In this document: positions 1 to 64,000 of the stretch, piece after piece
Layout: every line of letters starts with the position of its first letter
How positions within the stretch are numbered: position 1 is the stretch's first letter
Assembly: GCA_963738165.1 (NCBI GenBank)
Contig: CAVTVE010000005.1
Span: 19,585 to 83,584 of the forward strand
Direction: 5' to 3'
DNA from: an uncultured Acidobacteriota bacterium
Lineage (GTDB): Bacteria > Acidobacteriota > Terriglobia > Terriglobales > Acidobacteriaceae
Length of the DNA: 64,000 nt
Notes under the pieces: model-generated
Seen by the model: only the letters and a program-made list of their open reading frames with translations
The model's database searches: none
What the model was told of the DNA's origin: nothing
Translations under genes and position numbers: made by a program

Positions 1-36
1 CGAGCAAAGAGTGTTTCTCAAGGATTACTGTTTATA

Positions 37-61
37 CATCGCCCAGTGCCTCACAATCCCG
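37..61 (+). repeat. Dispersed TIR-like motif copy (left-end orientation)
   Basis: CATCGCC-CAGTGC-CTCACAATCCCG. It has the same 7+6+12 nt layout as the extended terminal repeat of the MITE-like element (6525-6549). It is near-identical to CCAGTACCTCACAATCCCG at 11220-11238. Confidence 0.5.
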
Positions 62-268
62 AACTGGAACTGTCGAGCCCAGTGCTGATGTAAGCCGTAA
101 TGAGTGCGTCGCGAAAACGAAGGTTTTCAGGACAATGCCGCAAAGCTCGGATCAGGGACTGTTTAGCTCCCCAGAAGTGTCTCAACCTGCCCCGTCGCTC
201 TTCCGTCGCCGAGACCACACCCCAATGGCGGTACGCCAAATAGCGTGCAAAGTTCTACGCCAAATACC

Positions 269-2024
269 GGTTCTTCCGCACTTTTGGTGATACTCCCGCC
301 TGACCAATAATTTGGGTACACTGCACTGCTCTGATGTTCTCCGGTCAATGGGATGGGTCAACGCACGCTGTTGCCCGATGCTACCGAGCTTCAGTTGCAT
401 TGTCTGAAGTTCGAGTTGGATACCGTTGTCCTGATCGTTCGCACCGCCCGCCGCGAGGCGGTCTGCCCCTTTTGCCACCAGCCGTCCTGTCGCACTCACA
501 GCCACTATGAGCGGAAACTCGCCGACCTGCCATGGAATGGCATCCCGGTGCTGGTGAGGTTGCGAACGCGGCGATTCTTTTGCGATACGCCCGGTTGCGG
601 CCAGCAGATCTTCACGGAGCGGCTGCCGAATACCGCGGCTCCGCATGCGCGACGTACAGAAAGACTGAGCAAGGCTGCGGATTGGTTTACGTTGGCGATG
701 GGCGGTGAGGCGGGCGCACGACTTGCTGGCAAAGTTGGTATCGTGACCAGCGGAGATACGTTGCTTCGCCAGTTGCGCCGGATGCCGCCACCGGCTTCGC
801 CCTATGTTCCGCGGGTGCTTGGTATCGATGACTGGGCTTGGCGCAAGGGGCATCGCTACGGAACGATCCTCTGCGATCTGGAGCGAGGCCGAGTGGTTGA
901 TCTGCTGCCGGATCGCACGGTGGAAACGGTGTCTGCCTGGTTGCGCTCGCACCCCGGTGTGGAGATCATCAGTCGTGATCGTGCCAGTGCCTACGCCGAA
1001 GCGGCGCGCACGGCCGCACCAAGAGCAATCCAGGTAGCCGACCGATGGCATCTCCTACGCAACGTCGTTGAAGCTCTCCAACGCCTGCTGGAAAGCAAGC
1101 ACAGTTTGTTGACGCAGACTGCCAAAGCAGTCGCCGGAATCACGCCGTCTCCGCCCTTGGCAATGTGCCCTGATGCACCACTTCCGGCACCAGCGATCAA
1201 GACTACAAGTGCCGAGCGTCTTCACCAGGCAAAGCGGAGCCGACGGCGTACCCGGTACGAAACGGTGATGGAGATGATCCGGCGGGGCGTGTCACAGTGT
1301 GAGATCTCGCGCCAGTTGGCGATTGGGCGGCGGACGGTCCACCGCTGGGTTCGCGCGGGTACATTTCCCGAACATGTGCGCACAAAGCGAAGTAGTTGTC
1401 TGGACCGGCATGAGAACTATTTGAAACGCCGCCATCAAGAAGGCTGTTACAACGCCACACGACTATGGCAAGAACTTCGTGCACAAGGATTTCGCGGCGG
1501 CTACGGTATCGTTTCTCAGTGGGTTCGACATATGCGCACGGCGCGAGATCATCCCACCCGGGTGCCAACAACTCAACGAACTGATAAGAGTTCACCTCGG
1601 CAGACGGCCTGGCTCCTGATACAGGAGCCGCCAGAAGCCCAAGCGTATCTGGAAGAGCTCTGCCGTCGTAGCCCGGAGATCGATGCCAGCGCAACTGCGG
1701 CCCGCGAGTTGTTCAAGATGATTCAACGGCGCGACGCACACGCCTGGACTCAATGGTTGAAAACGGCGAAGGAAACTCCGCTGAAGAGTTTCGCTGCTCA
1801 TCTTCAACGGGATCAAGGTGCGGTCTTAGCTGCCATGCAATTGCCTTGGAGCAACGGACACGTCGAAGGGCAGGTTCATCGGCTGAAGCTCATCAAACGA
1901 CAGATGTATGGACGCGCCAAGTTCGACCTGCTCCGACAACGCGTGTTGTACGCAGCTTGATATCGCTGGGGAACACAACCGTGCGTGAGCTCTCCACTGC
2001 CATCACCAAAAGCACAGAAGAACC
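269..2024 (+). mobile_element. ISL3-family insertion sequence (1,756 bp)
   Basis: 23-bp terminal inverted repeats GGTTCTTCCGCACTTTTGGTGAT (269-291) and ATCACCAAAAGCACAGAAGAACC (2002-2024) match 20/23 as reverse complement. They are flanked by a perfect 8-bp direct repeat CAAATACC (261-268 and 2025-2032), the target-duplication size typical of ISL3. A single transposase ORF lies inside. Confidence 0.85.
353..1960 (+). CDS. ISL3-family transposase
   Basis: 535-aa ORF. N-terminal zinc-finger-like CPFCHQPSCRTHSHYERKLADLPW; core VLGIDDWAWRKGHRYGTILCDLERGRVVDLLPDR; C-terminal SNGHVEGQVHRLKLIKRQMYGRAKFDLLRQRVL. All are characteristic of ISL3 transposases. Confidence 0.9.
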   Translation: MGQRTLLPDATELQLHCLKFELDTVVLIVRTARREAVCPFCHQPSCRTHSHYERKLADLPWNGIPVLVRLRTRRFFCDTPGCGQQIFTERLPNTAAPHARRTERLSKAADWFTLAMGGEAGARLAGKVGIVTSGDTLLRQLRRMPPPASPYVPRVLGIDDWAWRKGHRYGTILCDLERGRVVDLLPDRTVETVSAWLRSHPGVEIISRDRASAYAEAARTAAPRAIQVADRWHLLRNVVEALQRLLESKHSLLTQTAKAVAGITPSPPLAMCPDAPLPAPAIKTTSAERLHQAKRSRRRTRYETVMEMIRRGVSQCEISRQLAIGRRTVHRWVRAGTFPEHVRTKRSSCLDRHENYLKRRHQEGCYNATRLWQELRAQGFRGGYGIVSQWVRHMRTARDHPTRVPTTQRTDKSSPRQTAWLLIQEPPEAQAYLEELCRRSPEIDASATAARELFKMIQRRDAHAWTQWLKTAKETPLKSFAAHLQRDQGAVLAAMQLPWSNGHVEGQVHRLKLIKRQMYGRAKFDLLRQRVLYAA

Positions 2025-2253
2025 CAAATACCTTGCAAAGTGACAAACCCGCCCCATCGCTCTTCCGTCGCCGACTGAAAGCCAAGGCTCAGGCAAAGGT
2101 AAAAATTCAACGTGAAGCTGCCCGCAAACTTGTAGCCCTGGGAGGCACGATGCCGGATTTGGAAGACATCAGGCGCCGGAGGGCTGACGAGGGCGGCGAA
2201 TGAACACCGTTATTCAGTTTCTCGCATTTAAATAAAAAAGAGGGAGCCAGACA

Positions 2254-3162
2254 ATGAATGAAGCCATTTCCGGCATCGTAGTCGCGAGCCCATCCGCCCT
2301 GCCATCGCTGTTCACAGCGCGTCCGGAAGCCCGTAAGCGACTGCGCGACTTCTTCAGCTCTCACATCCGCAATCGCAATACGCGGCGCGCTTACATGGAA
2401 GCGGTGCGCCAGTTTGCTGCCTTCTGTGCGGAGCTGGGTATTGCAGAGCTCGAGCAGGTGGAGCCGGTGCACGTGGCCGCCTTCGTCGAGCGCCAGCTCG
2501 AGACCAATTCCCGGCCCACAGTGAAGCAGCGCCTGGCAGCGTTGCGCATGCTGGATGGTGGTCGGCCAGGTGATGGCGTCGAATCCTGCACATGCCGTAC
2601 GCGGACCGAAGCACACCCAGAAGAAAGGCTCGACGCCGGTGTTGACGCCGGAGGAGGCCCGCGAGCTGCTCGATTCGATCGATATCGAGTCTGTGGTCGG
2701 GCAGCGGGATCGCGCCCTGATCGCGCTGATGGTCTATACATTCGCCCGGGTCGGGGCCGTGCTTAAGATGCGTGTTGAGGACTTCTTCGTCCAGGGGCGC
2801 CGCGGCTGGGTGCGGCTGCATGAGAAGGGCGGCAAGTTGCACGAAATGCCGACCCATCACAACCTCGCAAGGGCCCCCTGTTCCGCACCACGCGCGCCCG
2901 CACCGGCGAACTGACGGATCACGCCATGCTGCAGTCCGACGTCTGGCGCATGATCCGCCGCCGAGCCGCCGACGCCGGCATCGAGACCGAGATCGGCTGC
3001 CATTCGTTTCGCGCGACCGGCATAACCGCGTATCTAAAGAACGGGGGCAAGCTCGAGGTCGCACAGCAGATGGCCAATCATGAGTCGGCCAGGACAACCG
3101 GGCTCTACGACCGGCGCTCGGACGAGATCTCGCTCGACGAGGTCGAGAAAATTGGGATCTGA
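2254..3162 (+). pseudogene. Tyrosine recombinase / phage-type integrase, disrupted by at least 2 frame breaks
   Basis: Three ORF pieces (about 2254-2550, 2555-2880, 2887-3162) together read as an integrase. Motifs: NTRRAYMEAVRQFAAFC (core-binding part), ALMVYTFARVGAVLKMRVEDF (box I Arg), HEKGGKLHEMPTHHNL, GPLFRT, HSFRATGITAYL (HxxR), ANHESARTTGLYDRR (His...Tyr). The frame changes near 2545-2560 and 2870-2890, with apparent small deletions. Confidence 0.75.
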
Positions 3163-3204
3163 AGAACGGCATCCAAACCGACGTTTAGATTTGTAAAAGG
3201 AAGT

Positions 3205-5206
3205 GTGCGTCCAGCGAAGGCTGGCATGAACAGTGGGTGAAAGTCCCACCGGGGTAAGAGTCCAAGCCCTGTAGCTTGAATAGCAGGAAGGAAGGAAACT
3301 GAAAATCCTGAAGCCTATTGACAAAGCCTTCTGAAAAGGATGGCGAGCGAGTTGCCGGGCCGTAACGCAAGTGAACCCATATGGCCTCGAAAGTACTGAA
3401 ATCCGAAGGCCGAGCCCTCACTTTTCGGGCGAAGGCAGCATGGTGCGTCGCAAGGACTGATGCGGCGAAACACTTCGGCGGGGTTGGTAGGGACAGCACG
3501 GTGACAAGGTCATGCTAAGCAACTGGAGAAACCCTCCTCGCCCCGTTGAGAAATCGGCGGAGCAGGGAAGCCGTATAACCGGTGACACCGGGAAGTCGGC
3601 GGACGGCGAGAGGGATTCGGCTGGGTCTGTAGTAGCGAGGAAGCGGAGTAATTCCCGTGGAGCGAAGAGGCCCTGCTGTTTGTGATGGCTCTAACAAAAC
3701 GGGAGGCAAGGGTGAGATGACAAAAACGCCCATCAGTTTGCAGGACCTGAGAAGGAGTCTATATGTCAAGGCGAAGGCAGAACCGTCTTGGCGTTTCTGG
3801 GGACTATACGTCCATGTCTGCAAGATGGAGACTTTGTGGGAAGCCTACCAGATGGCGAGCCGTAATGACGGGGCTCCGGGCATTGACGGGGTCACGTTTG
3901 AAGCCATCGAGGAAAGCGGAGCGGAGAGTTTTCTCGTGCAGATTCGGGATGAATTAGTTACCAACACGTATCGGCCCATGCCGGCACGGAAGAAGGAGAT
4001 TCCAAAGGACGGGGGAAAGAAAGTCCGCGTCCTTTCGATTCCTGCAATCCGTGATCGAGTGGTCCAGGGGGCGTTAAAGCTCATCCTGGAGCCGATCTTC
4101 GAAGCTGACTTCCAAACAGGGTCGTTTGGATATCGACCGAAGCGGACGGCGCATGAAGCCGTAGCCCGGGTAGCCAGAGCGATCGTCGAAGAGAAGACGC
4201 GCATCATTGATTTGGATTTAGCCTCCTATTTCGATAACGTGCAGCACTCTCTGTTGTTAGAGAAAGTGGCTCGGCGGGTCCATGATGATGCGGTCATGCA
4301 TTTACTCAAGATGATTCTGAAGGCGACCGGAAAGAAAGGCGTTCCCCAAGGCGGTGTGATTTCACCTTTGCTCAGTAACCTCTATCTGAATGAGGTAGAC
4401 CGGATGCTGGAGAAGGCGGTGGATATCACGCGAAGGGGCAAGTCAACCAAAGTCCAGTACGCGCGTTTTGCGGACGACATGGTGATCTTGATCGACGCTG
4501 AACGGCGGAATGACTGGCTGGTGGAGGCGATAGACAAACGGCTGCGCGAGGAGTTCGCGAAGCTCCGCGTTGAGATCAACGAGGACAAGAGTCGGATGGT
4601 GGATCTGAAGAAGGGAGAGAGCTTCACTTTTCTGGGCTTTGAATATCGGCGTGTACTGAGCCTTCAGCGGAAATGGCGACCAAACTATGTGCCCAAGCTG
4701 AAGAAGCGGACAGCGCTGTTTGAAAAGCTCAGGGAGATCTTCCGGCAGCACGTCAGCTGGCCCGTCGAGACTGTGATTGCGAAAATCAATCCGGTTCTGC
4801 GCGGTTGGGTGAACTACTTTCGGGTCGGCCATTCGAGTATTTGTTTTGGGGTGGTCAAACGCTGGGTAGAGGAGAAGGTACGGCGGCATTTGATGCGAGC
4901 CCGGGGCCGCAAAGGTTTCGGCTGGACGCGATGGAGTAGCGAATGGCTATACGGTCGGCTGGGTCTGTTTAACAACTACCAGCTCCGTCGATGGTCAGGT
5001 GCGAAAGTCGCCCCAGCACGATAGGCCACATAACTCTTGGCACAAAGCAAACAGGTGCGCCCAGTGCGGGAAATCCGCACGCTGGGTGCGATGTGGCGGG
5101 GGCTGGAAACGGATTCACGGTTTGGCTATTGAGGCACTCCCAGAGGAAACGGGGAGCAACAAGCTAGGCTGGACCTTCGGAATACCGCGCCAGTCCTCGA
5201 CCCGAC
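3205..5206 (+). mobile_element. Group II intron, copy A (2,002 bp, ORF in domain IV)
   Basis: The 5' end is GTGCG at 3205 and the RT/maturase ORF lies inside. Domain V-like hairpin at 5057-5089: GCGCCCAGU-GCGG-GAAA-UCCGC-AC(bulge)-GCUGGGUGC. Domain VI basal helix with bulged A at 5200, 7 nt from the 3' end ...CTCGACCCGAC (5206). Identity to copy B stops exactly at both ends. The element is intergenic, 43 nt after the integrase pseudogene stop. Confidence 0.85.
3657..5024 (+). CDS. Group II intron reverse transcriptase/maturase (no endonuclease domain)
   Basis: RT blocks YRPKRTAHEAV, IDLDLASYFDNVQH, GVPQGGVISPLLSNLYLN, YARFADDMVILI (YxDD). Maturase/X region is NPVLRGWVNYFRVGHS. The protein ends without an HNH domain. 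The likely true start is ATG 3717, preceded by GGGAGG. Confidence 0.9.
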   Translation: MERRGPAVCDGSNKTGGKGEMTKTPISLQDLRRSLYVKAKAEPSWRFWGLYVHVCKMETLWEAYQMASRNDGAPGIDGVTFEAIEESGAESFLVQIRDELVTNTYRPMPARKKEIPKDGGKKVRVLSIPAIRDRVVQGALKLILEPIFEADFQTGSFGYRPKRTAHEAVARVARAIVEEKTRIIDLDLASYFDNVQHSLLLEKVARRVHDDAVMHLLKMILKATGKKGVPQGGVISPLLSNLYLNEVDRMLEKAVDITRRGKSTKVQYARFADDMVILIDAERRNDWLVEAIDKRLREEFAKLRVEINEDKSRMVDLKKGESFTFLGFEYRRVLSLQRKWRPNYVPKLKKRTALFEKLREIFRQHVSWPVETVIAKINPVLRGWVNYFRVGHSSICFGVVKRWVEEKVRRHLMRARGRKGFGWTRWSSEWLYGRLGLFNNYQLRRWSGAKVAPAR

Positions 5207-5217
5207 TGCCGGCCACG

Positions 5218-5239
5218 AATGGGCCGGACGGATAGTGAG
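5218..5239 (+). repeat. Degenerate TIR-like motif copy (right-end orientation)
   Basis: AATGGGCCGGACGGATAGTGAG resembles AATGCCCGAAACGGGATACTGAG (6715-6737) and AATGCCGGAACGGGATAGTGAG (14384-14405). It begins 12 nt after the 3' end of intron copy A. Confidence 0.45.
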
Positions 5240-5366
5240 TTACTAGCCCCGTCTCCAACAATCCAGAAACTCTGGAGTTTATTCACGTTCGGGCTTAGAG
5301 TATGCGAAGAAGCGCGCGGCCCCCGTAGATCTGGGCCTTGACTACCCTCTTTCTGCGGAGAAAAGA

Positions 5367-5519
5367 ATGAACGGTGTTCGCAGTAGGCAAATCGCATTTT
5401 TAATCGTGCTGGTTTTTGGGTTCATCATCCAAAGCGACGCTCAATCCGATGGTAGTTTTGTTGAGGTCACTGGTGACGATATCGTTACCCAGGTTGCGCT
5501 TGTGATATCGAATGATTGA
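5367..5519 (+). CDS. Possible small secreted peptide (50 aa)
   Basis: Below the 60-aa ORF-track cutoff; read by eye. GGAG lies 7 nt upstream of the ATG. Sequence MNGVRSRQIAFLIVLVFGFIIQSDAQS... looks like a signal peptide. No family recognised. Confidence 0.3.
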   Translation: MNGVRSRQIAFLIVLVFGFIIQSDAQSDGSFVEVTGDDIVTQVALVISND

Positions 5520-5672
5520 GAGTCGCGGAGCAGCAGGGCAAGAAGCCTATATTCCCGTCGCAAAGCTTCTACGCAACGTTCTATGAATTGCGAGCCGATG
5601 TTTGTAAGGAGTTCGGCGGGAAAGTCGTAGACTTAGACGGGCAGGTACGTGCCTGTCACTAAAGGAGAACGA

Positions 5673-5891
5673 ATGCCCCAAGTTAGAAGGATCAGCCTTA
5701 CTGTGCTTTTGCTTGCCATCCTACTCGCGGTGTACGCATTTGCAGAGTGCCCTCACAACACTACTTGCGCCATTGATGACCAGCCGATGATATTCACTGG
5801 CATATCGAAGAGCGAGAACGGACACTTGTTCTGGAAGTATGCCCACGACTATGCAGGTAAACACCACGAAATCTGGATCAGGTGCGATTAG
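5673..5891 (+). CDS. Hypothetical small secreted protein
   Basis: Internal ATG of ORF 5649-5891, preceded by AAGGAG. N-terminus MPQVRRISLTVLLLAILLAVYAFAE is signal-peptide-like. No family recognised. Confidence 0.5.
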   Translation: MPQVRRISLTVLLLAILLAVYAFAECPHNTTCAIDDQPMIFTGISKSENGHLFWKYAHDYAGKHHEIWIRCD

Positions 5892-6537
5892 TCGGACTTG
5901 TCTCAATTTAGACGGCAACACCGAGATTACATCGCTAAAGTGACTCACAATCCCAACCTGGGGTGCCAATCACCGTGCATTAAATGGACGCGGTTGGCGC
6001 CTACGCTCCTCTTCGGCACCGTATCGCTTGATCACCTCGACCGCAAGATCGAGATAACGGATCATTACGGCCTCCTTCTCACTGCGCTTGAGTTTTCTGA
6101 TCTTAGCCGCAGTCGAATCTAACATGGTACTCCCATCACAGGGAGCGGTCTTGTCGGTCAGCACAGCATCCCGTATCTTCCTGATCCTGTCCTTCAAATC
6201 CTCTGGAGCATGAATGTCTGACGCGAACAGTGAGTCAACGGCGCACCGAGAGAATTTCGAGCAGCAGGATTTACCAGCATAGCTCTGAGCGCCCCTTTCG
6301 AGACTATCTGTTCATAGACATACTTCACGCTTTCTCGACTCATATACGACCTTTCTAGGCCCGACAAATTCACGAAGTTGAGAGTTCCCCTCATATAGTA
6401 CGGACGGAAGTACCCCCCTTTTGCTAGTAGTTTGGGAAATTTATTTTTCAACTTGGCAATCTACTTGCCAAGTCGGGTGGGGAGAGTAAGCAGATTAGGA
6501 CAGTACCAAAAATTCCTGTGTATGCATCGCCGGTGTG

Positions 6538-6737
6538 CTCAGTATCCCGTTTCGGGCATTCCGACCTCATCATTGCGAACAATGCGCCTCCGGGGCGATG
6601 CGTGCGCACCGTGTTCAGTGCAGAGTGATAGAGCCTCTGCTTAGAAGGCAGAGGCACTATTGCGTGGACATCCACGGCGGACGGCCCTGCAGATGCCGTC
6701 GGCGATCCCGGGGCAATGCCCGAAACGGGATACTGAG
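6538..6737. mobile_element. MITE-like element with perfect 23-bp terminal inverted repeats
   Basis: CTCAGTATCCCGTTTCGGGCATT (6538-6560) versus AATGCCCGAAACGGGATACTGAG (6715-6737) match 23/23. The inverted repeat continues imperfectly outward (CATCGCC 6525-6531 / GGCGATG 6744-6750, then CCTGT.. / ..ACAGG to about 6515-6758). Internal 8-bp-stem hairpin GCCTCTGC-TTAGAAG-GCAGAGGC at 6633-6655. No coding capacity. Confidence 0.6.
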
Positions 6738-6789
6738 ACGATAGGCGATGTGTACAGGTATCTTAGGTGTGCGGCATAAACTCGTTAGG

Positions 6790-8301
6790 ATGAACTTATT
6801 TTTCCTAAATCGGCTTTGTCTGTTAGCTCTAGCTCTTGGAGCGAGCACGGCAGTCATGGGGAATGCACAGACCCCGGCTTCTGGCATAGCGCAGCAGGCC
6901 GCGATGGCTGACGAGGGCCAGCCTCCTTTGTGCGAACCTGGCTTGATCGACGGGACCTTCACGTTCGCTGACCAACCTGCGGGGAAGCAAACAGTTTCGT
7001 TACATTTCGAGAACACAAGTAAGACCGCCTGCCGTCTTCACGGACCGGCAGGATCGTCCTTCGCAGTCGACGGGCACAGTATGGTTACAGAGAGCTGCTG
7101 GCTGTGTGATGCCAATGGCAACCCATCTACTGCGCCGGAGCAGCAGCCAGGAAATCAGATACTGCTTGCGCCAGGCGGACGGGCTACGCTCGACCTACAA
7201 TGGGACTCGGTTGGGGAGTCATGTCAGTGGGCAGATTGGGTTGATTTTCAGTTCTATTGGGTGGCGCTTCCTAATTTCGACTTCAGGAAGATCACTTCGT
7301 ATCTGTTCAGTCCATCAGGCTGGCCCTTGCATATTTGTTCGGCGGTGAGAAGCTCCGGTTACCGGGCAGGATCGGCTTCGCCATCGACCGGAGAGCCGAG
7401 AGACGGATTGGTGAGTGTTTCTGTCCTGCAGAACACTATCTACAACGATGAGCGGGTGACCTTACATGTGGAACTTACGGGACAGGCAAAGCCAGCTATG
7501 CAACCGGTCGGTTGCGCAGACATCTACACGGTGCGGCAAGGACCTTCAATAGGCACGCGACTCGACCCGCTGCCTACTTTGGCCTCTCATCTTGTTCCAT
7601 CGTTCGCACCGGAACAGATTCAGGAAGACCAAGAGCGACCGTGGCCATCATGGAAGAAGGACCATCTTCGCAGGTGCAACATAGAGGCCGGGAAGCCAAC
7701 AGCCGATGCCGAGATAAACGCGGTGGATCTTGCCAATCTCACGCACATCGAATGGAGCGCGCGCCCTGCATCCGGCAAGGACCCCATCTTTCTGACTACT
7801 TCGACGCATTTCACCGTACTCGATGTCGATACGCTTGCACCCAATTGGGGCGAAATGACTGAAGGCATTCACGCGGGTCTCTCTGTCGACCAGGACACAT
7901 TCAGTGCGGGTGAACGGATTCCATTGCATATTAGGTGGGATAACGTGAACGCCTCTAAGGTTCTGGGGCAAGGGGAGTGTGGAGACCCGCAGCCTGTGTT
8001 GGAGGTTCAGGATTCCCGGCACAAGTTATTGCGGACAATTCCGATGGACCTGTGCTTGGGCCACGGGTGGGGCCCATTCACAATTGAGAAGGGCAAGGCA
8101 CAGCATGACTTCCGCGAGCTATCTCTGACGGAGCCGGGAGTCTATTACCTGGTAAGCGTTTGGTCCCCGCGTGTCTTGGAGGCGGTTCCAGACACCGAGA
8201 CTAAGCGTCCGCGCATCGGGGGAGGTAGCTTCGGTAGCATCTACGCCACAGCGCGCTCCCTGCCGGTGCGTATCGAGGTAGTGCCTAGCAAGAGGCGGTA
8301 A
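6790..8301 (+). CDS. Hypothetical secreted protein
   Basis: ORF 6748-8301. The probable start is ATG 6790, giving signal peptide MNLFFLNRLCLLALALGASTAVMGNAQ. 503 aa, Cys-containing, no family recognised. Confidence 0.7.
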   Translation: MNLFFLNRLCLLALALGASTAVMGNAQTPASGIAQQAAMADEGQPPLCEPGLIDGTFTFADQPAGKQTVSLHFENTSKTACRLHGPAGSSFAVDGHSMVTESCWLCDANGNPSTAPEQQPGNQILLAPGGRATLDLQWDSVGESCQWADWVDFQFYWVALPNFDFRKITSYLFSPSGWPLHICSAVRSSGYRAGSASPSTGEPRDGLVSVSVLQNTIYNDERVTLHVELTGQAKPAMQPVGCADIYTVRQGPSIGTRLDPLPTLASHLVPSFAPEQIQEDQERPWPSWKKDHLRRCNIEAGKPTADAEINAVDLANLTHIEWSARPASGKDPIFLTTSTHFTVLDVDTLAPNWGEMTEGIHAGLSVDQDTFSAGERIPLHIRWDNVNASKVLGQGECGDPQPVLEVQDSRHKLLRTIPMDLCLGHGWGPFTIEKGKAQHDFRELSLTEPGVYYLVSVWSPRVLEAVPDTETKRPRIGGGSFGSIYATARSLPVRIEVVPSKRR

Positions 8302-8485
8302 TTGGACGCGCAGTACGAAACGGCCGCAACCGCACTCTCAACTGTCGCACGTGGACCTGGCCGGCAAACTTCACAAACTTGCCGTTTGCCGCCCATACTC
8401 TCCCATTGCTGACGCACGATGTTAGTGCTCTATCGGAGGCCGCCTTTGCGCGAGTTGCGACGAAGTTCCAAGATTCCGGACTATA

Positions 8486-8521
8486 ACAGGGCCAGTGTTT
8501 GCCTATGCGCACTGGGCGATG
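8486..8521. repeat. Palindromic copy of the outer part of the repeat family
   Basis: ACAGGGCCAGTG-(12 nt)-CACTGGGCGATG. The right arm is the reverse complement of CATCGCCCAGTG (37-48). The left arm matches ACAGGGCCAGG (15342-15352). Confidence 0.45.
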
Positions 8522-8550
8522 TATGAACAGGTATCCGCCAACGAAAATAT

Positions 8551-9198
8551 TCAGCGCAAAAAGCGAAACGTCATCAGAACCTGCCTTAGTTGTTCGTGAA
8601 CCAATTTCACTTGAGCGCGGCTGAATAGCTTGGTCTCGCCACTGTCGCCAGGGTAGTCGCCGAAATTCACTCCGGTCGCCATCTCGTAACAGCGTCCGTT
8701 GTGAAATGTGCGGTAAAGAATCATGTCGAAGACGGTCCCCGTAGCAACGGCTCCGAAAGAGCCTGCCACAAAGTTAATGCCGTTGATTTGCTCTGTGTGA
8801 ATCGAATTTTGTGCCGGAACATTGGGGTTGACTGCAAGGCCCTGGGGCGGAGCAAAGGACTCGCAATCAGCTCGTGTGTTCAGATTGGTAACGTCCCAAA
8901 ATTGGAGTGCTGCCCCTAGAAAGGTGGTATTTGGAAACGCGCTGGCCGGATATGCAATACAGACCAAGGCTCGCATTTTCAGGGGGTAACGACCGTCCCA
9001 ACCGTAACCGGAAACCGGCCGAGGCAAGTTGCCACTAGGCTGCCCGCAGCCACCCTTGCCGTCGTTGTACAGCGCATAAGAGGCGGGCACCGAGAACGCA
9101 AACTCGTGGTCAGGGCTGGTAAATGTCCTCGGCTCCGCGTGCTGCGCTTGTGCAGCCAACGTAATCATCATCACGAGAGTCGCAGTAATCAGCTTCAT
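8551..9198 (-). CDS. Hypothetical secreted protein
   Basis: 215-aa ORF with signal peptide MKLITATLVMMITLAAQAQHA. No family recognised. Confidence 0.7.
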   Translation of the reverse strand: MKLITATLVMMITLAAQAQHAEPRTFTSPDHEFAFSVPASYALYNDGKGGCGQPSGNLPRPVSGYGWDGRYPLKMRALVCIAYPASAFPNTTFLGAALQFWDVTNLNTRADCESFAPPQGLAVNPNVPAQNSIHTEQINGINFVAGSFGAVATGTVFDMILYRTFHNGRCYEMATGVNFGDYPGDSGETKLFSRAQVKLVHEQLRQVLMTFRFLR

Positions 9199-9230
9199 AA
9201 TTCTGTGATGCTCTAGTTGTTGACGACAAC

Positions 9231-11216
9231 GTGCGCCGTGAAAAGGCGCTGGACTTCAGCGGGTGCAACTCCCGCCCGGGAACTGGTTCGCTCCACCCGG
9301 TAGCAACCGAAACGATAGTGGAGGTAACGAAGCTGTCGGAGCTTTCGGTGTAGAGGGTCGCTTGGCGACTCGGCGAGCGTGCAGGCCGTAACGAGGATAA
9401 ACGCTGAGCAGGCCTCGAAAGAACAATTGCAGGAGCCGACCTGACGTTATCACAGGGAAGGCCGCTGACGATGGAGAAGCACGAGCGAACGCGCTCCATC
9501 GGACCTGCCGGGGTATTGGCGACGGCATGTACGCATAGGAGACCAGACGCAACACGGGAAGCCCCAGCGGTGATCGCAGTGTGGATCAACCGGCAACTCG
9601 CGAGAGACAGGCCGGGCCGTTTGGGGTGGCGGAGAGGCTCGTAGTACCGATGAAGCCGGGTAATGCTGGTGGAGGGAAGGGGCCTCAGTCAAAGACGAAT
9701 GCAACAAGCAACAAAGGACCGAGGGATTGGCGATGAGCCTAACAACTCCACCAGGTGTTCAGAAGTTGCAGATGGCATTACACGCAAAAGCTAAGGAATC
9801 GCCCGACTTTCGTTTCTTTGCGCTGTACGACAAGGTGTATCGGAAAGACGTTCTGGCATACGCCTACGAGCGCTGCAAAGCCAATGGCGGAGCAGCGGGA
9901 GTAGACGACCAGACGTTCGAGAACATCGAGCAGTACGGCGTGGAACGATGGCTGGACGAACTGACGCAAGTGCTGAAAAGCCGAACCTATCAACCGCAGC
10001 CCGTACGGCGGGTTTACATACCCAAGCCGGACGGGAAGCAGAGACCGTTAGGAATACCGACAATCCGTGATCGGGTTGTGCAGACGGCAGCGGTGCTGGT
10101 CCTCGAACCAATCTTCGAGGCCGACCTGCAACCGGAACAATATGCCTATCGGGCGAACCGCAGCGCACTGGACGCCGTCAAGCACGTCCATAAGCTGATC
10201 AACTCCGGTCATGAAGAAATCGTTGATGCTGATCTCAGCAGCTACTTTGATAGCGTTCCACATGCCGAGCTTATGAAGTCGGTGGCTCGCCGGGTTGTCG
10301 ACGGAGCCATGCTGCATCTGATCAAGATGTGGCTGGAAGCTCCGGTCGAGGAAACCGACGATCGTGGCAACAAGCGTCGGAGTACGCGCAATCGGGACGA
10401 AGGTCGAGGCACTCCGCAAGGGGCTCCGATCAGTCCACTGCTCAGCAATTTATACATGCGCCGGTTCGTGCTCGGGTGGAAGAAACTGGGGCACGAGGAG
10501 CGTTGGAGAGCGTACATCGTCAACTATGCCGATGACCTCGTGATCTGCTGTCGAAGCGGAGCGGAACAAGCTCTGACGACGATGCGGGAGATGATGTCGA
10601 AGCTGAAGCTGACGGTGAATGAAACGAAGACGCGGGTCTGCTATCTGCCGGAAGAGCGGTTCGACTTTCTGGGATACACGTTTGGTCGTTGCTACTCGAT
10701 GAGGAGGGGCCGAGTCTTTCTAGGCACGGTACCATCCAAGAAGCGGGTGCAACGCCTCTGTCGCGCGATCAGCGAGGAGACCAGACTCAACACAGTCTGG
10801 CAAGACTCGACGATCATGGTGGCGAAGCTCAACCGGATGCTTGTCGGATGGGCTAACTACTTCTGTCTCGGTCCAGTCAGCAATGCCTACAGTGTGGTCG
10901 ATACACACGCTCGCACGAGGCTGCGTCGGTGGCTATGCGATAAACACAAAGAGCCGCTTCCGGGATACAAACGCTTCCCGGAAGCATCGCTCAATGCTGT
11001 GTTCGGCTTGGTTAATCTACCGAGGCGAACCGCGACCCTTCCGGGGGCGAAAGCGTGAGTCTTTTCCGAGAGCCGGATGCGGGAGATCCGCCTGTCCGGT
11101 TCGATGAGCGGGAACAGGAAACAGAGCCAAGTCAAACCGGACTGAGGCGACGCGGCGAAAGCCAACTCAACTAGCCACCGGGAGACTACCGCCACTGCGC
11201 CTGTTCTCGACTCTAC
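9231..11216 (+). mobile_element. Group II intron, second family (1,986 bp)
   Basis: The 5' end is GTGCGCCGTG at 9231. Canonical domain V at 11070-11102: GAGCCGGAU-GCGG-GAGA-UCCGC-CU-GUCCGGUUC (AGC triad). Domain VI basal helix GAG-CGG-GAACAGG (11106-11118) pairs with CCUGUUC-UCG-A-CUC (11200-11213), with bulged A at 11210. The 3' end ...CTCGACTCTAC is at 11216. The element is intergenic, 32 nt upstream of the divergent start codon at 9198. Confidence 0.85.
9727..11058 (+). CDS. Group II intron reverse transcriptase/maturase (no endonuclease domain)
   Basis: RT blocks YRANRSALDAV, VDADLSSYFDSVPH, GTPQGAPISPLLSNLYM, NYADDLVICC. Maturase region is MLVGWANYFCLGPVS. ATG 9733 is a possible alternative start. 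Confidence 0.9.
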   Translation: MAMSLTTPPGVQKLQMALHAKAKESPDFRFFALYDKVYRKDVLAYAYERCKANGGAAGVDDQTFENIEQYGVERWLDELTQVLKSRTYQPQPVRRVYIPKPDGKQRPLGIPTIRDRVVQTAAVLVLEPIFEADLQPEQYAYRANRSALDAVKHVHKLINSGHEEIVDADLSSYFDSVPHAELMKSVARRVVDGAMLHLIKMWLEAPVEETDDRGNKRRSTRNRDEGRGTPQGAPISPLLSNLYMRRFVLGWKKLGHEERWRAYIVNYADDLVICCRSGAEQALTTMREMMSKLKLTVNETKTRVCYLPEERFDFLGYTFGRCYSMRRGRVFLGTVPSKKRVQRLCRAISEETRLNTVWQDSTIMVAKLNRMLVGWANYFCLGPVSNAYSVVDTHARTRLRRWLCDKHKEPLPGYKRFPEASLNAVFGLVNLPRRTATLPGAKA

Positions 11217-11217
11217 A

Positions 11218-11259
11218 GGCCAGTACCTCACAATCCCGCACGGGATACTGAGTGCCTGG
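11218..11259. repeat. Imperfect palindrome of two abutting TIR-like motifs
   Basis: GGCCAGTACCTCACAATCCCG-CA-CGGGATACTGAGTGCCTGG. It starts 2 nt after the 3' splice site of the intron at 9231-11216. Confidence 0.6.
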
Positions 11260-11364
11260 GCGATTTTTATGGTCTACGGCATTCCTGCCCGCCGCAACCA
11301 GCCTATCTCGTGATTCACCTGCCGGAAAATGCCGGAGCAGAGTCCTTTTGGCTATCGGGTTCAG

Positions 11365-12729
11365 TTATTTTCTGATCCCTTTCATCTTGTGGCCACCTTG
11401 AGTATAGATAACCGACGTGATCTCCCCCATTTCGTCCCGAACAAACTCGTATTCACCTTCGATTTCTCTCTCGAAGAAGACCGTGTCCGACTCTGCGGCT
11501 AAAACACGTTTCTTGTCGCCGGTAACCTGTGCCATCAGTCGCCCGCCTTCTATGCTGACAACCATGTTGTAGTTGGGAATAACGTCGTAGTAGGTTCCGG
11601 CATATTTAGCGAGGGTCGCGGCTAGAATCGTAACTTCATTCCGCTCCCATGGAAGCACGACCTTTTTCCCGTGCGCCACTGACGCGAGTTTGGGCGCAAT
11701 GCTCTTGGGATCGCCTCCGAGATTACTGATGACGATTACCGACAATTTGTCATCGGGGTAATAAACCATGTCTGAGTTGAAGCCGTCCATAGCACCGCCG
11801 TGATCAATGGCACGGTGCCCGTCAATATCTGATACAGCAAGTCCACAGGCGTAATCGTCCTTGAAAGGCGTAGTCATCTTCTTGAGCGAAGCAGAGAAAA
11901 GCAGTTTGCCGCCGAACAATCCTTGCTCCCACCGGAGCAAGTCTTCGGTAGTTGAATAAATTCCCCCAGCGGAAAACCGAAGGGATACATCGTAGTAGTC
12001 GCTGTTTTCAGGCTCGGATTTGCCAAGGTGATAGCCGGATGCGCGATGCTGGATGATCTCTGAGTTTGAGTCATACCCTGAGTCATTCATGCCTAGCGGT
12101 TTGAAGATGTTTTGCTGTAAGAAACTCCCATAGCTCTGGCCACTAATCTTCTCGATTAAGTATCCCAGTAGGTAATACCCCGCATTGCTATACCTGTAAT
12201 TTTCTCCGGGTTTAAAATCCAAGGGCTTATTCTGGAAAGCGGCAACGAGTTGCTCTGGGGTTTTTGTTTGTCTCCAACTCGTGATTCCATCATACGAATT
12301 CGGAATCCCAGACGTGTGGGTCAGCAGATTGTAAATAGTAATGCCGTCCCACGCGGCTGGCGCATCGGGCAAATACTTCTTTACTGGGTCGTTGGTATTC
12401 AGCTTTCCACGTTCTTCAAGAAGAAAAATGCTCGCCGCCGTGAATTGCTTTGTCAGTGAAGCGATCTGGAATTTCGTCGTAGGGGAATTTGGGATGTTCC
12501 ACTCGAGATTGGCGGAGCCAAAACCCTTGTTCAGTAGAACCTTTCCGTCGCGAGCAACCAAGACGGAGCCCATGAACTGCTTTTTTATGACGTAGCCCTG
12601 AATGACCTGTTCCATCCGAGAACTGGTGTCCTGTGCCAAATCGGCTTTTACTTGGCTTGCGCAGACACAGGTGAACAAAAGGAGCGGAAGCGGAATAATA
12701 TGAAGCCTACTCTTACATGGGAAGTTCAA
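11365..12729 (-). CDS. Serine hydrolase, beta-lactamase/DD-peptidase (class C-like) family
   Basis: 454 aa with an N-terminal signal peptide. SxxK motif in IASLTKQFTAA, YxN motif in YSNAGYYLLG, plus a C-terminal extra domain. Visibly more AT-rich than its neighbours. Confidence 0.85.
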   Translation of the reverse strand: MNFPCKSRLHIIPLPLLLFTCVCASQVKADLAQDTSSRMEQVIQGYVIKKQFMGSVLVARDGKVLLNKGFGSANLEWNIPNSPTTKFQIASLTKQFTAASIFLLEERGKLNTNDPVKKYLPDAPAAWDGITIYNLLTHTSGIPNSYDGITSWRQTKTPEQLVAAFQNKPLDFKPGENYRYSNAGYYLLGYLIEKISGQSYGSFLQQNIFKPLGMNDSGYDSNSEIIQHRASGYHLGKSEPENSDYYDVSLRFSAGGIYSTTEDLLRWEQGLFGGKLLFSASLKKMTTPFKDDYACGLAVSDIDGHRAIDHGGAMDGFNSDMVYYPDDKLSVIVISNLGGDPKSIAPKLASVAHGKKVVLPWERNEVTILAATLAKYAGTYYDVIPNYNMVVSIEGGRLMAQVTGDKKRVLAAESDTVFFEREIEGEYEFVRDEMGEITSVIYTQGGHKMKGIRK

Positions 12730-12865
12730 GATCTGTCATCTCCGAAACATGTTTTGCGCGGCGCGACTGCTTGCGCTTGTCGTGGTGCTTCGGTTCCGTC
12801 ATACCAGCACTCTACGCCGGATCAGGGCTAAGTTCCACGATTCCTGTCGACAACAGGGCTTTTGC

Positions 12866-12892
12866 CTCACTATCTCACGTTGAGATAGTGAG
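12866..12892. repeat. Perfect 12-bp-stem palindrome of the repeat family
   Basis: CTCACTATCTCA-CGT-TGAGATAGTGAG, preceded by ACAGGGCTTTTGC (the outer part of the family motif). Confidence 0.6.
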
Positions 12893-13317
12893 CGCCTTGG
12901 CGATTGATATACAGCTATCCAAATTGTTCAGCGCGCGTCATTTGCACTCGACTCAACGTCGGGTATCCGACCTCGCTGTGGCGCGGTGCACTTAACTGGC
13001 TATTGCGTTCCAAATAACGGTCCTGCATCATAGCTGCATGCCCGGCAGGAAGTCGCATCACTCGTGGGACTCGCTCCCCTCGTCGATCGAATTGATAGAC
13101 AAGCTCCCCTCGTGGGCTAAATTGATCGTCATGATAGTCGGCGGTGTTTGCTTCCTCTACTCAATTGCCCACTACGGTCTGGGGGCCACCCTACTGCGCG
13201 TAATCTTTAGCCCATAGCTCGGATACGTGAACACAAGGCGATTGTTAGACAGGTATCTGCACGCAGACACAAAGGAGCCGTCGTCAGACGTGTCGGTGTG
13301 GCCGGGTCAATTTGGCA

Positions 13318-14302
13318 TTAGTCTCCGGGATCCCGAACACAGAGCGCCCGCGTGACGTGGTTCTCGTCGGATGGCCGGAAGTGCCCTGGCTCTCGTGGAC
13401 GACGCGAGTCCGAAAAGGGTGGCTGGTAGTAGGCCCTTACTTGGTCGAAGGTCATTGGATTCCCCGACGCGCTGTCCTTGCTGCTGCTCCAGGCCCCACA
13501 AGGAAGATCGAACTCAATACCGCACTTGCCCTCGCAATCGTGACCGCACTTGCCCTTGCAATCGTGGGCACACTCGCCTCGGCAATCGGCTACTCTTTGG
13601 TTCCAATCATAGATGGATGCAACTTCGTCGACCGTCGGCATCCGCCAGTTCGAGTAGTCGCCGAGAGACGAGTACTTGCAGTAATCGCTGGCCTGTTGCC
13701 AAATCATATCGCCGACGCTGCACTCCCGCGCCCACATCAGTCCTGTTTGCAGGTCCGTCCATGTCGGTTGCAGTTTCGTCTTTTTCAGCTTGATTTCTAC
13801 CAATGGCTGTTTCTCTTGGCTGACAGTGACGACGGTATCGTACCTAGCCCGCCCGTCGTTCGATACGGCATAAATCTTGTGGTCGCCCAGCGAGACAGGA
13901 ATAGTCGCAGAGTGGTCCGCCTTGAGGCTCCCTTGCGCGTTACCGTCGAGCTTCCACGAGCAATCAAGATCGGCAGTGACCAGCAGCTGCGTCTTTATCA
14001 GTTTTTTTGATGTCTACCGATTGCTGTCCCGCTTGGCTGACGGTGACATCTGCATCGAATGCAACCAGCACGTCGTTTGAGATGGCATAAATCTTGTGTT
14101 TGCCCAGGGAGACCGGGACGGTCGCAGAGTCGTCCGCTTTGAGAATTCCTTGCGAATGGCCGTCGAGCTTCCAGGAACAATCGATGTCGGTGGTGACTAC
14201 CAGCGTGGCGCCTGACTGCGCCCACAGCCGGGACTGAATTAGAAGCATCACCGCCAACAGGAACAAGAAGCCTACTGCGGGGAGTCCATTTCGTTGGGTC
14301 AT
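13318..14302 (-). pseudogene. Secreted DUF1566 (Lcl C-terminal)-like protein with two tandem N-terminal repeat domains, frame broken at an A7 run
   Basis: ORF 13964-14383 has probable start ATG 14302 and signal peptide MTQRNGLPAVGFLFLLAVMLLIQSRLWAQS. It encodes repeat 1, LVVTTDIDCSWKLDGHSQGILKADDSATVPVSLGKHKIYAISND. A different frame continues with repeat 2, LLVTADLDCSWKLDGNAQGSLKADHSATIPVSLGDHKIYAVSND, and ORF 13318-13803 follows. ORF 13318-13803 carries the DUF1566-type signature LQTGLMWA...YSNWRMPTVDEV...WSS...RALCVRD. The frames join if the T7 run at 14002-14008 (A7 on the coding strand) loses one base. Confidence 0.7.
13522..13593 (-). repeat. 3 x 24-bp in-frame tandem repeat inside the DUF1566-like domain
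   Basis: Units GCACTTGCCCTCGCAATCGTGACC / GCACTTGCCCTTGCAATCGTGGGC / ACACTCGCCTCGGCAATCGGCTAC. Units 1 and 2 match 21/24. They encode ADCRGECA-HDCKGKCG-HDCEGKCG. Confidence 0.7.
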
Positions 14303-14383
14303 TTCGTCACACAGTATACGATCATGGGCCAGCCGTGAAAGCATTCTTACGGTTACTGGACGACTACAGGGCAAGTATTCCAC

Positions 14384-14405
14384 AATGCCGGAACGGGATA
14401 GTGAG
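14384..14405 (+). repeat. TIR-like motif copy (right-end orientation)
   Basis: AATGCCGGAACGGGATAGTGAG. Intergenic, about 80 nt upstream of the probable start of the DUF1566-like gene. Confidence 0.55.
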
Positions 14406-14555
14406 CGTCTTTAATAATTTCGAGAGTCGGTCTGATTTCGATTAAATTTCCGTTAACGCCAACAGCGCGACATTAGCGAAACGTTCTTTGTTGTTATTGT
14501 CATATCTCAGCGCTAGAGCTGTCCCTTGAGCTGTGATCTCGTTTTTGGAGGCTCC

Positions 14556-15305
14556 ATGATCAGCGTGCTGTCCAGTCAACGTTTTCTTGCCATTTACTCC
14601 GGCTGCATCACACTCATTTTCCTGATCACAGTTTTGTGCGGCTTTTCCGAAGTGAGGCATTTGAGACGCTTCGATGAAATTACAGTGCATCGCATCAATG
14701 TGGTTGAACCGGACGGGACCATCCGAATGGTGCTGTCAAACAAGGACAGAGCACCCGGTTTGTATATCAGGAACAAGGAGCATCCGCATGACACGCGGCA
14801 ATCTGCGGGTCTGCTCTTCTACGACGATGAAGGTACGGAGGATGGCGGCTTGATCTATGGCCTTACGAAGGATCAAAGCGGCCACGCGATTGGAAGCGAT
14901 GTTCATCTCAGCTTCGACAAATACATGCAGGATCAGGTTTTCACCATCGATGCAGGGCAGTATAACCACCAGGAATACTCACAGTTGACCATGCAAGATC
15001 GCGGAGACTATTCAGTCCTGGAAGGTATTGAAGCAAGCCACCGTATATCAAAACTGCCTGAGGGACAGCGTGAGGCGGAGTGGGCGAAGTTCAAGTCCAC
15101 GCACCCAGGAGATCACACACGCGTGCTGCTGGGCAGGGCTGCCGATGGCGCAGCAGCTTTGCGTCTTAAAGACAGGGATGGACATGATCGCATAGTGATG
15201 CGAGTTGCGCCTGACGGAACTCCGCAACTGCAAATGCTTGATGCCATCGGAAACATAGTTGACGAACTGCCTCGGGTAGCTAGAACATTGCCGAGCCACC
15301 CATAA
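14556..15305 (+). CDS. Hypothetical membrane-anchored protein
   Basis: Internal ATG of ORF 14526-15305, preceded by GGAGG. N-terminal TM helix FLAIYSGCITLIFLITVLCGF. No family recognised. Confidence 0.6.
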   Translation: MISVLSSQRFLAIYSGCITLIFLITVLCGFSEVRHLRRFDEITVHRINVVEPDGTIRMVLSNKDRAPGLYIRNKEHPHDTRQSAGLLFYDDEGTEDGGLIYGLTKDQSGHAIGSDVHLSFDKYMQDQVFTIDAGQYNHQEYSQLTMQDRGDYSVLEGIEASHRISKLPEGQREAEWAKFKSTHPGDHTRVLLGRAADGAAALRLKDRDGHDRIVMRVAPDGTPQLQMLDAIGNIVDELPRVARTLPSHP

Positions 15306-15341
15306 CTCCGATTGATCTGGGGAGACTTTGCACGATTGTGG

Positions 15342-15378
15342 ACAGGGCCAGGCACTCACTATCCCATTGCGGGAATTG
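15342..15378 (+). repeat. TIR-like motif copy (left-end orientation)
   Basis: ACAGGGCCAGGCA-CTCACTATCCCATTGCGGGAATT. The inner 23 nt match the MITE terminal repeat at 19/23. It lies 25 nt upstream of the IS1182-like left inverted repeat. Confidence 0.55.
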
Positions 15379-15402
15379 CGCGACGCTGCCGGGATTGAGT
15401 GC

Positions 15403-17003
15403 GTTGCGCAAACGACCGAGACTGTTGAAAAACTCGGCTCGAAATCTGAAGTTTTGTGTTGGCGGTAAACCTCCTGTGTGTTAAGCAGAGATGCAGGAGG
15501 AACGCAACCGATGATGGGTCAACAGCCGCGCACAGAGTCGCTGTTCTACTACTTCCGATTGGAAGACCAGATCCCGGAAAATCATCTGCTACGGCTCATT
15601 GATCGACATGTTGATCTGAGCTTCGTGCGTGAGCGCGTGAAGAAGTTCTATAGTTCGACCGGCCGTCCTTCGATCGATCCTGAAGTGCTATTGCGCTTGC
15701 TGTTAGTGGGTTATCTCTACGGTATTACCAGCGAGCGGCGATTGTTGGAAGAAGTCCGCATGCATCTTGCCTATCGATGGTTCACGCGGCTCGATCTGAA
15801 TCAGGAAGTTCCGGACCACTCCACGTTTTCCAAGAACCGGCACGGGCGCTTTCGTCAGTCGGGCGTGTTTCGCGAGGTATTCGAAGAAATCGTGCAACGA
15901 TGTTTGGCGGCAGGCTTGGTGGATGGGAAGAACCTGGCGGTAGATGGGACGCTCGTGGCGGCTGACGCCAGCCGAACAAGCCGTATTCCACGCGAGCAGT
16001 TGCAGGAAGCGGCTAAAGTTTCCAGGACAGTAAAAGAGTATTTGAGCGATTTGGAAAAAGAGAACCCGGTATCTCACCAGGAACTTGTGTCCGCCACTGA
16101 CCCGGATGCGGTTCTGGCTACCAAGGGCGGGGCCGCGGCAATGGCTTACTACGACAACTATCTTATCGACACGGCGAGTCGGGTGATTTTGGAAGTGGAA
16201 GCCACGCCGGCACTATTTCATCAGGAAGCAGTGGCGGCGCGCAGAATGGTGGAACGGGTTCAGAAGCTCGGGGTTCGCGTGGAGAGTTTGGGAGCGGACA
16301 AGGCATACGGAAGCGGCGAGTTTCTGGCTTGGCTGTTGGAGCGGGGAGTGCAACCGCATATTCCTGTCATTGATCGTCGACATCAGACCGATGGCTGTTT
16401 CACGCACGACCAATTTCGATATGCTCCGGCTGAAGATGTCTATTATTGTCCCCAAGGCAAGGCTTTGCGTTATCGAGGTCTGAAACGTGATAGTCAGGCG
16501 TACGCGTACAGCGCAACCGAGACGCAGTGCAAAGGATGTTCTCAAAAGAAATTGTGCACCCCAGGTCTGTTCCGCATGCTTTTCATAAGCTGGCACGAAC
16601 CAGCTCGGCAGGCAGTACGGGACCTGAGAGGAACGCCCGCCTATGAGCGTTCTCGGCGAGCGCGCTACAGGATCGAGGCTCTGTTTGCAGAACTCAAGCA
16701 ACGCATGCGCCTGTCACGAGTACGACTCCGCCGTCTATGGAATGTTGGCGAGCAGTTCTTGATGGCGGCTACTGCTCAAAACATAAAACGCTTGGTGCGA
16801 TTCCTGGCACAAAGCCCACCGACGAACCAAGCCCAGGTCGGATGACCAGCGATGGGCCCCAGAAACGGAAGCAGCAGAACGGTAATAGTAGATAACTGAA
16901 ACAGGACCTCAGTAGACCAGACCTCACCGCAGTGAAAAGCCCGCATCGGCCCCCGACCCACATGCTTCAGGAGTTTTTCAACAGTCTCGATCGTTTGTGC
17001 AAC
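15403..17003 (+). mobile_element. IS1182/IS5-like insertion sequence (about 1.6 kb)
   Basis: 33-bp terminal inverted repeats GTTGCGCAAACGACCGAGACTGTTGAAAAACTC (15403-15435) and GAGTTTTTCAACAGTCTCGATCGTTTGTGCAAC (16971-17003) match 31/33. They enclose one transposase ORF. No clear target duplication was seen. Confidence 0.8.
15478..16845 (+). CDS. IS1182/IS5-family DDE transposase
   Basis: 455 aa. N-terminal LFYYFRLEDQIPENHLLRLID and RPSIDPEVLLRLLLVGYLYGITSERRLLEEV; AVDGTLVAADAS; DNYLID; C-terminal RYRIEALFAELKQRMRLSRVRLRRL. Typical of the IS5/IS1182 group. Confidence 0.88.
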   Translation: MLSRDAGGTQPMMGQQPRTESLFYYFRLEDQIPENHLLRLIDRHVDLSFVRERVKKFYSSTGRPSIDPEVLLRLLLVGYLYGITSERRLLEEVRMHLAYRWFTRLDLNQEVPDHSTFSKNRHGRFRQSGVFREVFEEIVQRCLAAGLVDGKNLAVDGTLVAADASRTSRIPREQLQEAAKVSRTVKEYLSDLEKENPVSHQELVSATDPDAVLATKGGAAAMAYYDNYLIDTASRVILEVEATPALFHQEAVAARRMVERVQKLGVRVESLGADKAYGSGEFLAWLLERGVQPHIPVIDRRHQTDGCFTHDQFRYAPAEDVYYCPQGKALRYRGLKRDSQAYAYSATETQCKGCSQKKLCTPGLFRMLFISWHEPARQAVRDLRGTPAYERSRRARYRIEALFAELKQRMRLSRVRLRRLWNVGEQFLMAATAQNIKRLVRFLAQSPPTNQAQVG

Positions 17004-17173
17004 AGATCGGCTGCTGGTGATTTTCGGGGGTTTTTGCATTGCAAAAAGGTATTGCATTAGTGAATCGATTGGCGACAGCTTTGTGCAATGGCAATGCTGA
17101 TTGGATACGCACGAGTTTGGCTCCTTCCTGCTTAGAAGAAAGACGCACTATCAGCGTTCGTCGGTCGTGTATC

Positions 17174-17211
17174 CCACCGGCATTTCAACACAAGTGTGGA
17201 AATGCCGGTGG
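17174..17211. repeat. 13-bp perfect-stem hairpin related to the inner part of the TIR motif
   Basis: CCACCGGCATTTC-(12 nt)-GAAATGCCGGTGG, preceded by GTGTATCCC (compare ..AGTATCCCGTTTCGGGCATT). A copy of the CTGCTTAGAA...GCACTAT motif lies just upstream at 17128-17157. Confidence 0.55.
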
Positions 17212-17534
17212 AGAACCTTTGGGTAGATGATAGTGGTCCGGTGTTCATGCGGTGTTCTCCACTCTGCACCGAATGCTGTGCGACTCGTGAAGCCTCACCA
17301 ATCTGCACATTTATTTCACCTCGAGTGTCCTCTCACCCTTTGACCGCAGAAGCAGGATGGGATGCATTCTCCTGCACTGATGTTTGGACTCCCCCGCCGA
17401 TACGACCGCAGCTCAGACGAGATCTCAGCCGACGCCGCTCCCACAATCTTCCCATGCCTAAAGTACAGTCCTAAGCCCGCGCGCTCTGCTCGGACCCTCT
17501 GCTTAGAAACAGAAGAAGCACTATCGCAGAGACA

Positions 17535-17738
17535 TCACTGGCGTGCCCGAATGACGGTTCGCTCCGCTCCGCAATATCTGCACACCTTGGCTTCAGGAAG
17601 AATCAACTCAGCGCAACGATCGCAGGGCACACGAGGCCTTTCGTCACGGGGTGTTGTAGCATTGCTGCCTCGCCAACGGATAAGAATAACTATTCCAAAC
17701 GTGACAGCCAACAACATCAGAAAAGGCAGAAACTCCAT
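17535..17738 (-). CDS. Hypothetical small membrane protein with C-terminal zinc ribbon
   Basis: 67 aa. TM helix FLPFLMLLAVTFGIVILI, then CDRC...CRYC. Confidence 0.45.
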   Translation of the reverse strand: MEFLPFLMLLAVTFGIVILIRWRGSNATTPRDERPRVPCDRCAELILPEAKVCRYCGAERTVIRARQ

Positions 17739-17896
17739 ACGCCTCCTTAATTCTGAGCAGCAAATGATTCGTGTGGCGATCGTGCAGCCACCAGCGTCCT
17801 TTGGCGGAAGCTGTTCATCGGTTTTGCTTTTTGCTCATACTTTATGCCGCTTTCAGCGCCACGTACACGGGTACATGCAGAAAACAGGTCTCCCGC

Positions 17897-17923
17897 CTCA
17901 CGATCTCACCTCGAGATAGTGAG
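17897..17923. repeat. Palindromic copy of the repeat family
   Basis: CTCACGATCTC-ACCTC-GAGATAGTGAG (one mismatch in the 11-bp stem). Confidence 0.55.
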
Positions 17924-17945
17924 ACCCTTGGTAGACTATCTAACC

Positions 17946-18257
17946 CTATTTGCCGTGTTCCGGCCTTTCGAATCGTAAATGAGCACTTGTAAGTGACTCC
18001 CGAGGGAAGTCAATTCCTGCCTGTTCAAGAGCTGTTACGTCTGCTGCTGAAAGCCGGGGCGGCTCGTATTCTCCCCAATATTCGTAGACTCCAGGAGCAT
18101 TCTGGACATCGAACAAAGCAGTCCTTTTGTAGCTGACGGCAAGCGATTCACCCGGCTTGATGGTTTTCCAATCCTCTGTCCGGCGGTGCTTGAACTCCCC
18201 GGCCGGGTTTTGCTTATTGGGCCGAAAAGTCCGGTTTGACATAAGCGTAAAGTCCAT
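17946..18257 (-). CDS. Hypothetical protein
   Basis: C-terminal 103 codons of ORF 17946-18566, from internal ATG MDFTLMSN. The longer ORF would overlap the topoisomerase start. No family recognised. Confidence 0.35.
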   Translation of the reverse strand: MDFTLMSNRTFRPNKQNPAGEFKHRRTEDWKTIKPGESLAVSYKRTALFDVQNAPGVYEYWGEYEPPRLSAADVTALEQAGIDFPRESLTSAHLRFERPEHGK

Positions 18258-18395
18258 CCCGCACCCGAGTGCTGCTGAAGAAACAATCCAGGAATAGTAC
18301 CAAGCACGAATTCTCAAACCCTCCTGATGTGTAGGTAGCGGCCCATTTCTGGCGCGGCCCCGTTCAATCGGAAGCAGAAGCATTACTATGGAATT

Positions 18396-20810
18396 ATGGC
18401 GGATCTGGAATCCGGTACCATCGCCGTGCTGGCGGAAAAACCTTCGGTGGCACGTGATATCGCCCGGGAGCTGGGTGCGACCAGCCGCGGCGACGGATAC
18501 CTGCACGGCAACCGCTACGTTGTGACGTGGGCCGTGGGGCATCTGGTAAGCCTTGCCCAGCCGCACGAAATCAATCCTGAATGGCGCCGCTGGCAGCGCG
18601 CCCTACTCCCTATGTTGCCCAGCCAGTGGCCACTTGTAGTCTACGAAAAAACTAAGGATCAATTCGAGATCGTAAAGCGAATCCTAAACTCCCCGAAGGT
18701 TTCGCGCGTCGTTTGTGCGACGGATGCCGGCCGCGAAGGGGAATTGATCTTCCGTTATATTTACGAGTCAGTACAGTGTCGAAAGCCGTTTAGCCGCCTA
18801 TGGATTTCTTCGCTCACGCCCGAAGCCATCCGCAAAGGGTTCGCAGCCCTGCGGCCGGGAACTGACTACGACTCGCTAGCGGATGCGGCGCGAGGCCGCA
18901 GCCAGGCAGATTGGCTGGTAGGCATGAACCTATCGCGCGCCTATTCTCTTGCCGACAACGAAAAGCTTTCGGTGGGGCGCGTTCAGACGCCCACGCTGGC
19001 GATGGTGGTCGAGCGTGAACTTGCCATTCGCCAATTCGCGCCCGAAGAGTACCTAGAAATCGTGGCCGATTTTCGCCCAAGTGACCGGTGTCCCACGGGA
19101 GACGCTCAGCAGAATCTCTACCGGGGTACGTGGTTCCGCGCGAAGGTTGGAGAGGGGGCCGACAAAGAATCGCGGCAGAAGGCGATGCGGCTGCCCACGG
19201 ATGGAGAAGAAGCGAAGAAGATTATCGAGCGCGCGCGTGCAGGTCAGGCCGCCATCGAATCAATTCAATCGGAAACGCAGCGCATGGCTCCACCGCTGTT
19301 TTACGATCTAACTGAACTGCAGCGTCATGCCAACCGCCTCTATGGCTTCAGCGCGCAAAAAACGCTGGATGTCGCGCAGGCTCTGTATGAAAGCTACAAG
19401 CTCATCAGCTATCCGCGCACGGACAGCCGACACCTCTCCCAGGATGTAGCGCCCACGCTGCTGGGAATCGTCAAGAACATCCAAGGTCCTTATCGGGAGC
19501 ATCTGGCGCCGGGCCCGGGCGAGCGGGCCTTGGGACGGCGGTTCATTGACGACTCCAAGGTGACCGATCACCACGCCATCATTCCCACCGCAACGTCTGC
19601 AGGGAAGAGTCGCCTGTCGGACGACGAACGTAAGATCTACGATCTGATCTGCCGGCGCCTGCTCAGCGCCTGGCAGGACGACCACATCTGGTCGGTTACA
19701 ACCGTGATCACCGCGATTACAAACAGCGACATCGTCGACCGCTATCATGCATCTGGAACCGCTGTGCAGCAGGCCGGTTGGAAGGTGCTGGACATCGCCG
19801 TCGAGAAGAAGGCGAAGCGGGGGCAGGGAAGCGGCGAGGACGAGCGGGAGGAACAGGTCTTGCCGCCGGGTTTGGCCAAGAGCCAGCCGCAGGAGGTGAT
19901 CGACGTTGAAGCCTTGAAAAAGAAGACCCGGGCACCCAAGCGGTACACCGAAGGAACGCTGCTCACGGCCATGGAAACAGCTGGGAAGACTCTTGACGAG
20001 GAAGAACTAGCGAATGCCATGAAGGAAACCGGTCTGGGGACGCCTGCGACTCGGGCGTCCATCATCGAGGTTCTACTCAACCGTGATTACATTGTGCGGC
20101 GAGGAAAGACACTCGAAGCCACGGACAAGGGCATCCGGCTTATCGAGGTGGTTCACCCTGAGGTGAAGAGCCCCGCTATGACCGGTCAGTGGGAAGCATA
20201 TCTCAAGAGGATCCAGCGCGGGGAGGCTCAATTGGGGCTATTCCTGAAAGGCATTGAAGATTACGTGACGGCAGTGGTGGGCAAGGTTGGTCAGGTGCCG
20301 CCTGCCGGGAAGGTACCGGCGCAAGTTGTGGCTCCATCGACAGAGGTTGTGGTTCCAAATCCACGAAGCGTTCACTGCACTCTGGACACGTCCACTGGCG
20401 AGCCGTTGCCAATAGGCGACCTGAATAGTCTCCTGCACAAAGCTTTCGGTTTTTCCTCTTTCCGGTCGAACCAGGAAGCCGTCTGCCGGGCGGCCATCGA
20501 AGGTCGGGACGTGTTGCTGGTGATGCCTACAGGGTCGGGCAAGTCGCTATGCTATCAATTGCCGGGCATCGCGCGCGGCGGTACGACGCTGGTGATCAGC
20601 CCGTTGATTGCCTTAATGGAGGATCAGGTAGCGAAGCTCAAGGCGCAAGGCTTTGCCGTTGACCGCATTCACTCGGGCCGTCCGCGCGCTGAGTCGCGGC
20701 AGGCTTGGTCGATTACCTCAGTGGCAAGACGCAGTTCCTTTTCATTGCGCCGGAGCGGTTGCGGGTGGCCGGTTTCCCGGAGATGTTGGCCAAACGACTG
20801 CCATCCCTGA
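18396..20810 (+). CDS. DNA topoisomerase III (type IA) fused in frame to the N-terminal part of a RecQ helicase; reading frame lost near 20700
   Basis: Topoisomerase part: TOPRIM IAVLAEKPSVARDIARELG and VVCATDAGREGELIFRYIY; active-site Tyr region LISYPRTDSRHLS; GTPATRASIIEVLLNRDYI. From nt 20421, with no intervening stop, come RecQ motifs: LLHKAFGFSSFRSNQ (motif 0), VMPTGSGKSLCYQLP (Walker A), TLVISPLIALMEDQV (Ia). The last ~35 codons (WSITSVARRSSF...) are out-of-frame read-through. Confidence 0.85.
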   Translation: MADLESGTIAVLAEKPSVARDIARELGATSRGDGYLHGNRYVVTWAVGHLVSLAQPHEINPEWRRWQRALLPMLPSQWPLVVYEKTKDQFEIVKRILNSPKVSRVVCATDAGREGELIFRYIYESVQCRKPFSRLWISSLTPEAIRKGFAALRPGTDYDSLADAARGRSQADWLVGMNLSRAYSLADNEKLSVGRVQTPTLAMVVERELAIRQFAPEEYLEIVADFRPSDRCPTGDAQQNLYRGTWFRAKVGEGADKESRQKAMRLPTDGEEAKKIIERARAGQAAIESIQSETQRMAPPLFYDLTELQRHANRLYGFSAQKTLDVAQALYESYKLISYPRTDSRHLSQDVAPTLLGIVKNIQGPYREHLAPGPGERALGRRFIDDSKVTDHHAIIPTATSAGKSRLSDDERKIYDLICRRLLSAWQDDHIWSVTTVITAITNSDIVDRYHASGTAVQQAGWKVLDIAVEKKAKRGQGSGEDEREEQVLPPGLAKSQPQEVIDVEALKKKTRAPKRYTEGTLLTAMETAGKTLDEEELANAMKETGLGTPATRASIIEVLLNRDYIVRRGKTLEATDKGIRLIEVVHPEVKSPAMTGQWEAYLKRIQRGEAQLGLFLKGIEDYVTAVVGKVGQVPPAGKVPAQVVAPSTEVVVPNPRSVHCTLDTSTGEPLPIGDLNSLLHKAFGFSSFRSNQEAVCRAAIEGRDVLLVMPTGSGKSLCYQLPGIARGGTTLVISPLIALMEDQVAKLKAQGFAVDRIHSGRPRAESRQAWSITSVARRSSFSLRRSGCGWPVSRRCWPNDCHP

Positions 20811-22471
20811 TTGCCATTGACGAGGCGCACTGCATCTCGCAATGGGGGCACGATTTCCGGCCGGATTACCGCATGCTGGGTCAGTACCTGCCCCGCTTTC
20901 GTCCGGCGCCGGTCATAGCGCTGACTGCTACTGCAACGCCAGTTGTTCAAAATGACATCGTCGAGCAGTTGGGGCTGGCGCAGACAAACCGCTTCGTTCA
21001 TGGCTTTCGCCGCGCCAACATTGCAATTGAGGTTGTCGAAATCGCGCCTTCCCAGCGGGCTGAGCTCGCCGGCGAACTGTTGCAAGAGGCGAAACGTAGG
21101 CCGGCAATCGTCTACACACCCACGCGAAAGCACGCTGAAAGTCTTGCCGCTGAACTTGCCATCCACTTTGCTGCCGCTGCCTATCACGCTGGGATCGATG
21201 CCGGACGCCGCCAGCAAGTTCAAGAAGAATTTCAAAAAGGTCGGATACAGGTGATGGTGGCAACGATTGCCTTTGGCATGGGAATCGATAAGGCTGACGT
21301 CCGTACCGTGATCCACACTGCTTTGCCGGGAAGCCTCGAAGCGTACTACCAGGAAATCGGACGCGCCGGACGTGACGGTGCGCCCAGCCGCGCGATCCTG
21401 ATGCACTCCTATGCCGATCGCTACACCCACAAATTCTTCTACGAGCGCGACTATCCAGACGTGACTGTGCTGGAGGCGATCTTTACCCAGCTCCGGGCCG
21501 AGCCAAATGAAAAGGCGTCCTTAATCAGCAAGCTCCGGATGGATGAAGAGGTGTTCGACAAGGCCCTTGAAAAGCTCTGGATCCATGGCGGCGCCGTGGT
21601 GGACTCCGCCGAGAACGCGAGCCGGGGCCACGACCAGTGGCGCGAATCCTATGTCGCCCAGGGTGAGCAGAAGCGGGCACAGATCGAGCAGATGATGCGT
21701 TATGCGGAGAGCAATTTGTGCCGCATGGCCACCCTGGTACGCCACTTCGGCGACATTGCTGACGGAGATAAGCGGTGCGGGATATGCGATTTCTGCGCTC
21801 CCGGTCAGTGCGCCGCGCAGCGGTTCCGTACCGCGACAGAGGCGGAGCACAAGGCGCTCCTACGTGTGGTAGCCATGTTGCGCTCGGGTGGCGCGAAATC
21901 AACCGGCAAGCTGTTCGCAGAACTGTGTCCCAACGCCGAGATGAGCCGCGACGCATTCGAAGAAGTACTCGGCGCCATGGCGCGTGCAGGACTTCTGCAA
22001 CTCTCAGACGAGGCCTTTCAAAAAGATGGGAAACAGATTCCGTACCGTAAGGCCAGTCTTACGCACACCGGGCAGACCGTGGATGAAAAGACGCCGGTCG
22101 CATTCGTCATGAAGGACATTGCGCCCCCACCTGGCAAGCGGAAAAGGAAGAAGACGCCTACTGTCTCTAGTCGGAAGCGGGCATCGAATCCTGAAATAGC
22201 GGCGGGACCGGGGAAATTGGCGAATACGAAGAGGGCTGAAGCTGAGATGGATATCCGCCTCGAAGCGGCGCTGCGCGACTGGCGTCTGGTCGAAGCCCGG
22301 CGGCGTGGCGTGCCAGCGTTTCGGATATTGAGCGACCGCACACTGAGGGCTCTGGCTACCAGCCACCCTGTAAAAACCGAGGACCTACTCTCCGTCCCGG
22401 GAATTGGGTCCAGTACCGTCGCGAAATATGGAACGAATATCTGCCGCGTGCTCCGCGAAAACCGTGGCTAG
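20705..22471 (+). CDS. recQ: RecQ helicase, continuation (motifs II-VI, Zn-binding, RQC, HRDC)
   Basis: VDYLSGKTQFLFIAPERL, then DEAH box LIAIDEAHCISQWGHDFRPDYRML, ALTATAT, VMVATIAFGMGIDKADVRTVIH, YYQEIGRAGRDG. Zn cluster CRMATLVRHFGD...RCGICDFC. C-terminal HRDC is LRDWRLVEARRRGVPAFRILSDRTLRALA. The frame is offset by one nt from the upstream RecQ N-terminus, so as written it lacks Walker A. Confidence 0.85.
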   Translation: MVDYLSGKTQFLFIAPERLRVAGFPEMLAKRLPSLIAIDEAHCISQWGHDFRPDYRMLGQYLPRFRPAPVIALTATATPVVQNDIVEQLGLAQTNRFVHGFRRANIAIEVVEIAPSQRAELAGELLQEAKRRPAIVYTPTRKHAESLAAELAIHFAAAAYHAGIDAGRRQQVQEEFQKGRIQVMVATIAFGMGIDKADVRTVIHTALPGSLEAYYQEIGRAGRDGAPSRAILMHSYADRYTHKFFYERDYPDVTVLEAIFTQLRAEPNEKASLISKLRMDEEVFDKALEKLWIHGGAVVDSAENASRGHDQWRESYVAQGEQKRAQIEQMMRYAESNLCRMATLVRHFGDIADGDKRCGICDFCAPGQCAAQRFRTATEAEHKALLRVVAMLRSGGAKSTGKLFAELCPNAEMSRDAFEEVLGAMARAGLLQLSDEAFQKDGKQIPYRKASLTHTGQTVDEKTPVAFVMKDIAPPPGKRKRKKTPTVSSRKRASNPEIAAGPGKLANTKRAEAEMDIRLEAALRDWRLVEARRRGVPAFRILSDRTLRALATSHPVKTEDLLSVPGIGSSTVAKYGTNICRVLRENRG

Positions 22472-22535
22472 AAGGTGAAACATGGATTCCGCATTAGATG
22501 TAATCACTTGTACAACCTCCAATGGAGACCACCAA

Positions 22536-22772
22536 ATGACCGAACCGAGCTACGAAGAATTGAAAGCACAACTCGCTGCGCTCAAAGCTAAGGAAGCACG
22601 TAGCGGTACCATGAGCTTCAAAGTGTCCGACAAGGGCGGTGTCAGCGTGTACGGCCTTGGCCGCTTCCCGGTCACCTTGTATTACGAGCAGTGGATAAAG
22701 CTTCTGGATAGAGCGCAGGACTTACGCGAGTTTCTTGAGGCGAACAAAGACAAGCTAAAACTGAAGGAGTAG
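22536..22772 (+). CDS. Hypothetical small protein (78 aa)
   Basis: Internal ATG of ORF 22482-22772, preceded by GGAG. Coiled-coil-like N-terminus EELKAQLAALKAKEA, then SFKVSDKGGVSVYGLGRFPVTLYYEQW. No family named with confidence. Confidence 0.55.
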   Translation: MTEPSYEELKAQLAALKAKEARSGTMSFKVSDKGGVSVYGLGRFPVTLYYEQWIKLLDRAQDLREFLEANKDKLKLKE

Positions 22773-22866
22773 TACGGCAGTTCGCTGTCATGTCCAGCTA
22801 CATGCGTTAGAATCATCTGCAATTCAAGAAATCGGGTGTGAAGCCCACGAGGGAGAACATTACTAA

Positions 22867-23181
22867 ATGGCTACTACAACCATGACAAAGACGCAGGTGA
22901 TTCGCCTGCTAGCGGAAAAAAGCGAAATCACAAACAAGCAGGCGGCAACATTTCTGGACAATCTGGCTGAACTAGCCGTGACTCAGGCTAAGAAAACTGG
23001 GGTGTTTGTGGTGCCTGGTCTGGGCCGCCTGAAGAAGGTTCAGCGTGCAGCACGGACTGGTCGCAATCCGCAGACTGGCGAGGCCATCAAGATTAAGGCC
23101 AAGACCACGGCAAAGTTCTATGTTGCAAAAGCGGTGAAGGACGCCATTGCACCCGTGAAAGCAGCAACCGCGAAGAAGTAA
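22867..23181 (+). CDS. HU/IHF-family DNA-binding protein with short Lys/Ala tail
   Basis: VVPGLGRLKKVQRAARTGRNPQTGEAIKIKAKTTAKFYVAKAVKD matches the HU beta-arm signature (R-x-G-R-N-P-x-T-G). Confidence 0.9.
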   Translation: MATTTMTKTQVIRLLAEKSEITNKQAATFLDNLAELAVTQAKKTGVFVVPGLGRLKKVQRAARTGRNPQTGEAIKIKAKTTAKFYVAKAVKDAIAPVKAATAKK

Positions 23182-23207
23182 CTCCAGACAACCTGTGAGC
23201 TGGGATT

Positions 23208-23235
23208 GGCCGGCTGGCAACGTCGGCCTTTTCTT
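23208..23235 (+). terminator. Probable rho-independent terminator after the HU gene
   Basis: GGCCGGC-TGGCAAC-GTCGGCC (7-bp stem including one G-U pair), followed by TTTTCTT. Confidence 0.5.
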
Positions 23236-23304
23236 ATTGCGCTAAAAACGGAACCGCACTGATTATTGTGTAGCGACCATAGCACTGCTACCATCCACGA
23301 TAGA

Positions 23305-23745
23305 ATGAGTAAAGCCCATATGGATACTGCACAATTCCTCACTGACCTTCGCGTCCAGCGCGACCGCATAGACCAAGCTATCGCCGCACTTGAAGCCCTG
23401 AGCGGAGCTATTGTCTCCTCAGCCAAAACTGCTACCAAAACTATCTCACCTGCACTCGGAACCAAGCCGAGCGCCGCAAAGCGCGTCATTAGTTCTGAAG
23501 CACGCCAGCGAATGGCCGAGGCGCAGCAGAAACGGTGGGCAAAGAAGAAGAGGGCTGTGAAGGCTGCTTCCAAGAAAGCGGCAGCTGTGGCTCCGAAGAC
23601 AGTGAAGTCAGCCAAGGCTTCTCCAGTTGCCTCTCCCGCTGCAAAGGGAGCGCGGAATCCTATGAGTGAGTCTACGAAAAAGAAGTTGGCGGCGGCGGCG
23701 AAGGCGCGTTGGGCGGCCAAGAAATCTGCTGCGAAGGCGGCGTAG
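23305..23745 (+). CDS. Lys/Ala-rich histone H1-like (nucleoid-associated?) protein
   Basis: ORF 23266-23745; the start is uncertain (ATG 23305 or 23320). The C-terminal two-thirds are AKK/KKA-rich low complexity (KRWAKKKRAVKAASKKAAAVAPKTVKSAKA...AAKARWAAKKSAAKAA). Confidence 0.6.
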   Translation: MSKAHMDTAQFLTDLRVQRDRIDQAIAALEALSGAIVSSAKTATKTISPALGTKPSAAKRVISSEARQRMAEAQQKRWAKKKRAVKAASKKAAAVAPKTVKSAKASPVASPAAKGARNPMSESTKKKLAAAAKARWAAKKSAAKAA

Positions 23746-24018
23746 ACTGCTGCCATCGTTGCAGTCGCATCAGAAGCCGCATGATGACAAAGCCGGGATC
23801 ACACCCCAGCATCTGTCGGCAGTCGCACGGGAAGCCAAGGCACTTAGGCCTTGGCTTCTCCTGTTGGCTCATCGAGGAATATCCACGCCGGAAAGGTTGT
23901 CCCACCTGCGCGGGCAACCTGGAGTATCCCACATCACTCAGGACGAGATGCGGTCAATTACAAGGCATTTACACACGCGGCATCGGTCGAACATCTCGTT
24001 CCGGCCTTCGACCCATTC

Positions 24019-24480
24019 TTACATCAACCCAGATTTTTCGGCCCAATAGGCCTCGCCAACCGAAACCTCGGGAATGATGCTATGAATCGCTTCGGCGCGA
24101 AGGTAGTCCTCTCCTTCGGTGCCAGGTGTGCCTACCATTATCCACACCAGGAAAGCGCCACAGATCACCAAGATGGCTTTATAAAACAGCAAAAAGACGA
24201 CTACAGCCGCGACGATAATCCCCAGGGCGATCAGACCATGCCCAAGGTTTCCTATCGCCAGATGAATCAACCAGGTGGCGACGACGGCTATGATCGGAAG
24301 AAGCAACGTAATACCGACAGGGACTTGATCGAATCCCCAGAATTGGAGTATCGCGCTATCAGCGCCCACGCCGACAAGAAAAGCCATAGTAAGCAAGAAT
24401 GCCCGGAAATTCGTCAATTTGAGATGAATAAGAATCAGAACGACAGCAGCAGTGAGAGCAATGTGAGAGCTTGTTTGCAT
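24019..24480 (-). CDS. Hypothetical integral membrane protein
   Basis: 153 aa with 4-5 hydrophobic helices (for example VGITLLLPIIAVVATWLIHLAIG and GIIVAAVVVFLLFY). Confidence 0.6.
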   Translation of the reverse strand: MQTSSHIALTAAVVLILIHLKLTNFRAFLLTMAFLVGVGADSAILQFWGFDQVPVGITLLLPIIAVVATWLIHLAIGNLGHGLIALGIIVAAVVVFLLFYKAILVICGAFLVWIMVGTPGTEGEDYLRAEAIHSIIPEVSVGEAYWAEKSGLM

Positions 24481-24717
24481 TCCGTAAATTCCTTTCTGTG
24501 AAGTTGATGTTCAGTTCGATTAGGAGAAATGCTGAACATTTATAAGCGGAACGCTTCCTAGATATGCTGAACCCGCATGGTAGCCTGCAGCCGGCGCGTT
24601 TCGCTCATCCTTTCCTCAAACGTCTCCGAGGGCTACACGGCACTCTGGGAACGTAAGCGCCTCGATCTAACAGTTGAGGCCGCGATCCACGACAACCCTG
24701 AGTGGCAGTCGCTATTT

Positions 24718-24900
24718 TCAGCGGACAAATTGATCTTCTGTGAAAAGCGCCTGACGGATTTCCAGTATTTTTCGTGACGCTTCGCGTACTCCTGGACGAT
24801 TTGGAATCTGCGCTGCCGACCAAGAGCGCAAGTCGTAAAGTTGACTTTCTGGATGCTGATCGAGGGTGGAAACAGTCAGATAGAGTGCAGCTCGCTTCAT
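24718..24900 (-). pseudogene. Serine recombinase (resolvase/invertase) N-terminal remnant
   Basis: MKRAALYLTVSTLDQHPESQLYDLR matches the resolvase catalytic-Ser N-terminus (YxRVSTxxQ). Similarity is lost after about 45 codons and the ORF stops at 60 aa. Confidence 0.6.
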
Positions 24901-25307
24901 ATTAGGAAGGTTCTTTCATCAGAGATGGAATGGAATACGGCGAGGCGCTGGACTGCAAAAAGTGAACGATTGAGATGGTGATTGAACCAGACTCGGTAAT
25001 TTCAATCACGATTGAACTGATTGAGTAGCTAGCTGCTGAAACCTTGATCTCTGCTTTCTTCGGGTTTACTGAACCGAAGCAAACGCACAAGTTCTGGCGA
25101 GATAGGTTCAGCCGCAGTTGTAGCGAGATCGTCCTCTGCGGTTGGAGCAGAACGCGCCGCGCCAAACATACGGATGAGCGTAATCATCTTGAGAATGCGA
25201 TCGGACGCAATCATGAAGGCCTCACGAAACTGACTGGGTTTGTGAACAGCATCGTCTATGCGCGGAAGCTTCGAGCGAATCGGCATAGAAGTAAACCAAT
25301 GATTTGG

Positions 25308-25733
25308 TTAGCTCTGCGGTGGATTTACAGCTTTGATCGCCGGTGTGCGATTGCGTTGCTGAGTCTGGAACTGCGCCAAGTACTTCCGCAAATCGCTAAG
25401 CCGTTGCTTGTATTTACGAATCGTGATTTCCCGGGGGTTGTGGAGGTTGGCGAGTGCTGCTTCGGCGCGCGCAATCCTGCGTTCGCACCGTGCCAGTCTC
25501 CAAACCAAGTCATGCGCAAGTTTCGGTTGATTCGTCTTCACGTTTTGTTGCCGCCTAAGCGCACGGTTGTGCCAACGCTGATGCCCGACATGCAACGCGT
25601 CGCAATATGAACATGGATAGATCACGACGGTTTCGTTCTCAGGAAGATTGGCTGCATGCCGCAGCGCTGATAGAGAGTCGAAGTGGCAGATTTTGCGGCC
25701 GCACTCTGCCCATCTGGTTGATCGGAATTTCAT
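25308..25733 (-). CDS. Hypothetical Cys/His-containing protein
   Basis: Probable start MKFRSTRW within ORF 25308-25874. CGRKICH...YPCSYCDALHVGH suggests a small metal-binding module, with a basic helical C-terminus. No family recognised. Confidence 0.4.
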   Translation of the reverse strand: MKFRSTRWAECGRKICHFDSLSALRHAANLPENETVVIYPCSYCDALHVGHQRWHNRALRRQQNVKTNQPKLAHDLVWRLARCERRIARAEAALANLHNPREITIRKYKQRLSDLRKYLAQFQTQQRNRTPAIKAVNPPQS

Positions 25734-25828
25734 CTGAGAATCCTCTGGAAGAGGCATGGCCGGTCGAAAATTGGGTTGGCACGTCAGCTCCGACCAGCCT
25801 GAAGAGAAGAATTGAAAGCTCGGGAAAA

Positions 25829-26116
25829 CTACTTCGCAGGACATCCGCGTTTGCAAGATCCACACTTGGCACACCGATACCAGTCACAGGAGGGACATTT
25901 CGGGGTGGATGGATTGTCGCTTGCGACGGGTTTATGGCAATTCCAACAAACGCTTTTGTAGGCGGACACGCCTTTTTCAATTTCCAGGACGAGATCGTGC
26001 AAGGAGTCTGCGCTGTTATCGTCGATAGTAGCGAAGTCTGACTCGCCACAGGAGGGGCAAACAGGCTGTGACTCGTTGCATTCGTCGAATTCCCAACCAC
26101 AATGTGAACAGTACAT
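25829..26116 (-). CDS. Hypothetical multi-zinc-ribbon protein
   Basis: 95 aa with CxxC pairs: CSHC...CPSC, CWNC...CPSC, CAKC. Confidence 0.5.
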   Translation of the reverse strand: MYCSHCGWEFDECNESQPVCPSCGESDFATIDDNSADSLHDLVLEIEKGVSAYKSVCWNCHKPVASDNPSTPKCPSCDWYRCAKCGSCKRGCPAK

Positions 26117-26471
26117 TCGGAGTTTCCTTTCAGGCTTTATGGATTGAACGGCAATAGCAAGGTTTCCTGGACGACATCTTGCGGGTCAAACGAGGAGGTG
26201 AGGCGCAATGGCAAGGAAGGCTGGAAGCCTCTTCACGTTGGGAGGAGGCAGAGTCTCTAGCTCAAACGACGGGCCGGGAAGCTCAAGATCGGAGCTGCCA
26301 ACGCCTATTGAAATGACGAGAGGAGAGCCGTGGCTTTCGCAGCGTTGTAGCGCGATTTAGAAAACGCGCACTATTTTTCTTCAGTTGTTTGGTATTTAAG
26401 ATGGCCCCATCCAGAATCGGAGCGCCTTTGACCGAAGTGGGTTAAAGTTCGTGATTCGTAAACGCTGGCCG

Positions 26472-28473
26472 GTCGGGTCGAGGACTGGCGCGGTATTCCG
26501 AAGGTCCAGCCTAGCTTGTTGCTCCCCGTTTCCTCTGGGAGTGCCTCAATAGCCAAACCGTGAATCCGTTTCCAGCCCCCGCCACATCGCACCCAGCGTG
26601 CGGATTTCCCGCACTGGGCGCACCTGTTTGCTTTGTGCCAAGAGTTATGTGGCCTATCGTGCTGGGGCGACTTTCGCACCTGACCATCGACGGAGCTGGT
26701 AGTTGTTAAACAGACCCAGCCGACCGTATAGCCATTCGCTACTCCATCGCGTCCAGCCGAAACCTTTGCGGCCCCGGGCTCGCATCAAATGCCGCCGTAC
26801 CTTCTCCTCTACCCAGCGTTTGACCACCCCAAAACAAATACTCGAATGGCCGACCCGAAAGTAGTTCACCCAACCGCGCAGAACCGGATTGATTTTCGCA
26901 ATCACAGTCTCGACGGGCCAGCTGACGTGCTGCCGGAAGATCTCCCTGAGCTTTTCAAACAGCGCTGTCCGCTTCTTCAGCTTGGGCACATAGTTTGGTC
27001 GCCATTTCCGCTGAAGGCTCAGTACACGCCGATATTCAAAGCCCAGAAAAGTGAAGCTCTCTCCCTTCTTCAGATCCACCATCCGACTCTTGTCCTCGTT
27101 GATCTCAACGCGGAGCTTCGCGAACTCCTCGCGCAGCCGTTTGTCTATCGCCTCCACCAGCCAGTCATTCCGCCGTTCAGCGTCGATCAAGATCACCATG
27201 TCGTCCGCAAAACGCGCGTACTGGACTTTGGTTGACTTGCCCCTTCGCGTGATATCCACCGCCTTCTCCAGCATCCGGTCTACCTCATTCAGATAGAGGT
27301 TACTGAGCAAAGGTGAAATCACACCGCCTTGGGGAACGCCTTTCTTTCCGGTCGCCTTCAGAATCATCTTGAGTAAATGCATGACCGCATCATCATGGAC
27401 CCGCCGAGCCACTTTCTCTAACAACAGAGAGTGCTGCACGTTATCGAAATAGGAGGCTAAATCCAAATCAATGATGCGCGTCTTCTCTTCGACGATCGCT
27501 CTGGCTACCCGGGCTACGGCTTCATGCGCCGTCCGCTTCGGTCGATATCCAAACGACCCTGTTTGGAAGTCAGCTTCGAAGATCGGCTCCAGGATGAGCT
27601 TTAACGCCCCCTGGACCACTCGATCACGGATTGCAGGAATCGAAAGGACGCGGACTTTCTTTCCCCCGTCCTTTGGAATCTCCTTCTTCCGTGCCGGCAT
27701 GGGCCGATACGTGTTGGTAACTAATTCATCCCGAATCTGCACGAGAAAACTCTCCGCTCCGCTTTCCTCGATGGCTTCAAACGTGACCCCGTCAATGCCC
27801 GGAGCCCCGTCATTACGGCTCGCCATCTGGTAGGCTTCCCACAAAGTCTCCATCTTGCAGACATGGACGTATAGTCCCCAGAAACGCCAAGACGGTTCTG
27901 CCTTCGCCTTGACATATAGACTCCTTCTCAGGTCCTGCAAACTGATGGGCGTTTTTGTCATCTCACCCTTGCCTCCCGTTTTGTTAGAGCCATCACAAAC
28001 AGCAGGGCCTCTTCGCTCCACGGGAATTACTCCGCTTCCTCGCTACTACAGACCCAGCCGAATCCCTCTCGCCGTCCGCCGACTTCCCGGTGTCACCGGT
28101 TATACGGCTTCCCTGCTCCGCCGATTTCTCAACGGGGCGAGGAGGGTTTCTCCAGTTGCTTAGCATGACCTTGTCACCGTGCTGTCCCTACCAACCCCGC
28201 CGAAGTGTTTCGCCGCATCAGTCCTTGCGACGCACCATGCTGCCTTCGCCCGAAAAGTGAGGGCTCGGCCTTCGGATTTCAGTACTTTCGAGGCCATATG
28301 GGTTCACTTGCGTTACGGCCCGGCAACTCGCTCGCCATCCTTTTCAGAAGGCTTTGTCAATAGGCTTCAGGATTTTCAGTTTCCTTCCTTCCTGCTATTC
28401 AAGCTACAGGGCTTGGACTCTTACCCCGGTGGGACTTTCACCCACTGTTCATGCCAGCCTTCGCTGGACGCAC
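26472..28473 (-). mobile_element. Group II intron, copy B (identical to copy A, inverted)
   Basis: All ORF-track translations inside it are letter-identical to those in 3205-5206. Offsets from the RT ORF to both ends are identical (452 nt and 182 nt). The flanks differ from copy A beyond GAAGT|GTGCG and ...CCCGAC|. Confidence 0.85.
26654..28021 (-). CDS. Group II intron reverse transcriptase/maturase
   Basis: The 455-aa translation is identical to ORF 3657-5024. Confidence 0.9.
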   Translation of the reverse strand: MERRGPAVCDGSNKTGGKGEMTKTPISLQDLRRSLYVKAKAEPSWRFWGLYVHVCKMETLWEAYQMASRNDGAPGIDGVTFEAIEESGAESFLVQIRDELVTNTYRPMPARKKEIPKDGGKKVRVLSIPAIRDRVVQGALKLILEPIFEADFQTGSFGYRPKRTAHEAVARVARAIVEEKTRIIDLDLASYFDNVQHSLLLEKVARRVHDDAVMHLLKMILKATGKKGVPQGGVISPLLSNLYLNEVDRMLEKAVDITRRGKSTKVQYARFADDMVILIDAERRNDWLVEAIDKRLREEFAKLRVEINEDKSRMVDLKKGESFTFLGFEYRRVLSLQRKWRPNYVPKLKKRTALFEKLREIFRQHVSWPVETVIAKINPVLRGWVNYFRVGHSSICFGVVKRWVEEKVRRHLMRARGRKGFGWTRWSSEWLYGRLGLFNNYQLRRWSGAKVAPAR

Positions 28474-28730
28474 ACTTCACGTTACTGATACTCGCGAAGG
28501 CGTCCGTAGACCGCCGCGCAGACCACGGACAACTTTCCTCGCGGCATCCAAAACGGTATCTCTCTGGCTAAGTCGAGCCAAGTGAATAGCACGAGAGAGC
28601 AGATTACACCACACACGAATTCTTAAAGCGGGATGAAGGAGATGTTAGACAGCCGCATGGCGAATCTTCACCCCTCAGGCAGGATGCTTACTCGCGAGGA
28701 GTCGAAACGCCCCCATTTTGAGGAGTGATC

Positions 28731-30398
28731 ATGGAAGTGAGTCCTAATGCAGGAAAGCCAGCCGAGTTGTCGATGCTGGTGAACGTACCCAGACTCGTCA
28801 CGGCTTACTACACGGAAATGCCTGACCCTTCTCTGCCGGAACAACGAGTTGCTTTCGGCACCTCAGGACATCGTGGTTCCGCATTCAGAAGGGCTTTCAA
28901 CGAATGGCATATCCTGGCTATTAGTCAGTCCATTTGCATGTACCGGAAACAGAAGAAGATTGATGGCCCGCTGTTTCTCGGCATGGACACGCATGCCCTT
29001 TCCGTACCGGCTCTTGCCAGCGCGCTAGAGGTGCTGGCGGCAAATGGAGTAGACGTCATGTTGGCAGAGGAGGGTGAATACACTCCTACTCCTGTCGTTT
29101 CGCACGCCATTCTCACGTACAACCGCGGACGAAAAACAGGTCTCGCCGACGGCATCGTCATCACGCCATCCCACAATCCGCCACATGATGGTGGGTTCAA
29201 ATACAATCCACCAAATGGTGGGCCGGCGGAAACCGACGTCACCGCTTGGATCGAGGCCAAGGCAAATGAGTTTCTCGAGAACGGTCTTCACAGTGTCAAA
29301 CGGATTCCTTACGAAAAAGCTCTTCGCGCAACTACAACCCATATGCACGACTATCGCAATGCTTACATTGCTGATCTCGCCAATGTGATTGATATAGATG
29401 TCCTGCGGGAGACGAAGATCAGCATGGGAGTCGATCCGCTTGGCGGTGCCGGGATCCACTACTGGGGACCAATTGCCGACCGCTACGGGCTAAACCTCAC
29501 CGTCGTGAACGAGGACGTCGACCCGACGTTTCGCTTTATGAGCGTAGATTGGGACGGTCAGATCCGCATGGACCCATCCTCACCTTATGCAATGCAGAGC
29601 TTGATCCGCCTGAAGGATAGCTTCGAGATCGCATTTGCCTGCGATACTGACCACGACCGCCATGGGATTGTCACCAAGAGCACAGGGCTGCTCCCGCCCA
29701 ATCACTACCTTTCGGTAGCCATCTTCTTTCTCTTCCAACACAGGCCAAGATGGGGTGAGACGGCGGCAGTGGGCAAGACGGTAGTGAGCAGCCAGATGAT
29801 TGATCGCGTCACTGCGAAGCTTGGCCGGAAGCTTTACGAGGTGCCGGTTGGTTTCAAGTGGTTCGTCGATGGCCTACTGGACGGCTCGCTTGGCTTCGGT
29901 GGCGAAGAGAGCGCGGGTGCCTCGTTCGTTCGCATGGATGGAAGTGTGTGGACGACGGGCAAAGACGGAATGGTCCCGGCTTTGCTCGCAGCAGAGATCA
30001 CGGCGCGCATGGGCCGCGATCCCGGCGAGATCTACCGCGAACTCACGCGCGAGTTTGGCGAGCCCATTTATGACCGGGTTGAGGCGCCAGCTACGCCAGA
30101 ACAAAAACAGATATTAGAGAGACTCTCGCCGCAGCAGGTCCGGTCCACAGATCTGGCCGGGGAAAAGATCAAGGCGATCCTTACCCGTGCACCAGGCAAC
30201 GATGCGCCCATCGGCGGGTTGAAAGTAATGACCGAGAGCGGTTGGTTCGCGGCGCGTCCGTCTGGGACTGAGGACATCTACAAGATCTATGCGGAGAGCT
30301 TCCAGGGACCGGATCATCTGCATCGCATCCTGGAGGAAGCACAAGCGATCGTCGGAGATACTCTGGCTGTGTCGACTACTACGGAGAAATCATCATGA
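28731..30398 (+). CDS. pgm: Phosphoglucomutase (alpha-D-glucose phosphate-specific)
   Basis: FGTSGHRGS and the active-site loop VITPSHNPPHDGGFKYNPPNGGPA. Length and overall pattern resemble E. coli-type Pgm. ATG 28731 is preceded by GAGGAG. Confidence 0.9.
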   Translation: MEVSPNAGKPAELSMLVNVPRLVTAYYTEMPDPSLPEQRVAFGTSGHRGSAFRRAFNEWHILAISQSICMYRKQKKIDGPLFLGMDTHALSVPALASALEVLAANGVDVMLAEEGEYTPTPVVSHAILTYNRGRKTGLADGIVITPSHNPPHDGGFKYNPPNGGPAETDVTAWIEAKANEFLENGLHSVKRIPYEKALRATTTHMHDYRNAYIADLANVIDIDVLRETKISMGVDPLGGAGIHYWGPIADRYGLNLTVVNEDVDPTFRFMSVDWDGQIRMDPSSPYAMQSLIRLKDSFEIAFACDTDHDRHGIVTKSTGLLPPNHYLSVAIFFLFQHRPRWGETAAVGKTVVSSQMIDRVTAKLGRKLYEVPVGFKWFVDGLLDGSLGFGGEESAGASFVRMDGSVWTTGKDGMVPALLAAEITARMGRDPGEIYRELTREFGEPIYDRVEAPATPEQKQILERLSPQQVRSTDLAGEKIKAILTRAPGNDAPIGGLKVMTESGWFAARPSGTEDIYKIYAESFQGPDHLHRILEEAQAIVGDTLAVSTTTEKSS

Positions 30399-32941
30399 GC
30401 GAGCCAGTCCGCGTCAGCCACCCGATCTATAACCTCCTGCCTATCGAGATCGAGGGCTTCGATTCGCTGGCAGAACTCGCCTTGGATATGCGCTGGTCAT
30501 GGAATCATGCCACCGACGAAGTATGGCGGCAGCTTGATCCTAGACTGTGGGAGATCACGCAAAATCCTTGGGTCGTCCTCCAGACGGTCTCGCGAGACCA
30601 GATCGAGCACGTGTTGGCCGATCCCGTTTTTCGGAAAACCGTAAATCGTTTGGTGGAAGCCAGCAGGTACGCGGCGGAAGCGCCCGCGTGGTTTCAACAG
30701 AATCATTCGCAGGGCTCGATGACCTGCGCTGCGTATTTCAGCATGGAATTCATGTTGAGCGAAGCTCTGCCTATTTACTCGGGGGGACTCGGCAATGTGG
30801 CTGGCGATCAACTCAAAGCTGCCAGTGATTTGGGTGTGCCGGTCGTAGGCGTGGGGCTGCTTTATCAGCAGGGCTATTTTCGCCAGATGATCGATAGAAA
30901 CGGCGAGCAACAAGCCCTCTATCCATACAACGACCCAGGACAGTTGCCGATCACACCATTGCGCCAACCAAATGGGGAGTGGCTGCGACTGGAGATCGCA
31001 CTGCCTGGATACTCGGTCTGGTTGCGCGCTTGGCAAGTCCAGGTCGGCAGAGTGAAGCTCTACCTGCTAGACAGCAATGACGCTGCGAACTTCCCCGCTC
31101 ATCGAGGGATTACGAGCGAACTCTACGGCGGTGGCCCGGAGTTGCGCCTCAAGCAGGAACTGCTGCTCGGGATCGGCGGATGGAGATTGCTCCGCGCACT
31201 TGGGCTCCTGCCAGAGGTCTGCCACCTCAATGAAGGACATGCGGCATTCGCTGTATTGGAACGTGCCCGCAGCTTCATGGAAGAGACCGGGCAGCCCTTC
31301 AAAGTTGCACTGGCGGTGACACGAGCGGGAAATCTCTTCACAACCCATACGGCGGTGGCCGCTGGTTTTGACCGTTTTGCTCCTGTCCTCATCGAGCAAT
31401 ACCTCGGGTGGTATGCCGAAAAGAAACTCGGCATCTCACTTCAGGATCTGCTGGCCCTGGGGCGCCAGAATCCAGACGACTCGTCGGAAACTTTCAACAT
31501 GGCATATCTGGCGATTCGAGGCAGCGGCGCGGTGAATGGGGTGAGCCGCTTACATGCCCAGGTCAGCCGACACCTCTTTATTCCTCTGTTTCCGCGCTGG
31601 CCAGAGAACGAAGTCCCAGTCGGATATGTGACTAATGGAGTGCACGTGGCCACTTGGGACTCGGCTCCTGCCGACGATCTTTGGACGGGAAGCTGCGGAA
31701 AGGATCGCTGGCTAGGGACAACGGAAAATATGGAACAGGAGGTTCGCCGGATCCCGGATGCCAAGCTTTGGGAGTTTCGTGTCGCCTCCAGCAAGTCTCT
31801 CGTTGAATACGCCCGCGCCCGACTGTCCCGGGATCTAGCGGCGGCGGGCGCAGCGGCTGAGAAAATTGAAGCTGCGAAATATCTCTTTCATCCCAACACC
31901 TTGACACTGGGCTTTGCGCGGCGTTTCGCGACCTATAAGCGACCGAACCTGTTGCTGCAAGACCCGCAACGGCTACTTCGTCTGCTGATCAACCCTGAGC
32001 GTCCGGTGCAACTCATCATTGCCGGCAAGGCGCATCCAGCAGACCAGGCGGGGCAAGCTCTGATTAAGGAATGGATACATTTCATCCGACAGCCGGAGGC
32101 ACGACCGCATGTAATCTTCCTCAGTGACTACGACATGAATTTGACCGAGCACTTGGTACAGGGTGTGGATGTTTGGATCAATACGCCACGTCGGCCGTGG
32201 GAGGCTTGCGGGACTAGTGGGATGAAGGTGCTCGTCAACGGCGGTATCAATCTGTCGGAGCTGGATGGCTGGTGGGCGGAAGCATACACGCCCGCAGTTG
32301 GATGGGCGTTGGGAGATGGCCAGGAACATGGCGCCGATCCCGCCTGGGAGGCTGCCGAAGCAAACGCGCTTTACGACCTGCTCGAGCGCGAGGTGATTCC
32401 GGAGTTCTATACCCGAGACGAGAATGGAGTTCCTGCCGTCTGGGTGGCGCGAATGCGGGAAAGCATGGCGAGGTTGACGCCGCGTTTTTCCGCGAGCCGC
32501 GCGGTATGTGAATACACTGAACAACACTATTCCCTGGCTGCCACCGCATTCCGTGAGCGCGCAGCGAACAACGGCGCTATAGGCCGACAAATAGTCGACT
32601 GGCAGAATGCGATGGATCAGAAGTGGGGCTCGATGCGCTTCGAAAAATTGCGAGTGGAAACCAATGCAGACTACCACGTGTTTGAAGTCGAAATATTCCT
32701 GAACGATCTCGACCCGCGGGCGATGCGAGTTGAGCTTTATGCGGAAGGAATCAATGGCAGTGCTCCCGAACTTCAGGAGATGCGGCGCGTTCGCCAATTG
32801 GACGGCGCGCCAGCCACCTACGTTTACAGCGCTGCTGTGTCTGCGGTCCGCCCAGCAACTGACTATACGGCGCGCGTGATACCTCATTGCGACCACGTTG
32901 CGATCCCGCTTGAATACGCACGAATCCTGTGGCAGCGGTGA
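30395..32941 (+). CDS. glgP: Alpha-glucan phosphorylase (GlgP/maltodextrin phosphorylase family)
   Basis: 848 aa. LALDMRWSWNH N-terminal domain, FSMEFMLSEALPIYSGGLGNVAGD, GTSGMKVLVNGGINLSELDGWW (PLP-Lys region). The start overlaps the pgm stop (ATGA). Confidence 0.9.
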   Translation: MSEPVRVSHPIYNLLPIEIEGFDSLAELALDMRWSWNHATDEVWRQLDPRLWEITQNPWVVLQTVSRDQIEHVLADPVFRKTVNRLVEASRYAAEAPAWFQQNHSQGSMTCAAYFSMEFMLSEALPIYSGGLGNVAGDQLKAASDLGVPVVGVGLLYQQGYFRQMIDRNGEQQALYPYNDPGQLPITPLRQPNGEWLRLEIALPGYSVWLRAWQVQVGRVKLYLLDSNDAANFPAHRGITSELYGGGPELRLKQELLLGIGGWRLLRALGLLPEVCHLNEGHAAFAVLERARSFMEETGQPFKVALAVTRAGNLFTTHTAVAAGFDRFAPVLIEQYLGWYAEKKLGISLQDLLALGRQNPDDSSETFNMAYLAIRGSGAVNGVSRLHAQVSRHLFIPLFPRWPENEVPVGYVTNGVHVATWDSAPADDLWTGSCGKDRWLGTTENMEQEVRRIPDAKLWEFRVASSKSLVEYARARLSRDLAAAGAAAEKIEAAKYLFHPNTLTLGFARRFATYKRPNLLLQDPQRLLRLLINPERPVQLIIAGKAHPADQAGQALIKEWIHFIRQPEARPHVIFLSDYDMNLTEHLVQGVDVWINTPRRPWEACGTSGMKVLVNGGINLSELDGWWAEAYTPAVGWALGDGQEHGADPAWEAAEANALYDLLEREVIPEFYTRDENGVPAVWVARMRESMARLTPRFSASRAVCEYTEQHYSLAATAFRERAANNGAIGRQIVDWQNAMDQKWGSMRFEKLRVETNADYHVFEVEIFLNDLDPRAMRVELYAEGINGSAPELQEMRRVRQLDGAPATYVYSAAVSAVRPATDYTARVIPHCDHVAIPLEYARILWQR

Positions 32942-33154
32942 CCTGATCAGGCTCCGCGTGACGGACTCAAAGTCCGTATTCTGCACCGCGCATCTTTACA
33001 TGCAAGAATCGCGACTAGACGAGAGCGCGTGACACCTCGATGAAGACGCGAACGAATCCAGTGGAGTTACGGAAGTGCTGACGTTCCGAAGACCGCTCGC
33101 CTAAATCACAAGTTAGTACTGGGAAACGCCGATTGGACAGTTCATCCAGCGGCA

Positions 33155-33706
33155 TCAGTCCGGCCTCGAAACCGTGCGGGATTCTAAAAGTTCCGCTGGA
33201 ACTTCTGCGTTCAGAGCGGCTAGCAGTCGGACGAGTTTGTGATCCAGGTCGATTCCGACCTGCGTAATCTCATCGCGACCCAGTCCCGCAAGAGTTGCGC
33301 TAGGCTGTTCGATACTGAATTTCGTTCCTTCGCCGGATTCGTAGATCGCACAGCGCAATGGAACGTATAGAGCCACGGCAGGGTCGTGCCGGTACATCGT
33401 CTCTGCGATGGCATGGTTTCCCATCAAGTATTCGGTTGCCCGCCGTGTGTTGCCGGCGAGACTCATCAGAGGCGCTATGTCCAGCTTCCAGTAAAGGAGA
33501 AAATCATGCGGCGCCGATCCACTCACAGCCGCGGCGACCTCCGGCCATGGGGCCTTTCGCTCAACCAGCTCAATCCCGCGATTTCGATCCCACATAGGAA
33601 CAGCGGCCTCAAACCGCCGGCAAAAATCGTCGTAGCTGTCTCGCACGGCAATATCGAGGCGGACGACCTGGTGTGGAATTGCAGCGCTCCTCATTTCCTT
33701 TCCCAT
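33155..33706 (-). CDS. Hypothetical protein, possibly DUF302-like
   Basis: ATG 33706 is preceded by AAGGAGG. YLMGNHAIAETMYRHDPAVALYVPLRCAIYE resembles DUF302 proteins. The assignment is tentative. Confidence 0.55.
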   Translation of the reverse strand: MGKEMRSAAIPHQVVRLDIAVRDSYDDFCRRFEAAVPMWDRNRGIELVERKAPWPEVAAAVSGSAPHDFLLYWKLDIAPLMSLAGNTRRATEYLMGNHAIAETMYRHDPAVALYVPLRCAIYESGEGTKFSIEQPSATLAGLGRDEITQVGIDLDHKLVRLLAALNAEVPAELLESRTVSRPD

Positions 33707-33726
33707 AATGCCTCCTTTTTCGTTGG

Positions 33727-34734
33727 TCACGAACAGAGTCCTCGCTCGAACTTCGAGATCAAAGCCGCCAAGGCTCCCGGCTGTTCATACGTGGTGAGGT
33801 GACCGCCGGGCAATCGCTCGATCTTGAGGCCGAACTTGCCTAGCTGTTCCTGCGCGAGGTCAACCTGCCGGTGTTCAAAGGGATCTTCATCGCCGCCTCC
33901 CACCAGGAACGGGAATTCGCCGCGGTAAGCCTTGAAGAGGCGGCCGAAGTCGAGCCGATCGCCTTGCGCTTTGTGATCAGCCACAAAGCTCGCTCCTGCG
34001 GCGAGGTAGAACAGGCCATCGTGGCGGTCCATGGCGCTATGAAGCTCGCGGATCTCGGAATCCGTTACGTGATAGCTTTTGGACCACATCTTCCTTACTC
34101 CTGGCATCCTCTTGAAGAGCGCGAAGGGGCGGCCCAGGCGCGGGCGGGCCCGGTTGGGGAGGCGGCGCAACATCGGGGTGGTGTACCACGGGTGGGAGTG
34201 GCCGTCCGTGAAGAGCCCGCCATTGAAGATGAAGACTCCGCGTATGTCGGGACCGCCCACGGGTTCGCCCAGCTTTGAGCGCTCAAGTCGGCGTTGCAGG
34301 TGCTCCAAAACGACAAGAGAGGAAAAATCGAAGGCGACCAGCGTTGTGGACCGGACGGAGAGATCCCGCCAAATCGCTTCGAGGAGATCGGTGCGTTCGG
34401 CCGTGGAATAGGCATAGTCTTCGGGCTTATCACTGTCGCCCATGCCGACATATTCGACGAAGAGCTTCGGCATCTCCGGAGCGTTCGGTAAATGCGGCAG
34501 AACCTTGGCCCATCCAAAGGAACCATCGGGAAATCCTGGCAGGAAGGACACGGCGTGAGCGAAATCTCCCTCCCGCCGCAAGAACACGTTGAGAGCCGCA
34601 CCTTGTGCTCGAACGATGGCGCGCGCTTTGGGGTCGTAGCCGACGCGCTCACCACCGGCGAACCAGGCCTGGGCAGACGGGGTCGAGCCCGCGTAAACGG
34701 CCGTGCCGGTAACCATGCCAACGAGATTGGACAT
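33727..34734 (-). CDS. Alpha/beta-fold hydrolase
   Basis: 335 aa. YVGMGDSDKPEDYAYS motif, as in the haloalkane dehalogenase/epoxide hydrolase-like subgroup. C-terminal GGHLTTYEQP (catalytic His region). Confidence 0.75.
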   Translation of the reverse strand: MSNLVGMVTGTAVYAGSTPSAQAWFAGGERVGYDPKARAIVRAQGAALNVFLRREGDFAHAVSFLPGFPDGSFGWAKVLPHLPNAPEMPKLFVEYVGMGDSDKPEDYAYSTAERTDLLEAIWRDLSVRSTTLVAFDFSSLVVLEHLQRRLERSKLGEPVGGPDIRGVFIFNGGLFTDGHSHPWYTTPMLRRLPNRARPRLGRPFALFKRMPGVRKMWSKSYHVTDSEIRELHSAMDRHDGLFYLAAGASFVADHKAQGDRLDFGRLFKAYRGEFPFLVGGGDEDPFEHRQVDLAQEQLGKFGLKIERLPGGHLTTYEQPGALAALISKFERGLCS

Positions 34735-34748
34735 ATCAGGTCTCCATT

Positions 34749-35273
34749 TCAGGGGTGTATCTGCAGCAGCTTCCTACTCCACTGCTTGTCGACCCCTGGA
34801 CGCACCAACCAATAGAATGCGACGACGTGCGTGATCATCAGCATGGGCACATAGATGATCGGGATTGCATAGGTGGCGCCCAACTGGCCCGCCAGCGCAG
34901 GAAGGCCGAGCTGGTTGGCGTGGTAATAGTCGATGAGGATATCGGCTGCGCCCACGAGATTGAAGGCGACGACTAACAGCCAAAAGAGCGGACGTATCCT
35001 TACCGTGAGAAGCGCCAGAAGGGCCAGCACCCCCGTTGCGAAGTCCCCGTAGGCGGCGAACGTGGCGAAGCCAGCTGGCAGATTGGGGCCAACGATGCCT
35101 GGAAGGATAAAGACGAGCCCGAAGAAGCGGAAGCTATGCACGGTAGCGATGACGCGGTGTGCGTCGAATCGGTCCATCGACCTCAGCTTGGGAAGAACGT
35201 ACGTGCCGAAGCAAAGCAGGCACGCGACATAACCTAAAACGAGATGGATTTGGAAGATGGTTTCGGGCGACAT
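34749..35273 (-). CDS. Hypothetical integral membrane protein
   Basis: Probable start MSPETIF. About 5 TM helices. No family recognised. Confidence 0.6.
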   Translation of the reverse strand: MSPETIFQIHLVLGYVACLLCFGTYVLPKLRSMDRFDAHRVIATVHSFRFFGLVFILPGIVGPNLPAGFATFAAYGDFATGVLALLALLTVRIRPLFWLLVVAFNLVGAADILIDYYHANQLGLPALAGQLGATYAIPIIYVPMLMITHVVAFYWLVRPGVDKQWSRKLLQIHP

Positions 35274-35351
35274 CGGAACCTCCCGCCTAGTGGGATGATA
35301 CATATCATCCCATAGACTCAGATTTTCTTCTAACCGGGCCGAAAGGCTGGT

Positions 35352-36278
35352 TCATTGAACCGCGGCGCCGAAAGATTTGGCGTTCGCCAGGAAGAATTCC
35401 TCCAGCGTTAGCGGATTTCTGCCAGTAACCGCACGAATGGCATCGGTAGCTTGGTAGTGTTCCTCACTTTTCCGGAAGTACTGCCAAAGATGGGTCAGAT
35501 GATCGAGGGCGTGAGAATTGAGTCGCTCCTTTACCGCATCAGCCCACTGTTCGTCGGTAATTGGCACATATCGAATCTCCCGCCCGAGTGCCCGGCCAAG
35601 AGTCTCGACGATCTCCCGCACGGTTAGAGTTTCGCTCACCAGAGGGTACGCATTCTCCGATGGCATGCCGGAGCCGGCGAGAAGAGTTGCGGCTACGCGG
35701 GATACGTCTTCCGCACCCGCGAGTGGAATGACGGCTTTGCCATCGCCCCACGGCAGGAAGGCGGCATTATGCTCGGCCACACTCCGGCTCACAAGCGCGC
35801 GTACGTTTTCGTAATAGGGGGGCGTCTGAAGATGAACCGCGCCGACCTGCGCCCAGTCGAAGATACGATCAGCCAGCCGATGCTGCAAATTCCGGAATGA
35901 GGGAGCGCGTTTGAGATCCCGAAACGCGGGATCGCTAGGCGTACTTTGAAACTGCGAATTGTTCACCACCAGTTCCAGGCCCGCATCGCGAGCCGTTGCA
36001 GCAAAGATGGTGGCTGCCTCAAGCAGCCCATCGGCCACCGGATAGGTGAAATAAGCGCGCTTCACTTCTTTCATTGCCGCCTGGACTGAGGCTGGCTTGA
36101 GGAGATCGCCCTCGATGATTTCCGCACCTTGTCGGCGGAGGTCGTCGGATCGTACATCGAGTTTATGGACGAAGGCGCGAACGGGAATGCCCTGTTTGAG
36201 CAGCAGATCCGCGACGAGGCGTCCGGTTGAGCCCTGCGGACCGCCGGCTGCTCCTGTGATCAAAATCGGATTTGACAT
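35352..36278 (-). CDS. NmrA-family NAD(P)-binding protein
   Basis: ATG 36278 is preceded by AGGAGG. Rossmann motif ILITGAAGGPQGSTGRLVADLLLKQGIPVRAFV. Confidence 0.8.
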   Translation of the reverse strand: MSNPILITGAAGGPQGSTGRLVADLLLKQGIPVRAFVHKLDVRSDDLRRQGAEIIEGDLLKPASVQAAMKEVKRAYFTYPVADGLLEAATIFAATARDAGLELVVNNSQFQSTPSDPAFRDLKRAPSFRNLQHRLADRIFDWAQVGAVHLQTPPYYENVRALVSRSVAEHNAAFLPWGDGKAVIPLAGAEDVSRVAATLLAGSGMPSENAYPLVSETLTVREIVETLGRALGREIRYVPITDEQWADAVKERLNSHALDHLTHLWQYFRKSEEHYQATDAIRAVTGRNPLTLEEFFLANAKSFGAAVQ

Positions 36279-36394
36279 TGGAATCCTCCTTTTGGGGTAT
36301 AGGATGATCATAATAATCCTATGGATTCGATTTTCTTCAAGTCCATCGCAGCCGATTGCATCGTAAGATGATCGCGAGCATCCTATAATGAGTC

Positions 36395-36970
36395 ATGCGT
36401 TACCGGCCCGAACATAAAGCGGAAGTCCATCAGAAGATTGTGAAAGACGCCTCACGGCGCGTTCGCACCGAAGGTCTAACCGGCGCAGCGGTTGCAACCG
36501 TGATGCGCGACACCGGTCTCACGCACGGGGGTTTTTACAAACACTTTGGGGGCAAGAACGACCTGCTTCTGGAGTCACTGCACGAGGCCTTCCGGGAGAT
36601 CGGCGATACTCTGGCAGGCGCCGCGGAACAGTCGCATCCCGAGACAGCGTGGAAGGCGATTGTGAAAGCCTACCTAAGCCCGGAACACTGCGATCACGCT
36701 GAGCACGGCTGCCCCCTCACGACACTTGCGCCGGAACTGGCGCGGGCCGACAAGGGAATGAGGGACCAAATTCTTGCCGAACTCGTGAACTACAAGGATC
36801 GAATGATTCCCTTCATGCCGGGTCGGCGGCCTGCTGAGAAGGAGCGCGCTTTCTTTTCGATCTTTTCAACGATGATTGGGGCAATTGAAATCGCTCGTAT
36901 GCTCCCAGAGCCCGCGACGCGGGAGAAGGTGCTGGCGAGCGCAAGAGATTTTCTCTTGCACAGTTTTTGA
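36395..36970 (+). CDS. TetR/AcrR-family transcriptional regulator
   Basis: N-terminal HTH GLTGAAVATVMRDTGLTHGGFYKHFGGKNDLL. Divergent from the NmrA gene. Confidence 0.85.
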   Translation: MRYRPEHKAEVHQKIVKDASRRVRTEGLTGAAVATVMRDTGLTHGGFYKHFGGKNDLLLESLHEAFREIGDTLAGAAEQSHPETAWKAIVKAYLSPEHCDHAEHGCPLTTLAPELARADKGMRDQILAELVNYKDRMIPFMPGRRPAEKERAFFSIFSTMIGAIEIARMLPEPATREKVLASARDFLLHSF

Positions 36971-37579
36971 TTTAGTGGATCTATATGGCGACGGCACAGA
37001 CGCCAATGCACGTCCCTATAGACCGGTAAATCGAGAAGAGCCGTTCTCAGGTGGGCGATCAGGCTAAAGCGCTAACCGAACTCGGTTTACGTCGCCTCAC
37101 CTCGATACGTACCGGAAAACACTGTAGCATCAGGAAACCCTGAAAAAAATGCCCTGTAGTTCAGATGTAGCGACAGGGGAGAGTCGTGCGAGCTGATCCA
37201 AAGCCGGAGCCACAAAGGGTATTCTAGATCACCCTTCCAAGTCATTGAAATCAGTGACTCACAAACAAGGGTCGGAGCTGGTCAGAAAACTACAGTCTCA
37301 TAATAGGTTTGACTGTGTTTCTGGAAGCGGGATGTCATTCACGCAACGAGTACCGACGCTTCTGTCGCTTGACAAGCGCTCCGCGATGAAGGTCTCGATA
37401 AGCCGCGGGACGACCCATTCGTTAATCAGAAGTTCAAGAGTTTGTGAATTTTCGCTTGCGGGTTGATTTTCTTGTTGTAATTCGGCCGCTCGGCGGCCAC
37501 TAGGGTTGAACACTCTCTATACCTCCATGCATGCACTTTGATGTGCAACTGTGTTGATTGGGACTGGCAGATAACCAGT

Positions 37580-37610
37580 AATAAAAGAGAAGGCCGCCAA
37601 GGTAGCGGCC
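37580..37610 (-). terminator. Possible rho-independent terminator (minus strand)
   Basis: GGCCGC-TACCTTG-GCGGCC on the minus strand, followed by TTCTCTTTTATT. It lies downstream of the recombinase fragment. Confidence 0.45.
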
Positions 37611-37632
37611 GGTTTGGATGTGAATGTCAGGC

Positions 37633-38052
37633 TCATAAGTTGAGCCTGACACTGTATTGCGCGCTCCGAGTGAAACGCGAAGTAGGGGTGCTCTCTCTTG
37701 TGTTATCCAAGATTTCGTTGCAGATGGAAAGAACATCTGAAACATTCCGGCCTAATCTGGAGGTATCGTCGACTAGAATTCCGGCGAACGTTGCCTTTCC
37801 CGTTTCAACAACTGAAAGCAGGCTGACCAGTTTGTCTCTTGTAGCCAATGTTTGACCTGAGAGTCCCTCGTCAGAGAGGATGAGGTCCTCTCTGACGAGC
37901 CACCCCTTCTGGCGGGCGTACGACATGCAACTTTGGACTTGGCTTTCAGTAGAGTCTTGAAAGTCATCGTTGGAATACCGGGTATAGATTGCGACCGTCG
38001 GGGGAAGGTCCAGAGCCAAGGATTCATGCGGACGGTACAGGGGGCGCGTCAT
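37633..38052 (-). pseudogene. Serine recombinase catalytic-domain fragment
   Basis: VAIYTRYSNDD (catalytic Ser), DEGLSGQTLATRDKLVSLL, ILVDDTSRLGRNVSDVL. Only 139 aa, with no DNA-binding or large-recombinase C-terminal domains. The stop codon lies inside a perfect 11-bp-stem hairpin (37625-37651). Confidence 0.65.
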
Positions 38053-38695
38053 AGGGTCGCCCTCCCCGTCTGCCCGCTCGCAAACATAGCTAAGTTGTTG
38101 AAAATGTGAACTAGTTCAGGCGATGGCGAGATGCAGAGAGTTCTATATGAGGTGAGTAAGGGGAGCCATTCTTCGTTTTGGCCCATTTCAAGCCCCACCG
38201 ACCCCACCGGCATCACCAACGCATCCCAGCTATGAAAGGCAAAGTGCCTACTTTGTGGATACCGCTATCCGATGCTGGCGGAATGCTACAAGGCCGCAGC
38301 AGATGGATCCGGAAAAATTGAACAGAGCCGTTGCCTTGCGAACTTAAATATCTCTTTCGCAAGCCACCAGCAAAACCATCCTTTCCAGTTTGAGTCGCGC
38401 GTTTAGTCTGCGATTCAGCATTCGACCGCCTTAGCCGGAGGGCTGAGCACTGCCTGCACAGCTCTGGTTTGGCAATAGGCAACCCCGTTTGTTATTTCGG
38501 CAACAACCCTGAATGGGATGGTGACATCGCGAGCTTCGATCCTGCGAAACCGAAACGTGGTGCTCACCTGTTCGGTCTGCTGTGTATCCTGCCGTTAAAG
38601 TGGGCAGACCGTGCATTAGCTCAGCCAAAGGACCAGACTGCGGCTGTATTCGCGCTAATCCAAATATTAGCAGTGGAGCTACAAGGAAGACGATT

Positions 38696-38914
38696 GTGGA
38701 AAGAAAGAATCGGGCGATTTCTGCTGTAGTTCCTGCAACTCTATTGTTATCACCTTCTGCACTGGCGCAAGGCAACAACCCACCTGCGACGCAGGAGAAA
38801 CCACCAGCCCCAAAAACTGGAAATCACGGAAATGCCGTCCATCCTCGGGCGGTTCGCCTTGGGGGATGCGACTGTAAATCGCATTCCTCTTCCCCAAATT
38901 GCCTGCTGCGATAA
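38696..38914 (+). CDS. Possible small secreted protein (72 aa)
   Basis: GTG start preceded by AAGGAAG. ERKNRAISAVVPATLLLSPSALAQG looks like a signal peptide. C-terminal CDC...C. Confidence 0.35.
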   Translation: MERKNRAISAVVPATLLLSPSALAQGNNPPATQEKPPAPKTGNHGNAVHPRAVRLGGCDCKSHSSSPNCLLR

Positions 38915-38970
38915 AGAAGAAGTGAGGCGACTGCCACAAAGGCAGAAGTAAGAAAAAGGAGGATAGTCAA

Positions 38971-39513
38971 ATGAAAATACGGATTGCAGTGTGGCTCCCG
39001 CTTTGTGTATTTCTTGCGTGCTGTCCAGTGACTTTCGCGCAAGGAACGTCGCAGTCACAAAACACAGAAACCCAGGCAGCGCCGTCCGCACAGACAGACA
39101 CGCAAGAGAAGAATATCCAGGAATACATTGAACTTTTGCGCACCGATATTCGCCAGCAGAAGGGCGAGGTCATGGGCGCCATGATGGCATTGAGTGTGGA
39201 TCAATCAGCAAAATTCTGGCCGATTTACAGCCAGTATGACGCGGAGTTAACCAAGCTGAACAACCAGCGGATTGCCACCATTCAGGAGTACGTCCGCAAT
39301 TACGACCAGATGACCGACGCCAAAGCCGATGAACTGGTTCGGAAAGCTCTCGATTACCGCAGGAAGCGTTCCGAGCTTCTTGCGAAATACTATGGCCGCG
39401 TCAAGGCGTCGCTTGGGTCCATCGAAGCCGCGCGTTTCCTTCAGATCGAACACCAGTTGCTCTCGATCATCGATCTTCGAATTGAGGCGGCTTTGCCGAT
39501 TGTTGGTGCGTGA
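38971..39513 (+). CDS. Hypothetical secreted helical protein
   Basis: AGGAGG RBS. Signal peptide MKIRIAVWLPLCVFLACCPVTFAQG. No family recognised. Confidence 0.65.
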   Translation: MKIRIAVWLPLCVFLACCPVTFAQGTSQSQNTETQAAPSAQTDTQEKNIQEYIELLRTDIRQQKGEVMGAMMALSVDQSAKFWPIYSQYDAELTKLNNQRIATIQEYVRNYDQMTDAKADELVRKALDYRRKRSELLAKYYGRVKASLGSIEAARFLQIEHQLLSIIDLRIEAALPIVGA

Positions 39514-39536
39514 ACTCTACTCAGGGAGATAAAAAC

Positions 39537-40160
39537 ATGCGACATACATTTTCGATAGCGGCTTTGGCCACGTTAGTAGCGATCTCCACAGTGGTCTCAG
39601 CGCAAACGCAAGCAGCACCAACCCGGCTTACCGTTCCTGCGGGAACGCGCGTTCTGGTCCGCACGAATGAACCCGTGGATTCGAGCAAGCAGCAGGCAGG
39701 ATATCGCTTCACCGGGAGCCTGGAGACAAATCTGCAGGCCGAGGATGTAGTAGTTGCGCCAAGAGGCACGACAGTTCATCTCCGGCTTGCCAACGCTCAA
39801 TCGGCGGGCAGGATGTCAGGCGGCGCCGGACTGACTCTGGAATTAACCGACATCATCATTAACGATACCGCCTATCCGATTCTGACGAGTACTTATGAAG
39901 TGCGCTCAGAAGGGAAGGGCGGAAAGACAGCCAAGAGAACCTTTGGTGGGGCAGGACTTGGTGCGCTGATTGGCGGAGTAGCTGGAGGAGGAAAGGGCGC
40001 TGCAATCGGCGCAGTCTCCGGCGGGGCCCTCGGGACCGCCACCTCCGCAGCCACATCAGGGAAGCAGGTAGCAGTTCCCAGTGAATCTCTGCTTGAGTTC
40101 AGGCTCGAGCAACCGGTCAGCCTACCCGTGGAGCAGAAGCATGGGAATGATGCAAGGTAA
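39537..40160 (+). CDS. Hypothetical secreted protein with C-terminal glycine-zipper segment
   Basis: Signal peptide MRHTFSIAALATLVAISTVVSAQT. GGAGLGALIGGVAGGGKGAAIGAVSGGALG. Confidence 0.65.
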   Translation: MRHTFSIAALATLVAISTVVSAQTQAAPTRLTVPAGTRVLVRTNEPVDSSKQQAGYRFTGSLETNLQAEDVVVAPRGTTVHLRLANAQSAGRMSGGAGLTLELTDIIINDTAYPILTSTYEVRSEGKGGKTAKRTFGGAGLGALIGGVAGGGKGAAIGAVSGGALGTATSAATSGKQVAVPSESLLEFRLEQPVSLPVEQKHGNDAR

Positions 40161-40174
40161 CCACTAGAGATTCG

Positions 40175-40564
40175 ATGCCGGATCAACCGACGAAGCGCAC
40201 GCTCGATTCATCGACGAGATTGTCGTTTGAGCGCACGCGCGCGTCCTATGATCGCACGATGATGTCCTGGATTAGGACTGCGACTTCGCTGATCACCTTC
40301 GGCTTCGGCATATACAAATTCTTTCAGCTCGAACTGGGACGTGGCTCCAATCCCAATCGCTTGATCGGGCCACGCGAATTCTCACTGATGATGGTCGGCA
40401 TCGGACTGTTATCGCTGCTCCTGGGCACCCTGGAACATTCGCGGAGCATGCGATCCTTGAGAGCGGAGTACCCCGAAATGCAGCGCTCGCGAACAGGCAT
40501 AGTAGCGCTGTTTATTCTCGCTCTAGGAATTATGGCATTGATCGCGGTCGTCTTCCGGCAATAA
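40175..40564 (+). CDS. DUF202 (YidH-like) membrane protein
   Basis: LSFERTRASYDRTMMSWIRTATSLITFGFGIYKF, followed by two more TM helices. Confidence 0.75.
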   Translation: MPDQPTKRTLDSSTRLSFERTRASYDRTMMSWIRTATSLITFGFGIYKFFQLELGRGSNPNRLIGPREFSLMMVGIGLLSLLLGTLEHSRSMRSLRAEYPEMQRSRTGIVALFILALGIMALIAVVFRQ

Positions 40565-40598
40565 AGCATCGCCCGCCTTTTGTGCGAATTCTGGCGCG

Positions 40599-41435
40599 TT
40601 ACTTAATGTGGTATGACGCTCCTATTATCGCGCCGGAGGTGACCAGGTTGAAGACAGAAGACCTGTTTCCACGGTAGTCAACAAACAAGTATCGATAGCC
40701 TGCGAGCAAAGTCCATTTTGGCTTGACCTTGTAGCCAAGCAGCGCCGCAAACTGATAATCCAGTTTCGCGGTTGCGTTCCAACCGCCCACATCTCCTAGT
40801 AGATGAATCTGTGCCTTCTCACCCACGGCATGCTGAACGTGTCCGCCAATCACGATATCCCCCCAACTCTGCGAACGTTGGAAATTCAAGCCCAGTCGGG
40901 ACGGATTGAAGTTCAATTTTTGCCCCAAATGCCAGTAGCGGGCACCCAAATTGGCGTCCACCTTCATCTTCTTTTGATCGACTACGCGATAACCAACCTT
41001 CGGGGTCCAAACTAACTCACCCACTCGCACGTCAGCGGAAACCGCAGCCAGCCTGGGGAAGGGCAGCGCGGAACTATCGGAAAGCCTGATCCACAGCAGA
41101 TCACTATTCACTAGGAACCGCTTGTGGCGGACTTCAGCCGCACCCATGACACCGATATCGGCGTGGGAGAGCAAATCGCCCGTACTCACGTGCACGCTGG
41201 CGTTCCGCCCCAACGCGCCCACGGTTCCGTGCGCGCCCGCAAACCAGAGATAAGGACTGAAATCGAAGTGCCAAGCCCCATCTGGATCTGCAGGATCAAG
41301 TGTCTTCCCAGGGGCTGAACTCGGCGTCTCCGTCTGCGTTTCTGTCGCAGAAGGTTTTTCCTGCGCGGTTAACGGCCAGCAAAACAGCAAACCCACGGTC
41401 GCTATCACGATCAACATTCTTCTGGCTGAGTCCAT
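40599..41435 (-). CDS. Probable outer-membrane beta-barrel protein
   Basis: Signal peptide MLIVIATVGLLFCWPLTAQE. Alternating hydrophobic beta-strand pattern throughout. Confidence 0.5.
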   Translation of the reverse strand: MDSARRMLIVIATVGLLFCWPLTAQEKPSATETQTETPSSAPGKTLDPADPDGAWHFDFSPYLWFAGAHGTVGALGRNASVHVSTGDLLSHADIGVMGAAEVRHKRFLVNSDLLWIRLSDSSALPFPRLAAVSADVRVGELVWTPKVGYRVVDQKKMKVDANLGARYWHLGQKLNFNPSRLGLNFQRSQSWGDIVIGGHVQHAVGEKAQIHLLGDVGGWNATAKLDYQFAALLGYKVKPKWTLLAGYRYLFVDYRGNRSSVFNLVTSGAIIGASYHIK

Positions 41436-41472
41436 CGCTTTCTCGTGCTTACTATTGATAGTTACGGGTCTT

Positions 41473-42195
41473 CTAGTGTGATAACTTTCGGTATCCAGAG
41501 TTAGTTATGTTTACCGTAAGATTCTTTGCTTTGGCGACTAAGACCTCCGTCGCCGGGTAACCCGTCCCATTCTCAAGGGACGAGAAGCGAACATTCAGGG
41601 TGACCGTATCCTTTGGGTCGTCCAGGTAGGTACCCACCGTCAGCCCCATCAGCCGGTTGCTGGCGGGATCGACTTCCACCGTCAACACATCGCCGGGCTG
41701 AGCGTAGTTGCGGAAGTTAATGCGTGCCCCTTTACCGCCACCGGGCAGGTCCACGCTGACGTTGCCTGCATCCTTAACGGCCTGGATTTTCGCGGGGTCG
41801 GGTGGAACATAGGTCTTTACCAATGCCACCGCCTGCTTCATGTAGTCCGTCAGTTCCCCCTTCTTCTTCTCGATGATGTGGCCCCTCAATCCCCGCTTCT
41901 TACTCTGTGGAGACTCTGTCAAGTCGACCTTCTGTAACGAGCCCTCAGCCCCGTAATAGCATTGCTTCTGCTCCCGCGATTTTTCCTCGCCTTTGAGGCT
42001 GATCACCGTGGTTTCGATCCATTCATATTGTCGAATATTCTGCCGGTCCCGGGCTACGGTTTCCTTGAGCGCAGCGACGCGCTGCTGCACTTCCGGATTC
42101 TGTGCCTTGGCGGGACAGATCGTTCCTGCACCAGCCAGGAGAATGAGCGAAGTCAGTAGCGTGGTACACAAGTTATGCCATGCTGTATTTCTCAT
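41473..42195 (-). CDS. Hypothetical secreted protein
   Basis: ATG 42195 is preceded by GAGAGGAG. Signal peptide MRNTAWHNLCTTLLTSLILLAGAGTICPAKAQ. Confidence 0.65.
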   Translation of the reverse strand: MRNTAWHNLCTTLLTSLILLAGAGTICPAKAQNPEVQQRVAALKETVARDRQNIRQYEWIETTVISLKGEEKSREQKQCYYGAEGSLQKVDLTESPQSKKRGLRGHIIEKKKGELTDYMKQAVALVKTYVPPDPAKIQAVKDAGNVSVDLPGGGKGARINFRNYAQPGDVLTVEVDPASNRLMGLTVGTYLDDPKDTVTLNVRFSSLENGTGYPATEVLVAKAKNLTVNITNSGYRKLSH

Positions 42196-42500
42196 GAAGT
42201 CTCCTCTCGACACAGAAGAAAAATACGATGTTGGCTTTTGGGTCACCATTCTTGATCCCCTTACCAACTCTGCGTAGACCCTCGCACCATTGAATCTGGA
42301 GGATTCTTGGGACTTTAGGAACTGGCAAAAGTGACAGGGCGGTTCAATTAGTGAGTTCGATGCGAATCCGAGACGAGCAATAAACCCAAATGCGGTGAAG
42401 TTGTGTTTGGGACGCTGTAAAAAGAATGGCTGTTGTGGCGGAAACTAGAACTCCCCCGTGTCGCGCTATCGCTAGGACGGCTTAAAGTCGCTCGTAAGGT

Positions 42501-42809
42501 TCATGCTCTCAGGGGTGTATGCGACCACCACTGCAATAAAAGGCTGCGAATACCAGTCATTTCGGTTGTCACCCTCTCCCGAAGTTCTTGGTTAAGCACC
42601 TCATTGCAAAATTCGCCCACACACGCACCCGGAGACCGGTAGCATTCTTTGGCTACAAGTCGAACTTCAGTCGTGCGGCCCTTCTGCTCAATGACTACAT
42701 AAAATTCACCGCCAAACTTGCGAGCTGCGTTGTTAATGGCAATGAGCCCATATACAGCCGCATTGAAGTTGATAACCTGAGTGCCATCCTCTAGCGTCCA
42801 CTTCAACAT
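42501..42809 (-). CDS. Hypothetical protein
   Basis: Probable start MLKWTLEDG within ORF 42501-42851. No family assigned with confidence. Confidence 0.4.
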   Translation of the reverse strand: MLKWTLEDGTQVINFNAAVYGLIAINNAARKFGGEFYVVIEQKGRTTEVRLVAKECYRSPGACVGEFCNEVLNQELRERVTTEMTGIRSLLLQWWSHTPLRA

Positions 42810-43263
42810 CCCCAGACCTCCAACCGCAGAGCACCAACTGAACAAGCCCACTGGTTAGACGAGCAGCTTGCGAGTAAGTTAGCGGGCTCACTGAGTCCAG
42901 AGCGTATTTCGTAGAAAGTCTGCCGCGCGTCGGAGAAGGGAACAATGATCTAACAGATCAGGCACGTAAGTTGCCGGTTCTTTGCTGCAATACTCTGCTC
43001 TAGTGCAGAACCCCGAGATCTCGCGATCTTTTGCAATTTTCGCTTGCAATAATTTCCAGATGGCGTTTAATGACCCCTGCAGCACGCTCTCGTGCCAGAC
43101 CGTAGAATGAGGGCATCGGTGAAGCACGAGGACTTTTTCAGAACCCAAAAGAGGGTGAAGGAGGGTACCGTAGCGACGACAATCTCTGACATCGCATCAT
43201 CATTTGGCTTGGCTGCCGTGCCCTCAACGGCGCTTGACGGCCTCCCGTCTCAACCGGGCGTGG

Positions 43264-43716
43264 TCATCGGCTGCGCCCGGCTTCGCTGACGACGGGCGAC
43301 GGGCTGTAGACTGGCGCCGACTGCCGCCGTATTTCGTAATTGTGGATCGCCGTTATACCGACCACGGCCGCGTGTACAGAGCTAGTCCAGCGTTCAGCCC
43401 GATGCCACCCCATTCGGTGCAGTAAATAACTGCCACCTAGTTGTGCCCCTACTACGCCAATTGAGAATATAGGCATTTCCACCCGCGACTGTGCAAGTGA
43501 AGTCGGCAGCTCCGCTTCGCGGCCATTGCCGGAATCCAACATCGCCCAAGTTGAGCTACAGTCCATCGCATGGGCGATGGCCACGCCAGACCAAAGCACA
43601 ATATTTTGCTTGTCGAAAAACCTATGCGGCGCCTGTGCTTCTTGCGCGAATGACGGCATTGCGGCAATCACTAGCGAAAGGAGGATGCAAATCTGTACAC
43701 CCTTTGCACTCGACAT
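43264..43716 (-). CDS. Hypothetical secreted/membrane protein
   Basis: ATG 43716 is preceded by AAGGAAA. Signal peptide MSSAKGVQICILLSLVIAAMPSFAQE. Confidence 0.55.
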   Translation of the reverse strand: MSSAKGVQICILLSLVIAAMPSFAQEAQAPHRFFDKQNIVLWSGVAIAHAMDCSSTWAMLDSGNGREAELPTSLAQSRVEMPIFSIGVVGAQLGGSYLLHRMGWHRAERWTSSVHAAVVGITAIHNYEIRRQSAPVYSPSPVVSEAGRSR

Positions 43717-43928
43717 CTGAGTTTCCTTATAAGCATTGTGGCGAAAAGAATCGAAACTCGCACGAGTGCCCCGACGTCCAGACACATCATTGCTATAACA
43801 ACAAAGCGTTGGCTTATTGTGAACGTAAGTAGCTCGAAGCAAGCTAATGCAATCTACTTACTTTTGCGGAGTTTTTTGCTCAGGAGCTTCGGGAGAGAAC
43901 GAATACCCAGTCAGATGTACGTGTCAGG

Positions 43929-45785
43929 TCACTGCACATCAGCAGGCATTTGGATCGGCACTAGTTTCTCCGCTTCCGAGATCATTGTCTCCAGGCTCAT
44001 GCGGATACCTTCACCCCAGAAGTTTTCTTCAGTTGGGTCGAGACCGAACGGTTGAAGAAGTTCGGAAACGCTTTTTGTCGCACCGGAACGGAGCAGGTCA
44101 AGGTACAGCGGTTCGAAGTGGCTCCCCAGTCGCGATTGCTGAGCGTACAAGCTTTGCGTCAATAGCTCGCCAAATGCGTAACCGTAAACGTAAAACGGCC
44201 GGTGAAAATGCGAAACATACGACCAGAGGTGATTCGCGTTCTCATAACTGAAAACCTCGCCGTCCTCACCGTACAACTCTTTCGCCGTAGTAAGCCAAAA
44301 TCCATCGAGTTCTTCCACAGAAAGCTTCTTCGGCTCATTCCATTCCGTGTATGCCGCATTCATTCCGTGTACGCGACGTTCAAAGTTCGAGAACCCAATT
44401 TGCCGCACCACGGTGTTCAGCATACCTTCAATCTTTTGTGTTATCAGCGAAAGCAGCGCCGAATTGTCTCTCTTTTCGGCAAGTTGCTTTCGCAAAAAAG
44501 TGAAGGTCGTCATCTCTCCGAAAACCGAGGCGGTCTCACAGTATGCAATCGGCGGATGAAACATCAGTGGTCCTTGCGCTTCGCCGGCCAGAATGCCATG
44601 AACACCGTGCCCGAGTTCATGTGCAAGCGTCATCACGTCGTGATTCGAACCCAGGTAATTCAAAAAAGTGAACGATTGCGACCGGTTTCCAGGAAGCACA
44701 AAAGAACAGTTGAATGCTCCGCCGCGCTTGCCTGTCGTTGCGGGTACATCGATGTGCTTTGACGCAATAAAATTCTGAATGATGCCCGTAAGCGTCGGGC
44801 TGAAACTTTCATACGCCGCAAGAACCGTGGAAATCGCGCTCTCATATGGCACCACGGTGGTATCCGCAAACGGCAACGGCGCATTTCGATCGCTCCACCT
44901 CAGCGTCTTCATGCCGAGCAACTCGGCTTTGAGACGATAGTAACGGCGAGCGAGCGGTCCTGCGACATGGGTTACCGCATTATGCAATGCATCCACCACT
45001 GCATCAGGAATCCGGTTCTCCTTATTCCTCGGCTCCATCGGATTGCGGTAATTACGTTCCTTTCGCTCTACGGCATTCTTCCCAACGATTACATAGAGCG
45101 TCTGCGCCGAATACTTGGCGAAGTATCCTCCAAGGCCATCATTGATTGTCTTCTGTACTTCCGCACGAAGCGCGGCATCCTTCGAATTTGTGAGTATGTC
45201 CAGCATCTCGGTTAAGTTCTTCTTTTCGGCCTTGTGGTCGAATCGAAGATCCGCCTCGCATTCGTCGAAAAACTCATCCCACGAGGCTGGGCCAAACGGT
45301 GAACGCTTTGTAAGAGCAGCTTCCACGGGCTCGCTCAAAAAATGAGGCTTAAAGACTCGCTGATGCTCAATCCACGGCCGATGTCTCTGCACTACGGAAT
45401 CGTTCGCGTACCATTTCTCAAGAGTCGCATCGTCGAGTCCCACCAACTCCAATTCGAAGAACGTCAGATACTCACCCTGAACTTGGCTCATGGTCTGTTG
45501 TGCATCGGCGATCTTCGCTTTCACCTCCTCGTTCGTCACGTCCAAACTTTGCTGAAGAGAGAGATAGACCATGATCTTTCCCCCAAGCATATCGAGCTCC
45601 GAATAGTCGGAGATGGCTGAGCCCAGCTTATCGGCCAGCTTGCCTTTGTAATTCAAGCTGAACTGCTGTGCTTGCTTGGTGAATTCCGCGATATCCGTGT
45701 CGATTTGCGGATCACTGATTCCCGCGTATATGGAGGTCAAGTCCCAACGGACGTCGCTATCAGAGATATGGTGACCAGGTGTCAT
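43929..45785 (-). CDS. pepF: Oligoendopeptidase F-like M3-family metallopeptidase
   Basis: Zinc motif TLAHELGHGVHGILA, with length and pattern of the M3B PepF group. The start is uncertain (ATG 45785, or the upstream start of ORF at 45875). Confidence 0.85.
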   Translation of the reverse strand: MTPGHHISDSDVRWDLTSIYAGISDPQIDTDIAEFTKQAQQFSLNYKGKLADKLGSAISDYSELDMLGGKIMVYLSLQQSLDVTNEEVKAKIADAQQTMSQVQGEYLTFFELELVGLDDATLEKWYANDSVVQRHRPWIEHQRVFKPHFLSEPVEAALTKRSPFGPASWDEFFDECEADLRFDHKAEKKNLTEMLDILTNSKDAALRAEVQKTINDGLGGYFAKYSAQTLYVIVGKNAVERKERNYRNPMEPRNKENRIPDAVVDALHNAVTHVAGPLARRYYRLKAELLGMKTLRWSDRNAPLPFADTTVVPYESAISTVLAAYESFSPTLTGIIQNFIASKHIDVPATTGKRGGAFNCSFVLPGNRSQSFTFLNYLGSNHDVMTLAHELGHGVHGILAGEAQGPLMFHPPIAYCETASVFGEMTTFTFLRKQLAEKRDNSALLSLITQKIEGMLNTVVRQIGFSNFERRVHGMNAAYTEWNEPKKLSVEELDGFWLTTAKELYGEDGEVFSYENANHLWSYVSHFHRPFYVYGYAFGELLTQSLYAQQSRLGSHFEPLYLDLLRSGATKSVSELLQPFGLDPTEENFWGEGIRMSLETMISEAEKLVPIQMPADVQ

Positions 45786-45896
45786 GGTGAGTCGGAGTCT
45801 TTCTTGATGCGGATTGTTGGCGGTTGTCCAGCTACGACCGATTCCGGGCGGGGCAGCAACCGCGCCCGGAGCCATTCCTGATTTTAAGCGGCGCGT

Positions 45897-46193
45897 TTAA
45901 GCTGCGCGACTGATATCGCCTTTGCCCCCTCCCAGTCTGTTTCTATTCCCGGTAATCAGGCGGACGATCGCCGTCAGAACGACAGCTCCCCCGATTGCGA
46001 CCAGAATTGTGTATATCAGTCCTCCCTGTCCGGCAAAGCCAAGCGCCTGCATAATCCAGCCGCCTATGACGGCTCCAATCATGCCGATCACGATATCCAT
46101 GAACGCTCCATATCCTGACCCGCGCATTATCTTGCCCGTGGCCCATCCTGCGATCAACCCGACGATCAACCACCAAACTATTCTCACTTCCAC
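45897..46193 (-). CDS. GlsB/YeaQ/YmgE-family (transglycosylase-associated) small membrane protein
   Basis: WLIVGLIAGWATGKIMRGSGYGAFMDIVIGMIGAVIGGWI. Confidence 0.8.
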   Translation of the reverse strand: MEVRIVWWLIVGLIAGWATGKIMRGSGYGAFMDIVIGMIGAVIGGWIMQALGFAGQGGLIYTILVAIGGAVVLTAIVRLITGNRNRLGGGKGDISRAA

Positions 46194-46327
46194 ACCTCCC
46201 CGTGTTCTTTCATCTAATTTCGATGCAAGAGGTTAGAATGGGGTGTTTCTCTGAATAATCGTACGGCAACCCGAAGCACGCGCGTGAGTCGCGCCGGGTT
46301 CTGCTCAGTATCTACGCGGGAAACCAA

Positions 46328-46549
46328 TTAGCTGTCCTTTCGATACAGAAGTTCGCGCATCGCCTGCCGCCGCGCTTCGTTCGCCTCATTCGTAGTCTTA
46401 CGTTCATCGGCATCCATGCGGCGCTGAGTTACAGGATCAGCTGTTTCGGGGTCGCTGCATTCTGGGCAGCGGTTGGCGAAGCCCGGCTTATTCGGCTTCA
46501 GCTCGAACTCTTCTTGGCAGACGATGCAGACTTTGATGGGAAACGACAT
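46328..46549 (-). CDS. Hypothetical zinc-ribbon protein
   Basis: ATG 46549 is preceded by GGAGG. CIVC...CPEC. Confidence 0.5.
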   Translation of the reverse strand: MSFPIKVCIVCQEEFELKPNKPGFANRCPECSDPETADPVTQRRMDADERKTTNEANEARRQAMRELLYRKDS

Positions 46550-46731
46550 TGAGCCTCCGTAGCGGGCCACACCAGCAGTGCAGGTGCAAAAGGCGCTCTA
46601 CGCATTGTACCCAACACACTCCAAAAGATACGACGGAAAAGGGACGGACAGCACTGTATTCTTCGGCATCTAACCTTCGTGTTTCAGTCGTGATGAAGAT
46701 AAACCTCAGGAGCATAAATCAGGAGAAAAAG

Positions 46732-47796
46732 ATGGAGCGAAAGAAATTGTCTCAAGCATTGATTGCCGGAGCTGCCACCGTAGGAGCCGCGGGTCTGCTG
46801 GCCGGGGTAGGGGCCGTGTTAACAGGGCGGGCGATATGGGATGCGGTCACAGCTACAACTTCCTTTTCCGGCAAAGTGGTGCTCATCACCGGTGCTAGCC
46901 GCGGTTTGGGGCTGGCCTTGGCGGAAGAGTGCGCAAGACAGGGCTGCCGTCTGGCAATCTGTGCACGCGATCAGCAATCATTAAGGCGCGCCGAGGCTGA
47001 ACTGCGCGGAAGGCGGGCCGAGGTGCTGGCGCTCCGCTGCGACATCTCGAAGCGGCACGATGTGGAAGAAATGATAAGCAAGGTGATCAACCAATACGGA
47101 ACAATTGACGTATTAATCAACAACGCAGGAACGATTGTTGTGGGACCCCTAAGCTCGCAATCGCCGGACGATTTCAAGGAGGCAATGGACGTGATGTTCT
47201 GGGGTGCGGTTCACACCACCCTTCTCGTACTTCCTCACATGCTGGAGCGGCACCAGGGACGGATCGCCAATATCACCTCAATCGGCGGAAAGATAGCAGT
47301 TCCGCATCTGTTGCCCTATTCGGCAGCAAAGTTTGCGCTCGTCGGTTTCTCTGAGGGCATCACCGCCGAACTTGCGGCAGAAGGTATTCAAGTCACCACC
47401 GTAGTCCCTGGATTGATGCGCACCGGTTCTCATCTCAATGCATTCTTTAAAGGTGACAATCGTTCTGAATACGCATGGTTTGGCATCTCCGCCAGCGCTC
47501 CTTTTCTGGCCATGGATGCGGCACGGGCCGCAAAAAAAATTGTGCATGCAATCCGTCGTGGCGATGCGGAATTGATTCTTGGCTTACCCGCAAAGCTCGC
47601 AGCCTTGGCCCATGGCGTGGCTCCTGCGGCCACAGTGCGCGCATTAGGCGCAGTGAATCGTCTCATGCCGGCTGCGTCGAAACATGACGAAGTTCGCCAT
47701 CGTGGGCACCAGAGCGAGAGCACGCCCACAAAGAGTCCACTGACTGCTTTTGGGAAACGTGCTGCGAAGCGTTGGAACCAGCAGAAACTCGCCTGA
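46732..47796 (+). CDS. SDR-family oxidoreductase with N-terminal membrane anchor
   Basis: ATG 46732 is preceded by AGGAG. VVLITGASRGLGLALAEE (TGxxxGxG), NNAG, and YSAAK catalytic motif. Confidence 0.85.
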   Translation: MERKKLSQALIAGAATVGAAGLLAGVGAVLTGRAIWDAVTATTSFSGKVVLITGASRGLGLALAEECARQGCRLAICARDQQSLRRAEAELRGRRAEVLALRCDISKRHDVEEMISKVINQYGTIDVLINNAGTIVVGPLSSQSPDDFKEAMDVMFWGAVHTTLLVLPHMLERHQGRIANITSIGGKIAVPHLLPYSAAKFALVGFSEGITAELAAEGIQVTTVVPGLMRTGSHLNAFFKGDNRSEYAWFGISASAPFLAMDAARAAKKIVHAIRRGDAELILGLPAKLAALAHGVAPAATVRALGAVNRLMPAASKHDEVRHRGHQSESTPTKSPLTAFGKRAAKRWNQQKLA

Positions 47797-47846
47797 GATT
47801 TTCGGTCAGTCCGCACAGCGCCGCGCGATCAGTGATATTGGCGTGC

Positions 47847-48497
47847 TTAGGGGTTTTGTTGGCGGCGTGCTGAGTGATCCACACGCGCCCAGAAAGCGAT
47901 AAAGTAATCAACCGCCGAGAGCAGCGAAACGAAGAGCATGAACCAGATCGAGATCCGTGCGATGAGTTCGACTCCGATGATGAAGCCGAAAAAGTTCCAC
48001 TCATACCAGCGGTGAGCAAGAATCGCCGCGACCACAGCGACAATCTGCAGAACCATCTTCAGCTTACCCAGATCGCGCGCCTGGATTGCAAAACCCTCAG
48101 TCGCAGCCACGCTGCGCAAACCGCTAATCAGAAACTCCCGGCCCAGCACCAGAACAACAATCCAGGGCGGCATGAGATTCGGCGTAAAACGAACAAGAAG
48201 GATCAAGCCGGCGGCGACCAGAAGCTTGTCTGCCATCGGGTCTAGCAGCATGCCCATGCTGCTGATCTGGCCATACCTGCGTGCAAGGTAGCCATCTAGC
48301 CCGTCGGTGATTGAGGCAAGAATAAAGATCCCAGCCGCCACCAGCTCCTGCTCACCTGGACGAAAAATATGGCTGGACAGCACCCAGATCAAAAAAGGAA
48401 TACAGCCAATTCTGCTCAAGGTAATCGAATTTGGCAGGTTCAACAAATCAAACCATCCGGAAGGGCGGGAAGTCTCTTCGTGATTATGCTGGATCAA
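47847..48497 (-). CDS. pgsA: CDP-alcohol phosphatidyltransferase (CDP-diacylglycerol-glycerol-3-phosphate 3-phosphatidyltransferase-like)
   Basis: DGLDGYLARRYGQISSMGMLLDPMADKLL matches D-x2-D-G-x2-A-R-x8-G-x3-D-x3-D. Confidence 0.85.
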   Translation of the reverse strand: MIQHNHEETSRPSGWFDLLNLPNSITLSRIGCIPFLIWVLSSHIFRPGEQELVAAGIFILASITDGLDGYLARRYGQISSMGMLLDPMADKLLVAAGLILLVRFTPNLMPPWIVVLVLGREFLISGLRSVAATEGFAIQARDLGKLKMVLQIVAVVAAILAHRWYEWNFFGFIIGVELIARISIWFMLFVSLLSAVDYFIAFWARVDHSARRQQNP

Positions 48498-48648
48498 TCG
48501 TCGAAAAGCAACGCATCACGACCGCTGCGCTGCCCCTCAAAGCCGGGTGCAGCCGCACAAAATTCACCGTTCGCAACCCGGGCTTCAGGCTGATTACGTC
48601 TCCGCATTTTGTAGCAGCGCACTCTGCTGGTTATACTTCAAACCAGCA

Positions 48649-49692
48649 ATGGCCAACATCTTATATGGAGTCAACGGCGAAGGCGCGGGGCACTCCACCC
48701 GCTCGCGAGAGATTATTCTTCACCTGCAACGCAGCGGACACCACGTAGTCGCCGCCTCCTTCGACCGCGGCCTGCACAATCTCGCCGACGTTTGCGAAGT
48801 GCTCGAAATTCACGGCTTCCGCTTCACTTACGTCAATAACGCCGTGCGCTACAACCGAACCCTTGCCCGCAGCCTCTTCCAGGCGCGCAGGGCAACGCGA
48901 GGCATCAAGGAGCTCACCCGCCTCATCGACCAGCGCGGCATCGATCTGGTCATCACCGACTTTGAGCCGCTCACCTGCCGCGCCGGGCGCCGCCGCAAGC
49001 TTCCCGTCATCTCCATCGACAATCAGCACATCATGACGCACTTCAAGGTGGCCACACCGCCCAAAAGCCGCACCGACGCCACCGCCTGCAAAATGCTCGT
49101 GCGCATGATGACTCCCCACGCGACCCATTATCTGGTGACCTCGTTCTTCGATGCACCGGGCCTCCGCCGCAACTCCGAACTCGTGCCGCCGATCCTCCGC
49201 CGCCAGATTCTTGACGCCGTGCCAACCGCCGAAGGCCCCATCCTCGTCTACGTTACCTCACCCGCGCCTGCGCTCGTCAAAGTGCTCTCCTCAGTGCGCG
49301 CCGAGTTCATCGCCTACGGCTTTGGCCGCGAAGGACGCGAGGGAAACATCCTCTACAAAAAGCCCGGCTTCCAGACCTTCTTCGACGACCTCGTCCGCGC
49401 CCAGGCAATCATCGCCAACGCCGGATTTTCTCTGGTCACCGAAGCGCTGCACCTCGGCAAGCCCTATCTCGCCGTCCCCGTCCGCAATCAATTCGAGCAG
49501 ACCTTTAACGCCTTCTGGCTGGGCCGCACCGGCTACGGCGCATTTTGGGAGGAGTTGACCAAAGAGCACGTCGAATCGTTCCTCTTCAACGTGCCGCACT
49601 TCCGCGAGAAGCTCGCCGAGTACCCCAAGACGTCAAACGAGGAGCTGTTCGCAAAGATCGACGCGCTGATCGCATCGCGACTGAAGTTGTAG
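48649..49692 (+). CDS. Glycosyltransferase (GT-B fold, MJ1255-like family)
   Basis: Probable start MANILYGVNGEGAGHSTRSREI within ORF 48547-49692. C-terminal IANAGFSLVTEALHLGKPYLAVPV is a nucleotide-sugar-binding pattern. Confidence 0.65.
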   Translation: MANILYGVNGEGAGHSTRSREIILHLQRSGHHVVAASFDRGLHNLADVCEVLEIHGFRFTYVNNAVRYNRTLARSLFQARRATRGIKELTRLIDQRGIDLVITDFEPLTCRAGRRRKLPVISIDNQHIMTHFKVATPPKSRTDATACKMLVRMMTPHATHYLVTSFFDAPGLRRNSELVPPILRRQILDAVPTAEGPILVYVTSPAPALVKVLSSVRAEFIAYGFGREGREGNILYKKPGFQTFFDDLVRAQAIIANAGFSLVTEALHLGKPYLAVPVRNQFEQTFNAFWLGRTGYGAFWEELTKEHVESFLFNVPHFREKLAEYPKTSNEELFAKIDALIASRLKL

Positions 49693-49727
49693 TATCGTGA
49701 GTAGCGGAATTTGCCTTATGTTGCTTG

Positions 49728-51873
<2,146 letters not shown>

Positions 51874-52776
51874 TTACTTTCCAAACCTCTGCGTGATCGG
51901 CCCATAGGCGTCGATGCGGCGGTCGCGCAGGAATGGCCAGTTGCGGCGAATCTCTTCCTGCAGCTTCACGTCCACGGTCCCCACCAGAATCTCTTCCTTA
52001 TCGTGCGAAGCCTGTGCAACGATGCGTCCAAATGGATCGGCCAAAAACGAGCCGCCCCAGAACTCCAGCCCCGCGCCCTTTACCTCGTTACCGCGAATGT
52101 TGCCAGTCTCATGCCCCACGCGATTCACCGCGCCCACAAACACTCCATTCGCCACGGCGTGCGCTCGCTGAATGGTGAACCAGGCCTCGTACTGTGCCGC
52201 GCCCCACTCTTCCTTTTCCGCCGGATGCCAGCCAATCGCCGTGGGGTAGAAGATTACGTTCGCCCCTTGCAGCGCCGTCAGCCGCGCCCCCTCCGGATAC
52301 CACTGGTCCCAGCACACCAGCGTTCCCACCGAGCCCTCTTCCAGCTCAAAGCTCTTGAAGCCAAGATCGCCCGGCGTGAAGTAGTACTTCTCGTAGTAGA
52401 GCGGATCGTCCGGGATGTGCATCTTGCGGTAAATGCCGCGGATCTCGCCATCGCTGCCAATCACAACCGCCGTGTTGTGGTAGAGCCCCGGAGCGCGCCG
52501 CTCAAACAGGGAGACCTCAATCGCAACCTTCAGCTCCCGGGCCAAGGCGCAGAATCGTCCCGTGCTCGGTCCCGGAATCGGCTCTGCCAAGTCAAATAGC
52601 GCAGTGTCCTCGCGCTGGCAGAAATACTGAGTCAAAAACAGCTCCGGCAGGCAGATGACCTGCGCTCCCCGGCGCGCGGCCTCGCGCACGTGTGCCACCG
52701 CCCGCTCCAGGTTCTCCTGCGGCTCCGGCGAACAGCACATCTGTATCAGGCCAACCTCGAATTTTCCGCTCGCCAC
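51874..52776 (-). CDS. aguB: N-carbamoylputrescine amidase (CN-hydrolase family)
   Basis: Nitrilase-superfamily pattern: ICLPELF (Glu), YRKMHIPD (Lys), LVCWDQWYPE (Cys). It directly abuts aguA. Confidence 0.85.
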   Translation of the reverse strand: MASGKFEVGLIQMCCSPEPQENLERAVAHVREAARRGAQVICLPELFLTQYFCQREDTALFDLAEPIPGPSTGRFCALARELKVAIEVSLFERRAPGLYHNTAVVIGSDGEIRGIYRKMHIPDDPLYYEKYYFTPGDLGFKSFELEEGSVGTLVCWDQWYPEGARLTALQGANVIFYPTAIGWHPAEKEEWGAAQYEAWFTIQRAHAVANGVFVGAVNRVGHETGNIRGNEVKGAGLEFWGGSFLADPFGRIVAQASHDKEEILVGTVDVKLQEEIRRNWPFLRDRRIDAYGPITQRFGK

Positions 52777-52882
52777 TCGTTCCTCCGGCTTTCCATCAGA
52801 GTCATCGCTAGAATATCAAAGCGGAAAGGCCGTCCAATGATATGCTTTTCCATTGGCTGGATACCCTAATGGATGGATACCC

Positions 52883-53386
52883 ATGACCACCCTGACCAAA
52901 CGCGTTGACGACAAGGCCCAGCTCTCGCACGAATCCATCCGCGAGGCCGAGGAGAGTTTCTATTCCCACCTGAAGCGAGTCGGCCTGAAGCACACCGGCC
53001 AGCGCGACGCCATCCTGCGCACCTTCCTGGAGACCCACGACCATCTCTCCACCGAAGAGCTGCACCACCTTGTCCAGCGCAGCGATCCCCGCATCGGCTT
53101 CACCACCGTCTACCGCACCCTCAAGTTGCTCGCCGAGTGCGGCCTCGCCAGCGAGGTCGAGTTCCACGACGGCGTCACCCGTTACGAGCGCCAGTATAAC
53201 CGGCGCAGCCATCACCACATGGTCTGCACCGAGTGCGGCACCTCGGTCGAGTTCTTCTCCCCGGAGATCGAAAAAGTAGAACAAGAGATCGGCCGCAAAC
53301 ACCGCTACCTCACCACCCGCCACACCTTCCAAATCTACGGCATCTGCGACCAGTGCCAGAAGAAAAAGCCCGCCCGTCGGCGATAG
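52883..53386 (+). CDS. Fur-family metalloregulator
   Basis: TGQRDAILRTFLETHDHLSTEELHH, GFTTVYRTLKLLAECGL, HHHMVCTECG...CDQC. Confidence 0.85.
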   Translation: MTTLTKRVDDKAQLSHESIREAEESFYSHLKRVGLKHTGQRDAILRTFLETHDHLSTEELHHLVQRSDPRIGFTTVYRTLKLLAECGLASEVEFHDGVTRYERQYNRRSHHHMVCTECGTSVEFFSPEIEKVEQEIGRKHRYLTTRHTFQIYGICDQCQKKKPARRR

Positions 53387-53618
53387 TCAAACGGCTTGTC
53401 CTGAACGCTAGATTGCAGCAGCACAGTTTCCGAGTTGTCGACCACTCACCCGGAACCAAGGAATCCTAAGACGCCCAGCCACTCCGCTGGCGATTCTCCC
53501 GTTCGCTATGTCTCTGCCTTACCTCTTGTCTTCCGATCGAGGCCACAAAAACCGAGAATGCCGAGCAACCCCGAAAACCGCCCCGGCGACAGAGTAAGGA
53601 ACAACAGGAGAGTAAAAG

Positions 53619-55976
53619 ATGCAATCGGGGAAAAAGAACGTCGGCTCGATGGACCGTACCGTGCTGCCCGTCCCTGAGCCTCAGTATCCGCCGATCACCG
53701 AGCTTGATGTGCACAATGCACAAGCCCCGCCACGGTTCCAGGTGAAAGCGCCGAAAGGCGCGCCGAACGTGGTGGTCATCCTTCTCGACAACTTCGGCTT
53801 CGGTGACGGATCGACATTCGGAGGACCTATCCAGATGCCGACGCTGGACCGCCTGGCCGAGACCGGGCTTCGCTACAACAATTTCAAAGTCCCTCCGTTA
53901 TGTTCGCCCAGCCGCGTGGCTATGATTACTGGCCGCAATAGCCATAGCGCAAACTTCGGCGTGATCTCGGAAATTGCCACCGCGTTTCCGGGGTACACCG
54001 CGATGCGTCCTCCCAGCGTCACGATGCTGCCCGAGATCTTGCGGCTCAACGGTTACAGCACCGCCATGTTCGGCAAGTGTCACGAGCTGGGGCCCTGGGA
54101 AGCCAGCGTTGTCGGACCGTTCGACCGCTGGCCCATGCATAGCGGGTTTGAGCGGTTCTACGGCTTCATGTCCGGCGAGGCTGACCTGTTTCATCCGGTC
54201 ATTTACGACAACATGAACAGGGTGGATCTGAATCCCGGCCCCGATTACTACGCCAGCACCGACATAACGGATAGAGCCATCGAGTGGATGCGTTCCCAGC
54301 ATTCGCTGGCCCCCGACAAGCCATTTTTCGTCTACTATTCCGCCATTGGCACTCACGGCCCGTTCCAGGTGCCCGAGAACTGGCGCGACAAGTACAAGGG
54401 CAAGTTCGACCAGGGCTGGGACCAGGTGCGAAAGGAAACGCTGGCCCGCCAGATCAAAATGGGGGTTGTGCCGCCGGGCACCGAACTCGCCCCCAAGCCG
54501 GCGGGTATCCAGGAATGGGACGAGTTGACGGCCGACGAGAAAAAGGTGTTTGCCAGGTACATGGAAATCTATGCCGCCTTTGCCGAGGTGACCGACTACG
54601 AAGTCGGGCGTTTCCTGGGCGCGATCGAAGACCTGGGCGAAATGGACAACACGCTGGTCTTTTACATCACCGGCGACAATGGCTCGGTTTTTCAGGGCGG
54701 CCCCATCGGCGCCTTCAATGAGATATCCGTGTTCAACGGACTGCCAGAGCCGCTTGACGTAGCACTGAAAAACCTCGACAAATTCGGCGGGCCCCAATCC
54801 CACATTTTGTATCCCAACGGCTGGGCTTTCGCCGGGGCCACGCCCTTTGCCTGGGGCCACCAGGTGGCCTCCTACGGCGGCATTTGCCAGCCCATTGTGG
54901 TCCATTGGCCGAAAGGCATCAAGGAGAAGGGCGGCCTGCGTACGCAGTGGTACCACATGATTGACATCGCCCCGACGGTGTTAGAGGCCGTTGGGCTGCC
55001 CGAGCCAGACGTCGTATATGGTGTCCGGCAGAAACCCATCGAAGGTGTGAGCATGCTCCACACCTTTAATGACGCGGGGGCGAAATCGCGCCACACCACG
55101 CAATACTTCGAGATGGCGGGCAACCGGGGTATCTACCAGGACGGGTGGTTTGCCACCACGGTGCACCGCCCGCCGTGGGAGGCTAAGCCGCGCGCTACAT
55201 TTGCCAAAGACAAGTGGGAGCTTTACAACGTAGAGCAAGACTTCAGTTGTGCGCATGACCTTGCCGCGAAGTACCCCGAGAAACTTGAGAAGCTAAAGGG
55301 AGTTTTCCTGGAAGAGGCCGTCAAATATAACGTACTGCCGCTTGACGATCGCGCATGGGAACGCTTCAACGCCGCCTTGGCGGGCCGTCCGGATCTGCTG
55401 GAAGGTCGCACCGAGATGACGGTCTACGAAGGAATGAAAGGAATACCCGAGAATGGGTTCATCAACATCAAGAACCGGTCCTTTGTGGTTACGGCCGACA
55501 TCGAAGTCCCCGAGGCGGGCGCTAAAGGGGTGATCCTCGCCCAAGGCGGGGAAATGGGCGGCTGGAGTCTTTATGTCAAGGACGGCGCACCCAGGTTCGC
55601 CTACAACTTTCTCGCTCGCGAGACTTACAAGATCGTTGGCCCCGACCCCCTGCCTGCCGGGAAGGTGATACTCCGCTTCGAGTTTGCTTACGATGGTGGG
55701 AGGCCCGGCGCGGGGGGAAAAGGTTTGATGTTCGTCAACGGTGCAGAGGTCGCCACAGGGCGGATCGAGCAGACTCACCCGAACGCGTTTGGCGCGGAAA
55801 CGACTGACGTGGGCGAGAACCTCTATACGGCCGTCAGTGACGACTACAAGGTGGGTGATAACAAGTTCACCGGCAAGATTAACAAGGTGACCATCCAGGT
55901 CGGGAAATCGAACCTCAGCGAGGAGGCACAGAGGGCTGTCGAAGAACTGCGTATGAAGAAAGTGCTGATCGGATAA
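53619..55976 (+). CDS. Arylsulfatase (formylglycine-dependent sulfatase family)
   Basis: VVVILLDNFGFGD and sulfatase signature PLCSPSRVAMITGRN (C-x-P-x-R). AGGAG RBS. Confidence 0.85.
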   Translation: MQSGKKNVGSMDRTVLPVPEPQYPPITELDVHNAQAPPRFQVKAPKGAPNVVVILLDNFGFGDGSTFGGPIQMPTLDRLAETGLRYNNFKVPPLCSPSRVAMITGRNSHSANFGVISEIATAFPGYTAMRPPSVTMLPEILRLNGYSTAMFGKCHELGPWEASVVGPFDRWPMHSGFERFYGFMSGEADLFHPVIYDNMNRVDLNPGPDYYASTDITDRAIEWMRSQHSLAPDKPFFVYYSAIGTHGPFQVPENWRDKYKGKFDQGWDQVRKETLARQIKMGVVPPGTELAPKPAGIQEWDELTADEKKVFARYMEIYAAFAEVTDYEVGRFLGAIEDLGEMDNTLVFYITGDNGSVFQGGPIGAFNEISVFNGLPEPLDVALKNLDKFGGPQSHILYPNGWAFAGATPFAWGHQVASYGGICQPIVVHWPKGIKEKGGLRTQWYHMIDIAPTVLEAVGLPEPDVVYGVRQKPIEGVSMLHTFNDAGAKSRHTTQYFEMAGNRGIYQDGWFATTVHRPPWEAKPRATFAKDKWELYNVEQDFSCAHDLAAKYPEKLEKLKGVFLEEAVKYNVLPLDDRAWERFNAALAGRPDLLEGRTEMTVYEGMKGIPENGFINIKNRSFVVTADIEVPEAGAKGVILAQGGEMGGWSLYVKDGAPRFAYNFLARETYKIVGPDPLPAGKVILRFEFAYDGGRPGAGGKGLMFVNGAEVATGRIEQTHPNAFGAETTDVGENLYTAVSDDYKVGDNKFTGKINKVTIQVGKSNLSEEAQRAVEELRMKKVLIG

Positions 55977-56183
55977 TCGTGCCGTGCACTCGTTCAAAGG
56001 GGGCCGTCGGCTCGCGATGGCTTCCCCTTTTAATAAGAAAAGATGCTTACGATTCAATCCGCATGGATGCTGCCAATTGTTGGCAGACCAGGGGCAATCC
56101 GGAAATTGACCCAGTACCGCGCGGCACCTGCTCTTGACACTGAGTATTGAAACCATATATCTCTAAGGGCTTTCCTTCCGCTC

Positions 56184-57212
56184 GTGCAGCGCGGGAAGCG
56201 CGCGGTGACTCGCGTGTCTTTTGAAAGGGAACCATTGATCATCAAGGTTTTTTATCACGACAAATGTTTTGACGGAGCCTGCTCGGCCTCGCTGTTTACG
56301 CGCTTCTACCGCGAGCGCATCCGCCGCCACGCCGACTTCCAGTACCAGGGACTGCTGCATCGTGCCGGAGCGCTCTTCAACCTCGACGACTTCACTGGCG
56401 ACGAAAACGCCATCGTCGATTTCAAATATCTCGCCTCGGACAAACTGACCTGGTGGTTCGACCATCACCAGAGCGCCTTCCTCTCCGAAGAGGATCAGGA
56501 GCACTTCGAGCGCCAGGAGAGCAACAAAAAGTTTTTCGATCCCGACTTCAAGTCCTGCACCAAATTTCTCGCAACGGTCGCGCAGGACCGCTTCGGCTTT
56601 GACATCGAACCCGTGGCCGATCTCGTCGAGTGGGCAGACATCGTCGACGGAGCATCGTATGAGAGCGCCGAAGTCGCCGTCGGCATGAAGGAACCGGCGA
56701 TGCGCATCACCATGGCCCTCGAATCCAACCAGGACCCGGCGTTCATTCCGCGGCTCATCGAACTGCTCGCCTATCGCCCGTTGGAGGAGATCGTCGCAAT
56801 GCCGTTCGTCGCTGCGCAGATTCCTCCGCTGCTGGAGCGCCACCAGCGATCCATCGATATCATCCGCGAGCACAGCGAGTTCCTCGACCGCACGATCTTC
56901 TTCGACGTCACCGGCTACGACCTCGAAGGCCACAACAAGTTCATCCCCTACTATCTCTATCCGGAGAGCGTCTACAGCGTGGGTCTGAGCAAGAGCAGCT
57001 TCCGCGTGAAGATCTCCGTCGGCTCCAATCCCTGGACCGACGCGGCGAACATGACGAATTTGGCGAAAATCTGCGAGCGCTATGGCGGCGGCGGACACGC
57101 GCGCGTGGGAGCCATCAGCTTTCCTCCTGGTGACTTCGCTCGTGCCACCCAGGCCGCCCAGGAGATCGTTCAGGAGTTGCGCGCCCATGCCCGCAAGCAC
57201 CACGCCGGGTAG
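56184..57212 (+). CDS. DHH/DHHA1-family phosphoesterase
   Basis: YHDKCFDGACSA, WWFDHHQS (DHH motif), C-terminal YGGGGHARVGAISF (DHHA1 GGGH). Confidence 0.7.
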   Translation: MQRGKRAVTRVSFEREPLIIKVFYHDKCFDGACSASLFTRFYRERIRRHADFQYQGLLHRAGALFNLDDFTGDENAIVDFKYLASDKLTWWFDHHQSAFLSEEDQEHFERQESNKKFFDPDFKSCTKFLATVAQDRFGFDIEPVADLVEWADIVDGASYESAEVAVGMKEPAMRITMALESNQDPAFIPRLIELLAYRPLEEIVAMPFVAAQIPPLLERHQRSIDIIREHSEFLDRTIFFDVTGYDLEGHNKFIPYYLYPESVYSVGLSKSSFRVKISVGSNPWTDAANMTNLAKICERYGGGGHARVGAISFPPGDFARATQAAQEIVQELRAHARKHHAG

Positions 57213-57379
57213 CGGGTTTCACGGCCAGCCCGGCAAGTGCGACAGTTGTTTACGTTCGAAGGTGCTAAGGCGCGAAGAACTGCCCGATCGGTTACGCGTG
57301 TGCCGCAAGCCATCGGCGACAACAGCAATCCTCTTCCTGAGAGACTCAGGAATCCAGTGCTGCTCGCCCCGGGTGTGAC

Positions 57380-57634
57380 TCAGGCGATCTTTTCGAAACT
57401 GACAGCAGCCGCCGCACCGAGCGGAGAGGCCGCGGCGCGTTCCGGTTCGCCCGACACAATCTTCATCTGGTTCCAGTCGTACGGAAACTCCTTCCCACAA
57501 TCGAGGCAGACCACATAGGTTCCCGTTAGGTCGGCGGCGTGCGAGTGATTGATGTCTGTTTTCTTAGCCGAAATTGGAAAGCTGTATTTCCGGTGCCAAC
57601 AGCCAAAGAGCATGTCGAAGACATTAGCCAACAT
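57380..57634 (-). CDS. Hypothetical small Cys-containing protein
   Basis: 84 aa. CWH...CLDCGKEF. No family recognised. Confidence 0.45.
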   Translation of the reverse strand: MLANVFDMLFGCWHRKYSFPISAKKTDINHSHAADLTGTYVVCLDCGKEFPYDWNQMKIVSGEPERAAASPLGAAAAVSFEKIA

Positions 57635-57898
57635 TGAGATCCTCCTGGTCCACTTGCTCGAATTCCAAATGCAAGAGTACTAAGGTCACTGTTACTTAGA
57701 TTCGTGGCAGGCCAGAAAGGTTCGACTCTAGCCAGAACTGAATTTGCTGCGAAATGAGCAGCTTACGTTCGTGGCTGCAATTATTTTCGGGCAAACCCGG
57801 GCCAAACGTTGCTTTCACCGCGATCTGTAACACGGAAAAGTGAGCTGCCCGGATTTCCTCAACCTCGCCCGCTGCCGGGGTTACAATCGGCATTAGCC

Positions 57899-61390
<3,492 letters not shown>

Positions 61391-61402
61391 TAGAAGGTAA
61401 GC

Positions 61403-62359
61403 ATGAAAGCTGCAACGGACGCGGATCAGGAACTGAAAAAAATTGAGCTCCAGATCGAGCAACTGGAATTAGTTACCGGCCGCAATCACGAGGCGCAGAA
61501 GTATATCCGGGCGCTACAGGAGCGGGTGGTTGTGTTGCGCAAGCAGGTGACTCCGCGCTTTGTGGCATGGCAGCGCACGCAGTTGGCGCGCCACCCGCAG
61601 CGGCCTTACTTCCTGGATTACGTCGAGCATATGTTTACCGACTTCTCCGAGATTCATGGCGACCGCGGCTTCTCCGATGATGCTGCCATGATCTGCGGCA
61701 TGGCTCGCTTCCACGGCGAGGAAGTGCTGGTGCTGGGCACGCAAAAGGGCCGCGACACCAAGCAGAAGGTTTACCGCAACTTTGGAATGCCGAACCCCGA
61801 TGGCTACCGCAAGGCGATTCGAGCTATGCAGCTGGCGGAGAAGTTTGGGCGGCCGATATTTTCGTTTATAGATACGCCGGGAGCTTATCCTGGACTGGGA
61901 GCAGAGGAGCGCGGACAGGGCGAGGCAATCGCTTACAATCTGCGCGAGATGTCGCGGCTGAAGGTTCCCATCCTGGTGACGGTTACGGGCGAGGGCGGCT
62001 CCGGCGGAGCACTGGCGATTGCCGTGGGAGATCGCGTGTTCATGCTGGAAAACAGCGTCTATTCGGTGATCTCGCCCGAGGGCTGCGCATCCATCATGTG
62101 GCGCGATGCGATGAAACGCGAACTTGCGGCCGAGGCCATGCACATCACCGCAACGGACCTGATGGGCTTTGGCATCATCGACGGGATTGTCCCTGAGCCT
62201 GGCGAGGGCGCGCACACCGATTACGTGCAGATGGCGGAGAATCTCGACAAGGTGCTGGTTGAAAATCTGGCGGAGTTGAAGAAGCTGAGCACCACAGAGT
62301 TGCTCGACGGCCGCTACGAGAAATTCAGAACCATGGCTCAGTACTTCCGCGAGGAGTAG
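61403..62359 (+). CDS. accA: Acetyl-CoA carboxylase carboxyltransferase alpha subunit
   Basis: FIDTPGAYPGLGAEERGQGEAIAYNLREM, GEGGSGGALAI. Confidence 0.95.
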   Translation: MKAATDADQELKKIELQIEQLELVTGRNHEAQKYIRALQERVVVLRKQVTPRFVAWQRTQLARHPQRPYFLDYVEHMFTDFSEIHGDRGFSDDAAMICGMARFHGEEVLVLGTQKGRDTKQKVYRNFGMPNPDGYRKAIRAMQLAEKFGRPIFSFIDTPGAYPGLGAEERGQGEAIAYNLREMSRLKVPILVTVTGEGGSGGALAIAVGDRVFMLENSVYSVISPEGCASIMWRDAMKRELAAEAMHITATDLMGFGIIDGIVPEPGEGAHTDYVQMAENLDKVLVENLAELKKLSTTELLDGRYEKFRTMAQYFREE

Positions 62360-62404
62360 ACGGCGACTAAATCGGTCGACTAAATTAAAGGACACGAAGG
62401 ATTT

Positions 62405-62432
62405 GGGAGGATGATTCCTCCCATTTTCTTTT
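62405..62432 (+). terminator. Rho-independent terminator after accA
   Basis: GGGAGGA-TGAT-TCCTCCC, followed by ATTTTCTTTT. Confidence 0.7.
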
Positions 62433-62603
62433 CTGCCAGGATTCTTGATGGCCCTGACGCGCATCTCTGTTTGAGCGTGTGCGAAACGGCCTCGGGTCGG
62501 AGTTGACGGCAGACGTATAATTCTCTGGGGACAGTCACATGCTGCCGTGACCCTTAACCCTTGTGGGTTCAGTGATGCGTGCCTGTCGAAGGATGGCTTT
62601 TCA

Positions 62604-64000
62604 ATGGTAAGTACCAGCGTTGTCGTGGGTCAGGGCGCTGACAGCCGCCACGATCGCGAGCCCGTTGTAAATAATTTCAGCATTCAAGTCGCAACCGTAA
62701 ACGGTTCCGGTTCACAGTCGGCCAATTCCGTTCTCATGCGCGCCATCTTTGAGATGGGCGTTCCGGTGAGCGGCAAAAACCTGTTTCCCTCGAACATTGC
62801 CGGACTTCCGACCTGGTTCACGATTCGCGTCAGCAAAGATGGCTATGTAGCTCGCAAGAGCACCTCAGAGTTGCTGATCGCGATGAATTCGGAGTCTGCC
62901 GCCGAGGATGTTCGCGCTCTCAAGCCCGGCTCTGTGGTCGTGTTTGATGAGCCTCTTAAGCTGGAGGCTTTGCGAGACGATCTGGCCTTCTACTCCGTTC
63001 CGTTCGACAAGCTGGTGGGGCCGCTGGCTCCTGAACCGAAGCTGAAAAAGCTGCTGCGCAACATGATTTACGTAGGCGTAATGGCGCACCTGCTCTCGCT
63101 GGAGATGGCGGAGGTGGAAGACGCGATCAGCAAGCAATTCAGCGGCAAAAAGCGCGCCACCGAGGTGAACGTCGCCGCCGCGCGCGCCGGGTATGAGTTC
63201 GCAGCCGCCAATCTTTCTCGCTCGCGCTTCCAGGTTGAGCGCATGAATGAGAACGCGAACAAGATCATCATCGACGGCAACGCTGCTGCTGCCTTGGGCG
63301 CGCTATTCGCCGGAGTCACGGTCGTCTCCTGGTATCCGATTACGCCGTCGTCCTCGCTGATCGAGAGCTTGACGGAGTTTCTGAAGCGGTATCGAGTGGG
63401 CGCCGACGGCAAAGCTACCTTCGCGGTGGTGCAGGCCGAGGATGAACTGGCCGCCGTGGGTATGGTGCTCGGCGCTTCATGGGCGGGAGCCCGGGCGATG
63501 ACTTCCACCTCAGGGCCGGGAATCTCTTTGATGGCCGAGATGACGGGGCTGGGCTACTACGTCGAGATTCCAGCCGTGATCTGGGATGTGCAGAGGGTCG
63601 GCCCCTCGACCGGTTTGCCCACGCGCACGGCGCAGAGCGATCTGCTCTCGACCGCATTTCTTTCTCACGGCGATACCAAGCATCCGATCCTTCTTCCTGC
63701 ATCGGTCGCAGACTGCTTTGAGTTTGGCATGGCGGCCTTCGATCTGGCGGAGCGGCTGCAGACGCCGATTTTTGTGCTCAGCGATCTGGATATCGGCATG
63801 AACCACTGGGTCAGCGATCCTTTTGCCTATCCATCGGCACCGCAGGATCGCGGCAAGGTTCTAAGCAAGCGGGATGTGGAGCGCCTCGGCGGCTTTGCGC
63901 GTTATAAGGACGTGGACGGCGATGGCATCGGCTATCGCACCCTGCCCGGAACCGCGCATCCCAATGCGGCATGGTTTGCGCGCGGCAGTGGACACAATGA
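62604..64000 (+). CDS. 2-oxoacid:ferredoxin (acceptor) oxidoreductase alpha subunit with fused gamma-like N-terminal domain; 3' end beyond window
   Basis: Not in the ORF track because there is no stop in the window; translated by eye. ATVNGSGSQSANSVLMRAIFEMGVPVSGKNLFPSNIAGLPTWF (gamma-type domain), then IIDGNAAAALGALFAGVTVVSWYPITPSS and SGPGISLMAEMTGLGYYVEIP (alpha/PFOR domain I). Confidence 0.8.
   Translation, partial: MVSTSVVVGQGADSRHDREPVVNNFSIQVATVNGSGSQSANSVLMRAIFEMGVPVSGKNLFPSNIAGLPTWFTIRVSKDGYVARKSTSELLIAMNSESAAEDVRALKPGSVVVFDEPLKLEALRDDLAFYSVPFDKLVGPLAPEPKLKKLLRNMIYVGVMAHLLSLEMAEVEDAISKQFSGKKRATEVNVAAARAGYEFAAANLSRSRFQVERMNENANKIIIDGNAAAALGALFAGVTVVSWYPITPSSSLIESLTEFLKRYRVGADGKATFAVVQAEDELAAVGMVLGASWAGARAMTSTSGPGISLMAEMTGLGYYVEIPAVIWDVQRVGPSTGLPTRTAQSDLLSTAFLSHGDTKHPILLPASVADCFEFGMAAFDLAERLQTPIFVLSDLDIGMNHWVSDPFAYPSAPQDRGKVLSKRDVERLGGFARYKDVDGDGIGYRTLPGTAHPNAAWFARGSGHN

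Follow-up and report, generated by a model that had tools for sequence, protein, structure and literature searches.

The window, by which we mean the whole analysed stretch of 64,000 nucleotides, contains two open reading frames (ORFs) on the forward strand which carry the parts of a topoisomerase III (Topo III) followed by those of a RecQ helicase. The pair agrees with the ORF list and lies where the preliminary description of this DNA had placed it. The motifs quoted there for a complete Topo III (TDAGREGE and ISYPRTDSRHL), the Pro/Val-rich linker and the GSGKS motif of RecQ are all present. Details of the features are presented in Table 1.

Table 1. Features of the Topo III-RecQ locus (positions are those of the window)
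Feature	Positions	Strand	Description
Upstream leader	18335..18395	+	~60 nt, putative promoter-proximal/RBS region; conserved with homologous loci (blastn)
ORF1	18396..20810	+	804 aa; complete Topo III, linker, RecQ motifs 0/I/Ia, 34-aa out-of-frame tail to stop (ORF list)
Toprim	18426..18812	+	aa 11-139; Pfam PF01751, E 2e-10
Type IA topoisomerase core	18867..20234	+	aa 158-613; Pfam PF01131 Topoisom_bac, 369 bits
Variable linker, Topo III core to RecQ	20286..20420	+	~aa 631-675; Pro/Val-rich run aa 631-658
RecQ N-terminal part, Topo frame	20421..20707	+	Motif 0 FGFSSFRSNQ; Walker A MPTGSGKS; motif Ia TLVISPLIALMEDQ; Pfam DEAD, 1oyw alignment
ORF2	20705..22471	+	588 aa; frame offset 2, i.e. 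-1 (ORF list)
Frame break	20707..20708	+	One base absent between; third base of Cys771 codon
Remainder of RecQ, -1 frame	20708..22471	+	DEAH, motif III, Helicase_C, Zn cluster, divergent region, KRKRKK, HRDC, stop

Topoisomerase and helicase modules

ORF1 passes the NCBIfam topB subfamily models NF005829 (673.8, cut-off 597) and TIGR01056 (584.7, cut-off 515.75). The Toprim motifs are AEKPS, with Glu14, and TDAGREGE at residues 109-116, while the catalytic Tyr339 (nt 19410-19412) lies inside ISYPRTDSRHL (aa 337-347). In the alignment to E. coli Topo III, LISYPRTDSRHL of the window protein pairs with E. coli LITYPRSDCRYL and the catalytic tyrosines are aligned. A PDB search with the topoisomerase part matched E. 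coli Topo III (1d6m, 2o19 and others) with an E-value of 4e-85 over aa 12-620, as compared to about 1e-25 for Topo I. Residues 493-545 of E. coli Topo III, the decatenation-loop region, are matched with a single one-residue gap, and the region is retained. By sequence, E. coli Topo III, not Topo I, is the closest match of the topoisomerase module.

When the 118 full-length homologues are aligned, no other stretch is as poorly conserved as the linker (0.27, with 29% gaps). In the AF2 model of the close homologue P0022, residues 634-665 have a pLDDT below 50 and no secondary structure, and the linker looks flexible, while the model as a whole is poor (pLDDT 61.6, pTM 0.33) and gives no interdomain geometry. 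Similarity to the homologous loci L001 and L002 (blastn) begins at 18334/18335 and runs as far as the stop codon, and the flanks beyond show no synteny.

The RecQ part starts in the frame of the topoisomerase, where GSGKS of the Walker A motif occupies aa 713-717 and includes Lys716. The Pfam DEAD profile is matched by its N-terminal half in ORF1 (aa 691-766, profile positions 2-87 of 167) and by its C-terminal half in ORF2 (profile positions 95-164), and therefore a single DEAD-box domain is split between the two ORFs. Within ORF2, which also matches Helicase_C, RecQ_Zn_bind and HRDC, the DEAH box is located at nt 20819-20830 (aa 809-812 of the repaired protein), Helicase_C at about 21065-21379 with the arginine-finger motif QEIGRAGRDG, and the Zn-binding four-Cys cluster at nt 21719-21796 (aa 1109-1134). 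The basic linker KRKRKK precedes HRDC (about 22259-22450), and the stop codon is at 22469-22471. The earlier assignment of the rest of RecQ to ORF2 holds for the DEAH box, the Zn cluster and HRDC and is not confirmed for RQC, since the Pfam winged-helix model of that name has no match in either ORF; among the profiles suggested for a domain search, Toprim, Topoisom_bac, DEAD, Helicase_C and HRDC all match.

The helicase scores above the cut-off of the NCBIfam model TIGR00614 recQ_fam (279.7, cut-off 219.8), and the best PDB match of its core is E. coli RecQ (1oyw, E 9e-92). However, the RecQ moiety falls under the NCBI RecQ equivalog cut-off (490.9 against 640.2), and the 1oyw alignment places an insertion of about 65 aa ahead of the Zn motif. 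Together with the missing RQC match, these features suggest that the RecQ moiety may be functionally distinct from canonical RecQ.

A one-base break in the helicase

The break was placed by alignment with eleven intact homologous genes, all of which have a plain in-frame Cys codon at this position: the homologues read CAG GCT TGT/TGC GTG GAT where the window reads CAG GCT TG- GTC GAT, and the site is not a homopolymer. A single non-homopolymer break within 20693-20708 had been described earlier and is now narrowed to one base missing after 20707; its restoration gives a protein of 1358 aa (1359 codons including the stop), in keeping with the expected length of about 1,359 aa. Over 4 kb of nucleotide alignment with L001 and L002 it is the sole indel that is not a multiple of 3, the remaining ones being of 3, 21 and 3 nt. 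The intact 28-nt form was seen in all nine metagenome matches. The one-base deletion after nt 20707 is the only lesion of the window copy.

Values of dN/dS upstream and downstream of the break are 0.143 and 0.139 against L001, and 0.185 and 0.187 against L002, and 0 of the 249 + 168 (=417) near-invariant family columns deviate in the window copy. Both modules are under purifying selection and the window copy is without decay. Since no decay is seen on either side, the break arose either in the assembly or by a mutation of very recent date, and the odds between an assembly error and a very recent inactivation of this copy are roughly even.

We give an even chance to a sequencing or assembly artefact, in which case the organism encodes the intact 1358-aa protein. 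The equal dN/dS values, the unchanged near-invariant positions and the lack of any other frame-disrupting indel in 4 kb are in its favor, as are several frame switches in the same gene in public long-read MAGs (L004, L010, L013 and L038, with a likely one in the linker of L012) and the frameshifted tails of the homologues P0022 and P0012. Two 100%-identical 2-kb repeats are resolved in the window, which suggests a long-read assembly. However, the break context is not a homopolymer, and every other long Pfam-matched ORF scanned in the window has a domain match close to full length and is unbroken (dnaE 1193 aa, sulfatase 785, phosphorylase 848, PepF 648 and PGM 557), so that the indel rate of the assembly is low. 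Likewise, five adjacent same-strand ORF pairs gave no Pfam sign of a split gene, although four of these five had no usable match. The high quality of the assembly in the rest of the window argues instead for a real and very recent deletion, to which we assign a probability slightly under one half and which would have left either a newly formed pseudogene or a gene cut down to Topo III alone, in a region under mobile-element invasion. The locus lies between identical inverted copies of a group II intron and an IS5-like element ends 1.4 kb upstream, pointing to active mobile elements and possibly to relaxed selection, and of the sequences found, only the window has the 27-nt broken form. However, there is neither a second lesion nor a nonsynonymous excess downstream, so that a real deletion would have to be extremely recent. 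If it is real, an 804-aa Topo III with a dead RecQ stub is made and RecQ activity is lost, the product of the 3' ORF being devoid of motifs 0, I and Ia.

A programmed -1 ribosomal frameshift or transcriptional slippage at TGG (20706-20708) would bring back the RecQ frame and join both ORFs. However, positions 20697-20712 contain neither a slippery heptamer (X XXY YYZ) nor a homopolymer, and the shift is not conserved because 11 of the 11 homologous genes examined have the in-frame Cys codon. This explanation is effectively refuted and we regard it as extremely improbable.

Distribution and genomic context of the fusion

The database search for this architecture, which the preliminary description had called for, shows it to be abundant. 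The full-length homologues, of about 1350 aa each, number at least 118 (66-89% identity, ~100% coverage) and come mainly from Acidobacteriota, so that a dead pseudogene with no intact homologues anywhere, an outcome considered earlier, does not apply. Of the 150 best 50%-identity clusters, 49 have both modules, Topo then RecQ, down to 38% identity; in other clusters the modules are about 20 to about 250 aa apart. Fifteen diverse representatives all keep the motifs, the four Cys and HRDC. The Topo-linker-RecQ order is uninterrupted in more than 100 independent contigs, which bears out the in-frame junction claimed earlier and contradicts its being an assembly chimera.

Named sources are mostly Acidobacteriota, with some Oligoflexus, Polyangiaceae and 'proteobacterium' MAGs; the taxa with the fusion include Solibacteraceae, Bryobacterales, Terriglobia, Acidobacteriaceae, Oligoflexus and Polyangiaceae. 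The cultured isolate Solibacter usitatus Ellin6076 has the fusion as a 1333-aa protein named 'ATP-dependent DNA helicase RecQ' (UniRef100_Q01NZ0), and database names of such proteins are single-function only, some reading 'RecQ' and others 'DNA topoisomerase 3'. Full-text literature searches turned up no description of a Topo III-RecQ fusion, in line with the earlier remark that no such single-chain enzyme has been characterised. The architecture is common in soil Acidobacteria and apparently has never been studied; it is unstudied, not unseen. In a large and conserved family of bacterial proteins, uncharacterised to date, an entire N-terminal Topo III is followed, across a flexible and variable linker, by an entire C-terminal RecQ-family helicase with its two helicase lobes, Zn-binding domain and HRDC. 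Judged from its sequence, the locus is a single gene of this family with all catalytic motifs retained, and it is very likely that the window copy both belongs to the family and carries the one-base lesion. In at least one genome, that of Polyangiaceae MAG19, a standalone RecQ (L016 and L030) accompanies the fusion, which is therefore not always the sole RecQ.

The suggestion that the locus is cargo of a decayed integrative element finds no support here, as two homologues (69% identity) adjoin gidB/rsmG in ordinary chromosomal contexts and the presence of dnaE and accA marks the window as chromosomal. The IS element and the group II introns around the locus have the look of local invaders. We consider it highly improbable that the gene belongs to a mobile or defence island, for example as a DpdF-type helicase of the 7-deazaguanine Dpd system, rather than being a housekeeping genome-maintenance enzyme. 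The PADLOC 'DpdF' profile PDLC02865 (1499 positions) does match the homologue P0003 with 1713 bits over the whole architecture, Topo part included; close relatives at 87% nucleotide identity share no flanking synteny; and an integrase, an IS3 element and a SIR2-NB-ARC gene lie upstream of L001, while a resolvase and a Mu-type transposase lie downstream of L002. However, the NCBIfam DpdF equivalog is not reached (202 against a cut-off of 550), and no sign of dpd or preQ0 genes, either as Pfam families typical of dpdA (TGT), dpdB (DndB) or dpdC or as QueC/D/E, was seen among the window ORFs scanned and the neighbours examined at seven homologous loci. Among the neighbours are gidB, ribosomal protein S4 and glycogen-metabolism genes, the distribution tracks taxonomy and the cultured S. 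usitatus has the gene. The PADLOC name is probably a result of the way in which the profile set was compiled.

Possible mode of action and comparison with known systems

RecQ and Topo III are reportedly partners in strand passage (Harmon et al. 1999; Suski & Marians 2008, both cited in reviews). In the fusion, the ATP-driven 3'-5' RecQ motor would unwind or branch-migrate DNA to expose single strands, which the tethered Topo III would cut via Tyr339, passing a strand through its gate. Late replication intermediates, hemicatenanes and double Holliday junctions would thereby be unlinked, with the covalent tether standing in for protein-protein recruitment. We lean towards the fusion being such a tethered RecQ-Topo III decatenase or dissolvase, the coupling in cis being suggested by the fusion itself. 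Separate E. coli RecQ and Topo III (with SSB) unlink such intermediates, as does the eukaryotic BLM/Sgs1-Top3-Rmi1 complex (RTR dissolvasome).

To our knowledge, no covalent fusion of an SF2 helicase-like module to a type IA topoisomerase other than reverse gyrase has been studied in depth. However, reverse gyrase has the opposite order, with the helicase N-terminal, and its helicase module is not a RecQ with Zn and HRDC domains; the fusion scores 107 against the cut-off of 471.7 of the reverse-gyrase model TIGR01054, via the Topo part only. Hosts of the fusion are not reported as hyperthermophiles. A linker that is long and disordered, together with the reversed order of the domains, argues for a 'beads on a string' tether and against the rigid, latch-coupled mechanism of reverse gyrase.

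Acidobacteria also have standalone RecQ proteins (Tunturibacter, Edaphobacter and Granulicella; L015, L017-L031). These align with the entire RecQ moiety (aa 670-1355) at 50-57% identity, insertion and C-terminal region included, and Topo III is neither fused to them nor encoded within 6 kb upstream. In comparison to the E. coli RecQ and TopB pair, both fusion modules are of the bacterial type by the PDB matches given above, and the Zn cluster and HRDC are shared; the fusion is one polypeptide with a 40-aa linker instead of two proteins, and differs from E. coli RecQ in its insertion, RQC region and equivalog score. In the RTR/BTR complexes (BLM/Sgs1-Top3(alpha)-Rmi1), the coupling is non-covalent, through the N-terminal region of the helicase and the OB-fold subunit Rmi1, whereas in the fusion no Rmi1-like partner is evident and the helicase is C-terminal to the topoisomerase. 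In both, a RecQ-family helicase is physically coupled to a type IA enzyme of the Topo III type, and by this analogy the expected reaction of the fusion would be the dissolution of hemicatenanes and double Holliday junctions.

Domain architecture of the fusion gene

The fusion gene (window 18396-22471, plus strand) is carried by two overlapping ORFs in different frames, as the preliminary description had it, and a single DEAD-box domain is divided between them by Pfam. The junction between topoisomerase and helicase, claimed to be in frame, is indeed uninterrupted in the raw sequence across the whole linker. All of the motifs quoted earlier could be located, namely TDAGREGE, ISYPRTDSRHL (with Tyr339), the Pro/Val linker, GSGKS, DEAH and the 4-Cys cluster, together with the HRDC domain; the exception is the RQC (winged-helix) domain, for which Pfam gives no match at E <= 0.01 in the window ORFs. 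The full set of helicase motifs (0, I, Ia, II (DEAH) and III-VI) is there, but divided between two frames at 20707/20708. A contiguous helicase core is absent in the sequence as given, is restored by one added base and is contiguous in the intact homologues. Coordinates of the features are presented in the table.

Features of the fusion locus and its surroundings (window positions unless another locus is named)
Feature	Position	Strand	Details
ISL3-family transposase	353-1960		
Group II intron	3200-5206	+	RT/maturase ORF 3657-5024
Third group II intron, diverged	about 9257-11171	+	
IS5/IS1182-like element	about 15403-17003		transposase 15478-16845
ORF1	18396-20810	+	804 aa; ORF list
Toprim (PF01751)	ORF1 aa 11-139		Pfam, E 2e-10
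Topoisom_bac core (PF01131)	ORF1 aa 158-613		Pfam, 369 bits
Topo-RecQ junction/linker	20286-20420 (aa 631-675)		in frame in raw sequence
DEAD-box domain, first half	ORF1		Pfam profile positions 2-87 of 167
ORF2	20705-22471	+	588 aa; overlaps ORF1 in another frame; ORF list
DEAD-box domain, second half, then Helicase_C, RecQ_Zn_bind, HRDC	ORF2		Pfam; DEAD profile positions 95-164
RecQ_Zn_bind (PF16124)	ORF2		Pfam, E 3.5e-9
HRDC (PF00570)	ORF2 aa 519-582		Pfam, E 1.6e-17
96-aa ORF	22482-22772		starts 11 nt past RecQ stop; strong AAGGTG Shine-Dalgarno
HU-type DNA-binding protein gene	22867-23181		after the 96-aa ORF
Group II intron	26472-28478	-	RT/maturase ORF 26654-28021
PGM + glycogen phosphorylase	28725-32941		
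dnaE	57809-61390		1193 aa; Pfam
GH15 glucodextranase, G6PD, 6PGL	L002 4726-9710		
Debranching enzyme, glycosyltransferase, GH57	Oligoflexus L011 16-4409		

The topoisomerase module is assigned by its sequence to the Topo III (TopB) subfamily of the type IA enzymes. The acidic metal-binding feature of the Topo III Toprim domain is present (AEKPS and TDAGREGE), and the catalytic Tyr339 in LISYPRTDSRHL is aligned with LITYPRSDCRYL of E. coli Topo III. TopB subfamily models of NCBIfam are passed (NF005829, 673.8 with a cut-off of 597; TIGR01056, 584.7 with a cut-off of 515.75) and all topA/Topo I models are failed, with scores far under their cut-offs. The PDB entries matched best are those of E. 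coli Topo III (E 4e-85), Topo I lying at ~1e-25. The stretch corresponding to the decatenation loop of E. coli Topo III, which we take to be about residues 502-519 of that enzyme, aligns without deletion. The core ends at ~aa 632 of the repaired protein (the window product with its missing base restored, used for aa numbering unless an ORF is given), and any C-terminal Zn-ribbon or basic domain is replaced by RecQ.

In the PDB the helicase module comes closest to 1oyw, the catalytic core of E. coli RecQ (E 9e-92). ORF2 (279.7) and the intact homologue P0003 (395.7) both exceed the TIGR00614 recQ_fam cut-off of 219.8; the cut-off of TIGR01389, a more stringent model for the RecQ equivalog, is not reached (490.9, cut-off 640.2). 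The four Zn-domain Cys are kept in diverse family members. The winged-helix region remains unaligned to E. coli RecQ by sequence, and the low-confidence structure model stops before it. Compared to E. coli RecQ, a helical insertion of ~65 aa is located between the helicase core and the Zn motif (aa ~1010-1095, window ~21420-21680). Since standalone acidobacterial RecQ genes also carry this insertion, it either predates the fusion or is independent of it. Standalone Acidobacteriaceae RecQ is 50-57% identical to the fusion's helicase over the whole length and, unlike the fusion, has no Topo gene upstream.

The one-base break and the state of this copy

Two intact reference genes with DNA, L001 (JGI metagenome contig, 91 kb) and L002 (ENA/NCBI contig, 1.5 Mb), were aligned with the window gene at 87-88% nucleotide identity, with four indels. 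Three of these have lengths divisible by three (3, 21 and 3 nt) and the fourth is a one-base gap in the window after 20707, in keeping with the single break outside a homopolymer described previously. The homologues read CAG GCT TGT/TGC GTG GAT at the site where the window reads CAG GCT TG- GTC GAT, the lost base being the third position of the Cys771 codon; once it is restored, the product is 1358 aa in length, about as had been estimated. A JGI metagenome pattern scan allowing both forms returned the intact 28-nt form in nine out of nine further genes, which are 77-88% identical to the window gene, none being from the same species. Programmed frameshifting was rejected because the site contains neither a homopolymer nor a slippery heptamer; the shift is also not conserved among the homologues.

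Neither dN/dS nor the conserved-column check gives any sign of pseudogene decay in the window copy. Values of dN/dS (Nei-Gojobori) upstream and downstream of the break are 0.143 and 0.139 against L001, and 0.185 and 0.187 against L002. The window protein deviates at none of 417 invariant or near-invariant family columns (249 before and 168 after the break), and other family members deviate at ~2 of them on average. The deletion is therefore either an artefact or very recent.

We consider these two explanations to be of roughly equal probability. An assembly or sequencing artefact, with the gene intact in the organism, is suggested by copies of this gene in public long-read MAGs (L004, L010, L013 and L038), which change frame several times, and by the public long-read MAG locus L012, which is probably frame-switched in the linker. 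Two perfectly identical 2-kb repeats are moreover resolved in the window, suggesting long reads. Public assemblies commonly show indel errors within this long gene. A real and very recent deletion, to which we give about the same weight, is favoured by the position of the site outside a homopolymer and by the other long window genes with a Pfam match, which are all intact among those scanned, including dnaE. Pfam scanning of five adjacent same-strand ORF pairs in the window showed no split gene, four of the five being without a usable match. L012 was also considered as a precedent for fission into separate topB and recQ genes and was rejected, as its RecQ part has no start codon and a linker indel fits better.

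Distribution of the family and genomic surroundings

The repaired protein is 89% identical to the database proteins P0001-P0003 at 100% coverage. Among the 120 matches listed in the search with this protein, 118 are 1290-1520 aa in length, are 66-89% identical and contain all six Pfam domains, with a coverage of ~100% in most of them. Both modules are highly conserved in the family alignment, the linker and a basic stretch before HRDC being the only variable stretches. Two database proteins, P0022 and P0012, end in frameshift-derived C-terminal tails. An exhaustive HMMER search with ORF1 against 1.84 billion cluster representatives, followed by local phmmer with each module separately, identified Topo then RecQ in 49 of the 150 best 50%-identity clusters, at identities down to 38%; the inter-module gap in those clusters varies from ~20 to ~250 aa and HRDC is missing in some. 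Helicase motifs, the four Cys and HRDC are kept in 15 diverse representatives. A taxon scan with one genome per GTDB species, in which 600 candidates were listed, gave full-junction matches among these in Solibacteraceae, Bryobacterales, Bryobacter, Terriglobia and Acidobacteriaceae MAGs, and also in Oligoflexus, Polyangiaceae and 'proteobacterium' MAGs. The same order of modules is shared by over 100 independent contigs, and the junction is therefore real and not an assembly chimera.

Among cultured isolates, Solibacter usitatus Ellin6076 has the fusion (UniRef100_Q01NZ0, 1333 aa) under the name 'ATP-dependent DNA helicase RecQ', and other members are named 'DNA topoisomerase 3' by NCBI and JGI. 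The fusion is thus publicly visible yet hidden behind names that give one function only. The full-text literature searched yielded no account of a Topo III-RecQ fusion occurring in nature, in line with the earlier remark that no single-chain enzyme has been characterised, and two phylogenomic topoisomerase reviews contain none, reverse gyrase being the only helicase-Topo IA fusion that they discuss. On these comparisons the window gene is assigned to a Topo III-RecQ single-chain family which is so far uncharacterised.

The window is chromosomal, and its other genes include accA, agmatine deiminase, an N-carbamoylputrescine amidase-type gene, PepF, sulfatase, PGM and glycogen phosphorylase. Two of the group II introns (3200-5206 and 26472-28478) are 100% identical over 2007 bp, inverted, and bracket the fusion locus; these copies, 21 kb apart, could bring about an inversion of the segment. 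The IS5/IS1182-like element has 33-bp terminal inverted repeats (15403-15435 and 16971-17003) and stops 1.4 kb short of the fusion gene, on its upstream side. In the 1.5-kb upstream gap, 17003-18335 contains no convincing ORF and nothing in Rfam. A stretch of 192 bp upstream of the fusion gene (window 17173-17361) is 83% identical to an intergenic, differently positioned stretch of L001 (17012-17201); the window stretch holds a short palindrome (17174-17211), has no Rfam match and could be a small repeat element.

The closest homologous loci have in common with the window only the fusion gene and a leader of ~60 nt, with no flanking synteny. Among the neighbours examined, the only conserved one is a divergent gidB/rsmG, which adjoins the fusion gene in the homologous loci L083 (7304-7948) and L084 (6414-7055) and is absent from the window; the fusion copies of these loci are 69% identical to the window protein and their gidB are 81% identical to each other. 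Other homologues adjoin ribosomal protein S4 or glycogen-metabolism genes. The 96-aa ORF downstream of the fusion gene has no Pfam or PADLOC family, and neither this ORF nor the HU gene was found beside fusion homologues. In three lineages (the window, L002 and Oligoflexus L011) the fusion gene has glycogen/glucose metabolism genes close by, a proximity which could reflect an ancestral neighbourhood or coincidence.

The locus had been proposed to be cargo of a decayed integrative element. A role of this kind, or in a defence island, is suggested by the PADLOC profile 'DpdF' (PDLC02865, 1499 positions), which matches the whole Topo+RecQ architecture (1713 bits, homologue P0003). However, the DpdF equivalog of NCBIfam, NF041063, is far from reached (202.4, cut-off 550). 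Moreover, the window ORFs scanned include no dpdA/dpdB/dpdC or preQ0 synthesis genes, and none turned up beside the fusion gene among the neighbours examined in L001, L002, L083, L084, L011, L014 and L016. Cargo or defence is therefore rejected as the main reading and seems very unlikely. The name of the PADLOC model may get fusion proteins mislabelled as defence components.

Proposed mode of action and relation to known systems

The partnership of RecQ with Topo III has long been established knowledge for bacteria as well as eukaryotes and is cited in phylogenomic topoisomerase reviews, and the handover of DNA from helicase to topoisomerase is still studied with multi-protein complexes. The fusion is a covalent version of this partnership, unstudied yet not unseen in databases. 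In a likely unlinking cycle, modelled on the RecQ and Topo III pair of E. coli and on the RTR complex of eukaryotes, the RecQ motor would make single-stranded DNA where forks converge, at hemicatenanes or at double Holliday junctions as they migrate, and the tethered Topo III would cut this DNA through Tyr339 and pass a strand through its gate, leaving the molecules unlinked.

The structure model of homologue P0022 (1151 aa, 60-sequence alignment) is poor (pLDDT 61.6, pTM 0.33), and within it the linker has pLDDT < 50. Since the linker is also poorly conserved in the family, plain tethering is favoured: this variable, apparently disordered stretch may simply concentrate Topo III locally around the helicase. 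A rigid coupled machine like reverse gyrase is less likely. We see an even chance that the fusion acts as a single-chain 'dissolvasome', in which RecQ would feed ssDNA directly to Topo III in cis, so that processive ATP-driven decatenation or dHJ dissolution would need neither SSB nor an Rmi1-like adaptor, and which would be the principal source of RecQ/Topo III activity in many Acidobacteria. The bolder sub-case, that the tether yields an ATP-dependent topological activity unseen with the separate proteins, appears improbable.

Members of the family abound in soil Acidobacteria, whose DNA-repair biology is little known, and the family offers a good experimental opportunity; the window locus itself, a copy short of one base, carries a more modest message. 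As a conserved natural fusion, the family provides independent 'Rosetta-stone' evidence that the RecQ-Topo III partnership is ancient and direct, and a minimal system, made of one polypeptide, in which decatenation and dissolution can be studied by structural and single-molecule methods. Identity with reverse gyrase was rejected on the TIGR01054 score (107, cut-off 471.7) and on the reversed domain order. The helicase-like module of reverse gyrase is N-terminal and its Topo IA module C-terminal, whereas the fusion has Topo then helicase by Pfam, the opposite order, as had been recognised at the outset, so that its layout mirrors that of reverse gyrase.
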